Shown: positions 1 through 64,000 of the stretch, piece after piece
Position numbering within the stretch: the first letter of the stretch is position 1
How the letters are laid out: the number at the start of each line of letters is the position of its first letter
Source: an uncultured Candidatus Bathyarchaeia archaeon
GTDB taxonomy: Archaea > Thermoproteota > Bathyarchaeia > Bathyarchaeales > Bathycorpusculaceae
Assembly (NCBI GenBank): GCA_964501295.1
Contig: CAZCSF010000004.1
Span: 49,009-113,008 of the forward strand
Reading direction: 5' to 3'
DNA length: 64,000 nt
Program-made: the position numbers and the translations under genes
The notes under the pieces: model-generated
Told to the model about the DNA's origin: nothing
The model's database searches: none
Seen by the model: only the letters and a program-made list of their open reading frames with translations

Positions 1-148
1 GAAATTACCACCTTTAGTAGTAACTTTCTATGACCACAAAACCACATATATGTTTTGCTCACCAAAAATTCAGAAACAAAAGCAACTCTAAAGAAAAACA
101 GCAAACCAAGTTATAAGCAAGAAACAGTTTAAAACATAACACAAAACT

Positions 149-943
149 GTGGGAACGCGTTTGAGCAGACCAGAAATAGGAGTTTCAACCCTTCACCGCC
201 TCAACGAACCCTTCAACAAGGCAATCAAACAAATAACAAACATGACTGTTAAGAGCATAGAAATCGTCGACGACGGTTTCCACGCCTTAAACAAAAAGAG
301 AATTTTAACGCTTACGGAACTTGGAAAATCCTACAACCTAAAGTTTTCAATTCACGCACCCTTCGCAGACATAAACATAGCCTCTCCATCAAAGTGCATG
401 CTAAAAGCCATGCTTAAACGCCTCGAAAAATCCATAACCCTCGCAAACATTTTAGAAGCGCATGTTTGGGTTTTCCATCCAGGATTAAAAACGGGCATAA
501 GCATGTTCTACCCAGGAGCAGACTGGATTCAAAACTGCAAAACCGCGCGACTGCTATGCGATATAGCAGAGGAGCACGGCGTAAAAATAGCCATAGAAAA
601 CGTTCCGGAGCCATACCCCTTCCTAATGAAAAGTGTTGAGCATTTCCAAAGGTTCTACAAGGATGCTGACTTGGATTTGGGCATAGCCCTAGACATTGGA
701 CATGCAAACCTTAACGGGCAGATAGAACTTTTCCTAGAAACCTTTCATGACAAAATAGTGCACATCCACGCCCACGACAACAGTGGGAAAGACGACGAAC
801 ACTTAGGAGTGGGCTATGGAACTGTCAATTGGGAGAAAATCGCCACATTATTAAAGCGAATCAATTACAGCGAAACCATCATCGTCGAGTCTGTGGAGCA
901 TGTCCCCGAAAGCATCGAAAAACTGAAAGCCCTACTCGTCTGA
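149..943 (+). CDS. sugar phosphate isomerase/epimerase (xylose isomerase-like TIM-barrel family)
   Basis: 264-aa ORF with family-like blocks SIHAPF, VWVFHPG, IAIEN, LDIGHAN, HIHAHDN. The GTG start at 149 is provisional; there is an in-frame ATG at 242. Confidence 0.6.
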   Translation: MGTRLSRPEIGVSTLHRLNEPFNKAIKQITNMTVKSIEIVDDGFHALNKKRILTLTELGKSYNLKFSIHAPFADINIASPSKCMLKAMLKRLEKSITLANILEAHVWVFHPGLKTGISMFYPGADWIQNCKTARLLCDIAEEHGVKIAIENVPEPYPFLMKSVEHFQRFYKDADLDLGIALDIGHANLNGQIELFLETFHDKIVHIHAHDNSGKDDEHLGVGYGTVNWEKIATLLKRINYSETIIVESVEHVPESIEKLKALLV

Positions 944-1861
944 GGGGGGGATTTCGATTTCCAAAAAATCTTCAGCCACAAAAGTGTTCTTAAAAATTTT
1001 CTTGGCTTGCTTCAAAAGCTTTGACGTGTTTTTGTATCTTGCACTGATGTGAGTTAAAACAAGCCTTTTCGCCTTCGCCTTTTTTGCGATTTTTGCCGCT
1101 TGGCTTGGTGTTGAATGCCCATCTTCTTCAGCTCTTTCAGCCAACTCATCGTCTAAGGTGGCGTCGTGAACAAGCAAATCTGCATTGGCTGCGAATTCTG
1201 CCAAACCATCGAAAGGTCTTGTATCCCCAGTATAAACTATTTTTCTTCCACGACGGGGCGGTCCCAAAACATCTTCCGGCTTCACAATCCTTCCATCTGA
1301 AAGCCTAACGGCTTTTCCATGCTGCAGTTGCCCCCACAATGGACCTTCCGGAACACCTAGAGCCTTAGCCTTTTCTGGGTAAAATTTTCCGGGGCGGGGT
1401 TTCTCCACCAAGGCGTAGGCTAGGCTTGGCGTTACATGGTTTGCCCAAACCGCTTGAACAGTGTACTCTTGTTCTTTGCATACTGTGCCAGCCTCTCCAA
1501 TCTCATGGATTTCTATTGGAAATGTTAGGCCAAACTGCACAGTTTCCCTTATGCATCCCATGAATTTTCGAATTCCAGTCGGCCCATAAATTTCGAGTTT
1601 TTTGTCGCGGTCCAGCAATGCCATGGTTTGTATGAGTCCGGGCAAGCCTAAAACATGGTCGCCATGCATATGCGTTATGAAAACCTTCATTTTTTTGTGG
1701 AAGCTCGCGCCAGCAATTATCATTTGTTTTTGCACGCCTTCGCCGCAGTCGAACAGCAGCTGTTCGCCTTTACGTTTTATGAGGATGGCTGGCAAGCTCC
1801 TTTTTGGAGTGGGAACGCTTCCAGCAGTGCCTAAGAAGACAGCTTTCAAGTTCATGAGCAC
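932..1861 (-). CDS. rnz: ribonuclease Z (tRNA 3' endonuclease, metallo-beta-lactamase fold)
   Basis: 309 aa. N-terminus LKAVFLGTAGSVPT, HxHxDH motif (FITHMHGDHVLGLPGL), and C-terminal HDATL / HSTPSQAA / LTHISARY blocks typical of RNase Z. Confidence 0.85.
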   Translation of the reverse strand: MLMNLKAVFLGTAGSVPTPKRSLPAILIKRKGEQLLFDCGEGVQKQMIIAGASFHKKMKVFITHMHGDHVLGLPGLIQTMALLDRDKKLEIYGPTGIRKFMGCIRETVQFGLTFPIEIHEIGEAGTVCKEQEYTVQAVWANHVTPSLAYALVEKPRPGKFYPEKAKALGVPEGPLWGQLQHGKAVRLSDGRIVKPEDVLGPPRRGRKIVYTGDTRPFDGLAEFAANADLLVHDATLDDELAERAEEDGHSTPSQAAKIAKKAKAKRLVLTHISARYKNTSKLLKQAKKIFKNTFVAEDFLEIEIPPSDE

Positions 1862-1862
1862 A

Positions 1863-2900
1863 CTACACCTTTTCGAAGATGGCTATTTCTCTCGTTAAGC
1901 TTCGATGCACATAAACAAAATGGGACTCCACATGCCTATAGCCTAAAGCAGTGCCAATTTGGCTTATCTCTACAGTTTTAGGCGCAGCCATGCATACCCG
2001 CCTTCCTCTGCTTAGCACATCATAAACCGCTTTAAAAGCGTCTTCAATTATCTGTTTTGTGGTTCGCCTAAAGGTGGTTGCGCTTCTTCCATAGGGCGGG
2101 TCTGTGGCAATGGCGTCAACAGCTTTTACTGGCAAGTTTCGAGCGTCAGCCACTATCAAACCTTCGGATTCGATGTCGAAATAGGTGAAGTTTTTCTGGC
2201 TGCCCCTTACCATGCACCGTTGAAGGTCTAAGCCTAAAATGCGGCAACCCATAAGCGCCGCCTCGATGAGGATGCTTCCTGTTCCGCAAAAAGGGTCGAA
2301 AACCAAGTCTCCAGCTTTTGGCTCAGCCAAGTTAACCATGCACCTGGCAAGTTTCGGCGGCATCGCTGACGGGTGGAAGAAAGGTTTCTTCTTGGGACGC
2401 CTTTCCGTAAAGGATTTGGATGGTACATCAGCCAGTTTTAAGCCGAAAACAAGTTTGCCGTCGGTTAAAATGCCAGTGAAGGTTTTTTCTGGATCTTGCA
2501 GATTCACCCTCGCGCCTTTCACGCTCTCAAGGATAGCGGCGCCAAGCTTTTTTTCTAAAGCCATCCCGTCAACTTCTGAAGCATGTCTTTTCACGCGTTT
2601 TACGCGAACCGCAAAACTTTCGCCTTTCTTTAAAACTCCATCAAGGCTTATGAAGTGCAAGGCTTTAACCGCCTCGCTTGGTTCAGCCTTGCACATGAAA
2701 AGTTCTAGTGCGCAAAGTCTTGTTAGGGCCGCACGGTTTTTAACGGCTTCCACGCATTTTGCGTCAGCCTCAATCCTCAAAACTTGATCTAGTTCTTTCA
2801 AAACTTTGTATGTGTAGCCTTCCGCCTCAAGGATGGCTTTCAGCTCGGCTGTTGGCAGTGTTTCATGCTCGCCTGACAAGAGGAAGAAAAGGTTAGCCAC
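1863..2900 (-). CDS. THUMP-domain tRNA (guanine-N2)-methyltransferase, Trm11/TrmG10-like
   Basis: 345 aa. N-terminal THUMP-like region, SAM-binding DPFCGTGSILIEA, and catalytic DPPYG (ATDPPYGRS). Confidence 0.7.
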   Translation of the reverse strand: MANLFFLLSGEHETLPTAELKAILEAEGYTYKVLKELDQVLRIEADAKCVEAVKNRAALTRLCALELFMCKAEPSEAVKALHFISLDGVLKKGESFAVRVKRVKRHASEVDGMALEKKLGAAILESVKGARVNLQDPEKTFTGILTDGKLVFGLKLADVPSKSFTERRPKKKPFFHPSAMPPKLARCMVNLAEPKAGDLVFDPFCGTGSILIEAALMGCRILGLDLQRCMVRGSQKNFTYFDIESEGLIVADARNLPVKAVDAIATDPPYGRSATTFRRTTKQIIEDAFKAVYDVLSRGRRVCMAAPKTVEISQIGTALGYRHVESHFVYVHRSLTREIAIFEKV

Positions 2901-3777
2901 TTTTAAGCTCCCGCAATGCTTTGGCTATGAGTGGAGCCAACGAAACCTTGCTTACTGGACTGGGGACACTGTCTGTTCCAACAATTTCCGCTACTCCTGC
3001 TTCGAGGATGCGTTTTTCAGCTTCGCCTACCAGAAGCGGATGGACGCATGCAGCGTAAACCTCGGCTGCTCCAAGTTCGTGTAAAATTTTTGCAGCTGCA
3101 ACTATTGTGCCGCCGGTGCTTATAATGTCATCGAAAATTATCACGGTTTTATCTTTTACGTTGAATTCCCTTTTTTCAACGCTGACATGTCCAGTGTAGC
3201 GGTCTCTGTGCTTCTCTAAAAAGCCGCATTCTCCGCCTAATACTTTGGCGGCTTCTTCAGCAATGTTTATGGCGCCTTTGTCTGGAGCTAATGCAAAAGC
3301 TCTTCTGAAGCCTTTCTGTCTAAAATGTTCGGCTAAAAGGGGAATGGCTGAAAGACTTTTAGCTGGAAATGGAAACTTTTCTAAAACCTTTTTCTCGTGC
3401 ACGTTAACCGTTATGAGGCTGTCGACGCCAGCTGCTTTAAGCATTCTTGCTATGGTTTCTATGCTTATGGCTTCGCCTCGGAGGAAAGCCTTGTCTTGTC
3501 GTGCATACGCCAAATAGGGAACAACAGCTACAACGGTTTTAGCGTTATTTCTTTTGGCAGCATCCGCCATCAAAGCCAACTGGATTATTCGCGCATCTTG
3601 CGGCGGACTTGTCGTCTGCACAATAACCGCTTTTTCGCCTTCAACATTGCCTTCAAGCCTAACATAGGATTCGCCGTCTGGAAAACTCTTAAAAAAGACT
3701 GGTATTGCTTCAACGCCTAAAAGTTCAGCTATTTTTTCGCCTAATTCTTTCGAAGCTGGACCTGGCAGTATCTTCAT
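2893..3777 (-). CDS. prs: ribose-phosphate pyrophosphokinase
   Basis: 294 aa. Pattern FPDGESYVRL...VVPYLAYARQDK...VHEKK, and PRPP-binding loop IIFDDIISTGGTIVAAA. Confidence 0.85.
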   Translation of the reverse strand: MKILPGPASKELGEKIAELLGVEAIPVFFKSFPDGESYVRLEGNVEGEKAVIVQTTSPPQDARIIQLALMADAAKRNNAKTVVAVVPYLAYARQDKAFLRGEAISIETIARMLKAAGVDSLITVNVHEKKVLEKFPFPAKSLSAIPLLAEHFRQKGFRRAFALAPDKGAINIAEEAAKVLGGECGFLEKHRDRYTGHVSVEKREFNVKDKTVIIFDDIISTGGTIVAAAKILHELGAAEVYAACVHPLLVGEAEKRILEAGVAEIVGTDSVPSPVSKVSLAPLIAKALRELKSG

Positions 3778-3813
3778 TGTAATTCGCCGTTTCTTGATTC
3801 AGCTTAGTCTCTT

Positions 3814-5091
3814 TTAGAGTTTTCCCGTCGCCCTATACTGCTCTATGAGTTCTTTGGCTCTGTCCATTCGGATTTTGCGTTCTTCCACCATTTTTTCAGC
3901 AACCAAGTCTATGAGTTCGCCTGTTGCGCCGGCGGCGACTGCAATGTTCCGCGCGTGAAGAGACATATGACCCCGCTGTATGCCTTCATGGGCTAGTGCC
4001 CTTAAAGCGCCTAGGTTTTGGGCTAAGCCGACAGCCACCAAGACTTCAGCAAACTCGTTGGCTGTTTTTACGCCGAGGATTTTTAGGCATATTTTGGCTA
4101 TGGGATGGGTGCGCACTGCTCCGCCTATTAAGCCGACAGCCATGGGCAGTTCTATTGAGCCTACCAAGTCGCCGTTTTCGTTTTTCTCCCACGTGGAAAG
4201 CGTCGTGTAATGTCCAGTTCTGGAGGCGTAGGCGTGGGCTCCAGCTTCTATAGCGCGGTGGTCGTTGCATGTGGCAATTATGACGGCTATTATGCCGTTC
4301 ATTATGCCCTTATTGTGGGTTGCAGCCCTATAGGGGTCAGCCGCCGCAAAAGCCCAGGCATTAACTATGCCATCTACGACTTCTTCTCCTCCGACAGCCT
4401 CTTTCGGCACAACGCACCATGCTCTGGCAAGGCGCTTAACAGCCAAGTTGGAAATTATCCGCAGATAAACGCGCCCACCAGTTATTCGCTCTATTAGAGG
4501 GGCTACTGCCTCGCACATAGTGTTCACGGCATTAGCGCCCATGGCGTCGCGGCAGTCCACATGCAACTCACTAATAACCATTGGTCCTTGCACTGTTTGG
4601 ATGACTTTTGCGTCTAGGTCTTTGGCTCCGCCGCCCACAGAAACCAGCACAGGGTCTTGGTCATTAGCCTTCTTTAGGATTTCTTCTTTGGCTTGCAAGA
4701 TGCGAAGCCTAGCCGCGTAAGGGTCTTTTATGCCTACGGCTTGAACTTGTCCAATCATGATTGGCGGAGTACTGCTCGCATGAAAACCTCCGCCATCCCG
4801 CGCCATTTTAGCAGCATAACTAGCCGCAGCCACAACAGAAGGCTCCTCAATAGCCATAGGCACCAAATAATCCCGACCATTAATTAGGAAGTTTACGGCA
4901 ATGCCCAACGGCACTGGAATAGCCCCAACAACGTTTTCTATCATGCGGTCAGCCAAATCCAAAGGCAAACTACCCGTATTCTGCAACAAGGCGCACTCCT
5001 CATCAGATAAGCCGGCAAACTCCTTAACAAAGGCTAAACGCTCTTTGGGACTAAGCTTATAAAAACCCGAAACTAGCGATGACTTACTCAT
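3814..5091 (-). CDS. hmgA: hydroxymethylglutaryl-CoA reductase (class II-like)
   Basis: 425 aa. IENVVGAIPVPLGIAVNFLINGRDYLVPMAIEEPSVVAAASYAAKMAR, DAMGANAVNTMCE, and C-terminal HMSLHARN. The short soluble N-terminus resembles class II enzymes. Confidence 0.85.
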   Translation of the reverse strand: MSKSSLVSGFYKLSPKERLAFVKEFAGLSDEECALLQNTGSLPLDLADRMIENVVGAIPVPLGIAVNFLINGRDYLVPMAIEEPSVVAAASYAAKMARDGGGFHASSTPPIMIGQVQAVGIKDPYAARLRILQAKEEILKKANDQDPVLVSVGGGAKDLDAKVIQTVQGPMVISELHVDCRDAMGANAVNTMCEAVAPLIERITGGRVYLRIISNLAVKRLARAWCVVPKEAVGGEEVVDGIVNAWAFAAADPYRAATHNKGIMNGIIAVIIATCNDHRAIEAGAHAYASRTGHYTTLSTWEKNENGDLVGSIELPMAVGLIGGAVRTHPIAKICLKILGVKTANEFAEVLVAVGLAQNLGALRALAHEGIQRGHMSLHARNIAVAAGATGELIDLVAEKMVEERKIRMDRAKELIEQYRATGKL

Positions 5092-5165
5092 TTACCTCAC
5101 TTCATTTTGTAACAATTTCGAGTAACAGCAATATCCCATTTCACTTTTAAACTTTAGCAAAATAC
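5011..5165. repeat. copy A of a diverged ~155-bp direct repeat (native hmgA 5' end plus TTTAAA promoter element)
   Basis: Aligns by eye with 5968-6125 at an offset of 954-959 nt. Shared strings include ctaagcttata, gacttNcNcat and tttaaacttt. Confidence 0.7.
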
Positions 5166-5203
5166 ACGCTTTTTGAAGCGTAGGGTTTTGCAACTACACT
5201 TTT

Positions 5204-5611
5204 TTATTTTGTTGGCTGGGTAATGTCGCCTAATTTTGAAACTTTAACATGGGGCACAATTTTTCCTAGCAGCTGAGAATCCTCGGTTATAAGCGTTAAA
5301 TCCTTTATGTTTGCGTAATATGCATAGGCGGCATCGTAAAAGGTTATTTTAAGTTTTGCCGCTACTTGTAATACTTCTTCTTCATTGCAGCTTATTTGTA
5401 TGATTTCCATGGTGTTTAGGATTTGCTTTACTATTTTTGCGAGAATCTTAATTTCTTCTTCTGGGGCTTTTGCTTGGAAGGCGAAGTTTTTCCATAATAT
5501 GTTTCCAAGCTCGTATCTCGCCAATTCCAGCGTGTAATTGCCAACTAGGGTTTCGATTTTGTTTTCCTTTATAGCTTTGAAAATGGATGATGAATCAAAT
5601 AGGTATTTCAT
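5204..5611 (-). CDS. PIN-domain ribonuclease, VapC-like toxin
   Basis: 135 aa. Acidic residues in PIN positions (YLFDSS, ELARYE, FYDAAY, LITED). Its start overlaps the stop of the upstream small gene by 4 nt. Confidence 0.65.
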   Translation of the reverse strand: MKYLFDSSSIFKAIKENKIETLVGNYTLELARYELGNILWKNFAFQAKAPEEEIKILAKIVKQILNTMEIIQISCNEEEVLQVAAKLKITFYDAAYAYYANIKDLTLITEDSQLLGKIVPHVKVSKLGDITQPTK

Positions 5612-5886
5612 CTGTGCATTCTGTCCTTTCTTACAGTTTTCACAACTTCTTCCATGCCTACCTTGTCAAGAACTGGTTTTAGCCTTTCTATCTCTTCTTT
5701 GAGTTTTTCAGCCTCTCTTCTTCTAATTTCGTCTTCTATGGCTTTTCTCAAAAGTTTTGAAGGTTTAATTTTCAGCTCTCTCATTTTTTCTTTAAGTTCT
5801 TGAGGAATTTTAGTGGAAACCGTTGTATACTTACTCAAATTCTCACCAATTGGTAATACAAAATTTACAAATAAAAGGTTTTCCAC
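5608..5886 (-). CDS. VapB-like antitoxin (small charged coiled-coil protein)
   Basis: Up to 92 aa. VSTKIPQELKEKMRELKIKPSKLLRKAIEDEI, then a Glu/Lys-rich helix. Translationally coupled to the PIN gene. True start is probably internal. Confidence 0.5.
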   Translation of the reverse strand: MENLLFVNFVLPIGENLSKYTTVSTKIPQELKEKMRELKIKPSKLLRKAIEDEIRRREAEKLKEEIERLKPVLDKVGMEEVVKTVRKDRMHR

Positions 5887-5919
5887 CGTTTCCTACTGTT
5901 TTACCGTCAGACCAAGATT

Positions 5920-6045
5920 TCAGAGGCAAGAATCAGTTATCCTACAGTAAGGCGCCCATTTATTAAGCCAGAACTTCTTAACGAACTCTAAATGCTCTTT
6001 TGAGCTAAGCTTATAGAAAACAGAAAACAAAGAAGACTTGCGCAT
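5920..6045 (-). pseudogene. duplicated 5' fragment of hmgA (remnant of the HMG-CoA reductase N-terminus)
   Basis: Minus-strand ATG at 6045 gives MRKSSLFSVFYKLSSKEHLEFVKKFWLN..., compared with the hmgA N-terminus MSKSSLVSGFYKLSPKERLAFVKEFAGL. About 18 of the first 25 residues are identical, then it diverges and stops after 41 codons. Confidence 0.7.
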
Positions 6046-6125
6046 ACACTTTTTCACTCTCCATGTTCAGAGTAGACTAAATGATAGCATTGTCTCGCTC
6101 CACATTTAAACTTTGGCAGAAAAAG
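5968..6125. repeat. copy B of the diverged ~155-bp direct repeat (hmgA 5' end plus promoter duplicate)
   Basis: See copy A. Contains atttaaacttt at 6104-6114, matching ttttaaacttt at 5145-5155. Confidence 0.7.
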
Positions 6126-6262
6126 AGTTTGGAACAATCTTAATAGCTAGCTTTTTACTCCCTTTTGAAAATGAAATAAAGGTTTACGCTTATTCATTTT
6201 ACTTTATGCTATTTGCCATTCACAACCAAAAAGAATCAGAAAGCAAAGAAAAGAGGGGAGCT

Positions 6263-6778
6263 TTATGTGTATGTGACCTGTATTGTGAAACTACTATCAG
6301 TTACAGACGATGAAGAAACTCTAACTTCGAAATCGAACTTGAGACACTCATTTTGATCCAGCACTATGTCGTTGGTTATTTCGTCTGAGGCATTCTCGAG
6401 ATTCAGAACACCAGCTAAAATAAAGCTTCCTGTGGAATTACTGTATACATAAACTTTGCATATTTCAAAGTCAGTGCTTACCGTATCAGTTACTTTGATA
6501 GAATCTACAGTGCGAGACGAAGAACCCTTGTTCTTAAGGTATGCAGTATTATTAAAAATCATAGTTGTATTCGGTTCTATACCCGCTATAGTGACAGTTA
6601 CTATGTCGTCTGGATCTTCTATGCCATCTTTTATCCACACCACTGTTTTAGAACTGACAGATATAGAACCTTGCATGTACATGAGAGCCTGATAAGCTTG
6701 TACACTCGCAGTGGCAATTAACAGTGATGTCACTAATAGTGTTAATAGCTTTGCAACTTTTTTGTAGTTTGTTTTCAT
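6263..6778 (-). CDS. secreted or membrane-anchored hypothetical protein (beta-rich, N-glycosylation sequons)
   Basis: 171 aa. N-terminal KK plus hydrophobic segment LLTLLVTSLLIATASVQAY. Ser/Thr/Val-rich body. Its start overlaps the stop of the upstream membrane gene by 4 nt. Confidence 0.5.
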   Translation of the reverse strand: MKTNYKKVAKLLTLLVTSLLIATASVQAYQALMYMQGSISVSSKTVVWIKDGIEDPDDIVTVTIAGIEPNTTMIFNNTAYLKNKGSSSRTVDSIKVTDTVSTDFEICKVYVYSNSTGSFILAGVLNLENASDEITNDIVLDQNECLKFDFEVRVSSSSVTDSSFTIQVTYT

Positions 6779-7482
6779 TTTGTTGTTTCACCTCCTTTTC
6801 GTTTTTTTCTTTCTTTTAGGGTTTCTATCCATATTTTTACGAGGACGTAGGCGCTGAGGGCTAGGACTATGGCGCAGGCTAATGCTAGGGCTGCTGCTGA
6901 GGCTATGAAGGCTGCCTCTCCCCATGAAGGTTTATAAATGGCGTAGGCGGCGGCTCCGGCTATGGCTGTGCCTGCGCCTAGGGCTATGTACCACCATTTT
7001 GGTTTGAAGAATATGTAGGTGCCCAACCCCACTACAAGGGTGTCGAAGGCTACTATGCCTACGAAGGTGGCTTCCCAACCCATTTGGGGGACTATGACAA
7101 GGGGGTGGACGGCGATTTCTGCGTAGTTGGATAGGAAGAATACGGCTAGCGTTAGCGTCGGTAAGGTGACGGCTGCCATGAAAATCCGTGCATAATTCAT
7201 GAACCTTTTGATTACGCCTAGGTAGATGTTTACGGCTATTATGTTGGCTAGGGCTATCGTCAAATATAGGAGGCTGTACCAGAAGCGCATGTATTCGCCG
7301 AAGGTTAGCATAAACTCGCGGCTTACTAGGAGATGCCCAAAACCCGCCAGCGCCGCCAACTGGTAAACGTAGGGAAGCTGCCATGGAAAATGCCTATCCA
7401 ACAAGCATGTGAGGAGGCTCATGGCTAGGAAGAGGTCTATGCCTACCAATGCGAAGAACTCTGGTTGCAGTGGGGAGGGCAT
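6775..7482 (-). CDS. polytopic integral membrane protein, unknown function
   Basis: 235 aa with about 7 hydrophobic segments and a C-terminal basic tail (KERKKRKGG). Confidence 0.5.
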   Translation of the reverse strand: MPSPLQPEFFALVGIDLFLAMSLLTCLLDRHFPWQLPYVYQLAALAGFGHLLVSREFMLTFGEYMRFWYSLLYLTIALANIIAVNIYLGVIKRFMNYARIFMAAVTLPTLTLAVFFLSNYAEIAVHPLVIVPQMGWEATFVGIVAFDTLVVGLGTYIFFKPKWWYIALGAGTAIAGAAAYAIYKPSWGEAAFIASAAALALACAIVLALSAYVLVKIWIETLKERKKRKGGETTK

Positions 7483-7531
7483 GCTTTTTCCGCATCCGAA
7501 GCGTCTTTATTTCTTCTTATTTAAGTCATGC

Positions 7532-7557
7532 GAATTCGGAATCGGGTATCCGAATTC
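7532..7557. repeat. perfect 9-bp inverted repeat with 8-nt spacer (gaattcgga-N8-tccgaattc)
   Basis: Read directly from the sequence. Lies between the stop of the MBL-fold gene (7630) and the start of the membrane-protein gene (7482). Confidence 0.6.
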
Positions 7558-7629
7558 AATAGTATAAATTAGCGGGATAGAAGATAAATCTTGTGTAGTA
7601 ATACTTAATACAAACACCGAAAGTCTAAA

Positions 7630-8640
7630 CTACCTCCTAGGAAGAGCCACCGCCGAAACACTAAAACGTCTCTGAATGCGCCGCGCCAATGTCTCTGCAT
7701 AACCAACACGAAAATTATCCGTAATCACAAGCCTAGGCCTTGAACGTCTAACATACTCCATTAAACCGTCAAAATCCGAATGGTCGCTTAAGGCGATAAC
7801 AAACTCCCTATCGCCGATTTCACGGCATGGCACATCAAACTCCCAACCGCTGACGTAAACACAGAAACATCCCCGCCCCACCTTGCCACGCAGGCCCATG
7901 TGATAAAAAGCCACACAAGGCTGGTTCCGCTCCAGCATAATCTTAGCCTCCTTCTCCTCAAGCCTCATTAGACGGCCAACCCGCATGCCATGTTTCTCGC
8001 ATATCTTTGAAATTTGGAAAACCCTTTCAGGCGCCACAAAAGGAACCCTTAAACCAGCCTCGTGGAGGATTTGCATAACCTCTTGAATTTTACCATGATA
8101 GCCGAAAACGTAAACCGCCCCATGTTTTAGGCCCTCCTCAACAATGGAAACCAACATGCCTTTAACGTCCTTGTCGAAGGAGCGCTTGCAGGATGGACTG
8201 CCGTACGTGGCTTCCATGACGAGAATGTCCGCCTCTAATGCGGGTGTTCCATCCAGCCTAAAATCTCCAGTGTAAAGGATTCGCGTGCCTTCAGCGTCCT
8301 CAACAAGCACTTGGGCGGCGCCTAAAATGTGGTCTGCTGGGAAAAGCGTTATGCTTTCTTCGCCATAATGCAGGGTTTTGCCATAGTCAAGGGCTTCCAC
8401 ATAACCGCCCATGAGAAAAAGTGGACTTCTCATAATGTCAATTAAATCCTTTGTGGCTTTAGTCATAAGCACCTTTTCGCAGGTTCTTAGGCTCTGCTGC
8501 AAGCCAATCAAATGGTCCGCATGGGCGTGGGTGACAACCCTTAAGGGTTTAGATTCTTCGAAAGCGTCGCATGCAACACTCTTGCCAAGAATTACAGCGC
8601 CCTTATCAGTTATTGTAGCCTTTGTTGACAAGGAAAACAC
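7630..8640 (-). CDS. metallo-beta-lactamase fold nuclease/hydrolase (beta-CASP-like)
   Basis: 336 aa. HxHxDH motif (VVTHAHADHLIGL), then YTGDFR, MEATYG and a C-terminal LSDHSDF block, as in short beta-CASP/MBL nucleases. Confidence 0.6.
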   Translation of the reverse strand: MFSLSTKATITDKGAVILGKSVACDAFEESKPLRVVTHAHADHLIGLQQSLRTCEKVLMTKATKDLIDIMRSPLFLMGGYVEALDYGKTLHYGEESITLFPADHILGAAQVLVEDAEGTRILYTGDFRLDGTPALEADILVMEATYGSPSCKRSFDKDVKGMLVSIVEEGLKHGAVYVFGYHGKIQEVMQILHEAGLRVPFVAPERVFQISKICEKHGMRVGRLMRLEEKEAKIMLERNQPCVAFYHMGLRGKVGRGCFCVYVSGWEFDVPCREIGDREFVIALSDHSDFDGLMEYVRRSRPRLVITDNFRVGYAETLARRIQRRFSVSAVALPRR

Positions 8641-8643
8641 CAG

Positions 8644-9999
8644 TTATTGGGCGAAGTCGTTAATCAAAGTGGCGATAAACTTTGTTCCTTTAATGAAGCT
8701 TTCAACCTTCAAGTTTTCGTTAGGCGCATGTGTATTAGCCTCTGGATGACCACATCCAGCAGAAACAACCGGATAGCCTAGAAAGTTACGGAACAGGTGC
8801 ATTGGACCGGAACCAGCACTAAGCGGGTAAATTACAGCCCTTTCTCCGTAAACTTTCTCAGCTGTTTTTGCAACCAAACCCACAAAAGGGTCGCTAATGG
8901 AGGTTTTCACAGGTTCTGTGGAGCCATGTCTTATTATCTCTAGATCATCAAATCCACATTTTTTGAGGTGGCGGACAAGCTTTTCGAAAATTTCGTCAGG
9001 CTTCTGATTTGGAACAAGCCTAAAATCCATTTTAACCATCGCTTCATGGGGCAAAACCGTTTTAGAGCCTTTTCCAGTGTATCCCGAAAGTAAGCCGTTG
9101 ATTGTGCATGTAGGCTGGAAAAGCAGCGTCTTTAACGCTTCAAAGCCAGAAACACCCTTCAGAAACTGTTTTAAGCCTAACTCTTCCTTCAGTTCCTCTT
9201 CTTCGAAGGGAATTCTCTTCAAACATTCTACTTCTTCTTTGGATGGAGGCTGAACCTTTTCGTAAAAGCCTTCAATGAGGATTTTTTCATCCTTATACTT
9301 TAAGGTGTTCAGCGCCCAGACAAGACGCCACGCGGGGTTGGGTATTAAAGGCGCGTTGGCAGAGTGGACATCTTTAAGCGCTCCTTTCGCTTTTAACTCC
9401 ACTGATAATACGCCTTTTAAACCCAAGTAGAGTTGTGGTCTTCCACGTCTATCTGTTCCACCGAACTCCCATATGGCTGCATCCGCCGAAAGAAGATGCT
9501 TATGCTTTTTGATTATCGGCTCAAGGTTTGGACTTCCAATTTCCTCTTCGCCGTCGACAAAGAATTTTATGTTGGCGGGCACATTGCCAACGGTTTCAAG
9601 AAAGGCTTGAACAGCCTTAAGCCTAGAAACAAGATTGCCCTTATTGTCCGTAACGCCTCTTCCATAAACTTTTCCATCAACAACTTTGCCGCTGAAAGGC
9701 TCATATTTCCATTTTTCAAGGGGCTCAGGAGGCTGCACATCATAATGATTGTAGAAAAGCAAAGTTCTACTGGAAATTTTAGATTTAACCTCGCCATAAA
9801 CAACTGGATTTCCCTTTTTCCCGCCGAGGATTTTTGTTGAAAGTCCAGTTTCCCGCATCATTTCCTCAACAAGTTTTGCACATTCAGTTATGCCTTCGCC
9901 TTTAGCTGAAACACTGGGCTGTCTAACAAGTTTAACAAGGTCTTCAACGAAGGCTTTTTCATGCGCATCGATGTAGTTGTAAACTTTTTCCAAACTCAT
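8644..9999 (-). CDS. M20 family metallopeptidase (ArgE/DapE/dipeptidase-like)
   Basis: Motifs FYNHYDVQP, GRGVTDNKG, DGEEEIGS. ATG at 9999 is preferred over the ORF-track start at 10038, which would overlap the next gene. Confidence 0.75.
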   Translation of the reverse strand: MSLEKVYNYIDAHEKAFVEDLVKLVRQPSVSAKGEGITECAKLVEEMMRETGLSTKILGGKKGNPVVYGEVKSKISSRTLLFYNHYDVQPPEPLEKWKYEPFSGKVVDGKVYGRGVTDNKGNLVSRLKAVQAFLETVGNVPANIKFFVDGEEEIGSPNLEPIIKKHKHLLSADAAIWEFGGTDRRGRPQLYLGLKGVLSVELKAKGALKDVHSANAPLIPNPAWRLVWALNTLKYKDEKILIEGFYEKVQPPSKEEVECLKRIPFEEEELKEELGLKQFLKGVSGFEALKTLLFQPTCTINGLLSGYTGKGSKTVLPHEAMVKMDFRLVPNQKPDEIFEKLVRHLKKCGFDDLEIIRHGSTEPVKTSISDPFVGLVAKTAEKVYGERAVIYPLSAGSGPMHLFRNFLGYPVVSAGCGHPEANTHAPNENLKVESFIKGTKFIATLINDFAQ

Positions 10000-10009
10000 A
10001 CTTACCGCC

Positions 10010-10411
10010 TTAAACCGTTTTGGGGGCAAGCCAATCAATCAGCTGCCTCGGGTCGTCGCATTTAACCTGCACTTTTATGGGTCCAAGCGGCGATTCTGCA
10101 ACAGCCTTAGAGAAGGACAAGTGTCCCGAAAATGCAACTTGCTTGTTCAGATAAAAGGTTATGGTGTTTCCGCTTAATCCTTCAAAGAGGGCTCCTCTGG
10201 CGGCGTCGCGGATGCGTTCCCTCCGCAGCAAATTGTAAAGCTTTGTTAGTGCTTCAAGTCCTTTTGCCTCTGCTGTTAGTAGGCTTCCCTTTGCCAGAGG
10301 CTTTATTTGCACTTGTATGTTGCCGAACACGTTTTCCACAGCCCTTTTCACTTTTTCTTCAGATTCCGTAGGGTTTATTTCAGCTTCAATGTGGACTTCT
10401 ACTTCATCCAT
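10010..10411 (-). CDS. UPF0201/COG1931-like small archaeal protein (putative RNA-binding)
   Basis: 133 aa. N-terminus EVEVHIEAEINPTESEEKVKRAVENVF resembles the UPF0201 family. Overlaps the upstream P-loop gene, a pairing I recall as common in archaea. Confidence 0.5.
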   Translation of the reverse strand: MDEVEVHIEAEINPTESEEKVKRAVENVFGNIQVQIKPLAKGSLLTAEAKGLEALTKLYNLLRRERIRDAARGALFEGLSGNTITFYLNKQVAFSGHLSFSKAVAESPLGPIKVQVKCDDPRQLIDWLAPKTV

Positions 10412-10965
10412 TTCTCCTCAATCCTCTTTAAAATTTCTGCAGCCTTTCCTTTAGCAACGCTTAAACCTTCCTCATTCACTATCATGTACTCAGCCAAGGC
10501 TATAGCGTTTCCTAATCCAACGCTTAGTTCCCGCATGTCCCTCTCTCGGAAAATCTCCCAGTTTTTAGGGTCGTCGCTTCTCCGTCTATGAAAAAGCCGT
10601 TTAAACCTTGTTTCTGGCGAAGAGTGCACAGCGACAAGTGTGAATTTTGAAAAAACCCTTTTGAACTCTTCAGCTTCGGCTAGGCTTCTTAAACCGTCAA
10701 CAATGACCTTGTTTTCGGTCCTTCCCTTTATTTTTGGGATACATCGCTGTGCTATTACAGCCTCACCCTCTAGGCGTCGCAGTTCAAGCATGATACGTCC
10801 AAGGTTTTCGGGAGTTAACTCTAAACCTCGCCGTCGGGCTTCTTCTCGGATTTCGTCGCCCATGACAACAACCCCGTAGCCCATAGCCTTTGCAACGTTA
10901 ACCACCACGGATTTTCCAGCTCCAGGCATTCCAGCTAAGCCCACAACTAATTTTTCACTTGCCAT
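10399..10965 (-). CDS. P-loop nucleotide kinase-like protein (UPF0200 / dephospho-CoA kinase-related)
   Basis: Walker A GLAGMPGAGKS near the N-terminus. About 188 aa from the ATG at 10965. Confidence 0.6.
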   Translation of the reverse strand: MASEKLVVGLAGMPGAGKSVVVNVAKAMGYGVVVMGDEIREEARRRGLELTPENLGRIMLELRRLEGEAVIAQRCIPKIKGRTENKVIVDGLRSLAEAEEFKRVFSKFTLVAVHSSPETRFKRLFHRRRSDDPKNWEIFRERDMRELSVGLGNAIALAEYMIVNEEGLSVAKGKAAEILKRIEEKWMK

Positions 10966-11048
10966 CCAAAGCCCTTCTAATAGCAATGTTCTTTAATGTT
11001 AAAAGCATTTATGAAAGGTTTAGGCTAAAATATGCGAAGGAATGCTTA

Positions 11049-11618
11049 ATGCCAGAAATGATAAGAAGCTTCATAGCCTTTGACATTGAAAGCGCCCATG
11101 TTTTGGAAAGGATAACACAAATGCAGAAAGTTTTGGCTGAAACTGGCGCTGATTTGAAGCTTGTTGAACCACAGAACATTCACATAACACTGCGTTTTTT
11201 GGGGAACATAACGCCAAACATGGTTGACAAAATCTATGGGCAGATGCAAAAAATCCAGTTCACGCCTTTCGACGTTAAACTTCAAGGGGTGGGAGCCTTT
11301 CCAAACCTGCGTTATCCGAGGGTTGTTTGGGCTGGGATAAGGGAAGGCGCCAACCAGTTGCGAGGCATCTTTGACCAGCTAGAGCCCCAATTGCGCGGTT
11401 TGGGTTTTGCTCCAGACTCTAAGGGCTTCAGTCCGCACCTAACTATTGCTCGAGTAAAGTCTGGAAGAAACAAGGCTGAACTTGCAAAATGCCTTCAGGA
11501 AAACATAAACTTTGAGTTTGGAGTTGTGAGGGTTAACTGTTTAAGGCTTAAGAGAAGCGACCTAACACCAAAAGGACCCATATATTCTACACTTAGGGAG
11601 TACTGTCCACAAAAATAA
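11049..11618 (+). CDS. thpR: RNA 2',3'-cyclic phosphodiesterase (2H family, ThpR/LigT)
   Basis: Two HxT/S motifs (HITLRFLG and HLTIARV). The ATG at 11049 avoids overlap with the divergent gene. Confidence 0.8.
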   Translation: MPEMIRSFIAFDIESAHVLERITQMQKVLAETGADLKLVEPQNIHITLRFLGNITPNMVDKIYGQMQKIQFTPFDVKLQGVGAFPNLRYPRVVWAGIREGANQLRGIFDQLEPQLRGLGFAPDSKGFSPHLTIARVKSGRNKAELAKCLQENINFEFGVVRVNCLRLKRSDLTPKGPIYSTLREYCPQK

Positions 11619-11639
11619 GAGTGAAAAAGGGCTAGGTTT

Positions 11640-13055
11640 ATGCTGAAGGAACTGGAAGAAGTTTGCAACGCTGTTCTGGATGGGGTTAGTCCAAAAAATG
11701 AAGAGAGGGCGAAAATAGAGGCTTTAGCAAAAGAGCTGGAGGGAAAAGTGGCTTCTGTCATGGCGGAATTCGGCGTTGAAGCAAAAGTGCGATTGGAAGG
11801 CTCTGTAGCCAAAGACACTTGGCTCAGCGAGGAACCAGACATAGACATTTTCATGCGTTTGCCGACAAGCATGCCTCGAAAATCCCTTGGGGAAATCGCC
11901 CTAAAAATAGCCAGAAAAGCTACAGAAGGCGCAAGGCAAGTTGCAAGGTTTGCAGAACACCCTTATTTGGAGGCGTTTGTTGACGATGTTCGAGTTAACA
12001 TAGTGCCATGTTATGACGCCAAGCCTGGAGAGTGGTTAAGCGCCACAGACCGCACGCCATACCACACGGACTATGCTAATAAGCGGTTAAACAGGCAAAT
12101 GCGAAGCGAAGTCCGTCTAATAAAGAAGTTTATGAAGGGAATAGGGGTTTACGGTGCAGAAATCAAGGTTGGAGGCTTCAGCGGATATCTTTGCGAGCTT
12201 TTGGTTATACATTACGGGTCTTTCGTAAACGTGTTAAAGGCGTTTGCACAGCATAAACAGCGAATCGTCATAGACATAGAAAACCATTATATGGATAGGG
12301 AAGACGAGTTGGCGTTACTATTTAATGAACCCCTAGTCATAATCGACCCAGTTGACAAGGGAAGAAACGTGGCTTCAGCAGTGCAACCCCAAAAACTTTA
12401 CACTTTTGTAGCGGCAGCCCGCGCCTTCTTAGAAAAGCCAAGTCTAAAATTCTTTTATCCGCAGGAAACAAAGGCTTTAGCATTGAAAAAGTTAAGGGAA
12501 ACGTTGAAAACCCGCGGCTCAGCACTGATTTTTGTCGTCTTTGGGAAAGTAGAAGCAGTTCCAGACATCTTATGGGGGCAGCTTTACAAGTCTCAACGTT
12601 CGTTGGCAAAGCTTCTGCAATTAAACGATTTCAACGTGTTGCGTTGCACCTCATGGAGCAACGAGGAAAACCTAAACGCCTTCATATTTGAGGTTGAAAG
12701 CCGCCTCCTTCCGCCAGTGAAAAAACATCTTGGACCACCATTAGAAAAGGCAGAGGAATGCAAAAACTTTCTAGACAAACACACGGGCAGCCTCGAAACG
12801 GTTTCAGGACCCTACATTGAAGATGGAAGATGGGTTGTGGAAATTCGAAGAAAACATACAGATGCGGTGGCACTGCTCGGCGAAAGGCTTAAGGATGGGG
12901 GAAGAAACGCTGGCGTAGCCAAAGAAATCGCACAAGTGTTAAACAGCGGATTCAAAATCCTTGTGAACGAGGAAATAGCTGAAACCTACCAGAAGGACGG
13001 CGAATTCGCAAAGTTTTTAACGGAATTTCTCTCAGGCAAGCCTAAATGGCTATAA
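11640..13055 (+). CDS. cca: CCA-adding tRNA nucleotidyltransferase, archaeal class I
   Basis: 471 aa. GSVAKDTWLSEEPDIDIF nucleotidyltransferase motif, and RTPYHTDY / GGFSGYLCELL blocks typical of the archaeal CCA enzyme. Confidence 0.85.
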   Translation: MLKELEEVCNAVLDGVSPKNEERAKIEALAKELEGKVASVMAEFGVEAKVRLEGSVAKDTWLSEEPDIDIFMRLPTSMPRKSLGEIALKIARKATEGARQVARFAEHPYLEAFVDDVRVNIVPCYDAKPGEWLSATDRTPYHTDYANKRLNRQMRSEVRLIKKFMKGIGVYGAEIKVGGFSGYLCELLVIHYGSFVNVLKAFAQHKQRIVIDIENHYMDREDELALLFNEPLVIIDPVDKGRNVASAVQPQKLYTFVAAARAFLEKPSLKFFYPQETKALALKKLRETLKTRGSALIFVVFGKVEAVPDILWGQLYKSQRSLAKLLQLNDFNVLRCTSWSNEENLNAFIFEVESRLLPPVKKHLGPPLEKAEECKNFLDKHTGSLETVSGPYIEDGRWVVEIRRKHTDAVALLGERLKDGGRNAGVAKEIAQVLNSGFKILVNEEIAETYQKDGEFAKFLTEFLSGKPKWL

Positions 13056-13847
13056 AACGCCCAAGAAAAGAGCCGCTATTAGAGATATTCCGAGCATCCA
13101 ACAGTAAAACGCAAAAAGATGAAATTTTCCCTTCACAAGCACTTTCCAAAGAAGCTTCAAAGCCAAATAACCCACAATCAGCGCTGCAACCATTCCAACA
13201 GCAACCTCAACAAAACCGAAACCTGAAAAAGCCAGTCTATCAAACTCTGTGTAAAGGGTTAAGGCTAAAGCTCCAATTACAGCTGGAACCGATAGGAGAA
13301 AGGAAAACTTGAAAGCTTTCTCCTTCCGAATTCCAAGCAAAAGCGCTGTAGCAATGGTTAACCCGCTTCTAGAAAGCCCAGGTATTACGGCTATGCCTTG
13401 AGCCACACCCACAAGGAAAGCCTCAAAAAAGCCTATTTCGCCTTTTTCCTCTCTCCCAGCTTTTGCAGAGAAAAGCACCGTCCCACAGGCAATAAAAGCC
13501 ACTGCTATAGTTAAGACCTCTTGTAAGATTTCTTCAAAAAAGGTGTGGATAACCAGTCCAATAAACGCTGTAGGAACCGTTCCAACGATGATGAGCGGTA
13601 TAAGCCTTCCATAATCCGTTTTAAAGTCTAAACGCATGAAGGCTAAAAGAACTCCTTTAACATCGCTTTTGAAGAAGGCTAGGATGATCATTAAAGTTCC
13701 AACATGCAATATGACATCGAAAACCAAGGGAACATTTAATCCCAAAAACCTTTCAGCAAGTTCCAGATGTCCACTGCTTGATATGGGAAGCCACTCGGTT
13801 AAGCCTTGAATAACGCCAAGAATCACTGTTTTTATTAACTCTTCCAA
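13050..13847 (-). CDS. uppP: undecaprenyl-diphosphate phosphatase
   Basis: 265 aa polytopic protein with signature LPISSSGHL and PGLSRSG motifs. Confidence 0.85.
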   Translation of the reverse strand: MEELIKTVILGVIQGLTEWLPISSSGHLELAERFLGLNVPLVFDVILHVGTLMIILAFFKSDVKGVLLAFMRLDFKTDYGRLIPLIIVGTVPTAFIGLVIHTFFEEILQEVLTIAVAFIACGTVLFSAKAGREEKGEIGFFEAFLVGVAQGIAVIPGLSRSGLTIATALLLGIRKEKAFKFSFLLSVPAVIGALALTLYTEFDRLAFSGFGFVEVAVGMVAALIVGYLALKLLWKVLVKGKFHLFAFYCWMLGISLIAALFLGVL

Positions 13848-13944
13848 ACCGGTTCGCCGCTTCCCTTTTCACATGCTTATAGCCCTAACAAAATGAAAGT
13901 TGATTCTGCATCGTCTAATATTAAACCTTGCGGCTTTCCATTGC

Positions 13945-14544
13945 CTAAGGAAAAGGCTCAAAAACTTCTATTTCAACATCGTCTATGTGATAGGTTAAGT
14001 AGGTTTCCCAACGCACCGAAATTCCAACGGCAACCCAAAATTCTCCACTGGAATCTGCGTCAATAATCGCTGTGTAGGCATAGTTTTTCCATCCCGCAAC
14101 CTCGTCGGCAGACCCTAGAACATAAAAGTTCTCTTCAACTTCAGGGTTTTCAGCGCCGACATAAGCGCATACAACGGCTCTGGTGTTTAAACTCTCTTGC
14201 TCGTTGTAAAGCCAAAAGGAAACCTTGACCTGCGAACGTTTCTTTAACTCTATTCTCCTTTCTATCCAAACGGTTCCATCATCTTGTCGCCCATCAATGA
14301 ATAACTCAAGAGAATATTGACCGGAATGCGAAACGTTTGTCACGTGGTTGATGTGCCATTCCACAGGCTGCCCCGGATTATTTGGGTCTTCAGGAACATC
14401 CGCGTCTGCATGCCACTCTCCAAAACCGTTTTCAAAGCTCTCCGAGTATGTCTGAAAACGTGAATAGAAAATCAAAGCGCCCACAACGCTTAGAATTATG
14501 GCAACTGCTGCTAATGCTGCAAAAACAACATATGCTTTTTTCAA
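13945..14544 (-). CDS. N-terminally membrane-anchored extracytoplasmic hypothetical protein
   Basis: 199 aa with a single N-terminal TM (VVFAALAAVAIILSVVGALIF) and an acidic Trp-rich ectodomain. Confidence 0.45.
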   Translation of the reverse strand: MKKAYVVFAALAAVAIILSVVGALIFYSRFQTYSESFENGFGEWHADADVPEDPNNPGQPVEWHINHVTNVSHSGQYSLELFIDGRQDDGTVWIERRIELKKRSQVKVSFWLYNEQESLNTRAVVCAYVGAENPEVEENFYVLGSADEVAGWKNYAYTAIIDADSSGEFWVAVGISVRWETYLTYHIDDVEIEVFEPFP

Positions 14545-14697
14545 GATTCCATCCCCTTACAGTTTAAATGCAACAAAGAAAGCGCAACATATAATGCTAC
14601 ACTTTAGAACAATACTTGTCTCTGCTGCTTTTTCATGCGCAATTAAGCCAAAGATTATTTAGATTAAACGGTGCACATACTGCGTGGTGAAAATATC

Positions 14698-15243
14698 ATG
14701 GCTGAATACCCCCTTGGAAGCATCGAAGACCGCGGGATGTTGGCTAAAATGCCCATGGACAAACTTCTCGACCATTTCTTCCTTCAAATTAGAAATCTTT
14801 GGCGGGTTGACGGATTATACTTCCTTGAAATAGAGAAAAAGTTTGGAACAGAGGCGGCAACCCAAATAGATGCAAAAGTTTGGGAAGCCATGGCGGCAAT
14901 AGAAGCCAAAGGCCTACAGAAAATGTTTGACACTGGCGAAAACCCGAATATCCCAACGATTATGGGGCTTTCACGCTTGACAAGTTGGGCTTTAGACCAA
15001 CCCTTCAAAACAGTGGAAATTTCAGCAGACAAAGCCGTTCTAAGCATAAACCGTTGCAGAACACAGGAGGCTAGGCTGAAAAAGGGTTTAGACGAGTTTC
15101 CATGCAAAAGGGTTAGATGGGGCTACCTCAGAAATTTTGCGGAAACCCTAAACCAAAGGGTTAAAGTAAACTGTCTTGTCTGCCCGCCAGACTCCCATCC
15201 AAAAGATTTATGGTGCCAATGGGAGTTTAAACTGCACAGTTAA
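14698..15243 (+). CDS. conserved hypothetical cytosolic protein (Cys-rich C-terminus)
   Basis: 181 aa from the ATG at 14698. No motif I can name with confidence. Coding-like composition in an otherwise unassigned region. Confidence 0.4.
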   Translation: MAEYPLGSIEDRGMLAKMPMDKLLDHFFLQIRNLWRVDGLYFLEIEKKFGTEAATQIDAKVWEAMAAIEAKGLQKMFDTGENPNIPTIMGLSRLTSWALDQPFKTVEISADKAVLSINRCRTQEARLKKGLDEFPCKRVRWGYLRNFAETLNQRVKVNCLVCPPDSHPKDLWCQWEFKLHS

Positions 15244-15245
15244 GG

Positions 15246-15728
15246 CTACGCTTTGCCCAGCAGTTTTTCTCCCAAGTTCTCCGCCCAAGCCTCAACCTTG
15301 CCAAAATCCCGTGCATCAGCCACCGTGAAGCCCAAAACTTTCATTCTTCCTCCAAAGGCTTCTGTTGCAATAGGCTTCACGTGGGGATATTTTTCCAACA
15401 ACTTTTTAATGTACTTTGCCACGGCATTGTCATAACTCTTCGGATTTCCAGCTTCCAAGGATAAAATGAAAAGTGCAACGTTTTTTCCTTCAAAATCGTT
15501 CTTTTCCAGAAACCTTACCGCTTCTTTGTAAACTCGCTGGACTCTAACGCCGCTTCCAACAATAACATTCTTGTATGGGGAAATGTCTGGATGTTGATTC
15601 TTCCTTAAGTTAACAATGTCAACTTCAAATCCATATTTTTGCCGTAAAACTTCTGCAATTTTGAGGGCAACCTCTTCAGTTGCACCTCCTTTAGTGGCGT
15701 AGGCTATCAAAGTCTTGTTTTCGCTCAT
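15246..15728 (-). CDS. flavodoxin-domain protein
   Basis: N-terminus TLIAYATKGGATEEVALKIAE (FMN phosphate-binding loop style) and about 160 aa. The ATG at 15728 is preferred. Confidence 0.65.
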   Translation of the reverse strand: MSENKTLIAYATKGGATEEVALKIAEVLRQKYGFEVDIVNLRKNQHPDISPYKNVIVGSGVRVQRVYKEAVRFLEKNDFEGKNVALFILSLEAGNPKSYDNAVAKYIKKLLEKYPHVKPIATEAFGGRMKVLGFTVADARDFGKVEAWAENLGEKLLGKA

Positions 15729-15831
15729 AAACAATCCCACATTAGAGAAGCGCACTTCTTTCTATTTAACTATTACATTGGATGGTAAAAATGTGGAAAA
15801 TATAGGTTAAATGAAAGGGTTAAACGTAAAA

Positions 15832-15972
15832 CTAATACCTTCTTCTCTGATTTCTTCTCTTCATCCAGCACTCTCGGCAGTAAACTGGTCTGCTTGGGTC
15901 TGGAACGAAGGGAACTTCGCATTCCGCGCCACAATCAGAACAAACTGCCTTGTGCATCTCTCTACTTGACAT
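15832..15972 (-). CDS. small CxxC...CxxC zinc-ribbon protein (46 aa), absent from the ORF track
   Basis: My translation of the minus strand: MSSREMHKAVCSDCGAECEVPFVPDPSRPVYCRECWMKRRNQRRRY, followed by stop. Two CxxC pairs 17 residues apart plus a basic tail, as in the widespread CxxC-x17-CxxC small proteins. Confidence 0.55.
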   Translation of the reverse strand: MSSREMHKAVCSDCGAECEVPFVPDPSRPVYCRECWMKRRNQRRRY

Positions 15973-16117
15973 TTCGCCTATTCAACTCCTTTTACTTATA
16001 CTATGCAAAAACCGCTTATGAAAAGCAGCCTTGCACGACCATCATATACCCTTTAAAGCTCCATATAAGAGTTTCCTCCTAAACCGCATAAACCATACGA
16101 AAGAAGACTGAATCGCT

Positions 16118-17215
16118 TTAATCTGCTAATTCTAGAGTTTTTTGTTTTTGCGCTGATATGAGGTTTGAGATTCTTACGCCTATGAGTCTTATTTTTCTTT
16201 CTGGTTTCAGATAGTCTTGTAGGAGTTCTTTTGCTGTTTTTTGGATGTCTTGTAGCCGGTTTGTTATGAAGGGTAATGTTTTGCTGTGGGTGTGGGTTTC
16301 AAAGTTTTCGTAGCGAACCCGCACCGTGACTGTTTTGAAGGATAGTTGCTGTCTGATGAGGTCGTTGTGGACTTCTTCTGCAAGCCTATTCAGCGTGTTT
16401 AGGACTAGGTTAAAGTCGGAGGTGTCTTCTTCGAAGGTTGTGTCGCGGCTTATAGATTTTATTTCACTTCGCTCCTCCACTTCGCTTTTGTCTATTCCAT
16501 GCGCCATAAGATAGAGTTGGGTGCCCATGACGCCGAAAGCCTCAGCGAGCACTGTTGGGTCGTAGCGGGCTAAATCCCCAATAGTTTTTATCCCCATAGC
16601 CCGCAGTTTTTGCTCCGTCTTGCGACCAACCCAGAGGAGTTTCCGCACTGGCAAGGGTGCAAGAAACTGTTCCACATTTTCTTCTTTGACAACGGTTAAG
16701 CCGTCTGGTTTTTGATGGTCGCTTGCTATTTTGGCTACAAGCTTGTTGGGACCTATGCCTATGGAACATGTAAGCCCCTCTTTTTCTAGGATTTCCCGCT
16801 TTATTTGGCGGGCTAGGTTTTCAGCTTCAGCATAATCCTTCACTTTTAAGGAAACATCCAAAAAGGCTTCATCTATGCCCCAACTTTCAAATTTGTCTGC
16901 ATATTTCCTCAAAATAGTCATTATTTTTTCTGAAACTTTAACGTAAAGTTCATAGTTTACTGGCAAATAAACCGCCTGCGGACAGAGTTTCCAAGCCCTT
17001 GAGATGGGCATGCCGGATCTTACGCCATATTTGCGGGCTTCATAGTTGCATGTACTCACTACACCTCTGCCCCTTCCCCCTTTCGGGTCTGCTCCAACGA
17101 TGACTGGTTTCCCCTTATATTCTGGGCGTTCTCTCTCCTCCACGGCTGTGAAGAAGTGGTCCATGTCCACGTGGAGGATTATGCGTTTTCTCTCGCTTAC
17201 AAATTTGCTTTCCAT
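16118..17215 (-). CDS. dbh: Y-family DNA polymerase IV (Dpo4/Dbh type)
   Basis: 365 aa. ILHVDMDHFFTAVEE, GIDEAFLDV, SIGIGPNKLVAKIAS. Confidence 0.9.
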   Translation of the reverse strand: MESKFVSERKRIILHVDMDHFFTAVEERERPEYKGKPVIVGADPKGGRGRGVVSTCNYEARKYGVRSGMPISRAWKLCPQAVYLPVNYELYVKVSEKIMTILRKYADKFESWGIDEAFLDVSLKVKDYAEAENLARQIKREILEKEGLTCSIGIGPNKLVAKIASDHQKPDGLTVVKEENVEQFLAPLPVRKLLWVGRKTEQKLRAMGIKTIGDLARYDPTVLAEAFGVMGTQLYLMAHGIDKSEVEERSEIKSISRDTTFEEDTSDFNLVLNTLNRLAEEVHNDLIRQQLSFKTVTVRVRYENFETHTHSKTLPFITNRLQDIQKTAKELLQDYLKPERKIRLIGVRISNLISAQKQKTLELAD

Positions 17216-17409
17216 AAGCTTCTAAAAGTTAAACTGTTTTAACGACATTTGAATCTATCGCATTACGTTACATTTTGCATTTGCATTTTGAGCCTTTCAG
17301 CGGATATATGCGGAAAAAGGCACATGTTTAACTATGCTAAAGATTTTTCATTCATAACCCTTAATGCCAGCCATATGAAAATAAAGGGGCGAAAAAGGGA
17401 TGCGCTGAA

Positions 17410-17637
17410 ATGAAGGTTTTGATGGAAAAGGACGCCATGGAAATAGCTGTTGAATTTCTCAAGAAACGGAAGAACACTGAAAGGATAGAAGTTTCCACAG
17501 TTGAGCAGAGGGACGGATGCTGGGTTGTCAGGGGCACATGTCCCATAGACCTTGAAGGACATCCTTGGGCGGAAAAATTTGAAGTTGTCATAGATGGGAA
17601 AGGAAAGATAAAATCCACAGACTTTTCACTTCTATAA
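17410..17637 (+). CDS. small hypothetical protein
   Basis: 75-aa ORF with balanced composition. No recognisable motif. Confidence 0.35.
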   Translation: MKVLMEKDAMEIAVEFLKKRKNTERIEVSTVEQRDGCWVVRGTCPIDLEGHPWAEKFEVVIDGKGKIKSTDFSLL

Positions 17638-17708
17638 CCGCATTTATTTTTAAACTAAGTTTGCGATAAATTCAAAACATATTTAAGGACACGGCAGAAT
17701 AGAAAATC

Positions 17709-18188
17709 GTGGAGAAAACCCAATTGTTCGCCAAGATTCTTGTTCCCCTAGACGGTTCTGAACATTCCATAAGAGCTTTGGACATTGCCATACAAATAGC
17801 AAAAAAGTTCGCTGCAAAACTCACCTTAATCCACGTTTACTCCGTCGGCGTAAGACCCGTGGTGGCGCCGGAACCCGCAACCTTCACCCCTGGAATTCCA
17901 ATAATGGCTCCAGTTGAATATTCGAGGGTGGCTGAAGCCATGAAGGAGACGGGCACCAGAATTTTAGCTGAAGGCAGAGAAAGAGCCGAGGCTGAAGGCG
18001 TTAAAGTGGAAACCTTGCTTAAAGAGGGCCACATTGCCCATGAAATAGTTAAGGCAGCTGAAGAAGGCGATTTCGACTTAATTGTTATGGGAGCCAGAGG
18101 CATAAGCCGAATAAAAGAGATAATTCTCGGAAGTGTAAGCGAAGGAGTCATAAGAAACGCTCCATGCCCGGTTCTTGTGACAAAATAA
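17709..18188 (+). CDS. universal stress protein (UspA family)
   Basis: 159 aa. ILVPLDGSEHS, and C-terminal VMGARGISRIKEIILGSVSEGVIRNAPCPVLV. Confidence 0.85.
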   Translation: MEKTQLFAKILVPLDGSEHSIRALDIAIQIAKKFAAKLTLIHVYSVGVRPVVAPEPATFTPGIPIMAPVEYSRVAEAMKETGTRILAEGRERAEAEGVKVETLLKEGHIAHEIVKAAEEGDFDLIVMGARGISRIKEIILGSVSEGVIRNAPCPVLVTK

Positions 18189-18366
18189 CTGCGCATTCAT
18201 GTCATTCTAAGCCAAGAATAAAATGTGAAAGGGCATCTTCTTTTCGCAAAAAGTTTATTTTGACGTCTTAAACTGGATTTTTTACCAGTTTGGAGGCAAG
18301 CCGACCCCGAAATGAGCATGCTAGAAACAGACAGTGTATTCGCGGTTTCAATGGGAGGAAAATCCC

Positions 18367-18915
18367 ATGCTGAAACCATCCAAAACGCTAATGCTTGCTT
18401 TAGCTTTGAGTACCCTATACTCTTTAGGAGTCGGCTTGCTAGGTCCAGTTTACCCCATATTTGTCATTAACCGCTTCTCAGCATCAATCATGGATATAGG
18501 CTTATTATACGCTGTTTTCTGCCTTGTAGCCGCCCTATTCAAAGTGGTGGCGGGAAGACTTGCCGACGTTTATGGGAAAGAGCGAATTTTCTCTGTTGGA
18601 GTCGTAATGGGGGCCCTATGCTCCTTAAGCTACATTTACGTTCCAAACATGGTGGGCCTCTACATAATCGAGTTTTTCTTTGGAATTTCATATGCGCTGC
18701 AGCGTCCATCACTGTTGGCTTTAGTAGTTGATTTAGGCGACGAGAAAAAGAGGGGCACAGTTCTAGGAATGTTTGAATCTGTATACGACATCACAGAAGC
18801 AGCAGCACTGTTATCCACAGTGATTGCCACAAAAATAAGCTTTGAAACCCTCTTCTATATATGCTCCGGATGCCAAGCCACAACAGGAATCTTCATACTA
18901 AAATACAAACGTTAA
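18367..18915 (+). CDS. MFS transporter, N-terminal six-helix half only (possibly truncated)
   Basis: About 182 aa with roughly 6 TM segments and the MFS loop motif GRLADVYGKERI. The stop lies 42 nt before tRNA-Gln, leaving no room for the second six-helix half. Confidence 0.5.
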   Translation: MLKPSKTLMLALALSTLYSLGVGLLGPVYPIFVINRFSASIMDIGLLYAVFCLVAALFKVVAGRLADVYGKERIFSVGVVMGALCSLSYIYVPNMVGLYIIEFFFGISYALQRPSLLALVVDLGDEKKRGTVLGMFESVYDITEAAALLSTVIATKISFETLFYICSGCQATTGIFILKYKR

Positions 18916-18957
18916 AGTTATTACCGTGGAAGTTGGCTTAAATGCTTGAAAAAGCGG

Positions 18958-19033
18958 AGCCCGGTGGTGTAGCGGCCAAGCATGGGGGCCTCTGGAGCCC
19001 CTGACGGGAGTTCGAATCTCCCCCGGGCTACCA
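18958..19033 (+). tRNA. tRNA-Gln (anticodon CUG), genomically encoded CCA
   Basis: Manual fold. Acceptor AGCCCGG/CCGGGCT. Anticodon stem GGGGC/GCCCC with loop CTCTGGA (anticodon CTG). T arm GGGAG-TTCGAAT-CTCCC. Discriminator A followed by CCA. Confidence 0.85.
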
Positions 19034-19178
19034 TAAGATTTTCTTATGAATCTCTATTGAGAAATGAGCGTGATGCACACGCATATGGTTTAAGCAAGTG
19101 TTCAAATACAGAAGAATTTTCCATGGACAATTTAGCCCCACGATAGCTGAGTAAGAATCCAATTAAAAAAGGGGATAG

Positions 19179-19514
19179 TTAAAGGAGCCCCCAAATTCCG
19201 ATTATTATGGCTATTATTCCGATGATTGTTTGGAATCTGCCTAGCCACTTAGCGACTTTCTCTAAGCTCGCCCCTATTGCAGGTATGCTTGTCAGAATGC
19301 CCATAGCCAATATCAATCCAGCTATGATTGCCACTATTCCTTGCAAGCCAAAGTACAATATTCCAATAATTATCGCTATTACTCCGATTATCGTTTGGAA
19401 TCTACCCAGCCATTTGGCGACTTTTTCTAGACTCTTCCCTACAGCAGGTATGCTTGGTAGAATGCCCATTGCTAGGATCAGTCCGGCCACGATATTTGTT
19501 ATTTCCACTATCAT
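19179..19514 (-). CDS. small four-helix membrane protein built from an internal tandem duplication
   Basis: 111 aa. Residues 10-52 and 65-107 are near-identical (AGLILAMGIL.SIPA.G.SLEKVAKWLGRFQTIIG.IAIIIGI). Confidence 0.5.
   Translation of the reverse strand: MIVEITNIVAGLILAMGILPSIPAVGKSLEKVAKWLGRFQTIIGVIAIIIGILYFGLQGIVAIIAGLILAMGILTSIPAIGASLEKVAKWLGRFQTIIGIIAIIIGIWGLL
19194..19487. repeat. intragenic tandem duplication, period 165 nt
   Basis: The two 43-codon units differ at 4 residues, counted on the supplied translation. Confidence 0.75.
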
Positions 19515-19617
19515 TTTTTCACCAATGACCTTTATTGTTACGTTGGATTTATAAGCTTTTTAAGGCTTGGCTAGTTTTACTAAATTTTAATCAAAAAGAA
19601 AAAAGCAGGGTTTAGTG

Positions 19618-20052
19618 CTATTCTATGCCCCATTTTTTAGTTATCTTCACTATTAGGAAGATAACGAAGGCCACTATCACAAATGTTATTATTGATACAA
19701 GGAAGTTTCCAATGCCGAACAGTTGTCCAGTGTAAGTTGGGTCTATAGGGTTTCCTTGAGCATCTAAAGCTGTTGGCGGGACAGCTATTTTAAATGTTGA
19801 AAGGTTTCCAAGTCCGGGAAGCGCTAAACCTATTATCGGCATTAATATGTCTTTAACAAGGGATTGTACGACTTGACCAACATAAACACCCATAATGAAG
19901 GCGACAGCGAGTCCTAGCACCTTATACTTGGAAATAAAGTCTATGAATTCGTTCCACAAACCCTTCTTTGGTGGCGGCGCAGGCTTAGGCTCCAATAAGG
20001 CCTTTATGTCCTTCAAAACTTGAAGCATTTCCTCATCTTTAGATTTAGACAT
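19618..20052 (-). CDS. mscL: large-conductance mechanosensitive channel
   Basis: 144 aa. WNEFIDFISKYKVLGLAVAFIMGVYVGQVVQSLVKDILMPIIG matches the MscL TM1 and periplasmic-loop pattern. A second TM lies near the C-terminus. Confidence 0.75.
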   Translation of the reverse strand: MSKSKDEEMLQVLKDIKALLEPKPAPPPKKGLWNEFIDFISKYKVLGLAVAFIMGVYVGQVVQSLVKDILMPIIGLALPGLGNLSTFKIAVPPTALDAQGNPIDPTYTGQLFGIGNFLVSIITFVIVAFVIFLIVKITKKWGIE

Positions 20053-20164
20053 GCGTTCACCGTTCCATTCTTTTACTTTGATACAAAATTTAAAACTTGC
20101 TATGAAATAATCCTTCGAAAGTTTTAACTGCTCTGAAAAACAATATTAAAGATCCAATAGTCTT

Positions 20165-20359
20165 GTGGAGGTGAAGGTCTTGAGTGAGAAGGAAAAGAAG
20201 AAAGAGGAGAAAGGCAAAGCAGAGACCGCCATGGAGAAAACAGGCGAGGTTGTTGGTAAAGGCGTGAAGAAAGGTTTTGGAATAGTTAAGGGTGTTGGGA
20301 AAGGCTTGGTTAAAGGGGTTAAGGGCGAAGAGAAAGAGAAGAAAGAAAAAGAAAAATAA
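20165..20359 (+). CDS. Lys/Glu/Gly-rich low-complexity small ORF (doubtful)
   Basis: 64 aa of KEKKKEEKGK...GKGVKKGFGIVKGVGKGLVKGVKG with a purine-rich stretch at the start. May not be expressed. Confidence 0.2.
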   Translation: MEVKVLSEKEKKKEEKGKAETAMEKTGEVVGKGVKKGFGIVKGVGKGLVKGVKGEEKEKKEKEK

Positions 20360-20420
20360 CAGTGCTAAAAGGCGAAACTATCCTATCAATTCTTCACAGT
20401 TTCTATTTGGGTATGGTTAA

Positions 20421-20627
20421 TTGAGCAAGAGGGAAAGGTTTTCTTGGAAAATGTTGTTGGCGGCGTTGGTTCTTGTAGTGGTGGGTGTGCTGCTTATGCT
20501 TCAAAGCACTAACATGCTTTTTGAAATGAATCCTATGTCAGTTTTTGTTATGGGTTTAGCCGTTGTTCTAATTTTTGCAGGCGTAGTTCTAATTGTTCTG
20601 GCTGTTGCAGCTTTGGCTGAATCTTGA
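20421..20627 (+). CDS. small two-TM membrane protein
   Basis: 68 aa with two hydrophobic helices. Confidence 0.35.
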   Translation: MSKRERFSWKMLLAALVLVVVGVLLMLQSTNMLFEMNPMSVFVMGLAVVLIFAGVVLIVLAVAALAES

Positions 20628-20687
20628 TTTTGCCTTCATAAGGCTAAATTAGCTTTTTATCCATGTTTAGCTGATGGAGGCAAGTCT

Positions 20688-21104
20688 TTGGGAGTCTCTC
20701 CTAAAAAATCTAGGGTTAAAATGGTTCTTGCATTGACTATAATGCTTATCGCGGTTTTGGCTGTTGCCTATTTTCTGGTTACTTATCCACGGGTTTTGGT
20801 GGATTTCATTGTTGCATTCACCATCGGCGCAGACGTTAAACGTGTAGAGTTTGAGGTTCCATTCCTCCACGACTATGTGAGGGTTGAGGTTTACGTCCAA
20901 AGCGGTAACGCATTGTGGAATGCGAAAATCTTAAGCGGCGACAAGGTTTTATGGAATCATGTGGCTTCGCAAGGCGGACAGACAACCTACAGCAGCGAGT
21001 GGATTAAGCTGTCAAGTGGACGCTACAATTTCACTTTTGCAACCGCTGGGTTGGGCTCTTTAGAGGCGAAGGTTAAGCTAACATCAAAAGGCGGTTTCTG
21101 GTAA
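20688..21104 (+). CDS. N-terminally anchored hypothetical protein
   Basis: 138 aa with one TM (MVLALTIMLIAVLAVAYFLV) and a beta-rich ectodomain. Confidence 0.4.
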   Translation: MGVSPKKSRVKMVLALTIMLIAVLAVAYFLVTYPRVLVDFIVAFTIGADVKRVEFEVPFLHDYVRVEVYVQSGNALWNAKILSGDKVLWNHVASQGGQTTYSSEWIKLSSGRYNFTFATAGLGSLEAKVKLTSKGGFW

Positions 21105-21108
21105 GCCT

Positions 21109-21969
21109 TTAGGGCTTCTCCTTAATCAGCCATGAGCCGTCGCATGTCGCCGTGTTTAAACCTTTTAAGCCTTCTCGGCAAGTGGCAAACTTCAAACCAT
21201 ATTTTTTGGCTTGTTTCGCCAAGCTTTCCATAAGCTTAAGCCTCAAGTCTTTTGGCAGGTAAGTGTATCTTCCAATTTTTTCGCCTTTTTCAAAATAGAG
21301 AGGTTTGAGTTTTTCGGCGGTTTTTGGCATTGCTAAGTTTAGCCTTTGCCAGTTGTCCGCCTTAACCTTGTAAGTGGAAGCCGTTATGTGTTTTACACCT
21401 ATTTCGGCTATGGCTTTAACCAAAGTCTCTGGATTCTCGTTAACATATGGGATTACTGGGTCTATGCGCACCGCTACGGGTATGCCCTCATCCACAAGCT
21501 TTTCAGCTGTTTTTAAGCGTTCCAATGGCGGCGGCGCATATGGCTCCAAAATTTTGGCAGTTTCCGCGTTGTCTGTTGTTATGGTTAGAGCCACCATGGA
21601 AGGCACCAGCCTTAAAAGGTCCATGTCCCTCACAACAATGTTTGACTTGGTTATTATCTGGATTCTGCAGTTTTGCCGCGCCAGAATTTCTAGGCAACGC
21701 CTTGTCAAACCCGTTTCCGCCTCAACAGTCGGGTAAGGGTCTGAAGAATTCGAGATGGAGATTAATTCGCCTTTAAGCCTAACTGCCTCCCGCTCAAGCC
21801 TACGCAGCAAATCTTTTTTGGGACGGCAATCATAAAACCGCGGTATATAGCTGGAAGCATAACAGTATATGCATTTGTGGTCGCATCCAGTGTAAGGGTT
21901 AAAAGTCAATTTAGGCGGACAAGTGCAAAGGCTTGAACGCCAAGGGTCAAACCATGCGAGCAGATTCAA
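21109..21969 (-). CDS. radical SAM protein (COG1533/SplB-like)
   Basis: 286 aa. CxxxCxxC cluster motif CDHKCIYC near the N-terminus. Confidence 0.7.
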   Translation of the reverse strand: MNLLAWFDPWRSSLCTCPPKLTFNPYTGCDHKCIYCYASSYIPRFYDCRPKKDLLRRLEREAVRLKGELISISNSSDPYPTVEAETGLTRRCLEILARQNCRIQIITKSNIVVRDMDLLRLVPSMVALTITTDNAETAKILEPYAPPPLERLKTAEKLVDEGIPVAVRIDPVIPYVNENPETLVKAIAEIGVKHITASTYKVKADNWQRLNLAMPKTAEKLKPLYFEKGEKIGRYTYLPKDLRLKLMESLAKQAKKYGLKFATCREGLKGLNTATCDGSWLIKEKP

Positions 21970-22619
21970 GCTTGCAGTGCTCCGGTTTAAACTACGCTTC
22001 TAACAGAACCTTTGAGGATGTATGCTTAAATCTGTTTGGAATGTGATGGTTTGTTATGGCTTTGTTATTAATATTGCTTGTTTTATGTTGTTTTCCTTGA
22101 AGTTTTGGTTTTTGATTGACGCTCTGGAAAACACAACCAAATTCCCACTAAACCAAAAACTAGAGAGGCTAGGCTTCTATTGGCTTATTCAACAACCAAA
22201 AATTCAAGGAAAGTGTCTGGCAATAATGCTGCTAATTATGCTTGCTGGCAATAATACAACAAGCCGGACTAACAAAAGAAGAGTTCCTAAAACTGTTAAA
22301 GAAAAATAAGAGATTCTGAAAAACTAGAGGAGGCTACCAATTTTGCAGAAGCGGAACCAACACAAAATTGACATAAACAGTGCTGTATTTAACTTTTTAA
22401 TGTTTTTCGTGTTTATACGGAGATTTTCCACGCTTATGTTGAGGAGGAAAACCCTTAAAGCGGTTCTTTCGCCTTTTAGGTTTCTTTTCGGCTTTATTCT
22501 CGCCGAGAGGCTGAAGTTTTCCGCTTTCATCTCTGGCTGGATGTTACTGGATTTTGTATATTTTGGGTTTAGAGCGTATATTTTGTTTTAAATTTTCACT
22601 GCATAAAGGGTTAAAAGCA

Positions 22620-22668
22620 ACACTACATTTAGTGCATGAAATTAGCATTAAAACACTAAAATGCTTGT
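22620..22668 (+). promoter_or_regulatory. two candidate NrdR boxes upstream of nrdR
   Basis: acactacatttagtgc (22620-22635) has the palindromic arms acacta/tagtg. acactaaaatgcttgt (22653-22668) matches in the left half only. Box starts are 33 nt apart. Confidence 0.45.
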
Positions 22669-22693
22669 TAAAAGCACGCGACGTGAAGCCTTC

Positions 22694-23152
22694 ATGAAAT
22701 GCCCCTACTGCGGTTCAGAAAACCTCAAAACGCTTGAAACCCGCGACTCGGCAGACAACACCATAAGAAGACGCAAAGAATGCAGCGACTGTGGAAAACG
22801 CTTCACCACCTACGAATACATAGAAGCCATAGAGCTTATGGTGCGAAAACGCGACGGCCGAATGGAACGCTTCGACCTAAACAAAATAATTAGAGGCTTA
22901 CAGAAAGCCGGCGAAAAACGGCCGGTAACCATGGAGCAAATCCACGCCTTAGCCGAAAAGGTTAGACAAGAGCTTATGCAGCTGGGCAAGGAGGAAGTTT
23001 CTTCCCAAGAAATAGGCGACCTAGTAATGAAACACTTGAAAACCCTTGACCGCGTAGCCTACGTGCGCTTCGCCTCCGTATACCGCAGATTCGAAGAACC
23101 AGAAGACTTCCGCCGCGTGCTCCAAGAGGTGAAAAATAATGAAATTTGTTAG
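22694..23152 (+). CDS. nrdR: transcriptional repressor NrdR (zinc ribbon plus ATP-cone)
   Basis: MKCPYCGSENLKTLETRD...CSDCGKRFTTYE zinc ribbon, then an ATP-cone (VRKRDGRMERFDLNKI). The ATG at 22694 is preferred. Confidence 0.85.
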   Translation: MKCPYCGSENLKTLETRDSADNTIRRRKECSDCGKRFTTYEYIEAIELMVRKRDGRMERFDLNKIIRGLQKAGEKRPVTMEQIHALAEKVRQELMQLGKEEVSSQEIGDLVMKHLKTLDRVAYVRFASVYRRFEEPEDFRRVLQEVKNNEIC

Positions 23153-25268
23153 AAAACGGGATGGAAGACTTGAACCTTTCGATCAAGAGCGTATAACTAA
23201 TGCTATTTGGAAGGCCGCCAAGGCGGTTGGCGGAAAAGACCGCGAACTCGCCAAAAAACTAAGCAATCAAGTAGTAGCCGAACTTAAAAGGCGGTTCGGA
23301 GAAGACGGCGTCCCAACAGTAGAAGAAATCCAAGACATTGTAGAAAAAATCCTGATAGAAAACGGTCACGCAAGAACAGCCAAAGCCTACATCCTCTACC
23401 GAAAACAACACCAAGACCTGCGTGAGTTGGCAGCCCTCCTAAGCTCAGCAGACCTAGTAGACCAATATCTAGACATAGAAGACTGGCGAGTAAAAGAAAA
23501 CTCCAACATGAGCTATTCGCTGCAAGGCCTAAACAACTACTTGTCATCTACAGTTATAGCCAAATACTGGATAACCCGCATCTACCCACCAAACATAGCA
23601 GAAGCCCACTTTTCAGGCGACATGCACATCCACGACCTAGGCGTTTTAGGACCGTATTGCGTAGGCTGGGACATAAAGGATTTACTGCTTTCAGGCTTCG
23701 GCGGTGTGCCGGGCAAAATTGAAAGCGTACCAGCAAAACACTTCAGAACAGCCCTAGGCCAAGTGGTCAACTTCTTCTACACGCTTCAAGGCGAAGCAGC
23801 AGGAGCCCAAGCTTTCTCAAACTTCGACACTTACTTGGCGCCTTTTATACGCTATGATGGGTTAAGCCAGAAAGAGGTGGAGCAATCCCTACAAGAGTTC
23901 TTCTTCAACATGAATGTGCCCACCCGTGTAGGCTTCCAAACACCCTTCACAAACGTGACCCTAGACTTGGAAATCCCAGAATTCATGAAAGACGAACCCG
24001 TCATCATCGGCGGAAAAGTCATGGACGCCACATATGGCGACATGGAAAAGGAAATGGAAATGTTTAACACTGCCTTCGCGGAAGTCCTCAGCAGAGGCGA
24101 CGCAAAAGGAAGAGTCTTCACTTTTCCAATACCGACTTACTGCATAACAAAGGATTTCAACTGGGACTCACCCACATCCCAAAAAATCTTCGAAGTAGCA
24201 GCAAAATACGGAGCCCCCTACTTCTCAAACTTTGTGAACAGCGACATGAAACCCGAAGACGTCCGAAGCATGTGCTGCCGCCTACGAATAGACAATCGGG
24301 AACTCCGCAAACGCGGAGGAGGCTTCTTCGGAGCAAACCCGTTAACAGGAAGCATAGGCGTGGTAACCCTAAACCTTCCAAGGCTTGGCTATTTAGCAAA
24401 AGACGAAGATGAATTCTTCGAACGCCTAGAAACCCTCATGGAAACCGCCAAAGACAGCCTAGAAATAAAACGCAAAGTCCTAGAACAATTCACAGAAAAC
24501 GGTCTATACCCATATTCTAGGCGTTATCTAAGAGGCGTAAAAGAAACTTTTGGAAAATACTGGAAAAACCACTTCTCAACCATAGGCTTAGTGGGCATGA
24601 ATGAGGCTATAATGAACCTCTTCGGCTACGGCATAGCCACACCTGAAGGTCTCCAATTCGCGGTAAAAGTGCTAAACTTCATGCGAGAAAAGCTTGCAGA
24701 TTTCCAAGAGGAAACTGGCAATATTTACAATTTGGAGGCTACACCGGCTGAAGGCGCAAGTTATAGGCTTGCCCGCATAGACAAACGCAGATACCCAGAC
24801 ATTATTGTGGCTAACGAGAAGTATTTGGCTAAAGGTGCGGAACCCTTCTACACAAACTCCTCGCAGCTGCCAGTAGACCACGAAGCCGACCTCTTCGAGG
24901 CTTTGGAACATCAAGACAAGCTTCAAACGCTTTACACGGGCGGAACAGTCTTCCACATATACCTAGGCGAAAGGCTCTACTCTTGGAAAGCCGCCGCGGA
25001 ACTCGTCCGCAAAGTAGCCTGGAACTTCCGCCTTCCATACTTCACTTTAACGCCAACCTTCAGCGTCTGCCCAACCCACGGCTACATAAGCGGCGAACAC
25101 CGGCAATGTCCAAAATGTGGAGCAAACTGCGAAGTCTACTCAAGGGTTGTGGGCTACCTACGCCCAGTAGACCAATGGAACGACGGAAAACAAGCAGAAT
25201 TCGCCGTCCGCAGAACCTTTGAAAAAACTGTCGTTTTGCCACCAGCAACAGTGCCAGCCAGCTCGTGA
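23139..25268 (+). CDS. nrdD: anaerobic ribonucleoside-triphosphate reductase (class III)
   Basis: 709 aa. N-terminal ATP-cone (VRKRDGRLEPFDQERI), CCRLRID, C-terminal zinc site CPTHG...CPKCG, and glycyl-radical region SRVVGYLRPV. Confidence 0.9.
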   Translation: MKFVRKRDGRLEPFDQERITNAIWKAAKAVGGKDRELAKKLSNQVVAELKRRFGEDGVPTVEEIQDIVEKILIENGHARTAKAYILYRKQHQDLRELAALLSSADLVDQYLDIEDWRVKENSNMSYSLQGLNNYLSSTVIAKYWITRIYPPNIAEAHFSGDMHIHDLGVLGPYCVGWDIKDLLLSGFGGVPGKIESVPAKHFRTALGQVVNFFYTLQGEAAGAQAFSNFDTYLAPFIRYDGLSQKEVEQSLQEFFFNMNVPTRVGFQTPFTNVTLDLEIPEFMKDEPVIIGGKVMDATYGDMEKEMEMFNTAFAEVLSRGDAKGRVFTFPIPTYCITKDFNWDSPTSQKIFEVAAKYGAPYFSNFVNSDMKPEDVRSMCCRLRIDNRELRKRGGGFFGANPLTGSIGVVTLNLPRLGYLAKDEDEFFERLETLMETAKDSLEIKRKVLEQFTENGLYPYSRRYLRGVKETFGKYWKNHFSTIGLVGMNEAIMNLFGYGIATPEGLQFAVKVLNFMREKLADFQEETGNIYNLEATPAEGASYRLARIDKRRYPDIIVANEKYLAKGAEPFYTNSSQLPVDHEADLFEALEHQDKLQTLYTGGTVFHIYLGERLYSWKAAAELVRKVAWNFRLPYFTLTPTFSVCPTHGYISGEHRQCPKCGANCEVYSRVVGYLRPVDQWNDGKQAEFAVRRTFEKTVVLPPATVPASS

Positions 25269-25951
25269 AAACCATGAAGTTCAGCGGCATACAAAAAACA
25301 AGCCTAATAGATTTTCCAGACAAAGTGGCAGCGGTGCTTTTCACACCCGGCTGCAATTTACGCTGCCCCTACTGTTATAACTGGCGAATAGCTGTAAACC
25401 CAAAACCTCCATTCCTAAACGAGGAAACAACCCTTCAAATCCTAGAGGAACACAAAAAATACGTGGACGCCGTTGTCGTAACAGGCGGAGAACCAACCAT
25501 CCACAAGGAACTGCCACGCTTCTTAAAAAAGCTGAAGGATAAAGGCTTTGCTGTAAAACTTGACACAAATGGCTTGAATCCAACAGTTTTGGAGGAATGC
25601 CTCACTTACGTGGATTATATAGCCCTAGACTTCAAAACTTCACCTGAAAAATACCACCTCTTAGGAGCTAAAGACGCAGTGGCACTTATGCAAACAATTG
25701 AGATGCTAAAAAGCGGCAAAGTGGAATACGAGTTTAGAACCACCGTTGTTCCAAACATAGTTGAAGAAAAAGACATAACCATAATAGGCGAAACCGTTAA
25801 AGGCGCAAAAAACTATGCCCTTCAACAGTTTATACCCGGCGACACCCTAAGTGAAGAATACAAAAACCTAAAACCTTATCCACCAGATGTTATCGCCGGA
25901 TTTGCCGAAACTTTGAGGAAATATGTGGAGAAGGTTACCCTTCGCATTTAA
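25265..25951 (+). CDS. nrdG: anaerobic ribonucleotide reductase activating radical SAM protein
   Basis: 228 aa with CNLRCPYC. Overlaps the nrdD stop by 4 nt. Confidence 0.85.
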   Translation: MKTMKFSGIQKTSLIDFPDKVAAVLFTPGCNLRCPYCYNWRIAVNPKPPFLNEETTLQILEEHKKYVDAVVVTGGEPTIHKELPRFLKKLKDKGFAVKLDTNGLNPTVLEECLTYVDYIALDFKTSPEKYHLLGAKDAVALMQTIEMLKSGKVEYEFRTTVVPNIVEEKDITIIGETVKGAKNYALQQFIPGDTLSEEYKNLKPYPPDVIAGFAETLRKYVEKVTLRI

Positions 25952-25972
25952 AAATAGAGGGAAGAAAGGGCG

Positions 25973-27352
25973 TTAGTAGGCGGATACGCCTACAAAGCGA
26001 AGTTTTTTCAGCTTCACCATAGGCACAGTTGCCGCTTCAAGAGTTACCAGCTCCTTTCCAATCATTGGAATCTCCTTGAAAGCCGAGAGCATGCTGTCTG
26101 TAAAGCGCATGTTAACAATTGGCTTTGTTATTTCGCCTTTTTCAATGAGAAATGTTCCGTCCCTTGTCAGTCCAGTCAGTATAAGCTTTGTCGGCTCAAC
26201 AGGATTAACGTAATGAAATATTGTCACGAATATTCCGTGTTTTGTATCGGCGACTGCCTCTTCCATGGTGGCGTCTCCAGGCTTCATAATCATGTTGTAG
26301 GGCAAAGGCATCTCACCATAATAATCGCCTGACGGGGGAAGCGCATGCCCAGTGCTTTTCTTGCCTTCCTTGCCGGCTGTGAAAGAGTTGTGGCAAATGC
26401 TTTTCTCCGAAACTGTTCCTTTGGCTATCAACTCTAGGGGCTTTTTGGGAACTCCTTCGCCGTCCACTGGAACAGCATAAAGCGTCTTCGGGTTTCTGGC
26501 GTCATCCACCACATTAAATTTGCTGTCAAAGACTTGCTGGTTTGCAAAATACTTGACAAAAGATTGCCCGTCCTGGTAGGATCGGGCTGAAAAGCCCACA
26601 TAACCCATATAGTTTAGAAGGACAGCCACAGCTAAAGGCGATAAGACGACCTCGTATTCGCCTGGTTCAACCTTCACTGGATGGAGGCTCCGCACAGATT
26701 TTTCCGCTGCATCCTCAGCCAAAGCAGAAGGCTCAATGTCTTTAACGCGTCTTGAATATTGTTCGGCTGTTCCAAAGCCTTCAGATTCGCCTTCTCTGGA
26801 AATCACTGTTGTTTTCATGTAAGCCAGCGAAAGTTCAGCCCACGCCGAAACTCCTAAAGAATTCGCCACAGCAAACCCCATACATCCCGTAGACAAGTAT
26901 CCGGCAACAGCAGCCACCTTAGGCGATTTGGAGTGGGCTGTGTTTATGGCTTCTCCAACCCTTTCAGCCCTAAACATGGGCGTGCATTCGGCTGTTTGCC
27001 TATCAAAAGCTCCACGCACTGGTCTCCAAGCCTCCGACTCCGGAAGGCTTTTGAAATCCTTGTTTGGTGAAGAAGCCTTCGCAATTTTGACAGCTTGCTC
27101 CACAGCCGCTTTAATGCCTTTCTCCTCAAGCGTGTTCGCTTGAACGGTGCTTATCCGCTTGTCCAAAACAACCTTTACCGAAACTCCGCCAATTTTCTGA
27201 GCCACGTTCTGGTGGATTTGCGAGTTTGCAAAACGCGTCAAAGCATTGTCAACCATAAACGCAACGGCTTGCGCCTGGCTAACTTTCTGTTTTAGGGCAT
27301 AATCAACCGTTTTTTGAGCTATTTCCCTAAGCCTTTCAACATCCATACACAT
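25973..27352 (-). CDS. TldD/PmbA family metallopeptidase (PmbA-like)
   Basis: 459 aa. Paired directly downstream of a TldD-like paralogue and shares the family architecture. Confidence 0.7.
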   Translation of the reverse strand: MCMDVERLREIAQKTVDYALKQKVSQAQAVAFMVDNALTRFANSQIHQNVAQKIGGVSVKVVLDKRISTVQANTLEEKGIKAAVEQAVKIAKASSPNKDFKSLPESEAWRPVRGAFDRQTAECTPMFRAERVGEAINTAHSKSPKVAAVAGYLSTGCMGFAVANSLGVSAWAELSLAYMKTTVISREGESEGFGTAEQYSRRVKDIEPSALAEDAAEKSVRSLHPVKVEPGEYEVVLSPLAVAVLLNYMGYVGFSARSYQDGQSFVKYFANQQVFDSKFNVVDDARNPKTLYAVPVDGEGVPKKPLELIAKGTVSEKSICHNSFTAGKEGKKSTGHALPPSGDYYGEMPLPYNMIMKPGDATMEEAVADTKHGIFVTIFHYVNPVEPTKLILTGLTRDGTFLIEKGEITKPIVNMRFTDSMLSAFKEIPMIGKELVTLEAATVPMVKLKKLRFVGVSAY

Positions 27353-27358
27353 TCCCTC

Positions 27359-28807
27359 CTACCTTATAAGTCCAACGCGGACCTTGCGGAAGCGGGCTGT
27401 GCCACATCCATGACCCACATACATGACTTGCCCCGGCACACCTTTGCCGCAGTTCGGCGTGCCCCACATTTTCCAGTCGTCTTTGCTGACGGCGTCACAT
27501 GAACCCCAGAATTGAGGCGTTACACCCATGTATGTTGGATTCTTAACCATTTCCTCAAGGCTTCCATTCTTTATCAGCCAGCCTATTTCTGTGCCGAACT
27601 GAAAGTTTATGCGTTTGTCATCTATGCTCCATGAACGGTTCGTCATCATCAAAACGCCTTCACGAGTATCCTCAATAATCTCTTCAGCCTTGTAATCGCC
27701 TGGAAGCAAGTTAATGTTGGTCATTCGTATAATGGGCAAAGCCAGCGGCGAATCAGCCCGCATGCCTCCGCTGCTCTCCTTAAGCCCAAGCTGAGCAGCA
27801 GTCTCCCTTGAACTCTGATAGCCTACAAAAACGCCTTCCTTTACAAGGTAAACTTTTTTGGCTTTTGTCCCTTCATCGTCAAAGCCGAAGGTTCCAAGCC
27901 CCAAAGGCGCCGTAGCATCCGCCACAATGTTCACTTTTTCAGAGCCGTAACGGAATTTCCCAAGTTTTTCAGGTGTCAGAAAGCTTGTCCCAGCATAGTC
28001 CGCTTCTGTTCCCAAAACCCGGTCAAGCTCTGTTGGATGCCCACAGCTTTCATGTATCTGCAAAGCCAACTGGTCTCCCCGTAGGATTAGGTCTATCTCG
28101 CCGGAAGGGCATTTCTCAGCCTCGAAAAGTTGGAGAAGCTCCTTTCCAACGGTTTGGGCGTGGTCCATTAAGGCTAAAGCCTCAAAGAACTCATAGCCGC
28201 AGGTGGCGAAGTCGCCGCGAAAGGCTGATGGATAAGACCTCACTTGAACCTCTGAGCCTTTGACGGCTATGGCTGATATTCCTCCGCCACACCATGTTAT
28301 TTGCTGGTTTATCTTTGCGCCTTCACTGCTCATGAAAAGTTTGCTTTCACGGTAACCTCTGTAGTGGGCGTAGGAAACATTCACCAACGGTGAAAACTCT
28401 TTCAAGAAGCGGCTGGCTTCAACCAGAACTTTGAGCTTCTCTTCTAACGGAACTTTGAAGGGGTCTTTCTTGAAGTTTGTAGCATACTTTTCACGGTAAA
28501 CTTTTTCCTTCGCCAGAACAGCTTCCCTTTTCTTTAGCATGGCGCTAGCCTTTGCAATGCTTACAGCCTTTTCAACGCAGCGCTTAATCTCTTCCCTTGT
28601 TATGTCAACTGAACCCGCAAAACCCCATGCACCATCAACGATGACTCTTACGCCGAAGCCTCTTACTTGTGAATAGGATATGGTTTCTGGTTCACCATTC
28701 TTTACTGTTAAGTTTTCGTTGAGGATTTCACTTATCCTTATGTCCGCGTAGGATGCACCATTCTTTTCAGCTTCTTTTAAAGCGTACTTTCCAAAATCTT
28801 CAGACAA
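27359..28807 (-). CDS. tldD: TldD family metallopeptidase
   Basis: 482 aa. HESCGHPTELD (HExxxH-type motif of TldD) and C-terminal GGxxF / CGK blocks. Confidence 0.8.
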   Translation of the reverse strand: MSEDFGKYALKEAEKNGASYADIRISEILNENLTVKNGEPETISYSQVRGFGVRVIVDGAWGFAGSVDITREEIKRCVEKAVSIAKASAMLKKREAVLAKEKVYREKYATNFKKDPFKVPLEEKLKVLVEASRFLKEFSPLVNVSYAHYRGYRESKLFMSSEGAKINQQITWCGGGISAIAVKGSEVQVRSYPSAFRGDFATCGYEFFEALALMDHAQTVGKELLQLFEAEKCPSGEIDLILRGDQLALQIHESCGHPTELDRVLGTEADYAGTSFLTPEKLGKFRYGSEKVNIVADATAPLGLGTFGFDDEGTKAKKVYLVKEGVFVGYQSSRETAAQLGLKESSGGMRADSPLALPIIRMTNINLLPGDYKAEEIIEDTREGVLMMTNRSWSIDDKRINFQFGTEIGWLIKNGSLEEMVKNPTYMGVTPQFWGSCDAVSKDDWKMWGTPNCGKGVPGQVMYVGHGCGTARFRKVRVGLIR

Positions 28808-28896
28808 TTGAACACCCTCTCGCTGTTAGAATATTAAAATATTGCAGCCTTGGTTCTTAAGCTTTGACAAAGCGTAAAGTTTAAAGGTTTAATACA

Positions 28897-29487
28897 TTGT
28901 TTAGGATTCGGAACGCTCTCCCATATGAGGTTTATGATTTGAGCATTGAAGAGGAAACCTTAGAGGAACGCAAAGCCAAAATCCTAATCAAATTAAGAGG
29001 CTACAAACTCCTCAAAAGCGAGAAAATTAAAGACACAACAACCTATGTTGTCGAAATTCCAAAGGAAAAACAGAAAGCCCTCATCTGGTGTGTTCCAGAA
29101 GAAACCGTTGGTATACTAACCATAAACCGCATGGCAAAAGCCATGAAAGAAGCAGAAATAGACCGCGGAATCCTCGTGGCAAGCGGACGCTACACCAACG
29201 CCGCAAAACAAGCGGCAAAGAAAAAACGTATAGAGCTCCTCCCAAAAACCTTCCCGGTCTTCGACATTTTCGAACATAAGCTTGTACCAAAACACGAAAT
29301 CCTAACACCAGAAGAACGCGAAAAAGTCCTAGCCCAATATAGAGTCAAACCATACCAGCTACCCCAAATTAAGGCTTCAGATCCAGCAGCCAAAGCCATA
29401 GGCGCCAAACCAGGCGACATACTACGCATAATCAGAAAAAGTCCAACAGCAGGCGAACACATAGCCTACAGATACGTCGTAGAATAA
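28897..29487 (+). CDS. rpoH: RNA polymerase subunit Rpo5/RpoH, long form with an Rpb5-like N-terminal domain
   Basis: The C-terminal ~75 aa ([69 protein letters not shown]) is a clear RpoH/Rpb5 C-domain. It is preceded by ~120 extra residues. Start is uncertain: TTG at 28897 or 28939. Confidence 0.8.
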
Positions 29488-29513
29488 ACATAAAGAAAAG
29501 GGGAAGTTGCAGT

Positions 29514-32500
29514 CTAAGTTTTTGCAAACTTTCTTAATTTCAGCAGCAAAGCAACAGACAACACAGCGCTTATGGCGGCGACAAGCGAAAACACCAAAAC
29601 TAGATACTGTGGTATTGTCCAAGTCTCTTGAGCCCCTATTAAACCAGAAACATCCGTCTGGATTTGTCCAAGTCCAGGGACGACAACCGTGGCTATATTG
29701 CCCTCTATCTCTGTAACTGTTCCGTTTATCCTGCCTATTGTTGTTTGAATGATCGCTGTTGTACCGTTTATGGCTGTAACCTTAAGGAATATATTTTGAA
29801 GAGTTGTGCCCATGGCTGTTAGGTTAAGCTTTATTGCGTCAAGGTCTGGTATAACAACCGTTGCTATGCCATCTTTAATCTCATCAATGTGGGCGTTCCA
29901 GCTTGTCAGTGTTTGGCTTATCAGAAAGCTTTCAATGGAAACGCCACTTAGCGAGTAGTATTTTGCTTTAACGATTAACGTGTAGGTGCCTGCAGACGCG
30001 TTCCAAGGTATTGTGTAGGGTATTCTATAAAATCCTAAACCCACAGTTTCTATCGCATCGGTTAGGTTTGCATAAAGGCTTCCGTTAAAGTATAGTTGGG
30101 CACTTACATCCGCGTTTATAGGTTCTCCCAAGCTTGAAGCTAAAATGTAAAATTCAGCGATTTCGCCTGTGAAGTGTATCGCTCCTGCCTTGACTTGAAG
30201 GTTTAGCGTTGTTCTCAGAACTGTTATTTCCATTTTCAACGTTGTGTTTAGACCATCATTGTCTATCGCTGTGCATGACACGGTATAGGTTCCGCCCTTT
30301 TCATAAACATGGGTTATTATAATTCCATGTTCCACTGTTCCGTCGCCGAAATCCCAAATATAATCCACTATTGTTCCGTCTGGATCGTAGGAGGCTGAGG
30401 TGTTAAATGTCACAGTTTCGCCCACGTATGGATCTAACGGCGAATATTCAACGGAAACATGGGGCGGTCTATTTGTAAGCCAACTGATTAGTTTGACGGC
30501 AAGGCGTAGGTTGTCGGCGTAGGAAATGTAATAATTGTTTATCGATTGTTCGTCTGCTATACATGCAACAGCGCCCAAGCCAACTTCGGCCACCGCCAAC
30601 ATAACATTTCCATAGCGGTCCCGAATCAGGTCTTGAGCTGGAGAGCTTATTAAAAGTCTTCCGGGATAGCCAAAGTAAACGCTGATGACGCCGTCTGTTA
30701 CTGGATGGGGAGTAATGTCATTGGTGTACCCGCTATATCCGCTGCCTTCCCAGTCCCAACTTATTCCAGCGAAGCTTGTGATTTGGGTATAAACAGATGG
30801 AGCGTCATCTCCTATAACTAACAGTCCGCCTCCGCTCCTCACAAAATCTTTTATTGCATTAAGCTCATCCGATGTGTAGTAGTTCCCTGCTTGTGGAATA
30901 ACAAATATGTCATAGCCCTCAATCGTGGATCTGTTTATCGGTGTTGTTGTTAGAACCTCAGTTATATAGCCTTCATCCTCAATGGCTCTCACCCACGTGC
31001 TATACATGAAGATGCTGTCGGTAAAGTGAGTTTGGTCGAAAAGCACATACCCCTTAATCTTCAAGACGCGAACAATTTTTTCTGCCTTATTGTTTACTGT
31101 GGTAAACTCGTCTGGCAAAGGACGAACATAAGCTGTAATGTTGTAAAAGGCTTCAGTTTCAGGAGTCCAGACATGGCTTATTGTGTATGATGAACCGTTT
31201 GATAGGCTGAAGGTTTCGCTTGCAACTTCTGTTCCGTTAATGAGTATTGAGAGTTTCACATTTGCCTCATCATTTAACCCTATGTTGTAGGCTGTCGCAT
31301 TCAATATTGCTGTATCGCCAGGTTCAAGGTATGACGACGTTTCCAAGGTTGCTGCCAACTCATGTGGATATGTTGTACCTACCGGAATGTTTGTCTCGAC
31401 AAGCCTTAGCTGCAGATAGGGGTAGGTGTAATAGGAAACAATTAAGTCCATACCAATCCATAAGCCGGTTATTTTATTATACCAAAACAGGTATTGTGCT
31501 CCATCTAATGGGTGGGTTAACTCCCAGCATTCGACGGGATATATGCCGAACAAAATAATCTCGCTACCAGTGACTGTCGCACTTTCATACAGCAAGTTTA
31601 CTTTGGAGCCAATGTTTATGTCGGTTTCTATCCATCCGGGATACCATAACCCAGCCCAAACACCTTCCTCCACAAGCCTGTTCAACGTGTTGACAACCAT
31701 CCAATCCATGTAAACATTTCCGTAGGGGTCTTCTGCTGTGATCGTTATGTAAATTCTGTAGGGTTCAATGTATTCCTCATATGTTAGGTTCCAATACTCT
31801 TTATATAACAGTTGTCCAGTTCCAGGGTCATATTGACTTATTACATAGCTTGCCCATTGGCCTTCAATAGGGTTAATTAATGGGTATGTTACTGTCACAA
31901 ACCATGAGAGTACGTTGTTTAGCACATTGGTTTCTCCAGAGACTGGTTCCGCCCAAAATGTTACATTATATATTCCCTCAATGGAAGGGGTCCAAGATAA
32001 TGTGGTTTTGATGGATGTTCCATTTGCAAGAAAGCCTATGGATTCAGAGTCGACAAGGCTGCCGTTTACGATGAGGCTAACATTCAGATTGGTTTCATCG
32101 CTTGTGCCAAAATTCAGTACAGTTACATTGTAGGAGGCTTGGTCTCCCGGGCAAATGTATTCTGGACCTTGCACATTCAAGATGAGGAGGTCGTGTTCTG
32201 GAGGCTCTTGTTCAACAGCCTTTCTCGCGTTAACCCTTCCATAACCCATCTCGTCAAAGCCTGAAACCTCCAAGTCGTCAATGGTGCACCTTAATTGAGC
32301 TCTAACCCAGTCATTTATCGCGCTAGGATACAGACCCCAGATGAGCGCTGCAACACCGGCAACGTGGGGGCAAGCCATAGAAGTGCCACTCATATAATCG
32401 TAGTTCATGTCATAACCATAATAGTCGTTTAAGGTTACAGGGTATGTTGGCATGGTCGAGTATATGGATACGCCGGGTGCTGCTAATTCTATCCATTCTC

Positions 32501-33584
32501 CCCAGTTTGAAAACGGAGCCTTTAAATCACTTTGGTCGGTGGCTGCTACAGCTATGACTTCTTCATAAGCTGCAGGATAAACTTTGACATTAATGTTATC
32601 GTTTCCAGCAGCGGCAACCAGCAGGGCACCATTCTCGTAAGCATATCTAACGGCTTCATGTAAAAGGCTACTGTAGCCGTATCCGCCTAGGCTCATGCTA
32701 ATTATGTCTGCCCCAGAATCTACGGCATGGATTATACCGTTGGCTACCCAATCATCAAATCCATAACCCCAATTGTCCAAAACTTTTTCAGCCATGATCT
32801 TAACTTGCGTCAAGCCGGCTATTCCCACGCTATTGTTTATAACAGCGGCAATTATGCCAGCGCAGTGAGTCCCGTGACCAAAATCGTCTTTTGGATCGTC
32901 GTCATCTTTCACCCAGTCATAGCCTAAAGCCAAATAGTTTCCAGCCAAGTCTGGATGTGTATAATCAACACCTGTGTCAACAACTGCCACGATGATGTCG
33001 GAAGAGCCTAACGTTGTGTTCCACGCGTAATTTGCCTCTATCTTTTTTGGACCCCACTGAACTGCCCAATTTAGGTCGTTTGGCTCCAGTAGGGCTTGTC
33101 GTTTCATGTTGGGCTCTACGTAGCGCACTAAAGAGTTTCTGTTCATTTGCTCTTTAAAAGAGGAGATCGTGGTTAATGGGATGTCAGCGACTACTGCCAC
33201 GATCCTATTGCCTATTGACACTGTGTTTACAATTTTTCCTTTGCTGTTAGCAACTGCGTCGGCAATGGTGTTGTAAGCCCATGATTTTGTATGGTCTATA
33301 CCGATTATTAATTGTATTGAATCCTCATCTGAAACAATTGAGCTTCTATGATTAAGAACCGTAAAATCAGAATTCACATCAACGAAATCATTCTGTGGAA
33401 AGCCATTTAATCCCCATAAATTCTTGAAGATTTTAGTAGACGTTGAATCTCCACTTAAGATGCTTGTGTTTTCGCCTTCGCTTAGAGGGTTGCTGCTAAG
33501 AGCGGTGGTGATAGTTGCATTTGTCAAAAGTATTATTGTTATGATGGTTATTACTGCGATTTTTTTCCACATATTCTTATTCAT
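29514..33584 (-). CDS. secreted multidomain S8 subtilisin-like serine protease with C-terminal membrane anchor
   Basis: 1356 aa. Signal-like N-terminus. Catalytic triad blocks VAVVDTGVDYTHPDL, HGTHCAGIIAA, SGTSMACPHVAG. Two CARDB-like repeats. PKD-like domain (DPDGTIVDYIWDFGDGT). Terminal TM followed by KLRKFAKT. Confidence 0.85.
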   Translation of the reverse strand: MNKNMWKKIAVITIITIILLTNATITTALSSNPLSEGENTSILSGDSTSTKIFKNLWGLNGFPQNDFVDVNSDFTVLNHRSSIVSDEDSIQLIIGIDHTKSWAYNTIADAVANSKGKIVNTVSIGNRIVAVVADIPLTTISSFKEQMNRNSLVRYVEPNMKRQALLEPNDLNWAVQWGPKKIEANYAWNTTLGSSDIIVAVVDTGVDYTHPDLAGNYLALGYDWVKDDDDPKDDFGHGTHCAGIIAAVINNSVGIAGLTQVKIMAEKVLDNWGYGFDDWVANGIIHAVDSGADIISMSLGGYGYSSLLHEAVRYAYENGALLVAAAGNDNINVKVYPAAYEEVIAVAATDQSDLKAPFSNWGEWIELAAPGVSIYSTMPTYPVTLNDYYGYDMNYDYMSGTSMACPHVAGVAALIWGLYPSAINDWVRAQLRCTIDDLEVSGFDEMGYGRVNARKAVEQEPPEHDLLILNVQGPEYICPGDQASYNVTVLNFGTSDETNLNVSLIVNGSLVDSESIGFLANGTSIKTTLSWTPSIEGIYNVTFWAEPVSGETNVLNNVLSWFVTVTYPLINPIEGQWASYVISQYDPGTGQLLYKEYWNLTYEEYIEPYRIYITITAEDPYGNVYMDWMVVNTLNRLVEEGVWAGLWYPGWIETDINIGSKVNLLYESATVTGSEIILFGIYPVECWELTHPLDGAQYLFWYNKITGLWIGMDLIVSYYTYPYLQLRLVETNIPVGTTYPHELAATLETSSYLEPGDTAILNATAYNIGLNDEANVKLSILINGTEVASETFSLSNGSSYTISHVWTPETEAFYNITAYVRPLPDEFTTVNNKAEKIVRVLKIKGYVLFDQTHFTDSIFMYSTWVRAIEDEGYITEVLTTTPINRSTIEGYDIFVIPQAGNYYTSDELNAIKDFVRSGGGLLVIGDDAPSVYTQITSFAGISWDWEGSGYSGYTNDITPHPVTDGVISVYFGYPGRLLISSPAQDLIRDRYGNVMLAVAEVGLGAVACIADEQSINNYYISYADNLRLAVKLISWLTNRPPHVSVEYSPLDPYVGETVTFNTSASYDPDGTIVDYIWDFGDGTVEHGIIITHVYEKGGTYTVSCTAIDNDGLNTTLKMEITVLRTTLNLQVKAGAIHFTGEIAEFYILASSLGEPINADVSAQLYFNGSLYANLTDAIETVGLGFYRIPYTIPWNASAGTYTLIVKAKYYSLSGVSIESFLISQTLTSWNAHIDEIKDGIATVVIPDLDAIKLNLTAMGTTLQNIFLKVTAINGTTAIIQTTIGRINGTVTEIEGNIATVVVPGLGQIQTDVSGLIGAQETWTIPQYLVLVFSLVAAISAVLSVALLLKLRKFAKT

Positions 33585-33693
33585 TTAAAATTCACCTTTG
33601 CAGCGATTGGTTTGTGGCTGCCACTATTTAAGCCTAAACATTAGGTAAAGTTTCAGAATTTTAAGTGGCACAGAAAGCGTTATTTAATAAGTT

Positions 33694-34020
33694 TTATTCG
33701 CCTAAAATTTTGTTTAGAAGACTTTCTGCGCGTTTATACTCTTTAAGCAGTTCTTTTCCAAGCTCTGTAAGTCTTGCGCCTCCCCCGCCTGATTTGCCGC
33801 CTCTGTAAGTTTCTATAACTGGTTTGCCTAATGTTTTTTCAATCCTTTGAAGGTAGCTCCAAACGTAACGGTAGGACATGCCAAGTTTTTCTGCAGTTTT
33901 TGAAATTGATTTTTCCTTTTCTATTTGCTCTAAAATTTGGGCTCCGCCTTTGCCTAAAATTGGTTTTCCTTCATATTCCAGCCATATTTTGTAAGAGAAT
34001 TTGCTTTTGTTTTGGGGCAT
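33694..34020 (-). CDS. ModE N-terminal-domain-like winged-helix regulator
   Basis: 108 aa. ILGKGGAQILEQIEKEKSISKTAEKLGMSYRYVWSYLQRIE...GGKSGGGGARLTELG is the ModE/COG2005 HTH pattern. Confidence 0.7.
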   Translation of the reverse strand: MPQNKSKFSYKIWLEYEGKPILGKGGAQILEQIEKEKSISKTAEKLGMSYRYVWSYLQRIEKTLGKPVIETYRGGKSGGGGARLTELGKELLKEYKRAESLLNKILGE

Positions 34021-34081
34021 AGTGTTTTGTTTGTTGCATTAGGTTTATAAGTTTAAATCGATATGACTAGGGAAACACATC

Positions 34082-34915
34082 GTGTTTGCGGAATGGGGAG
34101 GCTGTTCGAAAATAGCTCAAAAACTAGAAGTGCCATTAGCTAGAGCGTTTGCAGCCCTCTTCTTCGGTTTCCTAATGGGAGTAGCAGCGGGCTTAATTGG
34201 CGTTGGCGGCGGAGAGTTTAGGATACCAGTACTGCTTTACATTCTCGGACTGCCCGTGGTTACGGCCGTGGCTGTTAATCTCCTCGTGGGTTTTCTGACG
34301 GTTTCAGTCTCTTTCCTTAAAAGGTTTCAGTTGGGTTTATTGAATGAGAAGGCGGTTAACATAGCCATCGCCATGTCTTTAGGCTCCATTATCGGCGCAT
34401 ATTTAGGCGCACTATTGACCAATAAAATTCCTGAAAAGCCTCTGAAAAAGATTTTAGCAGTATTTTTGGTGGTTGTTGGATTGAAAATTGGGCTTGAGCC
34501 TTTCATTCAAACGCCTCCCTTACCCTTCCAGTTTACATTAGGTGTATTAGAGGAAATTGTTTTAGCAGTTTTTATTGGTGTTATCATAGGCATTATATCT
34601 GGAACCCTTGGTGTTGCTGGGGGCGAGTTTAGAATCCCAATTTTAATATACCTATTCAATTTTGACATTGTTGTGGCTGGAACCGCAAGCCTTCTTGTTT
34701 CTATACCCACAGTTGCCATGGGCTTTCTAAAACATCACCGGATGGGTCACACGAACCAAGGCGCCACAATTATGGCAATAATAATGGGAGTGGGTTCAGT
34801 CCTTGGCGCTTTGGTTGGAAGCACATATGCAGCCGTTATTGATGAGGAAATCCTTAAAGTGCTGCTTGGAACAATCTTGATTTTAGCAACTGTGAGGATG
34901 GTTACAAAACCCTAA
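34082..34915 (+). CDS. TauE/SafE family anion exporter (membrane protein)
   Basis: 277 aa polytopic protein with duplicated G(V/I)GGGEFRIP(V/I)L motifs. True start is probably internal. Confidence 0.7.
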   Translation: MFAEWGGCSKIAQKLEVPLARAFAALFFGFLMGVAAGLIGVGGGEFRIPVLLYILGLPVVTAVAVNLLVGFLTVSVSFLKRFQLGLLNEKAVNIAIAMSLGSIIGAYLGALLTNKIPEKPLKKILAVFLVVVGLKIGLEPFIQTPPLPFQFTLGVLEEIVLAVFIGVIIGIISGTLGVAGGEFRIPILIYLFNFDIVVAGTASLLVSIPTVAMGFLKHHRMGHTNQGATIMAIIMGVGSVLGALVGSTYAAVIDEEILKVLLGTILILATVRMVTKP

Positions 34916-34930
34916 ACTTAGTTTAAGAAC

Positions 34931-35149
34931 CTAATTTAACCTTTCATTCTTGAGTTCATATAGGATTACTAGGGCTTCGCCTAAAGGTATGCCAAGCCTT
35001 GCGGCTAATTCTGCGGGCGTTATGTCTGGTTTTTCATGAAGAACAACTTCGCGGGTGTAAGCCTTATGATGGGGATACATAATTAAAGCGTGAACTGTTT
35101 CGACGAGGATGGGCCACAATCTCTCTTTTAAGTATTCTTCAAAACTCAT
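34931..35149 (-). CDS. small hypothetical protein (possible HTH)
   Basis: 72 aa. ITPAELAARLGIPLGEALVILYEL resembles a winged-helix recognition segment. Confidence 0.35.
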   Translation of the reverse strand: MSFEEYLKERLWPILVETVHALIMYPHHKAYTREVVLHEKPDITPAELAARLGIPLGEALVILYELKNERLN

Positions 35150-35299
35150 GGTGCATCAAAATATTAATTGTGTTAGAAGTTAAATATTCAATTTACGTTA
35201 ACTGCTTCTGCAATATCAAAGCTACTTTAACCGTAAAGTATATTTCTTTCACAGCGTGATTAAACGCTTCAAAATCCAAAAGCAAAGTGGAAAGGAAAG

Positions 35300-35989
35300 A
35301 TGACGGTTAAAGCGGTAATCTTCGACTTGGACGGTACCCTTACAAGCTTTAACATAGATTATAGAAGTATTAGGGCTGAAGTTCGAAGCTTCCTCATAAG
35401 GGCTGAAATGCCCGCTTCAATCTTATCCATAAACGAAAGCATATTCGAAATGTTAAAGAAGACCGAAATCTTCATGAAAAATAATGGACAATCTAAAAGC
35501 TCTTTCACGAAAATCCGCCGAAAAGCCATAGAAATAGCTGAAAAATACGAGTTAAAAGCAGCGAAAACCACAGGGCTTCTGCCAGGAGTTCTGGAAACTT
35601 TAAAAGCCTTGAAAAAAATGGGTTTGAAACTTGGCTTATGCACAATAAACGGCGAAAAATCCACAAACTATATTTTAAAAAAGTTCGGAATGGCAGAGTT
35701 TTTCGATGCAGTAACGCCACGGGACAATGTGAAATATGTTAAACCAAACACAGAGCACTTGGAGGCTACGTTGAAGGCTTTAAATGTTAAACCCGAAGAG
35801 GTGGTGGTTGTTGGAGATGGCTCCAGCGACATGAGATGCGCAAAAGAATTGAAGGCTGTTGCTGTTGCCGTGCCAACAGGCGTTTCAAACCCAAAAGAGC
35901 TGATCGCAGCAGGCGCAAACTACCTCATAACCTCAATAACAGACTTGCCAACATTAATTGAATCATTAAACAAAACTTTGGAAACATGA
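35300..35989 (+). CDS. HAD-superfamily hydrolase (phosphoglycolate phosphatase-like)
   Basis: 229 aa. Motif I VIFDLDGTL, motif II LCTIN, motif IV VVVGDGSSDM. Confidence 0.8.
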   Translation: MTVKAVIFDLDGTLTSFNIDYRSIRAEVRSFLIRAEMPASILSINESIFEMLKKTEIFMKNNGQSKSSFTKIRRKAIEIAEKYELKAAKTTGLLPGVLETLKALKKMGLKLGLCTINGEKSTNYILKKFGMAEFFDAVTPRDNVKYVKPNTEHLEATLKALNVKPEEVVVVGDGSSDMRCAKELKAVAVAVPTGVSNPKELIAAGANYLITSITDLPTLIESLNKTLET

Positions 35990-35997
35990 AAATTTCT

Positions 35998-36399
35998 TTA
36001 TGCTGGCTTAAAGTAATATCTTGGCCATTGGGGCCATGGCTGTGTGGCGGCGCATGTTCCGAAATCTAATGTTAAGGACATGCCAATCTTTATTTTTTCC
36101 AAGGCTATGCCTTTAATCATGCCTGGAATTTTTACTCCGTTTTCAAGCTGGACTATGCCGACAGCGTAGGGTGCCATTCCTTGAAATTGTGGAGGCGCCA
36201 CATGAATAATTGTGTACGTTAGGAGTTTTCCGTTTTTTGGGAGTTCAACCCATTCGAATTTATTTGAGAAGCAAATATCGCATAATGGTCGAGGTGGCAA
36301 GTGGATTTTGCCGCATCTTTTGCATCTTCCACCCATAAACTTTCCTTGGAGCATATGTTTGTAGAACTGTTCTATTGTGAAGGGCGCTTGCTCGCTCAT
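35998..36399 (-). CDS. DUF35 Zn-ribbon/OB-fold protein (thiolase partner)
   Basis: CKRCGKIHLPPRPLCDIC zinc ribbon, then an OB-like C-terminus. The ATG at 36399 lies just after the thiolase stop at 36401-36403. Confidence 0.8.
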   Translation of the reverse strand: MSEQAPFTIEQFYKHMLQGKFMGGRCKRCGKIHLPPRPLCDICFSNKFEWVELPKNGKLLTYTIIHVAPPQFQGMAPYAVGIVQLENGVKIPGMIKGIALEKIKIGMSLTLDFGTCAATQPWPQWPRYYFKPA

Positions 36400-36400
36400 T

Positions 36401-37573
36401 TTAGCCCATCCTATAAATGTGAACGGTTGCTGTAGCGCCTGAACCCCCAACATTATGCGTCAAACCAACTTCTGCATCTTTCACTTGCCTTTTTTCTGCC
36501 TGTCCCGTCAACTGCAAATAAATTTCATATGCTTGGGCTGTGCCAGTGGCGCCTACTGGATGCCCCTTTGCCTTTAGGCCTCCGCTTGTGTTTACTGGAA
36601 CTCTGCCTTTAAGCGCTGTTTCGCCGCTTTCGGCTAAATGTCCCCCTTCGCCTGGTTTGCAGAAACCCAAATCTTCATAGGCTATTATTTCGGCTATGGT
36701 GAAGCAGTCGTGGACTTCCGCCACGTCTATGTCTGCAGGTTTTAATCCAGCCATCTTGTAGGCTTGCTGTGCGGCTAGTTTAGCCGCTGTTAACGATGTG
36801 AAGTTTTCTCTTTCGTACATGCTTATCGTGTCGCTGGCTTGTCCGCTTCCAATAATGTGGATGGGTGTGTCGGTGTACTTTTTTGCCAGTTCTGGTTTTG
36901 TGAGGATTAGGCAGCTGGCTCCGTCAGTTATAAGGGAACAGTCATAAAGTTTTAGGGGCCAAGCTATAACCCGCGAGGATAAGGCTGTTTCAAGAGTTAT
37001 TTCCTTCTGCATGTGGGCCTTCGGGTTTAGGCTTCCGTTATAATGGTTTTTAACAGCCACATGGGCCAACTGCGTTTCTGTTGTGCCATACTTGTGCATG
37101 TGGGCTGTCGCCATCAAAGCGAACAACCCTGGAAAGGTTATGCCGTGCCACTGTTCAAAAGGGAAATCTGAAGCCATAGCCAAATATTCGGTAACTTCAG
37201 GCGTTGTTCTGTGGGTCATTTTTTCGACGCCTCCCACCATGACCACGTCGCATAAGCCTGAAAGCACAGCGAATATTCCAGCTCTTAAGGCTGCCCCGGA
37301 AGAGCTGCATGCTGCCTCTGTTCTTGTCGCAGGTATGTTCAGTAAACCAGCCCAATCTGCGGCTGTCGCGCCCGTATGTCCTTGATGTTCGTAGGATTCG
37401 CCCATATGCCCGATAAAAAGGGCTTTTATGTCTTTTTTGGGGTTTAAGTTTGGGCAGCGTTGGTAAGCCTCTTTTGCTGCTTCGGCAAAGATTTCTCGCG
37501 CATATAAGCCTTCAAGTTTTCCAAATCGTGATAAGCCTGCAGAAACTATGGATGCGAGGGGTTTCCCCTTCAA
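36401..37573 (-). CDS. thiolase (archaeal-type acetyl-CoA acetyltransferase), catalytically canonical
   Basis: 390 aa. Nucleophile context RTEAACSSSGAAL, and NTSGGLKAKGHPVGATG with the catalytic His. Confidence 0.8.
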   Translation of the reverse strand: MKGKPLASIVSAGLSRFGKLEGLYAREIFAEAAKEAYQRCPNLNPKKDIKALFIGHMGESYEHQGHTGATAADWAGLLNIPATRTEAACSSSGAALRAGIFAVLSGLCDVVMVGGVEKMTHRTTPEVTEYLAMASDFPFEQWHGITFPGLFALMATAHMHKYGTTETQLAHVAVKNHYNGSLNPKAHMQKEITLETALSSRVIAWPLKLYDCSLITDGASCLILTKPELAKKYTDTPIHIIGSGQASDTISMYERENFTSLTAAKLAAQQAYKMAGLKPADIDVAEVHDCFTIAEIIAYEDLGFCKPGEGGHLAESGETALKGRVPVNTSGGLKAKGHPVGATGTAQAYEIYLQLTGQAEKRQVKDAEVGLTHNVGGSGATATVHIYRMG

Positions 37574-37722
37574 ATTAAACTTCTCCTAGGGTTTACGGGA
37601 GAAATTCATAGTTATGAAACAAGTATTTAAGTTTCATCAACGTTTCCGCGATTTTTCCACGAAAGTTTTATGTAAACACCTCCTTAAACTATAGGCTCTA
37701 AAACAAAAAGGAGAAGAGAAGA

Positions 37723-38880
37723 ATGTGTGGAGTTGCAATTGTTGGCGTTGGATGCGTTGGCTTCAGACCAATAACTCCGGAGCTTTCCTACAAGGAGTTG
37801 ATGTTTGAGGCAGCGGTTAAAGCCTACGAAGACGCCGGTGGAATAAATCCAAGAAAGGATGTGGATGTTTTTGTCACATGTGCCGAAGACTATTTGGAAG
37901 GCTTCAGCATATCCGATGAATTCGTTCCAGACCAGCTTGGCGCGGCTTTGCGGCACTTGTTCACGGTTTCCGGCGACGGCATACTTGGGTTGGCAACAGC
38001 TTACATGCTGATAAAAACTGGTCATTTCGACACTGTTGTGGTGGAAGCCCACAGCAAAGCCTCAGACATTCTCACATACATGGACATCGTCAACTTTGGA
38101 CTTGACCCAATTTTTAATAGACCATTGGGCGGGCACCCATACTACATTGCTGGTTTGGAGATGAACCGTTACTTGCATGACACATGCGCCACAGAAGAGC
38201 AGTGCGCTCAAGTAGTTGTGAAAAACAAGAAAAACGCTATAGCGAACCCCTACGCGGCTTACGGTGCAGACGTAACCATAGACCAAGTTTTGTGTTCTGA
38301 AACCCTCTTCCATCCGCTGAAAAAGCTGGAAATAAGCACACCAGCAGACGGTTGCATAGTCATGGCTTTAGCTTCGGAGAAAGTTGCTGAAAAGCTCACC
38401 GACAAGCCAGTTTGGGTTAAAGGTGTCGGATGGTGCACTGAAACCCCAAGTCTGGAAACAAGAGACTGGACGAGGGCAGTTTACACTCGATTAGCGGCAG
38501 AAATGGCCTATAAAACAGCAGGAATCGCCAATCCATGGAGGGATATAGACTTCGCCGAAATTCACGACTTGTTCGCCTACAAGGAACTTCAGCATATGGA
38601 AGCCCTAAAGCTATGCGATTATGGCGAAGCTGGAAAACTAACAGAGGAGGGCTTAACAGCGTTAGATGGCGAGTTTCCAGTGAACCCGTCTGGAGGACTG
38701 CTTGGAATGGGTTATGGGCTTGAGGCTTCTGGACTGCAAAAGGTCTTGGAGGTTGTTCTACAATTGAGGGGCGAGGCGGGCTCAAGACAAATTGAGGACG
38801 TCGAAGTGGGATTAGCCCATACATGGCGGGGAATCCCAACGGCAACGGGTGCTGTAGCCGTGTTAAGCAATGTTAAGTGA
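37723..38880 (+). CDS. thiolase-fold (SCP-x type) protein lacking the catalytic Cys and His
   Basis: 385 aa. Aligned by eye to the neighbouring canonical thiolase: TEAACSSSG corresponds to LFTVSGDG (Cys to Ser), and GHPVGATG corresponds to GYGLEASG (His to Tyr). Confidence 0.7.
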   Translation: MCGVAIVGVGCVGFRPITPELSYKELMFEAAVKAYEDAGGINPRKDVDVFVTCAEDYLEGFSISDEFVPDQLGAALRHLFTVSGDGILGLATAYMLIKTGHFDTVVVEAHSKASDILTYMDIVNFGLDPIFNRPLGGHPYYIAGLEMNRYLHDTCATEEQCAQVVVKNKKNAIANPYAAYGADVTIDQVLCSETLFHPLKKLEISTPADGCIVMALASEKVAEKLTDKPVWVKGVGWCTETPSLETRDWTRAVYTRLAAEMAYKTAGIANPWRDIDFAEIHDLFAYKELQHMEALKLCDYGEAGKLTEEGLTALDGEFPVNPSGGLLGMGYGLEASGLQKVLEVVLQLRGEAGSRQIEDVEVGLAHTWRGIPTATGAVAVLSNVK

Positions 38881-38891
38881 GGTGGAAGAGC

Positions 38892-40058
38892 ATGTTTGGT
38901 AAGAAAAGGGTTGCAATAGTTGGAGCTGGAATAACCCTGTTCAGAAGAAACTTGAAAGAGACTGGGAAAGAGCTGTCCTACCACGCTGCAAAAATTGCGC
39001 TAGAACAGGCGGGAATGGAGCTTCGCGACATTCAAAGCGTTGTTATGGGAACGGCTCCGGACGCCTTCGACGGCGTCCACATGAAAGGCGAGTATTTGGC
39101 TGACGGAGCAGGAGCCTACCATAAACCATACACAAGGGTTTTTGTGGGCGGTGGAACAGGAGTTTTTACGCCTTTGGCTGGATGGTGGCATGTAGCCTCT
39201 GGACAGTTTGACACTTGCTTGGTTGTCTGCGAAGAGAAAATGTCTTCATGTTATCCGCATCCGCAGTACGCTTTCACAACGATTTTCGACCCAATCCTTG
39301 AACGTCCAATAGGCATGAACCTCATTTGGATTTTCGCTTTGGAAATGAACCGTTACATGCACAAGCATAACATAAAGAAGGAGGACATAGCCCTAGCCTC
39401 AGTCAAGAACAAGCGAAACGCCCTAGACAACCCTATTGCTCAGCTAGCTGCAAACATAACAGTTGAAGACGTGTTAAACTCGGAAGTTATGGCTTGGCCT
39501 GTTCAACGCCTAGATGTTAGCCCAACAAGCGACGGTGCAGCCGCGGCAGTTTTGGTTTCCGAAGACGTGGCAAAAGAAGTCACCGACAATCCCGTATGGA
39601 TTGACGGCGTAGGCTGGTGCATTGACTCAACCCATTGGACTAACCGCGACCTATATTATCCGGATTATGTGGAGTATGCGGCGCGTATGGCTTATAAAAT
39701 GGCTGGAATCAAAAACCCGCCTAAAGAAATCGATGTGGCGGAACCCTATGACCCCTTCGACTATAAAGAGCTGCACCACATGGAAGGCTTGCTCTTATGC
39801 AAGAAGGGCGAAGCGCCGAAACTGACAAGGGAGGGCGTGACCCAGAGGGACGGAGACTTGCCGACGTGCCCGTCCGGCGGGCTTCTTGGATGTGGAAACC
39901 CGATATCGGCAGCGGGAATGATGAAAGTCTGCGAAATCTTCTGGCAACTAAGGGGCGAAGCTGGCAAAAGGCAGGTTCCAGGAGACCCAAGAACAGGTGT
40001 TGCTCAAGCATGGGGGGACCTAATGCAGTATGGCTCAGTAATAGTGTTAAGACGATAA
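38892..40058 (+). CDS. second thiolase-fold (SCP-x type) protein lacking the catalytic Cys and His
   Basis: About 388 aa. The nucleophile position falls in VFVGGGTGV (Gly). GHPVGATG corresponds to GNPISAAG (His to Asn). Its start overlaps or abuts the stop of the preceding paralogue. Confidence 0.7.
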   Translation: MFGKKRVAIVGAGITLFRRNLKETGKELSYHAAKIALEQAGMELRDIQSVVMGTAPDAFDGVHMKGEYLADGAGAYHKPYTRVFVGGGTGVFTPLAGWWHVASGQFDTCLVVCEEKMSSCYPHPQYAFTTIFDPILERPIGMNLIWIFALEMNRYMHKHNIKKEDIALASVKNKRNALDNPIAQLAANITVEDVLNSEVMAWPVQRLDVSPTSDGAAAAVLVSEDVAKEVTDNPVWIDGVGWCIDSTHWTNRDLYYPDYVEYAARMAYKMAGIKNPPKEIDVAEPYDPFDYKELHHMEGLLLCKKGEAPKLTREGVTQRDGDLPTCPSGGLLGCGNPISAAGMMKVCEIFWQLRGEAGKRQVPGDPRTGVAQAWGDLMQYGSVIVLRR

Positions 40059-40075
40059 AAGAGGAGGAGTGGAAA

Positions 40076-40591
40076 ATGAGTGTAAAAATAAAGCATTTTC
40101 CGGGTGAGGAGATTGAGACAAAGGACTTCCGTGAGGGGAAGGTGCTTTTTGAAAGTTTTAGGCCTAAAGCCAAATATGCGTGGAGCGCAGGCATAGCCAT
40201 AAGCCGTTTCCTAGAAGAGTTGAAGAATGGGCGGATTATCGCCTCAACATGCAGCAAGTGCAAGCGCATAATGGTCCCGCCACGGATTTACTGTGAAAAA
40301 TGCTTTAAACCCACAGACGGGTGGACTTATGTGAAGGACACTGGCGTAATCAACACTTTTTCAGTTTCATTTCTGGCTGCTGATGCAACTAGGCTAAAGG
40401 AGCCCATTGTTGTGGCAATAATAGACCTAGATGGCACCTCTGAAAACATGGGAATAATCCACAGAATAGAAGAATATGGAGACTGGAAGGAAATCAAAAT
40501 TGGAATGCGTGTAAAAGCTGTCTGGAAACCTCCAGAAGAGCGTGTAGGAGCCATCACGGACATAAAATACTTCAAACCGTTAAAGGAGTGA
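40076..40591 (+). CDS. DUF35 Zn-ribbon/OB-fold protein
   Basis: The ATG at 40076 is preceded by gaggaggag. CSKCKRIMVPPRIYCEKC. The ORF-track extension back to 39797 overlaps the thiolase-like gene and is rejected. Confidence 0.8.
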   Translation: MSVKIKHFPGEEIETKDFREGKVLFESFRPKAKYAWSAGIAISRFLEELKNGRIIASTCSKCKRIMVPPRIYCEKCFKPTDGWTYVKDTGVINTFSVSFLAADATRLKEPIVVAIIDLDGTSENMGIIHRIEEYGDWKEIKIGMRVKAVWKPPEERVGAITDIKYFKPLKE

Positions 40592-40597
40592 AAAACC

Positions 40598-41065
40598 ATG
40601 AGTTTGGAAAAAATAACCAATCCGTTTGATGCGCGCCATTGGATAGGCCACATGGAGGCTGAATATCGCTACACGCTGGGCATCGCTGGAGAACGCTTTT
40701 TCAAAGAGATAAAAGAAAACGGGCGTATAATGGGGGCTAAATGCCCAAAATGCGGAGTTGTCTTTGTTCCGCCGAGGCTTTATTGCGAAAGGTGCTTTGC
40801 AAAGCTTGAAGAATGGGTTGATGTTGGCAAAAGGGGCGAAGTCTACACGTACACCATCGCCACAATAGATGTGGACGGCAAAAAACTGGAAAAGCCGCAG
40901 ATATACGCCCTAATAAAGTTTGAAGGCGCCCATGGCGGATTAATCCATCGGATAGGCGAAACAGACAAAGTCTACATTGGAATGAAAGTGGAAGCCGTCT
41001 TTAAGCCGTCCAGCGAAAGAAAAGCCTCAATAAACGACATAGCCTACTTCAAATCAGCAGAATAG
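40598..41065 (+). CDS. DUF35 Zn-ribbon/OB-fold protein (second copy)
   Basis: 155 aa with CPKCGVVFVPPRLYCERC. Only 6 nt separate it from the preceding DUF35 gene. Confidence 0.8.
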   Translation: MSLEKITNPFDARHWIGHMEAEYRYTLGIAGERFFKEIKENGRIMGAKCPKCGVVFVPPRLYCERCFAKLEEWVDVGKRGEVYTYTIATIDVDGKKLEKPQIYALIKFEGAHGGLIHRIGETDKVYIGMKVEAVFKPSSERKASINDIAYFKSAE

Positions 41066-41162
41066 CCCTTTTCACTTCCCCTTTTTCCTTGAAAAACTTC
41101 CACGAAACCTTTTAAATGCACTGTTTGGAAAATGGAAGGAGAATTAATAGTAAGGTGCCTAT

Positions 41163-41252
41163 CCCCTTCTGTCTAGATTTTTCCCATTAGATGTCAATTT
41201 TGTTACTGGCGGCGAACTGCCAAAATTGGATACACCTCTCTAGATTTTGTTG
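41163..41252. repeat. left flank repeat of the RelE cassette (two CTCTNTAGATTTT motif copies)
   Basis: ccttctgtctagattttt at 41165-41182, and cctctctagattttgttg at 41235-41252. The latter is an 18-nt perfect match to 41867-41884. Confidence 0.75.
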
Positions 41253-41302
41253 TGGAGAAAAGGTTAAGTTTGTAAAGGGTGATTTGTATGTGAGGATGGT
41301 TT

Positions 41303-41515
41303 ATGTCTAGTGGTGTTTTGGAGGAGGTTTTGAAAGAGGTTAGGCTTGTTCGGGAGAAGGTTGAGAGGTTAGAGGAGATTGTTGAGGAGAGGCTTATTGG
41401 AGTAGAGGAACCTTCAGAGGACGAAGTTAAAGCCGTTAAGGCTTACATGAAAGCTAAAGAAAAGGGAAAAGTGGAGCTTCTGCCATTAGAGGATTTTAAA
41501 AAGAAGGAGAAATAA
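41303..41515 (+). CDS. putative antitoxin (small acidic coiled-coil protein)
   Basis: 70 aa, Glu/Lys-rich. Lies 5 nt upstream of a RelE-like gene. Confidence 0.45.
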   Translation: MSSGVLEEVLKEVRLVREKVERLEEIVEERLIGVEEPSEDEVKAVKAYMKAKEKGKVELLPLEDFKKKEK

Positions 41516-41520
41516 TCATT

Positions 41521-41781
41521 TTGCCAAAATACTGCATCTTTTTAGAAAAAAAGGTGTCCAAACAGCTTGAAAAATTTGACAAGAACACCCGCGATAGGAT
41601 TGTTGAAGCTTTACATGTTTTAAGAGATGAAGGTTTCTCGCGTAGACTTGACATTGTAAAACTGCGGGGTTACAGAAACCATTATAGGTTGCGTGTTGGA
41701 AAGCTCCGCATTCTATTTGAGTTGGAGCGTGAGAGGACAATAATTGTTCATGCTGTACTGCCAAGGGAAACAGCCTATTAA
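41521..41781 (+). CDS. RelE/ParE-family toxin (mRNA interferase)
   Basis: 86 aa. KKVSKQLEKFDKNTRDRIVEAL...KLRGYRNHYRLRVGKLRILFELERERTIIVHAVLPRETAY matches the RelE pattern. Non-ATG (TTG) start. Confidence 0.7.
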   Translation: MPKYCIFLEKKVSKQLEKFDKNTRDRIVEALHVLRDEGFSRRLDIVKLRGYRNHYRLRVGKLRILFELERERTIIVHAVLPRETAY

Positions 41782-41822
41782 AGCATATTATTTTGGTTGC
41801 GGAATAAGCCAATAGCAGCCTA

Positions 41823-41884
41823 CCCCTCTATAGATTTTGGTTTACTGGAAATTTGGTTGCGTTTTCCCTCTCTAGATTTTGTTG
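41823..41884. repeat. right flank repeat of the RelE cassette (two CTCTNTAGATTTT motif copies)
   Basis: cccctctatagattttgg at 41823-41840, and cctctctagattttgttg at 41867-41884. The latter contains the stop codon and last codons of the convergent PLP-enzyme gene. Confidence 0.75.
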
Positions 41885-43047
41885 AGGGCTTGTTTTAGGT
41901 CTGCTATTATGTCTTCCGGGTCTTCTATTCCGAGAGCCAAACGCACAAGTTGGTCTGTTATGCCGAGTTTTTGGCGTTGTTCTGGGGTTATGAAGTAATG
42001 GGATGATGTTGTTGGCTGTGTGGCGAGGGTTTCTGTTCCGCCTAGGCTTGCCGCTAAGAGGCAGAGTTTTAGACTTTCCACAAACTGCACTGTTTTCTCA
42101 AAGTCTCCTTTTATCTCGAAGCTTACAACTCCGCCATAGCCGCGCATCTGTTTTTTGGCTAGGCTGTGCTGCGGGTGGCTTGGCAGTCCCGGATAATAGA
42201 CTTTGGCGATTTTTGGATGTTTTTCCAAGAATTGGGCTATTTGCATTCCGTTTTGGTTATGCCTTTCCATTCTTAGGGCTAGCGTTTTTAAACCACGCAG
42301 TAAAAGCCAAGCCGCCATTGGGTCTAGGGTTCCGCCCAAGATTTTCCGTGTTTTTTTCAGTTTTTGTATGAACTCTTTTGAGCTGCAGACAATTCCGGCG
42401 GTTATATCGTTGTGTCCGCCAAGGTATTTGGTGGCGCTGTGGACGACTATGTCTATGTCAAACTTTATAGGCGTTAGATTGTATGGCGTGGCAAGCGTAC
42501 TATCTATAACCGTTGTTATTCCATGTTTTTTTGCTAGAGCGGCTAGGCGTGGTAAATCCACAATTTTCAGTGTTGGGTTCGTGGGAGTTTCAGCGTAAAC
42601 GACCCGTGTGTTCTTTTTAATGGCTTCTTTTACTTGGCTGATGTCTGCGGCGTCGACTAGGCTGACTTCTATGCCGAATTGTGGCAGCATTTCTTGGAAA
42701 AAGGTTAGGGTTCCGCCATAAAGGTCTCTTGAAGCCACCACATGATCGCCCTTCGAAACAAGGGTAAGCAGTGTTGTTGTTATCGCTGCCATGCCAGAAG
42801 AAAACGCGGCAGCATCTTCAGAGCCTTCGAGAATGGCTATTTTCCTTTCAACAGCCCTTAAGGTTGGGTTGTCAAATCTCGTGTAAATGTAGCCTTCCGC
42901 CTTTTCACTTATAACATCGATTAACTCTTTCGTATTCGTGAAGGCAAAAACAGAAGTCTCATAAATCGGCGTGACAACGCTTCTCTTATCTGGTTTTTCA
43001 CCGCCATGGACAGCCTTTGTTGAGAAACCCGTTTTTTCCAAAGCCAT
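41872..43047 (-). CDS. Cys/Met-metabolism PLP-dependent enzyme (cystathionine gamma-synthase/beta-lyase/methionine gamma-lyase family)
   Basis: 391 aa. Family pattern YTRFDNPT, and the PLP-lysine block VVHSATKYLGGHND. Confidence 0.8.
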   Translation of the reverse strand: MALEKTGFSTKAVHGGEKPDKRSVVTPIYETSVFAFTNTKELIDVISEKAEGYIYTRFDNPTLRAVERKIAILEGSEDAAAFSSGMAAITTTLLTLVSKGDHVVASRDLYGGTLTFFQEMLPQFGIEVSLVDAADISQVKEAIKKNTRVVYAETPTNPTLKIVDLPRLAALAKKHGITTVIDSTLATPYNLTPIKFDIDIVVHSATKYLGGHNDITAGIVCSSKEFIQKLKKTRKILGGTLDPMAAWLLLRGLKTLALRMERHNQNGMQIAQFLEKHPKIAKVYYPGLPSHPQHSLAKKQMRGYGGVVSFEIKGDFEKTVQFVESLKLCLLAASLGGTETLATQPTTSSHYFITPEQRQKLGITDQLVRLALGIEDPEDIIADLKQALNKI

Positions 43048-43153
43048 TCATATTCACCTTTAAACCATTGTTTCATGGCTTGTTAGAGAAATAACTTTTT
43101 AGGCTTGACGTAAATATTTTAGTCAAACCAGCTTGTATAGGGGTTAACGCAGC

Positions 43154-44836
43154 ATGTTTGATGAGGAGAAAATTAAAGAAATAGCCAAAGAAAGGCAACG
43201 CTGGGAAAAGTCAACACTGCCAAACTGGATTAAACATTGCCCAGAAAGGAAAAAGGAGTTCCAAAACCATTCTGGCATGACGATTAAGGGCTTATACACG
43301 CCTGAGGACATCAAAGATTTGGATTACATGAGGGATTTAGGGTTTCCAGGAGAATATCCGTTTACGCGCGGTTTGCATGCAACCATGTACCGCGGTCGCC
43401 TATGGACTATGCGAATGTTCGCTGGATACGGCACCGCTGAGGACACTAATAAGCGGTTCAAATACCTTTTAAGCGAGGGTGAAACCGGATTAAGCACGGC
43501 TTTTGATTACCCGACAATTATGGGTTACGACTCAGACCATCCCATGGCTAGGGGTGAAGTAGGCGTCTGCGGAGTAGCCATATCCTCACTGCAGGACATG
43601 GAAGTCCTTTTTAACGGCATACCATTAGATAAGGTTACGACTTCTATGACTATAAACGGTCCAGCGCCTATCCTCCTCGCCATGTACGTGGCTGTCGGCG
43701 ACAAACAGGGAGTCCCAAGAGAAAAGCTTGGTGGAACAACGCAAAACGACAATTTGAAGGAGTTCTTCGCTCAGAAACTCTGCATTTTTCCGCCAAAGCC
43801 ATCCTTAAAGCTTTCAGTTGACGTAATTGAATATTGTGCCAGATACTTGCCAAAATGGAACCCGATAAGCATTAGCGGCTACCACATCCGCGAAGCAGGC
43901 GCCACAGCAGTCCAAGAGTTAGCCTTCACCATCTATGATGGAATAGCCTATGTGGAGGAAACCCTTAAACGAGGCTTGAAAGTAGACGATTTTGCGCCAC
44001 GTTTATCCTTCTTCTTCGCATCCCACAACGACTTCTTTGAGGAAATAGCCAAGTTCCGCGCTGCCAGACGCCTCTGGGCTAAAATAATGAAGGAACGGTT
44101 CCACGCTAAAAACCCTCGTTCCATGTGGATGCGCATGCACGTTCAAACGTCTGGCTGCACCTTAACGGCGCAGCAACCCCTAAACAACATTGTCCGCACA
44201 ACAATCCAAGCTTTAGCCGCTGTGCTGGGCGGAACCCAATCCTTGCACACCAACTCTTTTGACGAAGCTTTATGCTTGCCAACAGAAGAGTCTGTGCGAG
44301 TAGCCTTGAGAACACAGCAAATAATAGCCTACGAAAGCGGAATTGCAAACACTGTGGACCCCCTTGCGGGCTCATATTACGTGGAGGCGCTGACAAATGA
44401 AATGGAGGAAAAAGTTATGGAGTATATACAAAAAATAGATGACATGGGCGGAGTAATTACAGCCATAGAGAAGGGTTTCTTCCAAAAGGAGATTGCTGAA
44501 AGCGCCTACAGATACCAGAAGGAAATAGAGGAGAAAAAGCGCACACTAGTCGGTGTAAACGAGTACGCCATAGAAGGAGAAAAATGTCCTGTAAAACTTT
44601 TAAGGGTGGACCCAAGCGTTGAAAAAAAGCAGATAGAGAGACTGCAAAAGTTAAAGAGGGAACGCGACAACAGAAAAGTGGAAGAAGCTCTTGAAAAACT
44701 TCATTATGCAGCAGAAAAGGATGAGAATCTCATGCCAACCATAATTGAAGCGGTTAAGGTATATGCCACATTAGGCGAGATAACAGAAGTGCTGCGAAAA
44801 GTTTACGGCGAATACAAAGAACTAATTATAATTTAA
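43154..44836 (+). CDS. adenosylcobalamin-dependent acyl-CoA mutase, large (substrate-binding) subunit
   Basis: 560 aa. [78 protein letters not shown]. Confidence 0.85.
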
Positions 44837-44850
44837 ATGAGGCGAGGAAA

Positions 44851-45258
44851 ATGCAAGGTGGAAAGAAAATTAGGGTTTTAATAGCCAAACCCGGACTCGA
44901 CAGCCACGACCGGGGAGCAAAAATTGTTGCAAGAGCCTTAAGAGACGCTGGAATGGAAGTGATATACACGGGATTGAGGCAAACGCCGGAACAAATCGTT
45001 GAAACAGCTTTACAAGAAGACGTGGATGTTATAGGCTTAAGCATTTTATCCGGCGCCCACTTGGCTCTCTTTCCAAGAATAATGGATTTGCTGAGGCAGA
45101 AAGGCTTAACAGACGTGCTAGTCTTCGCCGGAGGCATAATACCAGAAGAAGACATTCCGGAGCTTAAGAAAATCGGGATAAAAGAGGTTTTCGGACCTGG
45201 AACTCCCACAGAGACAATAATAAAGTATGTTTTAGAGAATGTGCAGAAAAGAACCTAA
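44851..45258 (+). CDS. acyl-CoA mutase small subunit (B12-binding domain)
   Basis: 135 aa. DxHxxG motif ([12 protein letters not shown]) and the GG block of the cobalamin-binding Rossmann domain. Confidence 0.85.
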
Positions 45259-45277
45259 AGAAGACGTGTAAAAGTCC

Positions 45278-46225
45278 TTGTCAAAAATTGATGAAATAAT
45301 AAATGGCGTGCTTGCCGGAGACCGAAGAAAAATAGCGAAAGCCATAACAATAGCCGAAAACAGTCCAGAAGAAGCCCAAAACTTAATCGCCTCTATTTAT
45401 CCCCACACTGGAAAAGCCCAAATAATAGGTTTAACGGGTCCAGGCGGCGCTGGAAAAAGCACTTTGATAGAGAAAATGGTTAGAGAATATAGGCGAAGGG
45501 GTAAAACCGTCGGCGTGATAGCCGTAGACCCAACAAGCCCCTTCAGCGGCGGAGCATTCCTAGGCGACAGAATCCGAATGCAAGAACTAAGCACAGACGA
45601 AGGCGTTTTTATCCGCAGCATGGCAACCCGCAACAACCCGGGAGGAATAGCCAAAGCCACAAAAGACGCTGTAAAAATATTGGACGCCGCTGGGAAAGAC
45701 GTGATAATTGTTGAAACCGTCGGCGCCGGACAATCAGAGGTGGAAATAATCAAAGTGGCACAGACAATAATCGTTATCCACGCGCCTGGACTTGGCGATG
45801 AGATACAAGCCATAAAAGCGGGAATTATGGAGATAGCCGACATATTCGTCGTGAACAAAGCTGACAGAGAAAACGCAGACAAAGCTGTAATGGATATCCA
45901 AGCAATGCTGCAGTTAGACAACAAAGAGAAGCCTTGGACACCGCCAATAATAAAAACAGTCGCCCTCACAGGCGAAGGAGTCCCAAAATTAATAGAAAAA
46001 ATAGAAGAGCACTGGCAGTTCCTAAAGAAAGAGTTATGGCACAAAAGAAGCCTAGAAAAAGCTGAAGCCGAATTAATAGAGGCGATAAAGGAAAAAGTGA
46101 CAAGCTCAATAATAGAAAAACTGAAAAGGGAGAAAAGATTCGAAAAGGTTCTCCAGCAAATTGTGGAAAGACAAATAGACCCAGCATCAGCGGCTGAAAA
46201 ACTGTTAAACCAAGAGTTGGAGTAA
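45278..46225 (+). CDS. meaB: MeaB/ArgK-type G-protein chaperone of B12 mutases
   Basis: 315 aa. GLTGPGGAGKST P-loop, VETVGAGQSE, VVNKAD. Confidence 0.85.
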   Translation: MSKIDEIINGVLAGDRRKIAKAITIAENSPEEAQNLIASIYPHTGKAQIIGLTGPGGAGKSTLIEKMVREYRRRGKTVGVIAVDPTSPFSGGAFLGDRIRMQELSTDEGVFIRSMATRNNPGGIAKATKDAVKILDAAGKDVIIVETVGAGQSEVEIIKVAQTIIVIHAPGLGDEIQAIKAGIMEIADIFVVNKADRENADKAVMDIQAMLQLDNKEKPWTPPIIKTVALTGEGVPKLIEKIEEHWQFLKKELWHKRSLEKAEAELIEAIKEKVTSSIIEKLKREKRFEKVLQQIVERQIDPASAAEKLLNQELE

Positions 46226-46232
46226 ACCACAC

Positions 46233-46763
46233 ATGCCTAAACTCGAAAAGGGGCTTGTGCAGGTTTATACGGGCGACGGAAAAGGCAAAACCTCAGCAGC
46301 CTTCGGACTGGCATTAAGGGCGATAGGAAGAGGGCTAAAGGTCTACATAATACAGTTTATCAAAGGAGGCTTCGACTACGGAGAACTATACATAATCGAC
46401 AAGCTTCCAAACCTTAAACTGAAAGCTTTTGGAAGAGGAAAATTCGTCACACACCAGCCACCGGAAAAAGTTGATATCGCATTTGCTGAAGAAGCGTTTC
46501 AGCTAGCTCGCGAAGTTGTGAAAAGCGGAGACTACGACATGGTTATATTAGACGAAATCAACGTAGCCCTAAACCTGAAACTCATAAGCCTAAAAGAAGT
46601 TTTAGAACTCATCAAGAACAAGCCAAAACACGTTGAACTCGTTTTGACGGGACGCTACGCACCAAACGAGATAATAGAAATCGCCGACCTAGTTACCGAA
46701 ATGAAGGAGGTTAAACACCCTTATAGAAAGGGATGTCAAGCAAGAAAGGGAGTAGACTACTAA
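46233..46763 (+). CDS. cobO: cob(I)alamin/cob(I)yrinic acid a,c-diamide adenosyltransferase (CobO/BtuR type)
   Basis: 176 aa. VYTGDGKGKTSAAFGLALRA P-loop, ILDEIN, LVLTGR. Confidence 0.8.
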   Translation: MPKLEKGLVQVYTGDGKGKTSAAFGLALRAIGRGLKVYIIQFIKGGFDYGELYIIDKLPNLKLKAFGRGKFVTHQPPEKVDIAFAEEAFQLAREVVKSGDYDMVILDEINVALNLKLISLKEVLELIKNKPKHVELVLTGRYAPNEIIEIADLVTEMKEVKHPYRKGCQARKGVDY

Positions 46764-46764
46764 A

Positions 46765-47382
46765 ATGAACAGCACGAAAAACCATGAAAAACTGAGTATA
46801 CTTAAAATCTCATGGATTAGGTCTTCCATAATTTTGGGATTAGTCCTGCTGACTATAGGCATAGCAGCCATAATCGTTTTAAAAATTGTGGATATAAGCA
46901 GCATGCAGGTTTTTTCAGATGCTAAAAATTTTGTTGAAGAGTACGGTCTTTTAGGCGTTTTCATCGCAACCATAATTGCTGGAACAATAATACCTCTTGG
47001 AAGCCCAGCTCTTGTAGTGGCAGCTGCATCCTTCGGGATAAATCCAATGTCGCTTGCGCTGGTTGCCACAGTTGGATTCACAATAGGGATTTCCATCAAC
47101 TATTTTTTGGCTTACCGTCTTGGAAGACCATACATCATGAAGAAAATGGGAGCAGAAAGAATGGAGGAAGCCACGCTTTTGTGGAGTAAATGGGGTTGGA
47201 TTTTATACGTTTTATTTGGGGTTATTCCCTTTCTACCAGTGGAGTTTCTCGCTTTAATATGTGGGCTGCTGAAAACGCGCGTTGAAACATTCTTAATTTT
47301 GAGTTTTATACCTAGGTTTTTGGTTTTTTCCATTCTCGCATATTTCGGGGAAACCGTCGGCAACTGGATTGGGCTGATTTAG
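46765..47382 (+). CDS. DedA/VTT-domain (YqaA-like) membrane protein
   Basis: 205 aa polytopic protein. IPLGSPALVV...NYFLAYRLGRPY pattern. Confidence 0.55.
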   Translation: MNSTKNHEKLSILKISWIRSSIILGLVLLTIGIAAIIVLKIVDISSMQVFSDAKNFVEEYGLLGVFIATIIAGTIIPLGSPALVVAAASFGINPMSLALVATVGFTIGISINYFLAYRLGRPYIMKKMGAERMEEATLLWSKWGWILYVLFGVIPFLPVEFLALICGLLKTRVETFLILSFIPRFLVFSILAYFGETVGNWIGLI

Positions 47383-47396
47383 AATAGGCTTTCAAG

Positions 47397-47636
47397 CTAT
47401 TTTCTGATGGGAGTTGGAACAGCTATAAGGGTTTGAGTTCGACGCACGCCCTTAATTTTTTGAATCTCCTCGATTATTTTTCCAAGCTCCTCAACTTTTG
47501 CAAACTCAACATAAGCCACAGCGTCGAACTGTCCAGTCACAGCATGCGCCATCTTAACCCCCTCAATTTTAAGCGTGGATTCCGCAACCTCCCATATCAT
47601 GCCTGGTTCAGCATTTATTAAAACATAGGCTTCCAA
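47397..47636 (-). CDS. stand-alone Lrp/AsnC ligand-binding (RAM) domain protein
   Basis: 79 aa. AYVLINAEPG...V.GVKMAHAVTGQFDAVAYVEF pattern. Confidence 0.7.
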   Translation of the reverse strand: MEAYVLINAEPGMIWEVAESTLKIEGVKMAHAVTGQFDAVAYVEFAKVEELGKIIEEIQKIKGVRRTQTLIAVPTPIRK

Positions 47637-47849
47637 CCATCATCCTCCACAAACAATAATTTGCTTATCTCAAATAAAAAACTTGAGAAAATCTTTTCTA
47701 CGTCATCCAAACAGAAGGAAAGCAGTTCTAAAAAAGATAGAGATATTAAAGCAAGCAAGAGAAGCAGCAAGCCTATTAATAAAGGAGATTGAAGGCGGAA
47801 GCGCTAGACTTTAGCAAAGTTTTTCTTGCACTAACCCAGAATTTCTATT

Positions 47850-48176
47850 GTGAAGGCAAGTTTGGCTGAATCAAGTTTCGGCGAGGCATTTTCCGCTGGC
47901 ATGGGCTTGGCTTTAGGCTTATTTATGGCGCAGTCTATGCTTCAAGTTTTTAAACCGCCGGAAAAAGCCGTTAAGCCGGTGATTGTGTGCTTAAAGTGTG
48001 GAAACAGAAACCCTATTGAAAACAAGTTTTGCGGACATTGTGGTCAAGCCTTATACCCGCTGCCACCAGTCAATTGTCCAAAATGCGGTATACCAATGCC
48101 TTCCAACCTTAATTTTTGCTGGAGATGCGGCTCACCGCTGAGAAAAGCTGTTAAAACTGGAAAAAAGAGGAAGTAG
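47850..48176 (+). CDS. membrane-associated double zinc-ribbon protein
   Basis: 108 aa. Hydrophobic N-terminus, CLKCGNRNPIENKFCGHCG, and CPKCGIPMPSNLNFCWRCG. Confidence 0.5.
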   Translation: MKASLAESSFGEAFSAGMGLALGLFMAQSMLQVFKPPEKAVKPVIVCLKCGNRNPIENKFCGHCGQALYPLPPVNCPKCGIPMPSNLNFCWRCGSPLRKAVKTGKKRK

Positions 48177-48182
48177 TAGGTT

Positions 48183-49265
48183 TTAACCCAGTTTTTCTCC
48201 GCAGTTGCCGCAGAACTTTGTTCCAGGCGGATTCTTTGTACCACATTTGGGGCATGTGATTTCCGCGCTGGTTTGTGGTGTTAATGGCGAGCCGCAGTTT
48301 CCACAGAACTTCATTCCAGCAGGGTTTTCAGCTCCACAGTTTGGACACTTAACCTTTGCTGGCGGCGCTAGGCTTGAGCCGCATTGACCGCAGAATTTCA
48401 TGCCCGCCGGGTTTTTGGCTCCACAGTTTGGGCATACAATTAGCTGCTGGGCTTGGGCTGCTTGAGCTTGCTGCATCTGCTGCGCCATAAGAAACGGCAT
48501 TGTTAAGCCTACACCAGCGCCTACACCAGCGGCTGCTGCGCCACCGCCTTCGCCTCCTTTAAGTTCTCCAGCCGTCTCCTTCATATACTGCATCATCATG
48601 GCTTGGGCGCCTATACCAGAAGCGAAACGCCTAGCCTCTTCTGGTATGTTTATGCCTTCAAAGACGCAGTCTATCACCTTCAAGCCGACTCTTGCTGCTT
48701 CGTCGCTGATTTTTAGGGAAACCTTGTCCGTGGTGGCATCCGCGTTTTTCACAACTTCAAATATGTCGTGATGCCCAAACTCGCTTATTATGCGCTCGTT
48801 TATAAAACCTCTAATGTAATTTTCCACGTCCCGCGAAGAGCTTGCGCCGCGGTTGCCAAAAAATTCCACAACAAAAAGCTTGGGGTCTTCAACCTTATAG
48901 AGCAAGTAACCGTAAAATCCTATTTCAGCTTGATATTTTATGTCACCGCTTGGCGCGGAATAGGCTTTTCCTCCGAAGTTCGCCCGGAACTGGCTGTTGC
49001 TTACAAAGACAACTTCACAGTCGAATATGTTGGCTATAATGCCTAAAGCCTTCAGGGCGCCAGTTAAAAGTGGAATATTGTTGCTTGTTATAGTGTGTCT
49101 TCCAGGTCCGAAAACATCGTAGGCTTTGCCGTCGCGGAAGAAGACTGCCCACTGGTTTTCCATAACTATTACTTGACTGCCATATTTCAAGGTTAGTTTA
49201 GGAAACCTATAAGCTATGTCTTCTGGTTTTGCATTGTCCCATGCAACTCTTTCAATTATTGGCAT
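48183..49265 (-). CDS. SPFH-domain protein with a C-terminal triple zinc-ribbon array (COG4260/YdjI-like)
   Basis: 360 aa. N-terminal SPFH-like domain, a Gly/Ala/Gln linker, then three repeats CP(N/K)CG(A/T)(K/E)NP(A/P)G(M/T)KFCG(Q/N)CG. Confidence 0.65.
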   Translation of the reverse strand: MPIIERVAWDNAKPEDIAYRFPKLTLKYGSQVIVMENQWAVFFRDGKAYDVFGPGRHTITSNNIPLLTGALKALGIIANIFDCEVVFVSNSQFRANFGGKAYSAPSGDIKYQAEIGFYGYLLYKVEDPKLFVVEFFGNRGASSSRDVENYIRGFINERIISEFGHHDIFEVVKNADATTDKVSLKISDEAARVGLKVIDCVFEGINIPEEARRFASGIGAQAMMMQYMKETAGELKGGEGGGAAAAGVGAGVGLTMPFLMAQQMQQAQAAQAQQLIVCPNCGAKNPAGMKFCGQCGSSLAPPAKVKCPNCGAENPAGMKFCGNCGSPLTPQTSAEITCPKCGTKNPPGTKFCGNCGEKLG

Positions 49266-49269
49266 TCAA

Positions 49270-49797
49270 TTAAACCTCCATAAGTCTAAACTGTTTTTCA
49301 CGCTCATCCCATTTAGATTCAAAACCAAGTATTAAGGATTTAATGTTTCGAGCTTTCGCCGCAGCATCCGCCCAGTTTCCAGCTTGAGTTTCATTGTAAA
49401 AGTCAGCGATAGCCTTCACAATCCCTTGAATATCATCGCTTAAAGCCCTATCATAGTTTAAGACTCTGGCTATTTCAGTTTCACGTATGCGTCCCTTACG
49501 ATCCATCAAACCCGCATAACCATAATCAGCACGGTGAACCTTTTCACCAACACGGTCAATTATCTGAATAACCTTTTTGAAGTCGTCTGTAGCTTTTCCA
49601 GCGTTCAAAGCTGACAGGTAAATTTCTTCCCATTTGTGGCGTAGACTTTTGAAATCCGCATAATAAAAGTCTCTAAGCTTTTTGTCTAACTCCCGCAAGT
49701 CCTCTTTTGTAACATATCCCAACCCGAAAAGATTCTGGATTTTCGCTAAAAGCCCTTGGCGGTCTTTCACTTTTTCTATTGTTTCCTTTTCCGACAT
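49270..49797 (-). CDS. helical hypothetical protein co-transcribed with the SPFH/zinc-ribbon gene
   Basis: 175 aa, charged and helical. A 4-nt gap separates it from the downstream SPFH gene. Confidence 0.45.
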   Translation of the reverse strand: MSEKETIEKVKDRQGLLAKIQNLFGLGYVTKEDLRELDKKLRDFYYADFKSLRHKWEEIYLSALNAGKATDDFKKVIQIIDRVGEKVHRADYGYAGLMDRKGRIRETEIARVLNYDRALSDDIQGIVKAIADFYNETQAGNWADAAAKARNIKSLILGFESKWDEREKQFRLMEV

Positions 49798-49935
49798 TCC
49801 AAATCCTCTAATTGGTTAAAGTAGTGCGGTTCTCTCACCTAAACTTTACCCTCTTCGACAAGGAAAACTTGAAGCTTATAGTATTACAGAAAACTTAAAT
49901 AGAATACTTTCATTAAAAAAGTATGGCGAAACGAC

Positions 49936-50175
49936 TTGGGTTATACCATAACCGAAAAAGGTACGGTAACGATCCCTTCTGAGATTAGGAAGAAATATGG
50001 GTTAAAAAAGGGCTCCATCGTGGAGTTTATTGAAACAGATGAGGGAATACTGATGGTTCCTGTTGTCCCCTTCGAGGACCTTTTCGGGGTAGACAAAGCC
50101 TCTAAAGAAAAAGTTTACCAGATTATAAGAGAACTGCATGAGGAGAGAAGGAGAGAAGCCTCTGAAGAAGAATAA
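49936..50175 (+). CDS. AbrB/SpoVT-family antitoxin (VapB-like)
   Basis: 79 aa. EKGTVTIPSEIRKKYGLKKGSIVEFIE swapped-hairpin motif. Non-ATG start. Confidence 0.7.
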   Translation: MGYTITEKGTVTIPSEIRKKYGLKKGSIVEFIETDEGILMVPVVPFEDLFGVDKASKEKVYQIIRELHEERRREASEEE

Positions 50176-50569
50176 GCTTGTTTTTGACACCGGACCTTTA
50201 TTCCTTTACTTTGCCGAGGACTTGCACGTTAAAGAAGTACTTGATGAAGTGGTTGCTGGAAAGGCTGAAGGCTTTACCTGCGAAACTAACATTGCAGAGT
50301 TGTACTATAAGACGTGCGAAAAGTTTGGACGCGACGTGGCTGAAGTTAGGCAGCTTTCCATAAGACATTCAAAGATTTCAATTCTGCCAATAGATGAAAG
50401 TTTAACACGCACTGCCGGAAGCTTGAAATGCACTCATCGGGGCAAACTTTCACTTGTGGATGCCTACATACTGGCGGCTGTGAAAATGCTTGAAGGAACA
50501 CTGATAACGACGGATCCAAGGCTTAAGGAACTAAAAATAGTGCCAACCAAACTGATCAAAATTCCATAG
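50138..50569 (+). CDS. PIN-domain ribonuclease, VapC-like toxin
   Basis: LVFDTGPL, ETNIAELYY, LSLVDAYILAA, LITTDPRL. The true start is probably downstream of 50138, near the antitoxin stop. Confidence 0.7.
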   Translation: MRREGEKPLKKNKLVFDTGPLFLYFAEDLHVKEVLDEVVAGKAEGFTCETNIAELYYKTCEKFGRDVAEVRQLSIRHSKISILPIDESLTRTAGSLKCTHRGKLSLVDAYILAAVKMLEGTLITTDPRLKELKIVPTKLIKIP

Positions 50570-50599
50570 CCGAAAATCAAGTAAACGCCCTCTTGGAGG

Positions 50600-51298
50600 C
50601 TACTTTAAAATTAGTGGGTAAACCTCTTTTGTGACGTATTCGAGATATTTCTCCTTGTCTGTTAGGTTGAATATGGTTACTGAGGCGTCACGGGTTACGC
50701 CCACCACGTAACCGTATTCTTTGGATCTTGCAACAACATACCATAAATCGCCGTGTTTGCAGTAGTCTTCGAAAATCGAAGTGTTTATCAAGTCTGGTCC
50801 ATAAAGCGAAAGCTTATTCACGTTTGGAATGTCAACATTATCGAAAAACGTGATTTTCGTGTCCTCCGGATTTTTTAGGTGAAACTCTCTTAGGGTTTCT
50901 GGTGGGATGCGGGCTTCCACTATGCCGCCTACTCGGTCGAAGAGGATTTCGCTGAGTTTGTTGGCTATGAAGTTGGCTAAGCGTTTCTTCTCAACAACAG
51001 TCAAAAATGTGGAGTCTTCCCGCTGAGCAAAGCTGAAGAGGGCTTCAATGGTGCGGGGCAAAGGCGCGACTTTGCCTCTATGAAAAACGTGAATCACATA
51101 ATCGTGGGAGTAAACACCTTTAAGCATGTTTTCTTCGGGTTTTGGCAAAAGACCAACAACTTCTGTTACAAGCGTAAACTTGTAGTCGCCCTCCTCATAA
51201 GGTTCTTCAGTGCGGTAGCCCTCAAGCCTAGAAGCAATCTCGTCCAAAGAAAGGGTTTCTGAAAGTCGGAAAACCTTACCAGCAACAACCATCGACAA
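50600..51298 (-). CDS. hypothetical protein (orphan)
   Basis: 232-aa ORF with globular-looking composition. No motif recognised. Confidence 0.4.
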   Translation of the reverse strand: MSMVVAGKVFRLSETLSLDEIASRLEGYRTEEPYEEGDYKFTLVTEVVGLLPKPEENMLKGVYSHDYVIHVFHRGKVAPLPRTIEALFSFAQREDSTFLTVVEKKRLANFIANKLSEILFDRVGGIVEARIPPETLREFHLKNPEDTKITFFDNVDIPNVNKLSLYGPDLINTSIFEDYCKHGDLWYVVARSKEYGYVVGVTRDASVTIFNLTDKEKYLEYVTKEVYPLILK

Positions 51299-51381
51299 TC
51301 GCCAACAAGTATTGTAAAAGGCTTAAAACTAAAAGTTTTGCGTCTGCCCCGCGCCTAAGACAATGGTTGAGACACGAACTG

Positions 51382-51684
51382 TTAAGCCTTTATGGTCCAA
51401 GTTCTGTATTGCAAGTAAATACCGATTAGGGCGAAAACGCCGCCCAAAACCATCAACAGCCCGCCAGCACCGTGCACAATGCTGTTTCCTAGGTTTAAAA
51501 GATAATGGATTGAAAACAGCGAAGCCCCAAAAGCCAGTGCAAAGACTCCAAGGGCTACGAAAACCCAGGGTTTCTCCATGATGCCGCCTTTAAAAACGAG
51601 AAGCAGACGAGCTGTAAAATAAACCAAAAACGCGTTAACAACAAGTGCAACGACGCTTATAATTATGTGAAACATACTTTTCAC
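51382..51684 (-). CDS. small three-TM membrane protein
   Basis: 100 aa with three hydrophobic helices. Confidence 0.4.
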   Translation of the reverse strand: MKSMFHIIISVVALVVNAFLVYFTARLLLVFKGGIMEKPWVFVALGVFALAFGASLFSIHYLLNLGNSIVHGAGGLLMVLGGVFALIGIYLQYRTWTIKA

Positions 51685-51821
51685 CAGTTATTGCCATTTG
51701 CATTACTAATCAGAACTCGAATATCGTAGATGCTATGCTACATTATTAGGGTTATGAAGCAAAAATCCATACGCCAAAATCATGTTCCCGAAGGGTTTGA
51801 CGAATTTCAGTTTTGGTTATG

Positions 51822-52226
51822 TTACCTTCTTCTCTTTTTCTCCGCAGTTTTTCGATCCATTTCCTTCATGTCTTTAATCATTTTATGGAAAAGGCTGTCC
51901 CCACTCCATAAAGAGAAACCGTCCTGTAAAGCCTTTTTGTGGGCTTCGTCGTTGCTGAATCCATTTGCCCGATAATATATTTCCCTTAACTCGTGAAAAA
52001 CTATGTACTTCTCATAAGGCCGCCACATTTCAGAAATCCATATTTCATTCAACGGGATGTTAAGCTCTTTTGCTGCGTTTGTTGCAACATGTTTGTTTTC
52101 GAAAATGACATTGTACGTTGCGTTGTAGTCTTCTAAGAGTTCATGTGGAACGTAACGAATCTTATAGACATGCTCGGCAAATAATCTTATAGTCTCTTCG
52201 TAAAGGCTTTTCTTATAGGGTCTCAT
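51822..52226 (-). CDS. hypothetical protein (orphan)
   Basis: 134 aa. Contains FHELREIYY...DEAH. Basic tail KKRRR. Confidence 0.35.
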   Translation of the reverse strand: MRPYKKSLYEETIRLFAEHVYKIRYVPHELLEDYNATYNVIFENKHVATNAAKELNIPLNEIWISEMWRPYEKYIVFHELREIYYRANGFSNDEAHKKALQDGFSLWSGDSLFHKMIKDMKEMDRKTAEKKRRR

Positions 52227-52348
52227 GCTGTAAATTCGCCAAGGTTTTTATGCAAAAAGAAAGTTTAAATCTTCCTTTGCGACTCCCAACAACACACAAG
52301 CTTATGAATGCTTATATCATTCTTTTAACCTAAAAGTTTAGAACAGTC

Positions 52349-52903
52349 ATGAGCTATATACCGGAACAGGTTAAGCTTTGCTTAAGGGATTTAACTGAAA
52401 GATTAGAAAGGCGTAGGATAAGGTATGTGGTTATAGGGGCTATTCCAGTGCATTTTTATGGTAGACCTAGAACTTCGGCGGATATAGACATTGTGCTTGT
52501 TTCACATGTTTCTAAGGAGAAACTTCAGAAAGCCTTAGCTGATAGGTACACTTTGTATTATAACGGAAAAACCGTGATGAAATTTATTGACGGAGCAACG
52601 AGAACAGGGGTGGATATTCTTCTCTCTTTAAGCATCGCTGGATTAAGTCAAGAATCCTTAAAAAAGCTTAGAAGGGTGGAGGTTGATGATGTGGCAATAA
52701 CCATTCCATGCCCAGAAGACTATATAATAACCAAGTTGAAAGCTAGAAGACCAGACACCTTTGACTTTTCAGATGTTATGTCCGTGCTTTTAAACATGCG
52801 GGAAGAAATAGACTGGAACTACTTGATGAAAAGGGCCGAGGAAGAGGGGTTGGCACATCTCATAAAATATTATAAAGAGGGGTTGAAATGGAAAACCGGT
52901 TGA
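52349..52903 (+). CDS. nucleotidyltransferase-fold (pol-beta-like) protein
   Basis: 184 aa. VVIGAIPVHFYGRPRTSADIDIVL fits the G-x(n)-D-x-D minimal NTase pattern. Confidence 0.5.
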   Translation: MSYIPEQVKLCLRDLTERLERRRIRYVVIGAIPVHFYGRPRTSADIDIVLVSHVSKEKLQKALADRYTLYYNGKTVMKFIDGATRTGVDILLSLSIAGLSQESLKKLRRVEVDDVAITIPCPEDYIITKLKARRPDTFDFSDVMSVLLNMREEIDWNYLMKRAEEEGLAHLIKYYKEGLKWKTG

Positions 52904-53133
52904 AGTCGCCGATTTACAAAAATGGAATACTATTCTGCCCGTACTGCCGCTCTCCGCTCCTAACCATCGAAGAAACACATTTTAAGTTTAAGTGCGCCGT
53001 GTGCCAAAAGCCCCTTGGAAAACTTACCATAGCAACTTTGAAGAAAATGTTTAACGATTTCCCAAAAGAGCTAGCTAAAGAATGGATGTTGGAAATGGAG
53101 GCATGGAAAAAGCTTAGCCTTAACAAATTTTAA
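52888..53133 (+). CDS. small zinc-ribbon protein
   Basis: 81 aa. CPYCRSPL...CAVCQKPL. Overlaps the NTase-fold gene by 16 nt. Confidence 0.4.
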   Translation: MENRLKSPIYKNGILFCPYCRSPLLTIEETHFKFKCAVCQKPLGKLTIATLKKMFNDFPKELAKEWMLEMEAWKKLSLNKF

Positions 53134-53219
53134 CCATTCAAAAATTTGTTAAAATAGAGGTAGGTTTTGGTCTGTGTTTGCCTAATTGTTTTAATAAGAG
53201 TTTTTAACCTCTTTTAATA

Positions 53220-55175
53220 TTGCATACAGAAACACCAGAGGCACGAAAACCAGTGTTAATTCAAGAGGTGATCCTTGAAAACTTCATGAGCTACGAGTAT
53301 GCTAGGGTACCCTTTAAATCTGGCGTAAACGTTGTTTGCGGTCCCAACGGTGCTGGAAAGTCTTCGCTTTTGTTGGCTATTTCCGTAGCCCTTGGGCAGT
53401 CTTACACTGAGCGTTCCAGAAAGCTCAGCGATTTAATTCGTTGGGGCAAAGACCAGGCGCGTATTACGCTTATACTGGATAACACTAAAAAAGGCGGAAA
53501 ACGTCCAGTTGCAAGGTTTAACAAGGACCAGATTTTTCTCACGCGGGTTTTGAGGCGGGACGGCAAATATTGGTTTGAACTTGAGAATCGGGCTGCTACG
53601 AAACAGGATGTGGAAAGGCTTTTGGCTAAGCTGGGCGTTGACCCGGATAACATGCTTATTATCATGCATCAGAACATGGTGGAACAGTTTACAGTGCTTT
53701 CGCCGCAGGAAAAACTGCGGATGGTTGAGGCTGCTGTAGGGTTGGAGCCTTATCGCGAAAACGTGCTTCAAGCCCAGAAAAAGCTTACACGAATATTAAG
53801 CCAAGAAGAGTCTATAAGCAAGCTTTTGGAGTCGGCGGAGCAGACGCTCAACTATTGGAGAGAACAGTACGATAGATTTCAAGAGAAGAAGCAGTTGATG
53901 GCGAAGAGGCGGTTTCTTGAGCGGGAACTTGCATGGGCAGAGGTTAACCGAAGAGAAGGCATAGTTAAAGAGTTGGAGGCAAACCGTGAAAAGGAGCTAG
54001 CCCTTTTAAGGCAAATTGAGGGCGAGGCAAAAACAGCAGAGGAACATCTTCAAACGCAACAAAGCCAGCTTGAAAAGCTAAAAGGCGAATGGAAGAGAAG
54101 CCTCGATGAGACTATAAGCCTTGAAAGGGAAAAGGCTGGAAGCCAAGCAACAATTTCGCTTTGTGAACCACTGCTTGTAGAAGCAGCCTTTCTAGAAAAC
54201 GAAGCCCATAGCAGTGAACACCATTTGAAACTCTTGAAAACTGAAAGTTTAAAGTGGCTTATAGAAAGTTCAAGGCAGAAAATTTCAAAGCTTGATGAAG
54301 AGCTCAACAGAAAGCTGTCAGAAACAAGGGTTTTTGAAGAGCAAATCGAGAAGGTTAGAAGCCAAATCCTCGGCACGCGCGTTAAACTTGCGCTGCTCCA
54401 GTACCGAATGGAAAACGCTAAAGCCAATATTGAAAGGCTGGAAAGAGAACTAAACGATGCTAAAGCCCAGATGGACACGGCTATAAAAAGGGCTGAGGAA
54501 ACTGGTCCAAGAATCGCTGTTATAAAAAATGTCGGCGAAATTTTAGATGAAATCCGCGTGACAGATGGGCATTTAGCTGCTTTGGCTGGCGTCTCCGAAG
54601 ATGTGGAACGCATGTACGAGTCGTATTCAAAACTTTACCTAGAACTAAAAGAGAAGGCACAGCTTGTGGCTGAAAACCGTGAAAAAGCCTTGGAAGAAGT
54701 TAAGGCGCGCATGCAAGCATGGCGAACAGTGATCCAAAGCCTCCTAGACCGTGTAAACCCAGAGTATCAGAAAATCCTAGCGCAGTCTCAGGCGGTTGGT
54801 GAAGTTAGGCTTGTAAATGAGCACGATATTGAGGCGGCTGGACTTGAAATCCTCGTAGGCTTTAAAGGTGGAAAACCAGTTCCGTTAAACGCTTACACGC
54901 AAAGCGGAGGAGAAAGGACGACAGCAACAATGAGTTTTCTGCTGGCTTTGCAACAGCATGTACGCTCGCCCTTCCGTGCAGTAGATGAATATGATGTGCA
55001 CATGGATCCGAAAAACCGTGAAGTGATAGCGCAGATGCTGATTTCAACTGTTAAAAACGCTAACGCCCAGTATGTTGTTATAACCCCAAGCCAAGTAACA
55101 TTCACAGAAGACAAGGTTAACATAATCACCGTCCAGAACATTGAAGGGAAATCCATAATCAAAGAGGTTGCCTAA
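53220..55175 (+). CDS. short SMC-family ATPase with SMC5/6-like head motifs and no recognisable hinge
   Basis: 651 aa. N-head VILENFMSYEYARVPFKSGVNVVCGPNGAGKSSLLLAISVALG. About 330 aa of heptad-rich coiled coil. C-head signature QSGGERTTATMSFLLALQ and Walker B FRAVDEYDVHMD. TTG start is provisional. Confidence 0.75.
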   Translation: MHTETPEARKPVLIQEVILENFMSYEYARVPFKSGVNVVCGPNGAGKSSLLLAISVALGQSYTERSRKLSDLIRWGKDQARITLILDNTKKGGKRPVARFNKDQIFLTRVLRRDGKYWFELENRAATKQDVERLLAKLGVDPDNMLIIMHQNMVEQFTVLSPQEKLRMVEAAVGLEPYRENVLQAQKKLTRILSQEESISKLLESAEQTLNYWREQYDRFQEKKQLMAKRRFLERELAWAEVNRREGIVKELEANREKELALLRQIEGEAKTAEEHLQTQQSQLEKLKGEWKRSLDETISLEREKAGSQATISLCEPLLVEAAFLENEAHSSEHHLKLLKTESLKWLIESSRQKISKLDEELNRKLSETRVFEEQIEKVRSQILGTRVKLALLQYRMENAKANIERLERELNDAKAQMDTAIKRAEETGPRIAVIKNVGEILDEIRVTDGHLAALAGVSEDVERMYESYSKLYLELKEKAQLVAENREKALEEVKARMQAWRTVIQSLLDRVNPEYQKILAQSQAVGEVRLVNEHDIEAAGLEILVGFKGGKPVPLNAYTQSGGERTTATMSFLLALQQHVRSPFRAVDEYDVHMDPKNREVIAQMLISTVKNANAQYVVITPSQVTFTEDKVNIITVQNIEGKSIIKEVA

Positions 55176-55999
55176 TGCAGTCGAAAAGGGAACACGTTAA
55201 GATTGGAAGAGAAAAGCTTCAGCGCATAATTGAGATGTGCAGGTCTGTTGAAGAGCGCTCCCTAGATCCTTTCCTAATAGACGTTGACGAAATCATTAAA
55301 GTTGTAAGGGAATTTTTCCCAGAATGGGAGCAACCCGAAGACTTATGCTTGGATGCTGAAACAATAAACCGCCTAGCCTCTGTTATAAGGCTTCAAAGTG
55401 AATGGGTTAAACACCGTTCAACATCCCTCTACACAGACCCTTTCCTCCTAGAAGAGAAACTTAGGCGTTTAGGAAAGGAGGAAATGGTGGAAGCCTTTCT
55501 TCAGACTTGGCATCCAATAGTTGAAATGGAGCAAATTTCCATCCACAGTTTGAAAGAAGCAACCCGCTACTGGGAAAGCCTTCCGCCGTTGAAAGAGCGA
55601 TGGAAGGAGTTTCCCATACCAGAGGAAGGAGCTGGAGCTGCCACCCGTGAAGAGCTGATTAGGCAGAGAATCCTCCGCGATAAAGCCTTCACAGAGGAGC
55701 TTGAAAACTTCTGGAATGAACTGAAAAGACTGGTAAAGGAAGAGGGAGAAAGCGGAAAGATTCAGTATTGGGATTTCGTTGGCGCAGAAACCTACGAAGA
55801 AACAGTCTACAGAGCCTTTATGACAAGCTTTCTCGTCACATATGGCTACGCAACTCTTGAAATTCACCCTTTGGAAGAGGAAATCCACATTAGACCCTAT
55901 GAAAAACAGCAGAGGAAAATAGCTAAAAAACAGCTGGTTTCGGTGCCAATAGCCATAACCTTTGAAGAATGGGAGAAATGGAGAAAGGAGCACGCTTAA
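55175..55999 (+). CDS. kleisin-like protein (ScpA/Nse4-like)
   Basis: 274 aa. The ATG overlaps the SMC-like stop (TAATG). The C-terminus ETVYRAFMTSFLVTYGYATLEIHPLEEEIHIRPY resembles the ScpA winged-helix tail. Confidence 0.5.
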   Translation: MQSKREHVKIGREKLQRIIEMCRSVEERSLDPFLIDVDEIIKVVREFFPEWEQPEDLCLDAETINRLASVIRLQSEWVKHRSTSLYTDPFLLEEKLRRLGKEEMVEAFLQTWHPIVEMEQISIHSLKEATRYWESLPPLKERWKEFPIPEEGAGAATREELIRQRILRDKAFTEELENFWNELKRLVKEEGESGKIQYWDFVGAETYEETVYRAFMTSFLVTYGYATLEIHPLEEEIHIRPYEKQQRKIAKKQLVSVPIAITFEEWEKWRKEHA

Positions 56000-56554
56000 A
56001 TGAGCAAAAGGAAAGCTTACTACGCAAGTAAAATGAAACGCGCAGTCCACATGCTTTTCTACCGAAGACACAAAAAGCCTGGAGTTAAAGGCTGGGAACT
56101 CCGCAAAGCCTTAGGAGCAGACTATCCAAAAGTCTTAAACATTTTAGACGATTACTTGAAAGCTCTTGACTTGCAGGTTAAGACGGTTTTTGAAGAGGAG
56201 AAACCCGTTGAAAAACCAACCCCCGAACAGTTGGACAAAGCAAGATTCTACATAACATTACGCGGCGAACTCACGCCAAAAGAGGCGAAGATGATTGGCT
56301 GGCGAATAGACGATTTGGCAGGACTAGCCATAACCATAGCCTACATAATATCAAAGAAGGGCAAAGCACCCCGCAAAGAGGTGGAAGAACTGCTGCGGGA
56401 AAAATTGCCCGGATGGAAAGTCGGTCTTAACATAGACCGTTATATACGTTATGGATACTTAACGCAAGACGAGAATGAACAGTTGTATTTGGATTGGCGA
56501 ACACGGGTAGAAGTAGACCAGAAAGCGCTAATAGACGTTCTTTTGTCAAAGTAG
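56000..56554 (+). CDS. kite-like tandem winged-helix protein (ScpB/Nse3-MAGE-like)
   Basis: 184 aa. The ATG directly follows the kleisin-like stop. KMKRAVHMLFYRRHKKPGVKGWELRKALG, LAGLAITIAYIISKKGKAPRKEVEELL and YLDWRTRVEVDQKALIDVL resemble MAGE-homology WH-A and WH-B blocks. Confidence 0.45.
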   Translation: MSKRKAYYASKMKRAVHMLFYRRHKKPGVKGWELRKALGADYPKVLNILDDYLKALDLQVKTVFEEEKPVEKPTPEQLDKARFYITLRGELTPKEAKMIGWRIDDLAGLAITIAYIISKKGKAPRKEVEELLREKLPGWKVGLNIDRYIRYGYLTQDENEQLYLDWRTRVEVDQKALIDVLLSK

Positions 56555-56629
56555 TTTTTTGTTGAAGTTGATGGAGTCGCAAAGTTTATATCCATCGTTT
56601 TTAATTTGATAATTATCGAATTGAAATAG

Positions 56630-57220
56630 ATGAATATAAATTTGGGAGGAAAAAGGGATTTGTCTGAAGAAGAGGATATTAAAGAGGAACTAAAAAAGCT
56701 CAGAAACGAGATTGCAAGCTTAAAAGAACAGCTTAGAGACGCTCAAGAGCGAAGAAAAGAAAGAGGATACAAATTCTACATAGACATCGGCAACAACATC
56801 CGAGAATCCGTTGAAGATGCTCTAGAAAGCGTAGCTGAAAGCATCCACGGAGAACTTGAAAAATCCATATTCATAGGTCCAAGAGGCGTAAAGATAATAA
56901 AGGGAAAAGTTAGCGAAAAAGAGGAAGCCCCCGTAGACTTTTCGAAAACAGCTGAAATAATGAACGCGTTAAGCCACGAACATAGGTTAAAAATATTAAA
57001 GGAACTCATGAGCGGAGGCAAATATGTAAACGAGTTACAGGAAAAACTTCCGGAAATCACAACAAGCACCCTTCTAAGCCACCTTAAAATTTTGGAAGAA
57101 GCAGGACTCGTGGTTCAGGAAAAGGTAAGAGGACGCTACCTAATAACGATGCCTGGAAGAACTGCCTACAAAATGGCGTTTAAAGTAGCAAGGTTTGTGG
57201 AAGAGAGTGATTTAGAATGA
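56630..57220 (+). CDS. ArsR-family winged-helix regulator with ~100-aa N-terminal coiled-coil extension
   Basis: 196 aa. The C-terminus ALSHEHRLKILKELMSGGKYVNELQEKLPEITTSTLLSHLKILEEAGLV is a classic ArsR HTH. Confidence 0.7.
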   Translation: MNINLGGKRDLSEEEDIKEELKKLRNEIASLKEQLRDAQERRKERGYKFYIDIGNNIRESVEDALESVAESIHGELEKSIFIGPRGVKIIKGKVSEKEEAPVDFSKTAEIMNALSHEHRLKILKELMSGGKYVNELQEKLPEITTSTLLSHLKILEEAGLVVQEKVRGRYLITMPGRTAYKMAFKVARFVEESDLE

Positions 57221-57834
57221 TATGGCACAATTATCAACTGGACGACGCTGTTCAAAAAGTAGTAGAAGCGACCACGTTGTGGAAAACGGAAAAAGGCATT
57301 TTAGAAATCAGCAAAGACACGCTGGCAGTGTTGATAAAAGTAAATGACCACAAAATAGGCTGCGTGTTTCACGGCGACGGCAAACTAATTCTAGACACAA
57401 TCGTCGAAACCGACGAGGGCGCCATCGGCAAGCCCATTGAAAAAGAGATTGAAAAACCCTTCATAATGATTGGAAACGTTGAGCATGTTCTACGAAATCT
57501 GGTTGTTGCAAACAGACAAGACCTAGCAAAGAAAGGATATGCAGATGAACGCGAATTTATCGAAAGAGCAGAAGGTTTATGCAAACGTTTCTTCGGAGAA
57601 AGCCCAAGAGTGCACAGACACGGCGCATTCGAGCAAGGCTTAGTTTTCGCTTTCACAAGCGACGACGCCTCTGGCTTAGACATTTTAATCATTAAAAATT
57701 CTAAAATTGTCTATAAGACACGCTGCATGACGTTTATCTCAAACGAAAACAAGATTGTATTGAAAACTCCGGGGAAAACAGTGTTGTCAAATGATGGAAA
57801 ATCAATTGTCTTAGGTGAGCAACGCTTTTTCTAA
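57217..57834 (+). CDS. hypothetical protein translationally coupled to the ArsR-like gene
   Basis: 205 aa with a 4-nt ATGA overlap. No motif recognised. Confidence 0.4.
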   Translation: MIWHNYQLDDAVQKVVEATTLWKTEKGILEISKDTLAVLIKVNDHKIGCVFHGDGKLILDTIVETDEGAIGKPIEKEIEKPFIMIGNVEHVLRNLVVANRQDLAKKGYADEREFIERAEGLCKRFFGESPRVHRHGAFEQGLVFAFTSDDASGLDILIIKNSKIVYKTRCMTFISNENKIVLKTPGKTVLSNDGKSIVLGEQRFF

Positions 57835-57873
57835 AAACCAGTAACGTTTAGCTGCGGATGCACGTTTCTACTT

Positions 57874-58056
57874 TCACTTTCTAATTTTTCTATACAAGAA
57901 AGCTATGATGTCGATTACTATTATTACTGTGAGAATCAGAAGTGGGCTGCCTAGAAACTGGTTTATGGGTGATTCTTCTGCGGCGTAAACGCGGTTAATC
58001 ATTAGGCTAAAGGCTAGAAACAGCGTGTAAACAGTCAAAGCTAATTCTTCTTTCAT
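57874..58056 (-). CDS. small two-TM membrane protein
   Basis: 60 aa with two hydrophobic helices. Confidence 0.3.
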   Translation of the reverse strand: MKEELALTVYTLFLAFSLMINRVYAAEESPINQFLGSPLLILTVIIVIDIIAFLYRKIRK

Positions 58057-58080
58057 GTTTCAGCCGTGCCTTTTTTGCGT

Positions 58081-58518
58081 TTAGACTATGCTGACGTTTT
58101 GTATTTGGAAGTAGCGTTTCATCAGCATGCGGAGCCTTTCGGCGTTTCTGCCGTTCTTTCCTATGGCGACGCCTTTGTCTCTTGGATGAACCGTCACGAC
58201 GGCGATGGTTTTCCCATCCGGCCGCTCGGTTATTCTAACCTCCTGAACTGTGGCGGGTTTTAAGGCGTTCTTGATAAATTGGGCTGGATCATCGGAGTGT
58301 TCAATTACCTCGTGTTTTTTGCCCGTCATTCGCTCTAGTAGTGTTATGTTTCTTCCGCCTCTGCCTATGGCTACTCCCAAGTCGCCCTCTTTGACAACGA
58401 AGATTACACGGCCTTGTTCTTCGTCAACTATGCAGTCTTTTACGCTGGCGCCGCTTATGCTTTCAAACAAGGCGATGTACTTCATCTCTGTGCTTGTGAA
58501 TTTTATGCCGCTGTTCAT
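58081..58518 (-). CDS. nusA: archaeal NusA-like transcription termination/antitermination factor (two KH domains)
   Basis: 145 aa from the ATG at 58518. GVAIGRGGRNI and GVAIGKNGRNA are GxxG KH loops. Conserved position after rpl30e. Confidence 0.85.
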   Translation of the reverse strand: MNSGIKFTSTEMKYIALFESISGASVKDCIVDEEQGRVIFVVKEGDLGVAIGRGGRNITLLERMTGKKHEVIEHSDDPAQFIKNALKPATVQEVRITERPDGKTIAVVTVHPRDKGVAIGKNGRNAERLRMLMKRYFQIQNVSIV

Positions 58519-58856
58519 TCGCTTCCTCCGTGTGTCCCCTCTAATTCGACAGTTTCTATTAATCTGAGAATTTCTGAGTCGCCGGGTTCTCTTATAGTTA
58601 ACGCTGAAATAATGAAGGGTTTTCCACAAACCATGGCTAAATCTGTTGATGACCCTTTATACACGATTAAGGGGATGCTGGAAAGCCGGCAATAGTATTC
58701 TAGGTCTCTGCGGATTTCCATTGGACAATTAGAGGCTATAATTATCATTTTGGCTTTCCCTGTTCTAGCGCTTTGTATGGCGAAGTTTGCGCCAAAATAA
58801 ACTTTACCAGTTTTCACAGCGGTTGTTATTGCTTTATTTACATCTATGTCTGTCAT
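58515..58856 (-). CDS. rpl30e: 50S ribosomal protein L30e
   Basis: 113 aa. AVKTGKVYFGANFAIQSARTGKAKMIIIASNCP...SSIPLIVYKGSSTDLAMVCGKPF. Confidence 0.85.
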   Translation of the reverse strand: MTDIDVNKAITTAVKTGKVYFGANFAIQSARTGKAKMIIIASNCPMEIRRDLEYYCRLSSIPLIVYKGSSTDLAMVCGKPFIISALTIREPGDSEILRLIETVELEGTHGGSE

Positions 58857-61800
58857 TTGTTCTCCCTCTTCAACTCTGAAGTGGACATGAAAAGCTCCAC
58901 CAAGCCCGTGCCTACTGGTATAGATTGGCCAACTATAACGTTTTCAGTTACGCCTTCCAGCGGATCGCTTTCCCCTCGGATGGCTGCATCCACAATGTTT
59001 GGAACAGTTATTTCGAAGGCTGCTCTGGCTAGGACGCTGGCTTTTTTGCCGCTTATGCCGTGTCTTCCAATTTGCTGCACTTCGCCAGTAGCGGTCATCA
59101 TGTCTGAAACAAGCATTACATGGCGTATGTCAACATCTAACCCTTGCTCTTCTAAAACGTTTTTAGCCTCTTGTATGAGGACATTCCTTGCAGCCTCTAT
59201 TCCCAAGGTTTTGGCTATTTCGTGAATGTTGTTTGTTGTTGTCCTAGTGGTGTCAACTCCGTAAACTTCTAAAACTTTGGAGAGATTTGAGCCGTCGGTT
59301 CTGATAACCCACTCGCCATGCTCCTCTGTAACCAAAACACGCTTTATACCTGGAACACCCTTAATGTAGAAGGAGGAAACTTTGTCCAAGAGTTTTTTGA
59401 GGACTTCAGCTTTTTTAGGCTTTATGTGCACGCGGTTCCCGCTTATTTTCACGGTGCAGTTTGCTATTTTCAATTCATCCCTAAGCTCTTGAACTGTTAT
59501 TCCCCTGTCTTCCATCATGGCTTTGTTTAGCTCCACAACTATTTCTTCGCGTACCGGATCTTGATAAATTGCCTCCGCTATATTCTCCAATGTTGTGTAA
59601 AGTATGTTCCGTGCGATTTTGACAGCCGCTTCTTTGCTCTTCCTATGCTTCTCATCCAAGTAGATGACCATTATTGGTGTTGATGGAACCCTTCTGGCAT
59701 CCACAATCTCTATCAGCCGGGGCAAACCTAGAGTTACGTTTTGCTCTCTGACTCCAGCATAGTGGAAAGTTCTAAGGGTCATCTGGGTGCCTGGCTCGCC
59801 TATGGACTGGGCGGAGACTATGCCAACGGCTTCACCTGGCTCCATTAAAGCCTTTTTGTAATGTTCAACTGTCAACTCTACGGCTTTGTCAACGCCTTCC
59901 TTGCTCAGCTTTGCTTCCGCCAAGCCTTGCCTAAGTTCGTTTATAAGCATTGGTGTCAGTTGATCCTCAACTTCTTTCAGTTTATTTTTGATATATTCTG
60001 GAGAGGCTGGCTTACCCTTTTCCATTCCGATTCTTATCTGCTCAATTAAGCGGTTAACGTTCACAGCCTTTCCATGGTCGCTTTTGGCGGGATCAACACC
60101 ATCCTCACCATATTTGAATTGGATTATGTCTCCAGCTGAGCTTCTCACGGTTCCATCGTATTCTAAGCGAAGGTGTTCCAGCGCATTGATTAGCCGCCTC
60201 TGCATGTAACCGCTCTGCTGCGTCCTAACAGCCGTGTCCACTAGGCCTTCTCTTCCTCCCATGGCGTGGAAGAAGAATTCAATGGAGTCTAAACCCTTCT
60301 GGTATGAAGAGTAAACAAAACCCCTTGCCTTTGGGGTTGGATCGCCATATTTAAAGTGGGGTAAGGCGCGGCCGATATATCCTCTCATTATTCGTTTTCC
60401 ACGGACTGCTTGTTGTCCCACACATGCACTCATCTGTCCAATGTTGAGGGCTGAACCTCTAGCGCCAGTGCGGGTCATGATTATGCCTGAATTTTCAAGA
60501 GCGAAATCTTCATCAGCTATTTTTCCAGACTCGTCCCTTGCTTTAGCCAGTTCGTTCATTACGTAAATTTCAAAGGAGTCCTCCAGAGTCTGCCCGGGAA
60601 GCCTTTGTAATGTGCCGTTGCGATAGCTTTCCACAAGCTCGCTGATCCTTTTCTCAACCCTTTCCATAATTTTTCTTATCTTACTCTCAGCCTGCGGTGA
60701 AAGAACAAGCTCTTCATAGGAGTATGTGAAACCCCGCATTGTTATGAAAAGTTTCAACAACCGCGTAATCTTATTTATAAACGCGCGTCCAGATTCCGTC
60801 CCATAATCTTTTATTATTCTGTGAAGGAGGCTTTCAGACTGTTCAGCTCCTATGGCGCGTCTGTCGATTACGCCGCTTATGAGTTCGCCGTTTTTAACAA
60901 CAACGTAGGCGTCGTAGGGGCATTCCTCTTTTAGGCATTTGGAGCATCCATGGCAAATGTTCGCCTTCAAAACATAGTTCAAGTCTTTGGGAAGGAAGAG
61001 GCTGAAGATTTGTTTACCACTCCACATAGGTTGCGGTTCTTTAATCTGGGGTTCAGGCAAAGGTCCTTCGTATTCAGCCGCCATTAACAATCTGCTGACT
61101 TCATCCTTTGTGAGGTAGTTGGATTTTCTGGTGAAGAGATAGGCAGCTGTTATAAAATCTCGAATTGCTCCTATTATTGGACCGCCAAACCTTGGAGAAA
61201 GTATCTGGTCTTGAACCTGCATTAAAAGGCGGGCTTCTGTTTGAGCCTCTTCACTTTGGGGAATGTGAAGGTTCATCTCGTCTCCGTCAAAGTCAGCGTT
61301 GTAGGGTGGACACACACATAGGTGAAGCCTAAACGTCTTGTATGGGAGAACCCGTACACGATGCGCCATTATGGACATTCTGTGAAGGGATGGCTGACGA
61401 TTGAAGATGGCTATGTCGCCGTTTTTAAGGTGTCTTTCAACAATAAACCCTGGCTCAAGGGCTTCAGCGATCTTCTCCCTATCAGCCACAAATTCAAGCC
61501 TAATGCGTTTGCCGTCTGGACGGATAATGTAAAGAGCCCCGGGATATTTTAATGGTCCATTTATGACAAGTTTCCGCATTTCTTCAATGTTCCATGGAGT
61601 TACTTTTTCGGGCACTGAAAGCCTCATGGCAACTTCCATGGGCACGCCAACCTCGTTGATGTCGAGGTTGGGATCTGGAGATATGACTGTGCGCGCTGAA
61701 AAGTCAACCCTCTTCCCGGAAAGGTTGCTTCTGAATCTTCCCTCCTTTCCCTTCAGCCTCTGAGAAAGCGTTTTTAGGGCTCTGCCGGAACGGTGCCTTG

Positions 61801-62674
61801 CCGGCGGTATTCCAGAAGCTTCATTGTTGAAGTATGTTGTCACATGATATTGGAGAAGCTCTGACAGGTCTTGAATTATGAGCGTTGGGGCTCCAGCATC
61901 CATGTTTTCCTTCAGTCTTTGATTAATTCGGATTATATCCACAAGTTTATGTGTCAAATCGTCTTCTGAACGTATGCCAGACTCCAAAGTTATGGATGGA
62001 CGCACGTAAACGGGTGGAACTGGTAGCACTTGTAAAACCATCCATTCTGGGCGGGCGGTTTTAGGGTCGAAGCCTAAAAGTTCAAGGTCTTCGTTGGGTA
62101 TGCGCTCAAGCCTCTCCCTAACCATGCTTGGCGTTAAAAGCTGGGCACCGCTTTCAGGGATTTCCTCGCTGAATTTTGTTGGTTTTTCAAAGGTTATTTT
62201 GTATTGGGAGGCATTGCAGTGGGGGCAAGTTTTAGATTTAGTTTCTTGAACTATCCTCTTAAACATTTCATCCGGAACCGTTCCCAAAAGTTGGCGGGTT
62301 TTTTCAATTCTAGCCCGCAGTTTTTTGACGGAGTCTTCTGGAAGGAGCATTCTCCCACAGTTTCTGCAAGTTGTTCTCAAAAGGTCGTAAATTATTCTAG
62401 CGAATTCGATGTGGATTATGGGAACTGCAAGCTCGATGTGGCCGAAGTGTCCTGGACAGCGGATCGCCGTGTTCCCGCAGGTTTTGCATCTTTGCCTTGG
62501 TTCAAGGGTTCCAAGACGCCCATCCATCAGCCCAGCGGTTATTGGAGCGCCATCCTCATCATAAGTGTCTGGAGTTTGAATTTCAACAACTGAAAGTTTG
62601 CGTATTTCTTGCGGCGAAAAAAATCCAAAACGAATTTCATCGACAACTTTATGGGCAACTTCTTCTAACGCCAT
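58853..62674 (-). CDS. rpoA: DNA-directed RNA polymerase subunit A (Rpo1), unsplit A'+A'' in a single ORF
   Basis: 1273 aa. Zinc sites CKTCGN...CPGHFGH, catalytic NADFDGDEMNLH, then in the same frame the A''-type region (EPGEAVGIVSAQSIGEPGTQMTLRTFHYAGV ... VIVGQSIPVGTG). Confidence 0.9.
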   Translation of the reverse strand: MALEEVAHKVVDEIRFGFFSPQEIRKLSVVEIQTPDTYDEDGAPITAGLMDGRLGTLEPRQRCKTCGNTAIRCPGHFGHIELAVPIIHIEFARIIYDLLRTTCRNCGRMLLPEDSVKKLRARIEKTRQLLGTVPDEMFKRIVQETKSKTCPHCNASQYKITFEKPTKFSEEIPESGAQLLTPSMVRERLERIPNEDLELLGFDPKTARPEWMVLQVLPVPPVYVRPSITLESGIRSEDDLTHKLVDIIRINQRLKENMDAGAPTLIIQDLSELLQYHVTTYFNNEASGIPPARHRSGRALKTLSQRLKGKEGRFRSNLSGKRVDFSARTVISPDPNLDINEVGVPMEVAMRLSVPEKVTPWNIEEMRKLVINGPLKYPGALYIIRPDGKRIRLEFVADREKIAEALEPGFIVERHLKNGDIAIFNRQPSLHRMSIMAHRVRVLPYKTFRLHLCVCPPYNADFDGDEMNLHIPQSEEAQTEARLLMQVQDQILSPRFGGPIIGAIRDFITAAYLFTRKSNYLTKDEVSRLLMAAEYEGPLPEPQIKEPQPMWSGKQIFSLFLPKDLNYVLKANICHGCSKCLKEECPYDAYVVVKNGELISGVIDRRAIGAEQSESLLHRIIKDYGTESGRAFINKITRLLKLFITMRGFTYSYEELVLSPQAESKIRKIMERVEKRISELVESYRNGTLQRLPGQTLEDSFEIYVMNELAKARDESGKIADEDFALENSGIIMTRTGARGSALNIGQMSACVGQQAVRGKRIMRGYIGRALPHFKYGDPTPKARGFVYSSYQKGLDSIEFFFHAMGGREGLVDTAVRTQQSGYMQRRLINALEHLRLEYDGTVRSSAGDIIQFKYGEDGVDPAKSDHGKAVNVNRLIEQIRIGMEKGKPASPEYIKNKLKEVEDQLTPMLINELRQGLAEAKLSKEGVDKAVELTVEHYKKALMEPGEAVGIVSAQSIGEPGTQMTLRTFHYAGVREQNVTLGLPRLIEIVDARRVPSTPIMVIYLDEKHRKSKEAAVKIARNILYTTLENIAEAIYQDPVREEIVVELNKAMMEDRGITVQELRDELKIANCTVKISGNRVHIKPKKAEVLKKLLDKVSSFYIKGVPGIKRVLVTEEHGEWVIRTDGSNLSKVLEVYGVDTTRTTTNNIHEIAKTLGIEAARNVLIQEAKNVLEEQGLDVDIRHVMLVSDMMTATGEVQQIGRHGISGKKASVLARAAFEITVPNIVDAAIRGESDPLEGVTENVIVGQSIPVGTGLVELFMSTSELKRENK

Positions 62675-62675
62675 C

Positions 62676-64000
62676 TCACGCCCTCTCCTTAAGTTTCAAC
62701 TTCGGCGCAATGCAAAGGCTCATCAGTTCTTGTAAGAGAAGCTTAAAAGCATAAGACACTATAACTGGCGAGATTTTCGCCTTGTCTTCGCATAGTCTAC
62801 ATATGTGCTTTCTTTGTTTCATGTCGTAGTAGGCTATGTAGCCGCAGTTTTCACAAACATATAAAGTGTACTTGTCCGACTCTTCCAGCAACCTATCATG
62901 GAGAAGCATTGCTGCTCCGTGTCCGATAAGGCAGTCTCGCTCCATTTCTCCGAATCTTAGACCTCCGCCTCTCGCTCTTCCTTCGGTTGGCTGCCGCGTC
63001 AGCATCTGCACTTGTCCCCTAGCCCTTGCATGTATTTTGTCTGCCACCATGTGGTGCAGTTTCTGGTAATACACGACTCCAACGAAAATGTCTGCCACAA
63101 ACTTTTCGCCGGTAACACCGTTATAGAAGACTTCTCTTCCGGTGTGGCTGAAGCCAAGCTTTATTAGGGCTTTTCTCAGTTCTTCCGACCTTTCATTTGA
63201 GAAGGGAGTTCCATCCACAAGTTTTCCCCTAATGGCCGCAACTTTGCTCGCTATTGACTCGATGAACTGCCCAATGGTCATTCTCGATGGGATTGCATGG
63301 GGGTTTATTATTATATCTGGGACTATGCCGTCCTCTGTGAAGGGCATGTCTTCTTGGGGAACAATCAATCCGATAACTCCTTTCTGACCATGACGGGATG
63401 CAAATTTATCGCCTAGTTCGGGAATCCTCTGGTCTCTAACCCGAACCTTGACAAGTTTGCTTCCCTCGCCGGAGTCTGTTATGAAAACGGCATCAACTAT
63501 ACCTGTTTCTGAAGGCCTCATGTCCACAGATGTGTCACGCATCGACGGCCCTTTAACTTCGAATTCCTTATATTCTTCCAGGAACCTCGGTGGGCTCGTT
63601 CTCCCTATTAAAACGTCGCCGCCTGCTACTTGGGCTTCTAAACTGATTATTCCATCGGGCTCCAGCAGTCTATAGTATTGTTCTCCTCTAAAACCTCTTG
63701 TACCTGGCTCGGGTATTGTGAACTTGTCTTTTAATCCACCCATGTATTGTCGGCATTCAGCCTCATATATTCTGTAGAAGGTTGAGCGTGCCAAGCCCCT
63801 TTCTATTGAGGCTTTGTTAAAAACTAGGGCGTCTTCCATGTTGTAGCCTTCAAAGGAGAGGACAGCCAATACGCAGTTTTGTCCGGAAGGACGAAGTTTG
63901 TATCCCATGGTTTCCATTAAAGCGGTTTCCACAAGGGGCGTTTGTGGATAGTGGAGTATGTGGGCTCTTGAGTCTACGCGGAGGGGGAAGTTTGTGGCGA
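62676..64000 (-). CDS. rpoB: DNA-directed RNA polymerase subunit B (Rpo2), C-terminal part; ORF runs off the window edge
   Basis: [22 protein letters not shown], and C-terminal zinc ribbon CENCGYI...CRLCEDK. The frame stays open upstream of the listed GVG-type start at 63932 ([23 protein letters not shown]). Confidence 0.9.

Follow-up and report, generated by a model that had tools for sequence, protein, structure and literature searches.

Genomic context of a long rpoH gene

The window analysed here, a stretch of 64,000 nt from an uncultured Bathyarchaeia archaeon represented by MAGs only, carries on its forward strand a long rpoH/rpo5 coding sequence (28939..29487) that starts with TTG and encodes 182 residues plus a stop codon, with both the start and the length being conserved. 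The gene is bounded on its 5' side by a divergent TldD/PmbA gene (27359-28807, minus strand) and on its 3' side by a convergent S8 peptidase gene (29514-33584, minus strand) and is hence monocistronic, as had been predicted. The RNA polymerase genes of the window, namely an unsplit rpoA (58853-62674, minus strand), with Pfam Rpb1 domains 1-5 in one 1273-aa ORF, and a partial rpoB (62676 to the window end at 64000, minus strand), with Pfam Rpb2 domains 6-7, lie about 29.4 kb away, in agreement with the earlier estimate of approximately 30 kb. The head of the rpoB-rpoA operon is the usual place of rpoH in archaea, and here it falls beyond the window. There is no second Rpb5_C-coding stretch in the 64-kb window. 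Antisense and overlapping ORFs within the gene showed no conservation signal and were rejected, as were weak RNA_ligase and ArsD-related matches that scored far under the cutoffs.

The full length of the protein is kept at 62-97% identity across 80 Bathyarchaeia genome loci, and most database homologues are 181-184 aa long. TTG is also the prevalent start codon in the 80 related loci (TTG in 57, GTG in 7, ATG in 2). A Shine-Dalgarno-like GAGGT (28927..28931, plus strand) stands 7 nt 5' of the TTG in the window, and a GRGGK motif recurs at positions -25..-3 in 70 of 79 related loci. Further upstream, 59 nt from the start codon, is a BRE/TATA promoter-like motif, AAAGTTTAAAGG (28876..28887, plus strand), a putative promoter; of 79 related Bathyarchaeia loci, 69 have the pattern AAAGTTTAWRG 54-62 nt 5' of their start codon. 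The open reading frame 28897-29487 (plus strand) amounts to 196 aa when counted from its first TTG. However, we count its in-frame upstream extension (28897..28938, plus strand) as unconserved, because in-frame stops sit 0-4 codons 5' of the TTG start in many related loci; this segment is placed outside the protein and most likely represents the 5' UTR. Thus, of the two TTG candidates named in the original prediction, 28939 is upheld by its conservation and its GAGGT-like Shine-Dalgarno element, whereas 28897 is discarded; the ORF of up to 196 aa does exist, but the protein is one of 182 aa.

The C-terminal assembly domain

The protein's C-terminal portion (residues 108-182; 29260..29484, plus strand) is a canonical RpoH/Rpb5_C assembly domain according to both Pfam and NCBIfam. 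PF01191 matches it with E=9e-32, covering profile positions 1-73 of 73, and the NCBIfam RpoH equivalog NF007129 reaches 114 bits, its cutoff being 83. Among solved structures the domain matches subunit H of T. kodakarensis best, at 93 bits and with 62% identity across 73 aligned columns, ahead of the subunits from S. acidocaldarius and P. furiosus at 90 bits each (62% and 59% identity). Subunit H of Thermococcus, Sulfolobus and Pyrococcus is 59-62% identical to the domain, against 44-48% for the eukaryotic versions, and the likeness of the domain to the latter does not exceed that of the Thermococcus one (48% vs 51%). The residues D182, R200 and R212 of yeast Rpb5, which bind the largest subunit Rpb1 (PMC1802627), have equivalents that are kept in the window protein, and the equivalent of yeast H147 is conserved in the archaeal long form. 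The dN/dS of this domain is 0.04. The gene product is presumably an archaeal RpoH/Rpo5 in a two-domain form, with its C-terminal domain docking on Rpo1 as usual.

The N-terminal domain is a predicted inactive restriction-endonuclease-like module

The N-terminal domain (residues 1-104; 28939..29250, plus strand) is predicted to adopt an Rpb5-jaw-like version of the PD-(D/E)XK/Mrr-like fold that is catalytically dead. Its AF2 model (pLDDT 90.7) displays a restriction-endonuclease-like alpha-beta3-alpha-beta-alpha-beta topology, with the full-length AlphaFold model being modelled at a pLDDT of 87 and a pTM of 0.74. In Pfam searches the domain of the window protein matches NA-iREase1 (2.4e-9) and Mrr_cat (3.8e-8); the corresponding scores of 35.6-37.6 bits (cutoff 27) and 31.7-33.9 bits (cutoff 21) are above the cutoffs, and both models are matched above or near their cutoffs by all 16 of the family members examined. 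Across these 16 diverse members the only invariant residues of the domain are E10, R20, G58, G77 and E99. Neither an acidic residue in strand 2 nor a (D/E/Q)xK motif in strand 3 is conserved across the same 16 members; strand 3 of the window protein reads ALIWCV, with W-C-V standing at the place of (D/E/Q)xK.

The dN/dS of the N-terminal domain is 0.11 (488 pairs), which denotes purifying selection, and no ATG, GTG or TTG codon occurs in the linker of the window gene (residues ~95-115). On account of these two observations we judge the domain to be translated, and they contradict a translation start near residue ~120, which the original prediction had named as a finding that would count against it. 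The same N-terminal domain is also found in Bathyarchaeia joined to a different, Cys-rich C-terminal module (L109, L127, P0160).

Relationship to the jaw domain of eukaryotic Rpb5

The Rpb5 jaw, located at the cleft's lower end, binds the DNA downstream (PMC2675907, PMC1802627, PMC2847245). Papers on RNA polymerase treat it as specific to eukaryotes (PMC1802627, PMC2675907, PMC2847245, PMC3906176), and the archaeal subunit has been described, from the Sulfolobus, Pyrococcus and Thermococcus enzymes, as consisting of the C-terminal domain alone (PMC3906176, PMC2675907, PMC2847245). Similarly, a PD-(D/E)XK superfamily survey from 2012 records the Rpb5 N-terminal domain in Eukaryota only (PMC3424549), and a 2026 survey of small archaeal subunits covers Rpo6 and Rpo8 rather than the length of Rpo5 (PMC13257274). 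In the literature on Rpb5, Rpo5 and RpoH in connection with archaeal lineages or the jaw, we found no published report of a long archaeal Rpo5, nor did the literature yield a published role for the 'TPSA motif'.

The alignment of the N-terminal part with yeast Rpb5, originally proposed by eye, is recovered in the same register by BLASTP, with 31% identity over 175 residues and E=1e-23; this alignment pairs the NAAKQA end of one stretch of the window protein with the PSAMKL end of its yeast counterpart, and a further stretch with yeast THHELVPKHIRL. A phmmer search likewise matches query residues 22-193 to residues 39-213 of yeast Rpb5 in a single stretch. When a profile of the N-terminal domain alone was run against 177,635 PDB sequences, it returned 11 matches, all to eukaryotic Rpb5, with E-values of 1.2e-5 to 0.059, and everything else was at E >= 0.2. 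Further, hhalign relates the archaeal and Rpb5 N-terminal domains at 92.6% (E=4.6e-7, 62 columns), using yeast and human sequences that were both checked against Pfam. In the reverse direction, the archaeal N-domain profile gives eukaryotic Rpb5 N-terminal domains 18-29 bits, and Pfam Mrr_cat and NA-iREase1 give them only 13-16 bits.

The structural match of this part to Rpb5 was also borne out. In Foldseek searches the full-length model matches whole Rpb5 chains with TMq 0.77-0.80 over about 200 columns, as against just 0.40 for the short archaeal subunit H, it being understood that the AlphaFold training set held Rpb5 structures and that the modelled domain orientation could be biased by them. 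The top 33 matches are full-length Rpb5 throughout, with 30 eukaryotic chains and the African swine fever virus RPB5 homologue among them. With the N-terminal domain alone, Rpb5 again heads the ranking (E=1.4e-4; rmsd of about 2 A), with one restriction enzyme, MspJI, interspersed among the matches. The profile, hhalign and Foldseek results support the archaeal domain being, among solved structures, most similar to the Rpb5 jaw.

At the level of individual residues, MAFFT pairs yeast R26 and E133 with residues that are invariant in 16 of 16 archaeal long forms, and an RGY motif is common to both; for the helix of the R26 region taken by itself, the HMMER alignment is not significant and BLASTP picks another register. 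In yeast, R26E is one of the lethal rpb5 mutants (PMC1802627). Window protein, yeast and human have the same ungapped interval of 14 residues from the conserved Glu (yeast E133) to the conserved His of the C-terminal domain.

Other observations set the archaeal domain apart. The identity of the N-terminal domain to that of Rpb5 is about 25%, and the insert of ~35 aa that eukaryotes have between strands 1 and 2 (yeast about 32-75) is absent, with strands 1-3 following directly upon one another in the model. The anticipated profile match to Pfam RNA_pol_Rpb5_N (PF03871) failed to materialise in any of the 16 family members even at E<=10, with Mrr_cat and NA-iREase1 being matched instead. The RNA_pol_Rpb5_N model spans only yeast residues 6-99, and the stretch best conserved between the two proteins is yeast 77-135. 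Those motifs that align best (VG after strand 3, G-hhh-V, T-x-x-A-K/R) fall within the Mrr_cat-aligned stretch of both proteins. We presume that these motifs may belong to a general consensus of the Mrr family rather than being shared derived characters.

Distribution of the long and short forms

Two clades of Bathyarchaeia conserve the long form, which is patchy within Bathyarchaeia as a whole; other MAGs labelled Bathyarchaeota have a short RpoH at the head of the rpoB operon. Minor low-GC clades of the long form (P0134, P0149, P0151, P0155, P0161) show no diagnostic neighbouring genes and could even be of Asgard affiliation. Among 69 metagenome loci with an RpoB at least 77% identical to that of the window, none has an Rpb5_C-coding stretch around rpoB, with the rpoB start and its upstream DNA being present in all but about ten of them. 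Where the RpoB identity is 73-76%, each of the 11 loci carries a short rpoH immediately 5' of rpoB, that of L165 being cut by the locus end. None of the 80 genome loci with the long gene has a second Rpb5_C match. In the second long-form clade, 5 of 5 members carry Gln at the equivalent of yeast R200, and the GC range of this clade overlaps that of the loci with a short rpoH at the operon head, so that the two forms may coexist in some genomes; rpoB was not found in the 20-kb context of one member of this clade. The accession numbers of the NCBI members show no overlap that would place short and long rpoH in one genome.

The C-terminal domain of the window's clade is nearest to those of short Bathyarchaeota forms. 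In a crude C-domain tree the long forms are not monophyletic, the tree being a plain NJ tree of 73 columns without bootstraps, whose resolution is too low to judge their monophyly.

The names given to these proteins in databases are varied. Several long-form members carry the eukaryotic name RPABC1 in the JGI annotation, whereas NCBI calls some members of the family at 81 aa (OGD57471.1, MGD0805021.1) and names one fragment 'restriction endonuclease, partial'. With 81-aa proteins, "restriction endonuclease" and RPABC1 side by side, surveys of RpoH length would miss or misname the long form.

Origin and role of the two-domain Rpo5

On balance, we lean towards the view that the gene encodes a two-domain, Rpb5-like version of the Rpo5/RpoH subunit of a Bathyarchaeia RNA polymerase, with a jaw-like N-terminal domain, a gene that stands out of the operon and an architecture that shares its origin with Rpb5. 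The 75-residue C-terminal domain would be the universal assembly domain that docks on the largest subunit via the conserved Arg/Asp salt-bridge residues, and the ~104-residue N-terminal domain would be an Mrr-like restriction-endonuclease fold whose catalytic residues have been lost. Within the clade of the window, the gene appears to have left the rpoB-rpoA operon, acquired its own promoter and replaced the short rpoH. The N-terminal domain may sit at the DNA cleft's lower end in the manner of the Rpb5 jaw, where it could touch or guide the downstream DNA; it would fill the groove held by Rpo13 in Sulfolobales and may provide a docking surface for initiation factors. Its combination with the assembly domain may have a common origin with eukaryotic Rpb5, through either descent or transfer.

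Rather more tentatively, and as something we hold possible without being the likelier outcome, the two-domain Rpb5 may have arisen in archaea before eukaryotes, with the long Rpo5 being a less diverged survivor and the eukaryotic jaw having been inherited, vertically or by transfer, from a Bathyarchaeia-like archaeon instead of being invented in eukaryogenesis. The patchiness of the long form and the nearness of its C-terminal domain to the short Bathyarchaeota forms speak against a shared origin and favour a gain within Bathyarchaeia. The claim that this is a full-length Rpb5 orthologue in an archaeon holds in part: the protein is a two-domain RpoH whose N-terminal domain is homologous to the Rpb5 jaw, but that domain is of ~104 rather than ~142 aa and is without the insert, and orthology by descent is uncertain, given the patchy long form, the archaeal C-terminal domain and the mobile N-terminal domain.

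The strongest competitor is an independent, convergent fusion, by which a local inactive Mrr-like domain was joined to RpoH in the Bathyarchaeia lineage; such a domain would resemble Rpb5 only through the jaw's own derivation from the Mrr/PD-(D/E)XK superfamily, may act as a jaw and would be silent on the origin of the eukaryotic one. We regard this as rather unlikely, and still as a live rival, because the long form is patchy, its C-terminal domain is ordinarily archaeal and the same N-terminal domain, evidently mobile in Bathyarchaeia, occurs on the Cys-rich module. It is also consistent with Pfam NA-iREase1/Mrr_cat scores (34-38 bits) that are above every Rpb5 score, with the short operon-head RpoH of other Bathyarchaeota-labelled MAGs providing the nearest C-domain relatives, with the non-monophyly of the long forms in the crude NJ tree and with the C-domain-only subunit of the described archaeal enzymes (PMC3906176, PMC2675907, PMC2847245). 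Against it stand the same domain order, the same 14-residue Glu-His spacing and the invariant residues that MAFFT aligns with R26 and E133; the N-domain profile matches only Rpb5 among PDB sequences, Rpb5 N-terminal domains score higher with the archaeal profile than with the generic restriction-enzyme families, and the two-domain model superposes as a whole at TM 0.8.

That the long protein is a paralogue, with a canonical short RpoH encoded elsewhere in the genome and the long version serving as an alternative or regulatory Rpo5 or as a polymerase-docking factor, we consider improbable. The separation of the gene from the RNA polymerase operon would fit such a role, as would the Gln at the R200 equivalent (5/5) and the overlapping GC of the second clade, and the view taken here is of 64 kb of the genome. 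Against it, an rpoH adjoins rpoB in 0 of 69 loci of the window's clade and a second Rpb5_C match occurs in 0 of 80 genome loci, while the window protein keeps R200, R212 and D182, passes the NCBIfam RpoH equivalog cutoff and is under very strong constraint in its C-terminal domain (dN/dS 0.04).

An active nuclease fused to the polymerase subunit for defence or DNA processing could be read from the above-cutoff match to Pfam Mrr_cat, but is highly improbable, as no strand 2 acid and no strand 3 (D/E/Q)xK is conserved across the 16 members, only E10, R20, G58, G77 and E99 being invariant, and the best Pfam match, NA-iREase1, is a family defined as inactive. Least credible of all is an annotation artefact in which translation yields just the ~80 C-terminal residues, with an untranslated leader or a separate function upstream, as the 81-aa NCBI calls and the fragment named 'restriction endonuclease, partial' might suggest, for this runs against the N-domain dN/dS of 0.11 (488 pairs), the continuous frame and conserved length in 80 loci, the conserved TTG start and Shine-Dalgarno motif, the lack of ATG, GTG or TTG at residues ~95-115 of the window gene and the confident fold prediction (pLDDT 90.7).

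If the two-domain, Rpb5-like reading holds, the fused jaw-like domain would be a new item among the scattered eukaryote-like features of TACK archaea, in a window that also has an unsplit rpoA. It would also be a sequence intermediate between the Rpb5 jaw and the Mrr-like restriction-enzyme domains, through which phylogeny could test where the jaw came from. Moreover, the long Rpo5 would offer a simple natural system for the possible roles of the jaw, such as gripping downstream DNA, stabilising the open complex and docking factors, since reconstituted archaeal enzymes allow it to be set beside the short RpoH or exchanged with it.

Comparison with known systems

The canonical archaeal RpoH/Rpo5 (about 75-90 aa; 4QIW_H, 7OK0_H, 8CRO_H) has the orthologous 75-residue assembly domain, but is typically a single-domain protein whose gene heads the rpoB-rpoA operon, whereas the form in the window adds a 104-residue N-terminal domain and its gene stands alone ~29 kb off. 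Rpo13 of Sulfolobales and Desulfurococcales is, similarly, a lineage-specific addition to the RNA polymerase beside Rpo5 at the entry of downstream DNA, and in Sulfolobus it holds a place that is partly equivalent to that of the Rpb5 jaw (PMC2675907). It is a separate helix-turn-helix subunit of unrelated fold, unlike the module in the window, which is fused to Rpo5 and has the restriction-endonuclease fold; judged by its position, Rpo13 is likely a functional analogue of the long-form N-terminal domain.

Mrr_cat (PF04471) and NA-iREase1 (PF22722) share the core fold with the archaeal domain, which differs from the former in lacking the catalytic D...(D/E/Q)xK. Catalytic loss is common to it and to NA-iREase1, the NACHT-associated inactive REase, inactive by name; in contrast to that family, the domain in the window is fused to Rpb5_C, with no NACHT in the protein or an adjoining gene and no partner from another conflict system. 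The NCLDV homologues of Rpb5 (ASFV, 8Q3B_E) parallel the archaeal long form in being two-domain proteins outside the cellular eukaryotes (TMq 0.72), but they are viral, 19-20% identical and have N-terminal domains of eukaryotic length.

Eukaryotic Rpb5 itself (RPABC1; PDB 1DZF; chain E of Pol I, II and III) has a longer N-terminal domain, of about 142 aa in yeast against about 104, with an insert between strands 1 and 2 that the archaeal domain lacks; the archaeal long form, for its part, has an N-terminal domain with Mrr-like scores of 34-38 bits vs 13-16 for Rpb5 and a C-terminal domain of the archaeal type. The two have the same order of a non-catalytic PD-(D/E)XK N-terminal domain followed by the assembly domain, equivalents of H147, D182, R200 and R212 and, in the MAFFT alignment, of R26 and E133, and identical linker spacing. 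On the favoured reading, no nearer relative of the eukaryotic Rpb5 jaw would be known than the archaeal N-terminal domain, set at the same spacing from the assembly domain.

A two-domain Rpo5 encoded by a conserved gene

The long rpoH of the window (28939-29487, + strand) encodes a conserved, translated two-domain Rpo5, in which an assembly domain (C-domain, residues 108-182) is preceded by a putatively dead nuclease-fold domain (N-domain, residues 1-104) resembling the jaw, i.e., the N-terminal domain of eukaryotic Rpb5. Papers on these enzymes give the archaeal subunit no more than the C-terminal domain and treat the jaw as specific to eukaryotes (PMC3906176, PMC2675907, PMC2847245, PMC1802627), and a 2012 superfamily survey recorded Rpb5-N in Eukaryota only (PMC3424549). 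When archaeal small subunits were surveyed in 2026, the extended Rpo6 of Bathyarchaeota was treated and a long Rpo5 was not (PMC13257274), and we found no published report of a long archaeal Rpo5 in the literature covered, which lies mostly outside the subscription journals.

The ORF on which the original prediction was based (28897-29487, +) is present and, as claimed, monocistronic: a TldD/PmbA gene diverges from it on one side and an S8 peptidase gene converges on it from the other. Two TTG codons had been put forward as its start. Across 80 genome loci with the long gene, the codon equivalent to that at 28939 is TTG in 57, GTG in 7 and ATG in 2; 70 of 79 loci have a GAGGT-like Shine-Dalgarno motif before it, a promoter-like motif, AAAGTTTAWRG, lies 54-62 nt 5' of it in 69 of 79, and in many loci an in-frame stop stands 0-4 codons 5' of it. 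The conserved start codon, Shine-Dalgarno motif and upstream stops thus place the start at 28939 and make the protein 182 aa long, with the other candidate, 28897, falling in a leader (28897-28938). The competing reading, that translation begins near the C-domain and only the C-terminal third is made, is ruled out by the conservation of the start, the upstream signals, the median dN/dS (N-domain 0.11, C-domain 0.04; pairwise Nei-Gojobori, 488 pairs) and the linker of the window gene, which contains no ATG, GTG or TTG.

A partly conserved 5'-leader stretch, about TTAGGATTCGAA, follows AAAGTTTAWRG in many of these loci (window region 28876-28941), and the TTG start, the conserved promoter-like motif and the leader together may hint that translation initiation is regulated or deliberately kept weak. 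The convergent gene (29514-33584, -) encodes a subtilase of 1356 aa, either secreted or anchored in the membrane, that has CARDB, DUF4350 and PKD domains, its stop codon 27 nt from that of rpoH. Adjoining the TldD/PmbA pair are nrdD (709 aa, ATP-cone) and a 228-aa radical-SAM gene (23139-25951, +), the latter probably coding for the activase of NrdD.

The C-domain matches Pfam RNA_pol_Rpb5_C over its full length (residues 122-194 in the 196-aa numbering, E=9e-32), scores 114 bits against the NCBIfam RpoH equivalog (cutoff 83) and retains the equivalents of the Rpb1-binding yeast residues D182, R200 and R212. Among solved proteins it is nearest to the H subunits from Thermococcus, Sulfolobus and Pyrococcus (90-93 bits; 59-62% identical across 73 aligned columns), and in the window clade it is nearest to the short RpoH of MAGs labelled Bathyarchaeota (70-71% identity). 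The similarity of the window C-domain to eukaryotes does not exceed that of the Thermococcus one, which makes a recent transfer of the whole gene out of a eukaryote unlikely.

The N-terminal domain as an inactive nuclease fold resembling the Rpb5 jaw

The N-terminal part is matched by two Pfam families of the restriction-endonuclease fold, NA-iREase1 (1e-8) and Mrr_cat (2e-7). AlphaFold2 models from an alignment of 16 sequences (whole protein, pLDDT 87.4 and pTM 0.74; N-domain alone, pLDDT 90.7), which may lean towards known Rpb5 structures, contain helix 8-19, strands 23-30, 33-40 and 45-52, helix 59-71, strand 76-81, helix 87-95 and strand 98-101, a predicted topology that is that of the PD-(D/E)XK core. 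Only E10, R20, G58, G77 and E99 of the N-domain are invariant among 16 members reaching down to 28% N-domain identity, and across these there is neither a conserved acidic residue in strand 2 nor a conserved (D/E/Q)xK in strand 3, where the window protein reads ALIWCV. Judged by these residues, the N-domain is a dead nuclease fold, in agreement with its best Pfam match being a family named as inactive (NA-iREase1).

Several independent tests indicate that the N-domain is specifically Rpb5-like. The alignment to yeast first made by eye was reproduced in the same register by BLASTP (31% identity over 175 residues, E=1e-23), and phmmer joined query residues 22-193 to yeast Rpb5 39-213 in one continuous alignment; the yeast and human Rpb5 sequences in the BLASTP, hhalign, MAFFT, Pfam-score and C-domain comparisons were checked only through their strong Pfam matches. 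Against PDB, the N-domain alone (106 aa) has Rpb5 as its best, weak match (E=0.019), and a 13-sequence profile of it recovers 11 distinct sequences (E 1.2e-5 to 0.059), every one a eukaryotic Rpb5 and none a restriction enzyme. Extended by 24 residues, it aligns to Rpb5 ungapped across the linker into the C-domain (E=9e-8), and hhalign against the yeast and human N-domains gives 92.6% probability (E=4.6e-7) from strand 3 to strand 5. The proposed structural superposition was borne out by Foldseek: the top 33 matches of the full model are full-length Rpb5 subunits, among them 30 chains from eukaryotes and the homologue of African swine fever virus (best TMq 0.77-0.80 over ~200 columns, versus 0.40 for short archaeal H), and the N-domain model alone finds Rpb5 first (E=1.4e-4, TMq 0.57, rmsd ~2 Å), with MspJI the sole restriction enzyme in its top ten.

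The archaeal profile gives eukaryotic Rpb5 N-domains 18-29 bits, more than the 13-16 bits they obtain from Pfam Mrr_cat or NA-iREase1, two families with which the archaeal N-domain scores 34-38 bits; in sequence, the archaeal domain thus falls between Mrr-like domains and the Rpb5 jaw. In a MAFFT alignment, yeast R26 and E133 pair with residues that do not vary among the archaeal long forms, R26E being among the lethal rpb5 mutants listed (PMC1802627), and the spacing between the E133-equivalent Glu and the conserved assembly-domain His is 14 residues in all three of the window, yeast and human proteins. The suggested search with Pfam Rpb5_N failed, as none of 16 members matched at E<=10, partly because that model spans yeast residues 6-99 and the conserved stretch is yeast 77-135. 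The description as a full-length Rpb5 holds for the two-domain form, but not for the length of the eukaryotic N-domain (~142 aa versus 104); eukaryotic Rpb5 has a ~35-residue insert between the first two strands, which the archaeal domain lacks.

Distribution and genomic context

The sequences point to a conserved family and not a one-off. In a scan of one genome per species, 80 loci encode the full-length protein (62-97% identity), 79 of them titled Bathyarchaeota or Bathyarchaeia, and the best 120 of 1922 database relatives are all of 176-201 aa with the same three Pfam domains. The window is therefore assigned to a Bathyarchaeia genome. Searched exhaustively as a single sequence against 1.8 billion representative proteins, the N-domain returned only 38 clusters, including a second large clade (P0154, P0157; NCBI labels Bathyarchaeota, Bathyarchaeia or Thermoproteota), a few rare low-GC clades and a paralogous family with the N-domain fused to a Cys-rich module. 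There are also MAGs with the label Bathyarchaeota that carry a short RpoH, of 84-88 aa.

Besides the long rpoH, the 64-kb window holds no Rpb5_C-coding stretch. Its rpoB (62676-64000, -) runs past the window end, with the operon head outside, and is followed by rpoA (58853-62674, -) and a NusA-like KH protein gene (58081-58629, -). This rpoA is one 1273-aa ORF with Rpb1 domains 1-5, unlike RpoA of Sulfolobus and Pyrococcus, which comes as two pieces, A' and A'' (PMC2847245, PMC2675907). When metagenomes were scanned with the window RpoB fragment, 80 loci were recovered: among the 69 with RpoB at least 77% identical to that of the window, all but about ten of which include the rpoB start and up to 8 kb upstream, none has an Rpb5_C-coding stretch anywhere in the locus; in all 11 with 73-76% identity, a short rpoH (roughly 85-107 aa; in L165 truncated where the locus ends) directly precedes rpoB. 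The long gene adjoins rpoB in 0/80 genome loci and is syntenic with nrdD and nrdG in about 60 of these. With the canonical slot seemingly empty in the window clade, the long gene appears to be its rpoH.

The second clade (loci L084:735-1480, L166:840-1576 and L171:9810-10549) has a GC content of 57-63% on two short contigs (L084, L166), that of the window being 44%. Its long rpoH lies directly downstream of a 61-63-aa zinc-ribbon gene, a candidate rpoP/Rpo12 assigned by eye, and the R200 position is Gln in all five members examined and Arg in every other long or short form examined. The Cys-rich paralogues (L109:78-635, +, ~7 kb upstream of rpoB; L127:11947-11423, -; protein P0160) come from Bathyarchaeia-like contigs and are absent from the window; their inactive nuclease-fold domain is 27-34% identical to long-RpoH N-domains. 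The 220-aa protein P0143, on a 1,086-bp contig, joins an RpoH-N-like domain and the first Rpb5_C residues to an Smr domain (E=1e-26); it may be either a chimera made in assembly or a true domain swap. On the 869-kb chromosome CP070714.1, a separate 195-aa ORF ~4 kb from the long rpoH (L076:530-1117, -) matches RpoA over its final 153 residues alone (83% identity); it may be a duplicate, or the C-terminal end of rpoA separated from the rest. Public annotation is inconsistent (P0295 = OGD57471.1, P0296, P0426 = MCK4438433.1, P0037, P0163): NCBI gives some relatives as an 81-aa RpoH with the C-domain only and one fragment of the family as 'restriction endonuclease, partial', and several members are named after the eukaryotic protein, as 'RNA polymerase I, II and III subunit RPABC1'.

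Origin and proposed role

We lean, by a little, towards a shared origin of the N-domain and the eukaryotic jaw, through descent or transfer. The best-aligned motifs fall where Pfam aligns both proteins to the Mrr_cat profile; they are possibly general Mrr-family features, so they may be retained ancestral and not shared derived characters. An independent fusion of a related domain is possible, though less likely. What probability remains is divided among readings as a paralogue, set against the vacant slot at rpoB; an artefact, set against the conserved start; and a nuclease, suggested by the fold and set against the missing catalytic residues.

Pol II and Sulfolobus structures suggest that the C-domain would dock on Rpo1, which would then place the N-domain at the lower end of the cleft (PMC2675907, PMC1802627, PMC2847245). 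There it would stabilise downstream DNA in open-complex formation and early elongation, and factors could dock on it as well. This is the end of the cleft at which the Rpb5 jaw contacts downstream DNA and at which Rpo13 is found in Sulfolobales (PMC2675907, PMC1802627, PMC2847245).

Follow-up and report, generated by a model that had tools for sequence, protein, structure and literature searches.

What chemistry could be carried out by a pair of thiolase-fold proteins that have lost the catalytic residues of thiolases, and why should they be encoded together with two DUF35 proteins? The question is raised by a locus within a 64,000-nucleotide stretch of a Bathyarchaeia genome (the window, meaning the whole stretch analysed), in which all six genes (T1, D1, A, B, D2 and D3) were confirmed as first described:

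35998-36453, minus strand: D1 open reading frame, DUF35 protein (zinc ribbon plus OB-fold), partner of the canonical thiolase (Pfam zf-ChsH2, 6e-9; OB_ChsH2_C, 3.5e-18)
36401-37573, minus strand: T1, canonical archaeal/SCP2-type thiolase (Pfam Thiolase_N/Thiolase_C_1)
37574-37722, no strand: divergent T1/A intergenic region, 149 bp, A+T-rich (read from the sequence)
37723-38880, plus strand: A, thiolase-fold paralogue (NCBIfam PRK06066, 523.8 bits against a cut-off of 516)
38877-40058, plus strand: B, thiolase-fold paralogue (NCBIfam PRK06065, 700.9 bits against a cut-off of 455)
40076-40591, plus strand: D2, first dedicated DUF35 subunit (Pfam)
40598-41065, plus strand: D3, second dedicated DUF35 subunit (Pfam)

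T1 reaches 505 bits against NCBIfam PRK06064 (cut-off 420) and carries the intact motifs RTEAACSSSG, HDCF and KGHPVGATG, and D1 has the expected Pfam domains, so that the earlier note on this DNA was right to describe a thiolase with nucleophilic Cys and His in place and a DUF35 partner. The likely true start of D1 is the ATG at 36399 (133 aa), one base past the T1 stop. Across an intergenic region put beforehand at about 150 bp, the tightly packed A-B-D2-D3 cassette (37723-41065, plus strand) diverges from T1 and comprises, as had been reported, two SCP-x-type thiolase-fold genes and two DUF35 genes. For B, the ATG at 38892 is the more likely start, being preceded by GAGGTGG and giving a protein of 388 aa as in its homologues; depending on this choice, A and B either overlap or are separated by 11 nt, with 17 nt between B and D2 and 6 nt between D2 and D3, whose upstream neighbour D2 starts behind a strong ribosome-binding site, AGGAGGAG. 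The window's open reading frames of at least 300 aa include no HMG-CoA synthase, in keeping with what had been claimed; an HMG-CoA reductase lies at 3814-5091.

What has replaced the thiolase machinery in A and B? In A, Ser83 takes the position of the nucleophilic Cys, H281-D-L283-F that of the HDCF motif and Tyr331 (in Gly-Tyr331) that of the GH histidine, the corresponding residues of B being Gly92, Y291-D-P293-F and Asn341 (in Gly-Asn341). These substitutions are supported by three independent alignments: HMMER pairwise alignments of A and B with the solved thiolases 6ESQ, 7YVY and 4YZO, a MAFFT multiple alignment, and an hhalign profile-profile comparison of 71 A and 81 B orthologues with canonical thiolases (probability 100%). 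The comparison with characterised thiolases, which the earlier note had proposed as a check, thus reproduces in every alignment its replacements of Cys by Ser (A) or Gly (B) and of His by Tyr (A) or Asn (B), and adds a loss that it had not mentioned, that of the acid/base Cys of HDCF from both proteins. Because no position among the A or B orthologues holds a Cys conserved in more than 80%, a catalytic Cys missed through misalignment is excluded; with all three catalytic residues gone as well, A and B cannot be classical thiolases, and to that extent the proposal of a non-thiolytic pair stands.

Is the locus an oddity of its source genome? The neighbourhood analysis, likewise suggested in advance, indicates otherwise: the order A-B-D2-D3 is kept in ~70 of 80 sampled species-level genomes (drawn from at least 594 hits), and its recurrence across many phyla excludes chance. 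The cassette occurs in Bathyarchaeia, Asgard, Thermoplasmata, Nitrososphaeria, Archaeoglobi, Anaerolineae and others, some bacteria included, and also in Sulfolobales (Sulfolobus, Saccharolobus), where the SSO2064 gene lies inside it. The presence of T1 next to the cassette is confined to close relatives among the Bathyarchaeia (16 of the 80 loci), and the same holds for D1. What the window contains is a widespread cassette, catalogued without function as NCBIfam PRK06065/PRK06066.

This cross-phylum gene order, together with natural fusion proteins that join B to D2 and D3 (P0123, P0140) or to D2 (P0132, P0198), makes it very probable that A and B assemble with their own two dedicated DUF35 proteins, as the idea of a heteromer with two such subunits had anticipated. 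The Cys4 zinc ribbon of D2 (C59/C62/C73/C76) is conserved in 72-75 of 75 orthologues, and the protein ends in the motif AVWKP..ER.G.ITDI.YFKP. D3, whose Cys4 ribbon is also conserved, matches Saccharolobus (Sulfolobus) solfataricus SSO2064 (PDB 3IRB) over its full length (100.7 bits, E = 8e-28) and is its orthologue. The four proteins would thus be subunits of a single conserved complex, with a thiolase-fold A/B heterodimer as its core and each half capped by its own zinc-ribbon/OB protein, in the way that DUF35 proteins sit on thiolase-fold dimers in the solved Ltp2, Sal, BbsAB and thiolase/HMGCS complexes. Could the cassette instead encode two enzymes side by side, as separate homodimers (A2-D2x plus B2-D3x, or vice versa)? 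A homodimeric thiolase-fold core is indeed found in every solved relative (Ltp2, Sal, BbsB, archaeal thiolase), and a cassette with two genes of each type would suit 1:1 pairing equally well. Nevertheless, this arrangement appears unlikely, given that two of the fusions attach both DUF35 proteins to B rather than one to each thiolase-fold partner, that A and B remain together in ~70 of the 80 genomes, the stop codon of one often overlapping the start codon of the other, and that A-like and B-like genes are paired again in paralogous cassettes (L061, and Rhodococcus and Haloterrigena plasmids). The drifting active site of A, described below, also makes an independent enzyme less likely. AlphaFold gave single-chain models of moderate quality for B (pLDDT 69) and of poor quality for A (pLDDT 42).

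Do A and B contribute equally to such a complex? The earlier note had treated them alike, which is correct inasmuch as neither is a classical thiolase; however, they are not equivalent. B shows invariance of at least 97% at 141 of 393 positions, among them G91-G95 (GGGTG), Y291-F294 (YDPF) and G340-I343 (GNPI), and identity across phyla is 70-76%, whereas only 38 positions of A reach the same invariance in its 71 orthologues. The former catalytic positions of A vary (S/T/C/P/G/A at 83, mostly D at 281, N/Y/H/W at 331), so that Tyr331, singled out at first reading, is not conserved. By these conservation patterns B looks near-frozen and is the candidate catalytic subunit; A, since its old active-site positions differ between orthologues, is probably a structural, non-catalytic partner, although its 38 invariant residues (including E55-G73, T81, D85, E108, H110 and K112) suggest that it may be more than a scaffold. 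It is also conceivable, if improbable, that both proteins are pseudo-enzymes, serving as a scaffold, an acyl-CoA carrier or sensor, or a regulator of other enzymes such as the neighbouring acyl-CoA dehydrogenase or a real thiolase. Each canonical catalytic residue is indeed gone from both paralogues, the site of A is drifting, DUF35 proteins are known scaffolds in the thiolase/HMGCS and archaeal fatty-acid synthase complexes, and subunits of the PhlA/MucA type are inactive thiolase-superfamily partners. A dead B would, on the other hand, hardly be expected to concentrate its invariance across phyla in GGGTG, YDPF and GNPI, which supply a chemically competent Tyr/Asp/Asn set, and pure scaffolds are rarely as well conserved as B, which keeps 70-76% identity across archaeal phyla and bacteria.

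Perhaps, the function of B lies in its invariant Tyr291. The catalytic-base Tyr belongs to the motif YDHF in Ltp2, YDCY in CtSal and YDCF in TbSLP, and the nucleophile position of CtSal is Gly (PMC12329534). Tyr291 aligns with this base in Ltp2 and Sal, and likewise with the Tyr of TbSLP, and stands 50 residues before Asn341, exactly the spacing between Tyr294 and Tyr344 of Ltp2; the local alignment of B with 6OK1 stops at chain residue 343, opposite Gly340. For B, then, the analogy with Ltp2 drawn at the outset is apt. We tentatively favour, at somewhat less than even confidence, a heteromeric A/B/DUF35/DUF35 acyl-CoA C-C lyase of aldolase-like type, with B as the catalytic and A as the structural partner. 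The frozen pocket of B, with Gly for the nucleophile, Tyr291 for the HDCF His and Asn341 for the GH His, would support enolate chemistry on an acyl-CoA without a covalent acyl-enzyme: Tyr291 would act as general base on the beta-hydroxyl, like its counterpart in Ltp2 and Sal, while Asn341 and backbone amides would polarise the thioester. A 3-hydroxyacyl-CoA would thereby be cleaved in retro-aldol fashion to acetyl- or propionyl-CoA and a ketone or aldehyde, or would be formed from them by aldol addition. A, its old active site freed from selective constraint, would be an obligatory structural or substrate-shaping partner. Against an aldolase speak the replacement in B of both known proton donors (Ltp2 Tyr344 by Asn341, Sal Cys304 by Pro293), the lack of a MaoC hydratase near any of the 80 loci and the presence of a crotonase near only 10. 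Moreover, B is much nearer in sequence to genuine archaeal thiolases (E = 8e-48 with 7YVY) than to the aldolases (4e-21 with Ltp2, 8e-21 with Sal); Tyr291 is therefore convergent with the aldolase Tyr and might serve another purpose.

Of the 80 loci, 27 have an acyl-CoA dehydrogenase within 8 kb (adjacent and co-directional in Sulfolobales), 19 an AMP-forming CoA ligase near the cassette (between B and D2 in Nitrososphaerota) and five an ETF; an aldehyde:ferredoxin oxidoreductase directly follows D3 in two Asgard loci. Other neighbours, which vary with the lineage, are a branched-chain aminotransferase, an IOR-like 2-oxoacid oxidoreductase and an isobutyryl-CoA-mutase-like mutase. The complex would accordingly be placed downstream of a short-chain acyl-CoA dehydrogenase, breaking down short or branched acyl-CoAs from amino acids or fatty acids. 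The beta-oxidation-like company of dehydrogenase, ligase, crotonase and ETF would also suit a thiolytic step of a specialised beta-oxidation, in which CoA thiolate or an acetyl-CoA enolate attacks a 3-ketoacyl-CoA directly in the B pocket. True DUF35-associated thiolases are the closest to B in sequence and fold, and an oxyanion-hole role is still conceivable for Asn341 and the GGGTG loop. We nonetheless give such a non-covalent thiolase or Claisen enzyme a low probability: to our knowledge, no thiolase-fold enzyme lacking the nucleophilic Cys performs thiolysis, the two histidines and the acid/base Cys have been lost in addition, and the cassette genomes also hold canonical thiolases, e.g. 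T1. A homologue of 3-hydroxyacyl-CoA dehydrogenase, supplier of the 3-keto substrate, occurs within 8 kb in just one of the 80 loci, a near-absence that is weak negative evidence. CtSal, with Gly at the nucleophile position, is moreover stated to be incapable of thiolysis (PMC12329534).

Downstream of the cassette, the window contains a mutase operon:

43154-44836, plus strand: B12-dependent acyl-CoA mutase large subunit (context; Pfam/NCBIfam)
44851-45258, plus strand: B12-binding subunit (context; Pfam/NCBIfam)
45278-46225, plus strand: MeaB GTPase (context; Pfam/NCBIfam)
46233-46763, plus strand: corrinoid adenosyltransferase (context; Pfam/NCBIfam)

The best solved relative of this mutase is HcmA (4R3U). 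A methylmalonyl-CoA mutase was considered and rejected, since Phe and Gln stand where such enzymes carry the Tyr and Arg that bind the methylmalonyl carboxylate; the enzyme is isobutyryl-CoA-mutase-like. The same operon genes are found beside the cassette in 12 loci and around it in one (L033), an association that might be taken to favour decarboxylation by B of malonyl-, methylmalonyl- or related carboxy-acyl-CoA, modelled on Cys-less KS-Q/chain-length-factor subunits and on the weak malonyl-CoA decarboxylase activity of TbSLP, a YDCF protein without a nucleophile. The slow reaction of TbSLP, cited in PMC12329534, is of negligible rate, CtSal shows none, KS-type decarboxylation needs two histidines, both replaced in B, and the neighbouring mutase, with its Phe/Gln pair, is no methylmalonyl-CoA mutase, all of which makes this a very improbable reading.

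How does the cassette compare with known thiolase-fold systems? The B model (pLDDT 69) superimposes best on a DUF35-scaffolded archaeal thiolase of the thiolase/HMGCS type (TM 0.83). Such complexes, of which T1/D1 is an example, share with the cassette the principle of a thiolase-fold dimer on a DUF35 scaffold; they retain CxS, HDxF and GHx, whereas A and B retain none, and they have one thiolase-fold and one DUF35 protein where the cassette has two distinct versions of each. The NCBIfam entries whose curated cut-offs B and A exceed ('thiolase domain-containing protein') carry no assigned function, and neither does SSO2064, the first DUF35 structure, from structural genomics, for which the accompanying paper proposed only a generic acyl-CoA-binding role. 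ST0096 of Sulfolobus tokodaii (4YZO), the top solved hit of A and second of B, resembles A in having Ser at the nucleophile position (TSGSGG), with HDMA in place of HDCF; unlike A and B it keeps the GHP histidine, and at ~32% identity it is an orthologue of neither. A literature search for a functional paper on ST0096 found none.

Multi-subunit, DUF35-containing thiolase-fold complexes are also formed by the benzoylsuccinyl-CoA thiolase BbsAB and the Friedel-Crafts acyltransferases PhlABC and MucABC, the latter two combining a thiolase-fold subunit that is active with a thiolase-superfamily member that is not. BbsB and PhlC/MucB, however, retain the nucleophilic Cys, and the inactive Phl/Muc partner is HMGS/KAS-III-like rather than a second SCP2-type fold, with one DUF35 type per complex. 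The actinobacterial Ltp3 and Ltp4, said to have been described by Wilbrink and colleagues in 2012, are reportedly adjacent, mutually dependent thiolase-like proteins without thiolase residues that act in C24-branched sterol side-chain cleavage, reportedly as a proposed aldol-lyase. In a Rhodococcus plasmid cluster, a B-like protein (GG/YAPF/NP), a truncated A-like one and a DUF35 protein are encoded next to MaoC hydratases and acyl-CoA dehydrogenases; with at most 37% identity, the plasmid proteins are paralogues of those in the cassette.

Ltp2-ChsH2, the steroid side-chain aldolase of Thermomonospora curvata (6OK1), and Sal-Shy, the bile-acid aldolase of Comamonas testosteroni (9MYR), likewise unite a Cys-less SCP2-thiolase fold with DUF35, have Tyr for the HDCF His as in the YDPF of B, and superimpose on the B model (pLDDT 69) with TM-scores of 0.77-0.78, even though B is less similar to them in sequence (E ~1e-21) than to true thiolases (1e-48). 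Their cores are homodimeric and their DUF35 is the C-terminal domain of a MaoC hydratase, whereas in the cassette an A/B pair is accompanied by two DUF35 proteins that stand alone, with no MaoC gene close by; and while Ltp2 and Sal are bacterial enzymes of steroid catabolism, A-B-D2-D3 is pan-archaeal.

The earlier note had described a six-gene locus in which a canonical thiolase (T1) and its DUF35 partner (D1) face two thiolase-fold paralogues (A and B) and two further DUF35 proteins (D2 and D3), the latter four forming what is called here the cassette (A-B-D2-D3); ORF listing, translation and Pfam searches bore this arrangement out:

36401-37573, minus strand: T1, thiolase of 390 aa, from ORF listing and translation, with Pfam thiolase domains
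35998-36453, minus strand: ORF of D1, DUF35 protein; likely start ATG 36399, one base past the T1 stop
37723-38880, plus strand: A, with Pfam thiolase domain
38877-40058, plus strand: B, with Pfam thiolase domains; more likely start ATG 38892, behind GAGGTGG
40076-40591, plus strand: D2, DUF35 protein; start preceded by a strong AGGAGGAG
40598-41065, plus strand: D3, with Pfam DUF35 domains

The minus-strand T1 and the plus-strand A are 149 bp apart, and the later start is preferred for B because its homologues are 388 aa long. The Cys and His motifs on which T1 had been called canonical (EAACSSSG and GHPVGATG) are indeed found in its translation, which contains RTEAACSSSG, HDCF and GHPVGATG. 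Pfam matches above cut-off comprise zf-ChsH2 and OB_ChsH2_C in D1, D2 and D3, Thiolase_C_1 in both A and B, and Thiolase_N in B; homologues at 90-97% identity to the window proteins come from Bathyarchaeota/Bathyarchaeia MAGs. Promoter and terminator scans with bacterial-type models, and Rfam and tRNA scans, returned nothing relevant to the locus. Between the cassette and a PLP-enzyme gene lie two small adjoining plus-strand ORFs of 70 and 86 aa (41303-41515 and 41521-41781); the second resembles a RelE/ParE-type toxin (…HYRLRVGKLRILFELERERTIIVHAV…), so the two may be a toxin-antitoxin pair. Elsewhere in the window, RNA polymerase subunit A, which many archaea encode as separate A' and A'' genes, is encoded unsplit by one 1273-aa ORF with all five Rpb1 domains (58853-62674, minus strand).

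Do A and B retain the residues that make a thiolase? Three kinds of alignment were compared, namely HMMER alignments of A and B with solved thiolases (6ESQ, 7YVY, 4YZO), MAFFT alignments, and hhalign profile-profile alignments in which profiles of 71 A and 81 B orthologues were set against a canonical-thiolase profile (probability 100% over 379-384 aligned columns), and all three agree. At the nucleophilic Cys of the CxS motif, present in T1, A has Ser83 (S/T/C/P/G/A among orthologues) and B an invariant Gly92; at the HDCF motif, intact in T1, A has H281-D-L283-F (mostly DD[R/T/L]F in orthologues) and B an invariant Y291-D-P293-F; and at the His of GHP, again intact in T1, A has Gly-Tyr331 (N/Y/H/W in orthologues) and B an invariant Gly-Asn341-Pro. 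Both proteins keep the thiolase fold, as judged from Pfam and hhalign and, for B, from the comparison of its model with 6ESQ/6ET9. The replacements read by manual alignment from the window, Cys by Ser in A and by Gly in B, and His by Tyr in A and by Asn in B, thus hold in HMMER, MAFFT and hhalign alike. The objection that a conserved Cys or His might have been mis-aligned fails, because in neither the A family (71 orthologues) nor the B family (81) is any column more than 80% Cys.

The two subunits are under unequal constraint. In B, 141 of 393 positions are at least 97% invariant among 81 sequences, and this set takes in G91-G92-G93-T94-G95, Y291-D292-P293-F294 and G340-N341-P342-I343, that is, all three former catalytic loops. 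In A, only 38 positions are that invariant and the former catalytic positions 83, 281 (mostly Asp) and 331 drift among the 71 orthologues; A nevertheless keeps an invariant set of its own (E55-G73, T81, D85, E108, H110, K112) and is therefore constrained, though not at the thiolase site. Since the former catalytic loops are invariant in B and drift in A, we infer that catalysis falls to B, with A as its obligatory partner. Beside this stands the rival reading of the complex as a pseudo-enzyme scaffold, for which the lack of thiolase residues in both subunits speaks, and against which stands the invariance of all three former catalytic loops in B. As for the Tyr that the earlier note had placed at the former His position of A, it is present in the window (Gly-Tyr331), but it is not kept in the family, where only 18 of 71 orthologues have Tyr; because position 331 varies so freely, the Gly-Tyr of A is lineage-specific, and the idea of A as a second aldolase acting through this Tyr was rejected on the same count.

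What reaction, then, might B catalyse? In the thiolase-fold steroid aldolases, a catalytic-base Tyr replaces the His of HDCF (YDHF in Ltp2, YDCY in CtSal, YDCF in TbSLP), Gly stands at the nucleophile position of CtSal, which is therefore unable to carry out thiolysis, and protons are donated by Tyr344 in Ltp2 and by the motif Cys in Sal (PMC12329534). The aldolase pattern Y-D-x-[FY] is found in B, where Y291-D-P-F is invariant in 81 sequences, and is missing from A, which has HDLF or DDxF. Residue equivalences between B and Ltp2 were drawn from the motifs of that paper and from spacing: Tyr291 and Asn341 of B are 50 residues apart, the same as Tyr294 and Tyr344 of Ltp2, and the local alignment of 6OK1, the structure ranked last in a PDB search with a B fragment, stops at chain residue 343, facing Gly340 of B. 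On the strength of this spacing and this alignment end, Asn341 very probably occupies the position of Tyr344 and of the GH His. From the invariant Tyr and Gly and the placement of Asn341 we concluded that the site of B may serve enolate chemistry in which no acyl-enzyme forms; the Asn341 amide could polarise the thioester, and the best-precedented reaction would be retro-aldol cleavage of a 3-hydroxyacyl-CoA or, in reverse, aldol addition. A rival and less likely proposal is that the complex is a decarboxylase.

Two observations count against the aldolase reading. Both known proton donors are missing from B, which has Asn341 and Pro293 where Ltp2 has Tyr344 and where Sal and TbSLP have Cys (YDC[YF]). 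Moreover, B is far nearer to true thiolases than to Ltp2 and Sal, with HMMER E-values of 8e-48 against 7YVY and 1.6e-38 against 6ESQ, as compared with 3.6e-21 against 6OK1 (Ltp2) and 8.4e-21 against 9MYR (Sal); by these pairwise E-values B does not group with the Ltp2/Sal clade, so its Tyr would be convergent. In favour of the rival reading of the complex as a Cys-independent thiolase is that B lies closest to true thiolases; against it is the Gly at the nucleophile position of B, which in CtSal goes with the loss of thiolysis. On balance, we regard an aldol or retro-aldol function of the cassette as possible, its chances falling somewhat short of even, while an architecture of four subunits, of which B is the active one, seems to us likely.

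Structural models and family assignments do not by themselves name a reaction. The AlphaFold2 model of B, built on a shallow alignment, is moderate (pLDDT 69, pTM 0.79); in Foldseek it matches 6ESQ/6ET9 at TM 0.83, and its matches to thiolase-fold structures, whether DUF35-associated or of SCP2 type, all fall at TM 0.75-0.84, leaving thiolases and aldolases unseparated. The model of A is unusable (pLDDT 42), because its alignment took in only homologues at ≥80% identity. In NCBIfam, A belongs to PRK06066 (523.8 bits against a cut-off of 516) and B to PRK06065 (700.9 against 455), both curated families without an assigned function. A HMMER search of the whole representative library with B uncovered many Cys-less relatives, a large radiation in which two signatures recur, one B-like (GG ... 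Y[DNA]xF ... NP) and one A-like (DG ... [DS][DE]xx); the A-like and B-like paralogues compared with NCBIfam all scored below its cut-offs, in unnamed 'thiolase domain-containing' families, and none received a functional name. A tblastn search of plasmids with B returned paralogues only, at ≤37% identity, which are analogues and not orthologues; Rhodococcus and Haloterrigena plasmids carry paired A-like/B-like genes with DUF35 inside beta-oxidation- or steroid-like clusters. The actinobacterial Ltp3/Ltp4 pair may be of this paired type as well. Second cassettes (A-like, B-like and DUF35) occur in three Asgard and Thermoplasmata loci of our sample, at ~33-40% identity and a few kb away from the primary cassette (L061:13747-17019, L059:14923-17153, L077:10274-12210). 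Modules of this heteromeric kind, Cys-less thiolase-like proteins with DUF35, have thus repeatedly diversified.

Searching one genome for each GTDB species with the B-family alignment yielded at least 594 confirmed hits, and neighbourhoods were taken from the best 80 of these. Among these best 80 of at least 594 loci, the archaea are Bathyarchaeia, Asgard (Promethearchaeota, Hod-, Thor- and Hermodarchaeota), Nitrososphaeria, Thermoplasmata together with Methanomassiliicoccales, Geoglobus and Geoarchaeota, and the bacteria include Anaerolineae, Caldilineae and one Symbiobacterium MAG; B is 70-76% identical across these groups, and the order A-B-D2-D3 is intact in ~70 of the 80. The divergent T1-D1 pair adjoins the cassette in only 16 of the same 80, all close Bathyarchaeia relatives, and on this ground T1 and D1 were rejected as obligatory fifth and sixth subunits. 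The S. solfataricus orthologue of D3 is SSO2064 (3IRB; 100.7 bits), the first DUF35 crystal structure, and in S. acidocaldarius and Saccharolobus the SSO2064-orthologue gene sits within an array ACAD-A-B-D2-D3 (ACAD, acyl-CoA dehydrogenase), the B of which is 64% identical to that of the window and has VGGATG, YDPF and GNPI. The representative library also holds single polypeptides of the form B-D2-D3 (P0123, 731 aa, and P0140) and B-D2 (P0132 and P0198), and these natural fusions provide Rosetta-stone evidence that B binds both DUF35 proteins. A rival to the four-subunit assembly is the view that A and B are separate homodimers; against this rival speak the fusions, which join B to both DUF35 partners, and the conserved gene order, which keeps A beside B. 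The zinc ribbon in the second of the two DUF35 domains of P0123 is degenerate (WCDELEAV...FCENGM). The free-standing D2 and D3 proteins (155-171 aa) have a Cys4 rubredoxin-like ribbon, the four Cys being kept in 72-75 of 75 D2 and 71-73 of 73 D3 orthologues, and the two families have in common a C-terminal motif, AV[WF]K..(E)R.G.I.DI.YF, that is absent from D1.

The metabolic setting was approached by clustering every ORF that lies up to 8 kb from the cassette in the best 80 of at least 594 loci, to which the following fractions refer. A short-chain-type acyl-CoA dehydrogenase, with butyryl-, short-chain- and isovaleryl-CoA dehydrogenases as best solved relatives, is found in 27/80 and in Sulfolobales lies directly beside the cassette, on the same strand; an AMP-forming CoA ligase in 19/80, lying between B and D2 in Nitrososphaerota; an acyl-CoA mutase operon in 12/80; crotonase in 10/80; and ETF subunits in 5/80. 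Only 1/80 neighbourhoods has a 3-hydroxyacyl-CoA dehydrogenase homologue, a MaoC homologue was found in 0/80, and HMG-CoA synthase is not among the recurrent neighbours. Further neighbours are CoA-transferase subunits in Thermoplasmata and Geoglobus, a branched-chain aminotransferase in Nitrososphaerota, a BKACE-family enzyme and an F420-dependent luciferase-like oxidoreductase in Asgard, and an IOR-like 2-oxoacid:ferredoxin oxidoreductase in Sulfolobales. Taken as a whole, this set of neighbours suggests that the substrates are short or branched acyl-CoAs that stem from amino acids or from short fatty acids. Both the scarcity of 3-hydroxyacyl-CoA dehydrogenases and the nearby acyl-CoA dehydrogenase, crotonase and CoA ligase are weakly consistent with the aldolase reading. 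The same weak consistency extends to an aldehyde:ferredoxin oxidoreductase-like gene, recognized by eye from the sequence directly 3' of D3 in two Asgard loci only (L023:11770-13707 and L029:10354-12222), which would fit an aldehyde product. These two loci belong to Hodarchaeota and Promethearchaeota MAGs, and in L029 a CoA ligase comes next after the oxidoreductase-like gene. In three Nitrososphaerota MAGs (L038:7992-13218, L046:7998-12147 and L051), the ligase between B and D2 is an AMP-forming acyl-CoA ligase of ~650 aa, and ETF alpha and beta, an Fe-S/CCG oxidoreductase, an acyl-CoA dehydrogenase and a branched-chain aminotransferase lie near the cassette.

One locus, L033:2931-11102 (JBBIRW010000001.1), has on one strand the array ACAD-adenosyltransferase-mutase large-mutase small-A-B-D2-D3-MeaB, which suggests that mutase and cassette are functionally linked; the contig is labelled as a Deltaproteobacteria MAG, and its gene content is Bathyarchaeia-like, so it may be mis-binned or horizontally acquired. 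The mutase of the window itself (43154-45258) has HcmA, a 2-hydroxyisobutyryl-CoA mutase, as best solved relative (632 bits versus 537 for MCM), with Phe (RMFAGYG) and Gln (FFAQKL) at the carboxylate-binding Tyr and Arg of MCM and Ala at the Asp of HcmA, which we take to be an isobutyryl-CoA-mutase-type signature. Methylmalonyl-CoA mutase, which would be its default annotation, was rejected since the Tyr/Arg pair is missing, and the plus-strand genes at 43154-46763, with MeaB chaperone and adenosyltransferase, probably encode an isobutyryl-/butyryl-CoA (or pivalyl-/isovaleryl-CoA) mutase. The earlier statement that the window has no HMG-CoA synthase also stands for ORFs of ≥300 aa, none of which has a Pfam match to it. 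Clustering of HMG-CoA synthase with thiolase and DUF35 is usual in archaea; as the HMG-CoA reductase gene (3814-5091, minus strand) and T1/D1 are both without a neighbouring synthase, this clustering is broken in the present genome.

How much of this was already known? The sequences are in databases, whereas the architecture, the type of active site and the distribution appear to be unrecognised, and our literature search found no paper describing the cassette, its function or its subunit asymmetry. The SSO2064 structure paper proposed generic acyl-CoA binding and nothing more specific. Recent work takes Asgard and archaeal 'ketothiolase/DUF35 pairs' as a sign that fatty acids can be made or broken down (bioRxiv 10.1101/2024.07.05.601840); this archaeal fatty-acid-synthase preprint treats 'KT/DUF35 pairs' as candidate ketothiolases, seven in S. 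acidocaldarius and on average 3.8 in Asgard genomes, without remarking that some of them miss catalytic residues. By the residue comparisons, a KT/DUF35 unit that ranks among the most conserved is a four-subunit cassette in which both thiolase-fold proteins lack the catalytic Cys and the predicted chemistry is not that of a ketothiolase; the pocket of B looks aldolase-like (Tyr/Asp/Asn) and is frozen at 70-76% identity across phyla among the best 80 of at least 594 loci. Pathway reconstructions that count the cassette genes as thiolases are probably wrong on this point.

Thiolase-fold/DUF35 C-C lyases are, to our knowledge, known so far only from bacterial steroid degradation; the cassette would add to them a heteromeric form, widespread in archaea, in which the active site is different. 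The most far-reaching reading, which we think unlikely as a whole, is that the cassette is an unrecognised pan-archaeal acyl-CoA aldolase, present also in Asgard, for C-C cleavage independent of dehydrogenase and thiolase. Were it true, the enzyme could cut tertiary or branched 3-hydroxyacyl-CoAs, e.g. 3-hydroxyisovaleryl-CoA to acetyl-CoA and a ketone or aldehyde, permitting carboxylase-free catabolism of leucine or branched chains with the aldehyde passing to aldehyde:ferredoxin oxidoreductase; run the other way, it would extend carbon chains by a thermodynamically favourable aldol route; and part of the 'multiple ketothiolase/DUF35 pairs' cited for archaeal and Asgard fatty-acid synthesis would be a different enzyme class. 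A direct test is within reach, as the cassette lies beside ACAD in the genetically tractable Sulfolobus acidocaldarius and the SSO2064 structure is solved.

Where does the cassette stand among known systems? A and B share the fold of SCP2 and archaeal thiolases (EC 2.3.1.9 / 2.3.1.16) but have none of their three catalytic motifs, and the CxS, HDxF and GHx motifs by which a 2026 MucABC paper defines archaeal ACATs are likewise absent from them. With the Ltp2/Sal aldolases the cassette has the Tyr in common; the acid, the hydratase fusion and the clade are different, for the DUF35 of those enzymes comes on a MaoC-type hydratase (ChsH2 or Shy), whereas D2 and D3 are free-standing. Unlike thiolase/HMGCS/DUF35 complexes, it does not cluster with HMGCS, and it has no HMGCS or KAS-III-like partner of the kind found in complexes partnered in that way. 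Its closest catalogued entities are entries without a function: PRK06065/PRK06066, SSO2064 (3IRB) and ST0096 of S. tokodaii (4YZO), for which no functional paper was found in the literature and in which, too, the nucleophilic Cys (TSGSGG) and the Cys of HDCF (HDMA) are missing but GHP is retained. In its manner of working, the cassette would resemble the DUF35-capped thiolase-fold complexes thiolase/HMGCS/DUF35, Ltp2-ChsH2, Sal-Shy, BbsAB and PhlABC/MucABC, while being a member of none of them.

Follow-up and report, generated by a model that had tools for sequence, protein, structure and literature searches.

The window analysed here, 64,000 nucleotides of a contig from an uncultured Candidatus Bathyarchaeia archaeon, carries three consecutive ORFs on its forward strand, at positions 53220/53253-55175 (ORF1), 55175-55999 (ORF2) and 56000-56554 (ORF3), as stated in an earlier sequence-only reading of the same DNA. 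That reading also held the three genes to be translationally coupled, and their junctions bear this out. The first reads GCC-TAATG-CAG, so that the final A of the ORF1 stop codon (TAA, 55173-55175) is also the A of the ORF2 ATG at 55175; the second reads GCT-TAA-ATG, with the ORF2 stop at 55997-55999 and the ORF3 ATG directly behind it at 56000. The length of 651 aa given for ORF1 is correct if translation begins at the TTG at 53220, but nearly all homologs are 639-640 aa long, and we therefore favor the GTG at 53253, which yields 640 aa. The alternative TTG falls within the upstream intergenic region (53134-53252, + strand), where A/T-rich, TATA-like stretches (gttttaataaga and cttttaata) may serve as a promoter. 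A run of six T residues directly 3' of the ORF3 stop (56555-56560, + strand) is likely an archaeal oligo-T terminator that marks the end of the operon. Each of the three ORFs has thousands of homologs and their order is kept in distant lineages, so their occurrence side by side reflects more than chance.

ORF1 (53253-55175, + strand) encodes a short SMC5/6-related SMC ATPase, as judged from Pfam, PDB and representative-library searches. It matches Pfam SMC_N at 2.4e-37, and its best PDB matches by phmmer are human and yeast SMC5 and SMC6 (2e-30 to 3e-27). Outside its own archaeal family, the best matches in an exhaustive search of 1.84 billion representative proteins were again eukaryotic SMC5/SMC6, from insects, ticks, fungi and amoebozoans, and the best 150 included no canonical prokaryotic SMC. 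The ORF1 motifs quoted in the sequence-only reading were found in place. In ORF1, NFMSY, QSGGER, DEYDVHMD and QY..ITP are its versions of four head motifs common to the ORF1 family and eukaryotic SMC5/6 (NFM(S/T)Y, QSGGER, DE(F/Y)DVHMDP and QY..ITP), whereas the canonical SMC counterparts are GFKSF, LSGGEK, DEVDAALD and ITH. All catalytic motifs are intact. The Walker A motif GPNGAGKS (53340-53363, + strand; residues 30-37 in the 640-aa numbering) is invariant across the family. The stretch from the signature QSGGER (551-555) to the Walker B/D-loop FRAVDEYDVHMD (574-585) occupies 54903-54995 on the + strand, and within it S551, G552, G553, E554, R555, D578, E579, H583 and D585 are invariant in a diverse alignment (A4). 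A neighbor-joining tree separated the family plus SMC5/6 from canonical SMC in 200 of 200 bootstraps, although it is a crude tree of head domains only, built without SMC1-4 and Rad50 outgroups and open to long-branch effects. The SMC5/6 affinity claimed for ORF1 thus held in four tests: the PDB search, the representative search, the motifs and the head tree.

The likeness to eukaryotic SMC5/6 heads amounts to only ~30% identity, and Pyrococcus Smc heads score nearly as high against ORF1 in the PDB (98 vs 99-109 bits). One alternative is that the operon encodes an ordinary archaeal condensin (Smc-ScpA-ScpB), diverged and without the original hinge, whose resemblance to SMC5/6 is convergence or a long-branch artefact. 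The SMC-kleisin-kite gene order is identical to that of Smc-ScpAB, and SMC_prok_A (TIGR02169) is the best NCBIfam match of ORF1 (2.2e-51), but at a score of 174.7 that falls far under the cut-off of 729.4. The four shared head motifs and the composition of the best 150 matches also argue against a condensin, as do the partner proteins.

Several matches of modest but consistent significance, to Pfam and by family profile, indicate that ORF2 (55175-55999, + strand; 274 aa) is an Nse4-type kleisin. Its C-terminal winged-helix domain (residues 197-271; 55763-55987, + strand), the region that matches Pfam Nse4_C and PDB Nse4 chains, presumably binds the SMC cap. The Nse4_C match of ORF2 itself (E=6e-5, 23.7 bits) lies under the gathering cut-off of 26, and 8 of 12 diverse members of the kleisin family match the same model. 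The family profile gives E values of 3.2e-4 for yeast Nse4 and 5.2e-4 for human EID3/NSE4B, vs only 0.91 for Pyrococcus ScpA, and neither Pfam ScpA (PF02616) nor ScpB (PF04079) matched any of the 12 kleisins and 11 kites scanned. The kleisin with a winged-helix tail that had been proposed for this gene is therefore upheld, as one of the Nse4 type. With a separate canonical operon also reported in Bathyarchaeia (bioRxiv 10.1101/2024.01.07.573240), we regard a hinge-less condensin as very unlikely and read the operon as SMC5/6-related.

The third gene, ORF3 (56000-56554, + strand; 184 aa), is a probable kite with tandem winged helices, an assignment drawn from AF2, Foldseek, profile and synteny data. 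In a low-confidence AF2 model (mean pLDDT 56.7), its secondary structure runs H-H-H-E-E twice, and the Foldseek top five obtained with that model comprise JetB, MAGE-G1/Nse3, Nse3 and MAGE-A11, at non-significant E values of 0.014-0.045. Its profile match to the MAGE domain of Xenopus Nse3 is likewise non-significant (E=0.16), and a Pfam search of ORF3 returned no match. Homologs of ORF3 adjoin the kleisin gene in six other lineages, and Nse1/3-like kites are reported to adjoin Nse4-like kleisins in Bathyarchaeia (bioRxiv 10.1101/2024.01.07.573240), with which ORF3 agrees. The suggestion that ORF3 is a MAGE/Nse3-like kite of two winged helices fits its size, secondary structure and operon position and the published kites, but all of its matches are non-significant; we take these data to point weakly to a kite.

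Between the heads of ORF1 lies an antiparallel coiled-coil arm (residues 165-510; 53745-54782, + strand), delimited by AF2, composition and conservation, which has a conserved joint-like break at residues 418-450 (AExxGPR). AF2 places arm helices at 165-320, 330-417, 427-443 and 451-510 with arm pLDDT of 85-95, while the head domains stayed below 50 owing to a shallow alignment. The two long helices of the model (165-320 and 330-510), which form a coiled coil of ~155 residues, are linked by a loop of nine residues (321-329; 54213-54239, + strand), at the site expected for a hinge or zinc hook. ORF1 has no Pfam SMC_hinge match, and the AF2 model shows only this loop at the apex. The inter-head region of ~340-346 aa has only one Cys, and so no CxxC hook, along with 9 Gly and 4 Pro. 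Across the family, the apex is the least conserved and most indel-rich stretch, and long relatives bear an insert of ~380 aa precisely at this position; in two hinge-bearing relatives (P0420 and P0445) the heads are 630-678 aa apart, vs about 340 aa in ORF1. The absence of both hinge and CxxC hook, already noted from the letters, is upheld by all of these measures. A globular dimerizing hinge at the end of ~50-nm arms, as in an SMC sensu stricto, is not found in ORF1. The inter-head region measures 249-383 aa in 48 of 53 family representatives, and the short, hinge-less architecture predominates in the archaeal SMC5/6-related family. Arm tips in the clade differ: some are plain loops, orphan Bathyarchaeota paralogs have a Rad50-like CxxC hook, and relatives closer to eukaryotic SMC5/6 have a true hinge; we propose that the tip has been remodelled repeatedly inside this one clade.

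RecN, ASRP/ClsN and Sph proteins typically have short coiled coils with no hinge, and ORF1 has sub-threshold NCBIfam matches to Rad50, ASRP and arcadin-4. It could accordingly be a repair or nucleoid ATPase of that kind with no relation to kleisin-kite complexes, ORF2 and ORF3 being unrelated small DNA-binding proteins. The profile searches that had been suggested as a check did not place ORF1 in Rad50, RecN or ASRP, its scores lying far under the cut-offs (ASRP 65.5 vs 300, Rad50 87.6 vs 700, arcadin-4 48 vs 860). ORF1 has neither the CxxC hook of Rad50 nor an Mre11 gene as a neighbor, ORF2 carries an Nse4-type C-terminal domain, and the linkage of the three genes is kept across lineages. Taken together, these findings leave such an ATPase extremely unlikely, and favor an SMC working with a kleisin and a kite.

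A survey of gene neighborhoods, which had also been suggested as a check, found the three genes syntenic in distant lineages. The operon occurs in Thermofilales and Nitrososphaeria as well, and the SMC-kleisin-kite order is kept in Thermofilales, UBA160, Conexivisphaerales and further lineages (loci L001, L002, L084, L086, L087, L088, L090 and L091; homology by phmmer or tblastn). Across the 120 best clusters, identity is at least 89% for the kite and at least 82% for the SMC. In Bathyarchaeia, the operon lies at a constant site in the core genome, where it converges with the NusA-L30e-RpoA-RpoB genes of the RNA polymerase/NusA operon. The flanks had been described as variable and TA-rich. Variable they are, since the toxin-antitoxin, nucleotidyltransferase and ArsR genes near the operon are absent in relatives (neither the ArsR gene nor the 205-aa gene downstream occurs at this position in L090 or L091), but they are not notably AT-rich, and the site of the operon itself is fixed.

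These accessory neighbors bear on whether the operon is instead a defence system of the Wadjet or Lamassu type, in which a short-coiled-coil SMC-like ATPase senses and restricts plasmids or viruses. PADLOC models for SMC-like ATPases do match ORF1 (mad3 2.7e-29, LmuB 4e-22, JetC 3.5e-10), JetB tops the non-significant Foldseek list of ORF3, toxin-antitoxin and nucleotidyltransferase genes lie close by, and eukaryotic SMC5/6 is known to restrict extrachromosomal DNA (mentioned in PMC9458440). The PADLOC matches are, however, weaker than that to SMC_prok_A and reflect generic head similarity, and ORF2 and ORF3 have none. None of the loci examined has a nuclease or effector gene (JetD, LmuA) next to the operon. 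The fixed core site beside the RNA polymerase operon, the absence of the accessory neighbors in relatives, and the very high, vertical conservation across Bathyarchaeia are unlike the patchy distribution of defence islands. We consider a defence system of this type very unlikely. With a probability of roughly 0.85, the operon encodes the Bathyarchaeia version of the SMC5/6-related SMC complex of archaea, in a short-armed and hinge-less form. As it keeps one place in the core genome and is very strongly conserved, its likely role is chromosome maintenance (repair, or organization and segregation) rather than mobile defence.

We envisage that the three translationally coupled genes share one transcript, an arrangement expected to yield their proteins in matched amounts. 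Two SMC copies would join their heads around two ATP molecules, and one Nse4-like kleisin would bridge the pair, binding one SMC at the neck through its N-terminal helical domain and the other at the cap through its C-terminal winged helix. The winged-helix kite would attach as a dimer to the central part of the kleisin. Double-stranded DNA would be held atop the engaged heads by an ATP-gated clamp made up of heads, kleisin and kites, resembling the DNA-clamped state of yeast Smc5/6. With a variable loop instead of a dimerizing hinge at the tip of the arms, the large SMC lumen could not be closed in the usual way; the complex would be expected to act mainly via its head/kleisin compartment, and the ~23-nm arms may zip together or act as a lever.

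The sequence-only reading had raised the possibility that this operon type is new, but it has already been described. The family was reported as the "SMC5/6-related aSMC" (Yoshinaga & Inagaki 2021, PMC8665677), and operons of an SMC5/6-related SMC, an Nse4-like kleisin and an Nse1/3-like kite were reported by van Hooff et al. (bioRxiv 10.1101/2024.01.07.573240), with Bathyarchaeia included. The archaeal SMC lineage is reported as the sister group of the eukaryotic SMC5/6 ancestor. The one feature that appears to be undescribed is the short, hinge-less architecture, as we found no discussion of it in these two papers or in full-text literature searches. At somewhat less than even odds, we suggest that the dominant archaeal SMC5/6-related form is a natural mini-SMC, which has the full kleisin/kite set on half-length arms, has neither a hinge nor a conserved apex dimerization element, and would for that reason function with no closable SMC lumen, for instance solely as an ATP-gated head/kleisin DNA clamp.

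Comparison with known systems places the operon among them as follows. RecN, ASRP/ClsN (coalescin) and Sph resemble ORF1 in that their ABC-type heads are linked by a short antiparallel coiled coil and they have no canonical hinge. To our knowledge, none of them has a kleisin and a kite as partners. The scores of ORF1 lie far under the cut-offs of the RecN and ASRP models (for the latter, NF045487, which covers the family to which ClsN belongs; PMC11344861). Rad50 differs from ORF1, which has a single inter-head Cys, model scores far under the cut-offs and no Mre11 nearby.

Wadjet JetABC(D) and MukBEF/MksBEF combine an SMC, a kleisin and a tandem winged-helix kite, as the operon probably does, and JetB is among the best, albeit non-significant, structural matches of ORF3. 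JetC and MukB, however, have long arms and a hinge, and the Wadjet gene order is JetA-B-C-D, whereas the operon lies in a core-genome context rather than a defence island, has no adjacent JetD/Toprim nuclease, and shows only the weak JetC match of ORF1. Smc-ScpA-ScpB shares, with ORF3 as the probable kite, the SMC-kleisin-kite architecture, the operon order and an expected homodimeric SMC; the operon differs in its short, hinge-less arms and head motifs, in missing the NCBIfam SMC equivalog cut-offs, and in partners that match no ScpA or ScpB model.

Eukaryotic SMC5/6 has in common with the operon its head motifs, the C-terminal domain of an Nse4-type kleisin and, in ORF3, a probable partner of the kite rather than the HAWK type. 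It is, however, a Smc5/Smc6 heterodimer with arms about twice as long as those of ORF1 and a hinge, and has both Nse1 and Nse3, whereas the operon has one SMC gene, from which a homodimer is expected, and one kite gene with no RING domain. Genes for RING, SUMO-ligase (Nse2) or Nse5/6-like proteins were not found in the operon neighborhood, here or in the relatives examined, so that at the level of the neighborhood the heterodimer, two kites, Nse2 and Nse5/6 of the eukaryotic holocomplex have no counterpart. The papers on the archaeal SMC5/6-related complex draw a hinge-dimerized SMC and mention "hinge" only generically, whereas ORF1 and 48 of the 53 representatives are half-length and hinge-less. 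In other respects, the operon and the published archaeal complex agree: both belong to TACK/Thermoproteota, among which the papers name Bathyarchaeia, and both have three subunits with affinities to SMC5/6, Nse4 and (for ORF3, probably) Nse1/3, with heads that group with SMC5/6, an adjacent Nse4-related kleisin and a gene order conserved across TACK archaea.

The three genes lie on the + strand: ORF1, for the SMC5/6-related SMC ATPase, at 53220-55175 (651 aa counted from TTG), ORF2, for the Nse4-like kleisin, at 55175-55999 (274 aa), and ORF3, for the probable kite, at 56000-56554 (184 aa). The coupling described by the sequence-only reading is borne out by these coordinates, as the ORF1 stop and ORF2 start overlap by one base (GCC-TAATG) and ORF2 and ORF3 adjoin with zero spacer (TAA-ATG). 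Nearly all ORF1 homologs are 639-640 aa long, which points to the GTG at 53253 as the likely start (ORF1 residues are numbered from it here), the mechanically assigned TTG at 53220 being probably wrong. By the names that the homologs carry, the window belongs to Bathyarchaeia. TATA-like A/T-rich stretches 5' of ORF1 and a T6 run directly 3' of the ORF3 stop are the putative promoter and terminator of the operon. Several long antisense ORFs of 87-200 aa (- strand, window 53402-55162 and 55469-56071) overlap ORF1 and ORF2. They sit opposite coding sequence with strong conservation, and we assume them to be spurious.

ORF1, all of whose ATPase motifs are intact, matched Pfam SMC_N at 2.4e-37. Its PDB ranking was headed by human SMC5 (2.1e-30), yeast Smc5, human SMC6 (3.2e-27) and yeast Smc6, with Pyrococcus Smc next (5e-27) and SMC1-4 and Rad50 far lower. 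When phmmer was run exhaustively against 1.84 billion representative proteins, 150 scored below 1e-30. The nearest were archaeal proteins of 550-690 aa. A second tier (1e-37 to 1e-31) held proteins of ~830-1150 aa, most above 1000; those with names were SMC5 or SMC6 from insects, a tick and a fungus, accompanied by unannotated fungal and Acytostelium proteins. Canonical prokaryotic Smc was absent from these best 150 matches. The JGI pipeline labels one short homolog "structural maintenance of chromosomes protein 5".

Four motifs are common to eukaryotic SMC5/6 and the family to which ORF1 belongs, the archaeal SMC5/6-related SMCs. The N-terminal block reads NFM(S/T)Y, where canonical SMCs have GFKSF; the signature is QSGGER rather than (L/M)SGGEK; Walker B and the D-loop read DE(F/Y)DVHMDP (DEFDVFMD in SMC6), compared with DE(V/I)(D/E)AALD; and the H-loop region is QY..ITP, against ITH in bacterial SMCs and a variable sequence in canonical archaeal ones. 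A crude neighbour-joining (NJ) tree of the head domains (298 columns) separated the family plus eukaryotic SMC5/6 from canonical archaeal and bacterial SMCs in 200/200 bootstraps with distances capped, and in 167/200 in a run with undefined distances. Published phylogenies agree with this grouping (PMC8665677; bioRxiv 10.1101/2024.01.07.573240). NCBIfam scores for prokaryotic SMC, Rad50, ASRP, arcadin-4 and RecN were far under the cut-offs; membership of ASRP/ClsN, Rad50 and RecN, which the sequence-only reading had named as the case against it, was rejected on this ground. Judged from its sequence, ORF1 is an SMC ATPase whose heads are of the SMC5/6 type; the closeness to Smc5/Smc6 claimed at the outset held in the PDB ranking, the second phmmer tier, the motifs and the tree split.

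Between the heads lie ~346 aa with nine Gly, four Pro and one Cys. AlphaFold2 modelled this arm at pLDDT 85-95. Its main helices span residues 165-320, 330-417 and 451-510; a 9-residue loop (321-329) joins the first two, and short breaks at 418-426 and 444-450 fall between the last two. Only the arms were predicted confidently, the heads being poorly predicted because the alignment was shallow. The modelled arm has ~155 residues of antiparallel coiled coil, a predicted length of ~23 nm. The single Cys and the 9-residue loop bear out the earlier claim that ORF1 has neither a hinge nor a CxxC hook. In the diverse family alignment the apex has the lowest conservation and the most indels, and a break near AExxGPR (about 414-420) is conserved across the family and resembles the SMC joint.

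Among 53 archaeal-family representatives having both heads, the inter-head region measured 249-383 aa in 48, ~735-745 aa with a central CxxC in three, and contained a Gly/Pro-rich, hinge-like globular insert in two. P0371 and P0377 are the two CxxC forms that align collinearly, and both have their additional ~380-420 aa exactly at the ORF1 apex. Given this insertion site and the short regions in 48 of 53 representatives, the short, loop-tipped SMC is the prevailing form of the family and no truncation artefact. The usual SMC subunit of Bathyarchaeia, Thermofilales and Nitrososphaeria is ~580-680 aa long, with ~23-nm arms and no hinge, and this short form still keeps its kleisin and kite partners.

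The CxxC paralogs (P0371, P0377 and P0385) are Bathyarchaeota proteins of 1016-1047 aa whose heads are 45-50% identical to ORF1 and whose ~380-420 additional apex residues include a central KPQI[RK]CDKCGS or CERC, like the Rad50 zinc hook. Their loci include L081:2105-5248 and L085:5001-8087. P0371 and P0377 fall among the short Bathyarchaeia forms in the crude NJ tree, and are orphan genes: neither has a kleisin, kite or Mre11 gene beside it at the two loci examined.

ORF2 alone matched Pfam Nse4_C at E=6e-5 (23.7 bits; cut-off 26), and some close homologs carry precomputed Nse4_C annotation. Searches of the PDB with ORF2 or ORF3, as single sequences or as shallow profiles whose 120 listed homologs are all 74-97% identical, returned nothing significant. 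Generic Walker A matches dominated a contig scan that used the diverse SMC alignment (2/80 loci relevant, L001 and L002); diverse loci were obtained by placing representative proteins on their contigs. All genes taken 3' of diverse short SMCs on these other contigs proved homologous to ORF2 (phmmer E 2e-17 to 6e-46). Through its C-terminal winged helix, a 12-member ORF2-family profile matched yeast Nse4 (3.2e-4), human EID3/NSE4B (5.2e-4) and a further Nse4 chain (9e-4), compared with E=0.91 for the Pyrococcus ScpA C-terminal domain. Taken singly, 8 of the 12 members matched Nse4_C and none matched ScpA. By these profile and family matches ORF2 is an Nse4-type kleisin, which gives a specific identity to what had been read as a kleisin-like protein with a winged-helix tail.

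Homologs of ORF3 always lie after the kleisin (phmmer E 7e-27 to 2e-53, six lineages), and one is present in a hinge-bearing relative (E 2.6e-6); the synteny of both partners 3' of the SMC, which the sequence-only reading had proposed to survey, thus extends to other contigs. The AlphaFold2 model of ORF3, of low confidence (pLDDT 56.7), shows H-H-H-E-E twice and a C-terminal helix, a tandem winged-helix pattern. Its top five Foldseek matches in the PDB were all kites (JetB twice, MAGE-G1/Nse3, Nse3 and MAGE-A11), at E 0.014-0.045 with low TM-scores. The ORF3-family profile aligned collinearly from the N-terminus with the Xenopus Nse3 MAGE domain, a weak match (E=0.16), and Pfam gave none for ORF3. 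Nse1/3-like kites adjoin Nse4-like kleisins in all 31 species having both, many of them Bathyarchaeia (van Hooff et al., bioRxiv 10.1101/2024.01.07.573240). ORF3 is therefore probably a kite, our own tests, with their low-confidence model and weak matches, being consistent with this and short of a demonstration. For the Nse3-like kite first proposed, the place after the kleisin is conserved and the tandem winged helices are predicted at low confidence; the Nse3/MAGE matches were not significant.

Genome GCA_037917675.1 has two related operons (L089:4001-8438 and L083:5001-8356). In the first, the SMC (928 aa) contains a hinge-like insert and groups nearest to eukaryotic SMC5/6 in the NJ tree; after it come a kleisin homolog of 384 aa, which has an additional MarR-like wHTH at its N-terminus, and a 173-aa kite homolog. 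TIP49 adjoins this operon. The second encodes a 628-aa short SMC, a 241-aa protein and, at the kite position, a KaiC/RecA-like ATPase. P0442 (L082:432-2899), a divergent short SMC from a hydrothermal-vent metagenome, is 27% identical; 3' of it come 566 nt without a called gene and then an AsnC-type regulator, with no kleisin or kite among the called genes.

The operon is convergent with NusA-L30e-RpoA-RpoB in the window and likewise, at the same place, in two other Bathyarchaeia genomes (L090 and L091). Accessory genes flank it (window 49936-50569, 51382-53133 and 56630-57834), none of which occurs at this position in L090 or L091. They include a MazE/AbrB antitoxin and PIN toxin pair (49936-50569), DUF6036 nucleotidyltransferase and zinc-ribbon genes (52349-53133), an ArsR-type wHTH gene with an N-terminal coiled coil (56630) and, after it, the gene of a 205-aa protein with no family assigned (57217). 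They are therefore variable insertions and not parts of the system, and the last two are ruled out as added subunits. The variable region noted in the sequence-only reading is thus confined to the flanks, the operon itself being at a fixed place. In this neighbourhood RNA polymerase subunit A is one 1273-aa ORF with Rpb1 domains 1-5 (window 58853-62674, - strand), undivided in L090 and L091 as well; in many archaea it is split into A' and A''. In L091 the gene immediately 5' of the SMC gene, in the same orientation, is an FtsZ/tubulin gene (L091:6626-7705).

GC content near the operon is unremarkable, and over the best 120 90%-clusters identity is at least 89% for the kite and at least 82% for the SMC. 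No nuclease or other effector gene was linked to the operon in any locus examined, and PADLOC gave generic ATPase matches only, which speaks against a defence system. The fixed position, the conservation, the missing effector and the generic PADLOC matches lead us to favour a chromosome housekeeping role over mobile defence. We propose that the SMC would act as an ATP-engaged homodimer, bridged asymmetrically by one kleisin bearing a kite dimer, and that DNA would be clamped on the heads by analogy with the structure of yeast Smc5/6 bound to DNA. The SMC lumen is unlikely to be closed, there being no conserved dimerisation element at the apex; the arms may align together as a rod or serve as a lever.

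The operon belongs to an archaeal lineage already proposed in the literature as the source of eukaryotic SMC5/6, and bears on the origin of the eukaryotic chromosome-maintenance toolkit. Added here is that the usual SMC is short and hinge-less, has its partners and shows very strong conservation at its core locus. The two family papers and full-text searches yielded no mention of this architecture, and nothing on hinge-less or short archaeal SMC5/6-like proteins was found beyond those papers. The residual interest lies in this "mini-SMC" architecture and the variety of arm tips in the clade. If confirmed biochemically, it would offer a small natural system for testing the need for a hinge and long arms in clamping, loop extrusion and topological entrapment, and would help in deciding whether the hinge was lost or gained along the SMC5/6 branch.

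The tests for membership of Smc-ScpAB, Wadjet, ASRP/ClsN and Rad50 were negative. Nor does the operon encode a eukaryote-type SMC5/6 holocomplex: it has a single SMC and a single kite, and its neighbourhood lacks Nse2 and Nse5/6. The locus belongs to the "SMC5/6-related aSMC" group (Yoshinaga & Inagaki 2021) and to the SMC5/6-related SMC-kleisin-kite operons of van Hooff et al., whose example table has a Bathyarchaeota cluster ordered SMC, kleisin, kite (bioRxiv 10.1101/2024.01.07.573240). The sequence-only reading, which left novelty to a literature check, was therefore correct about the feature, and the finding is not new: it is a real, correctly read member of an already published family and operon type.
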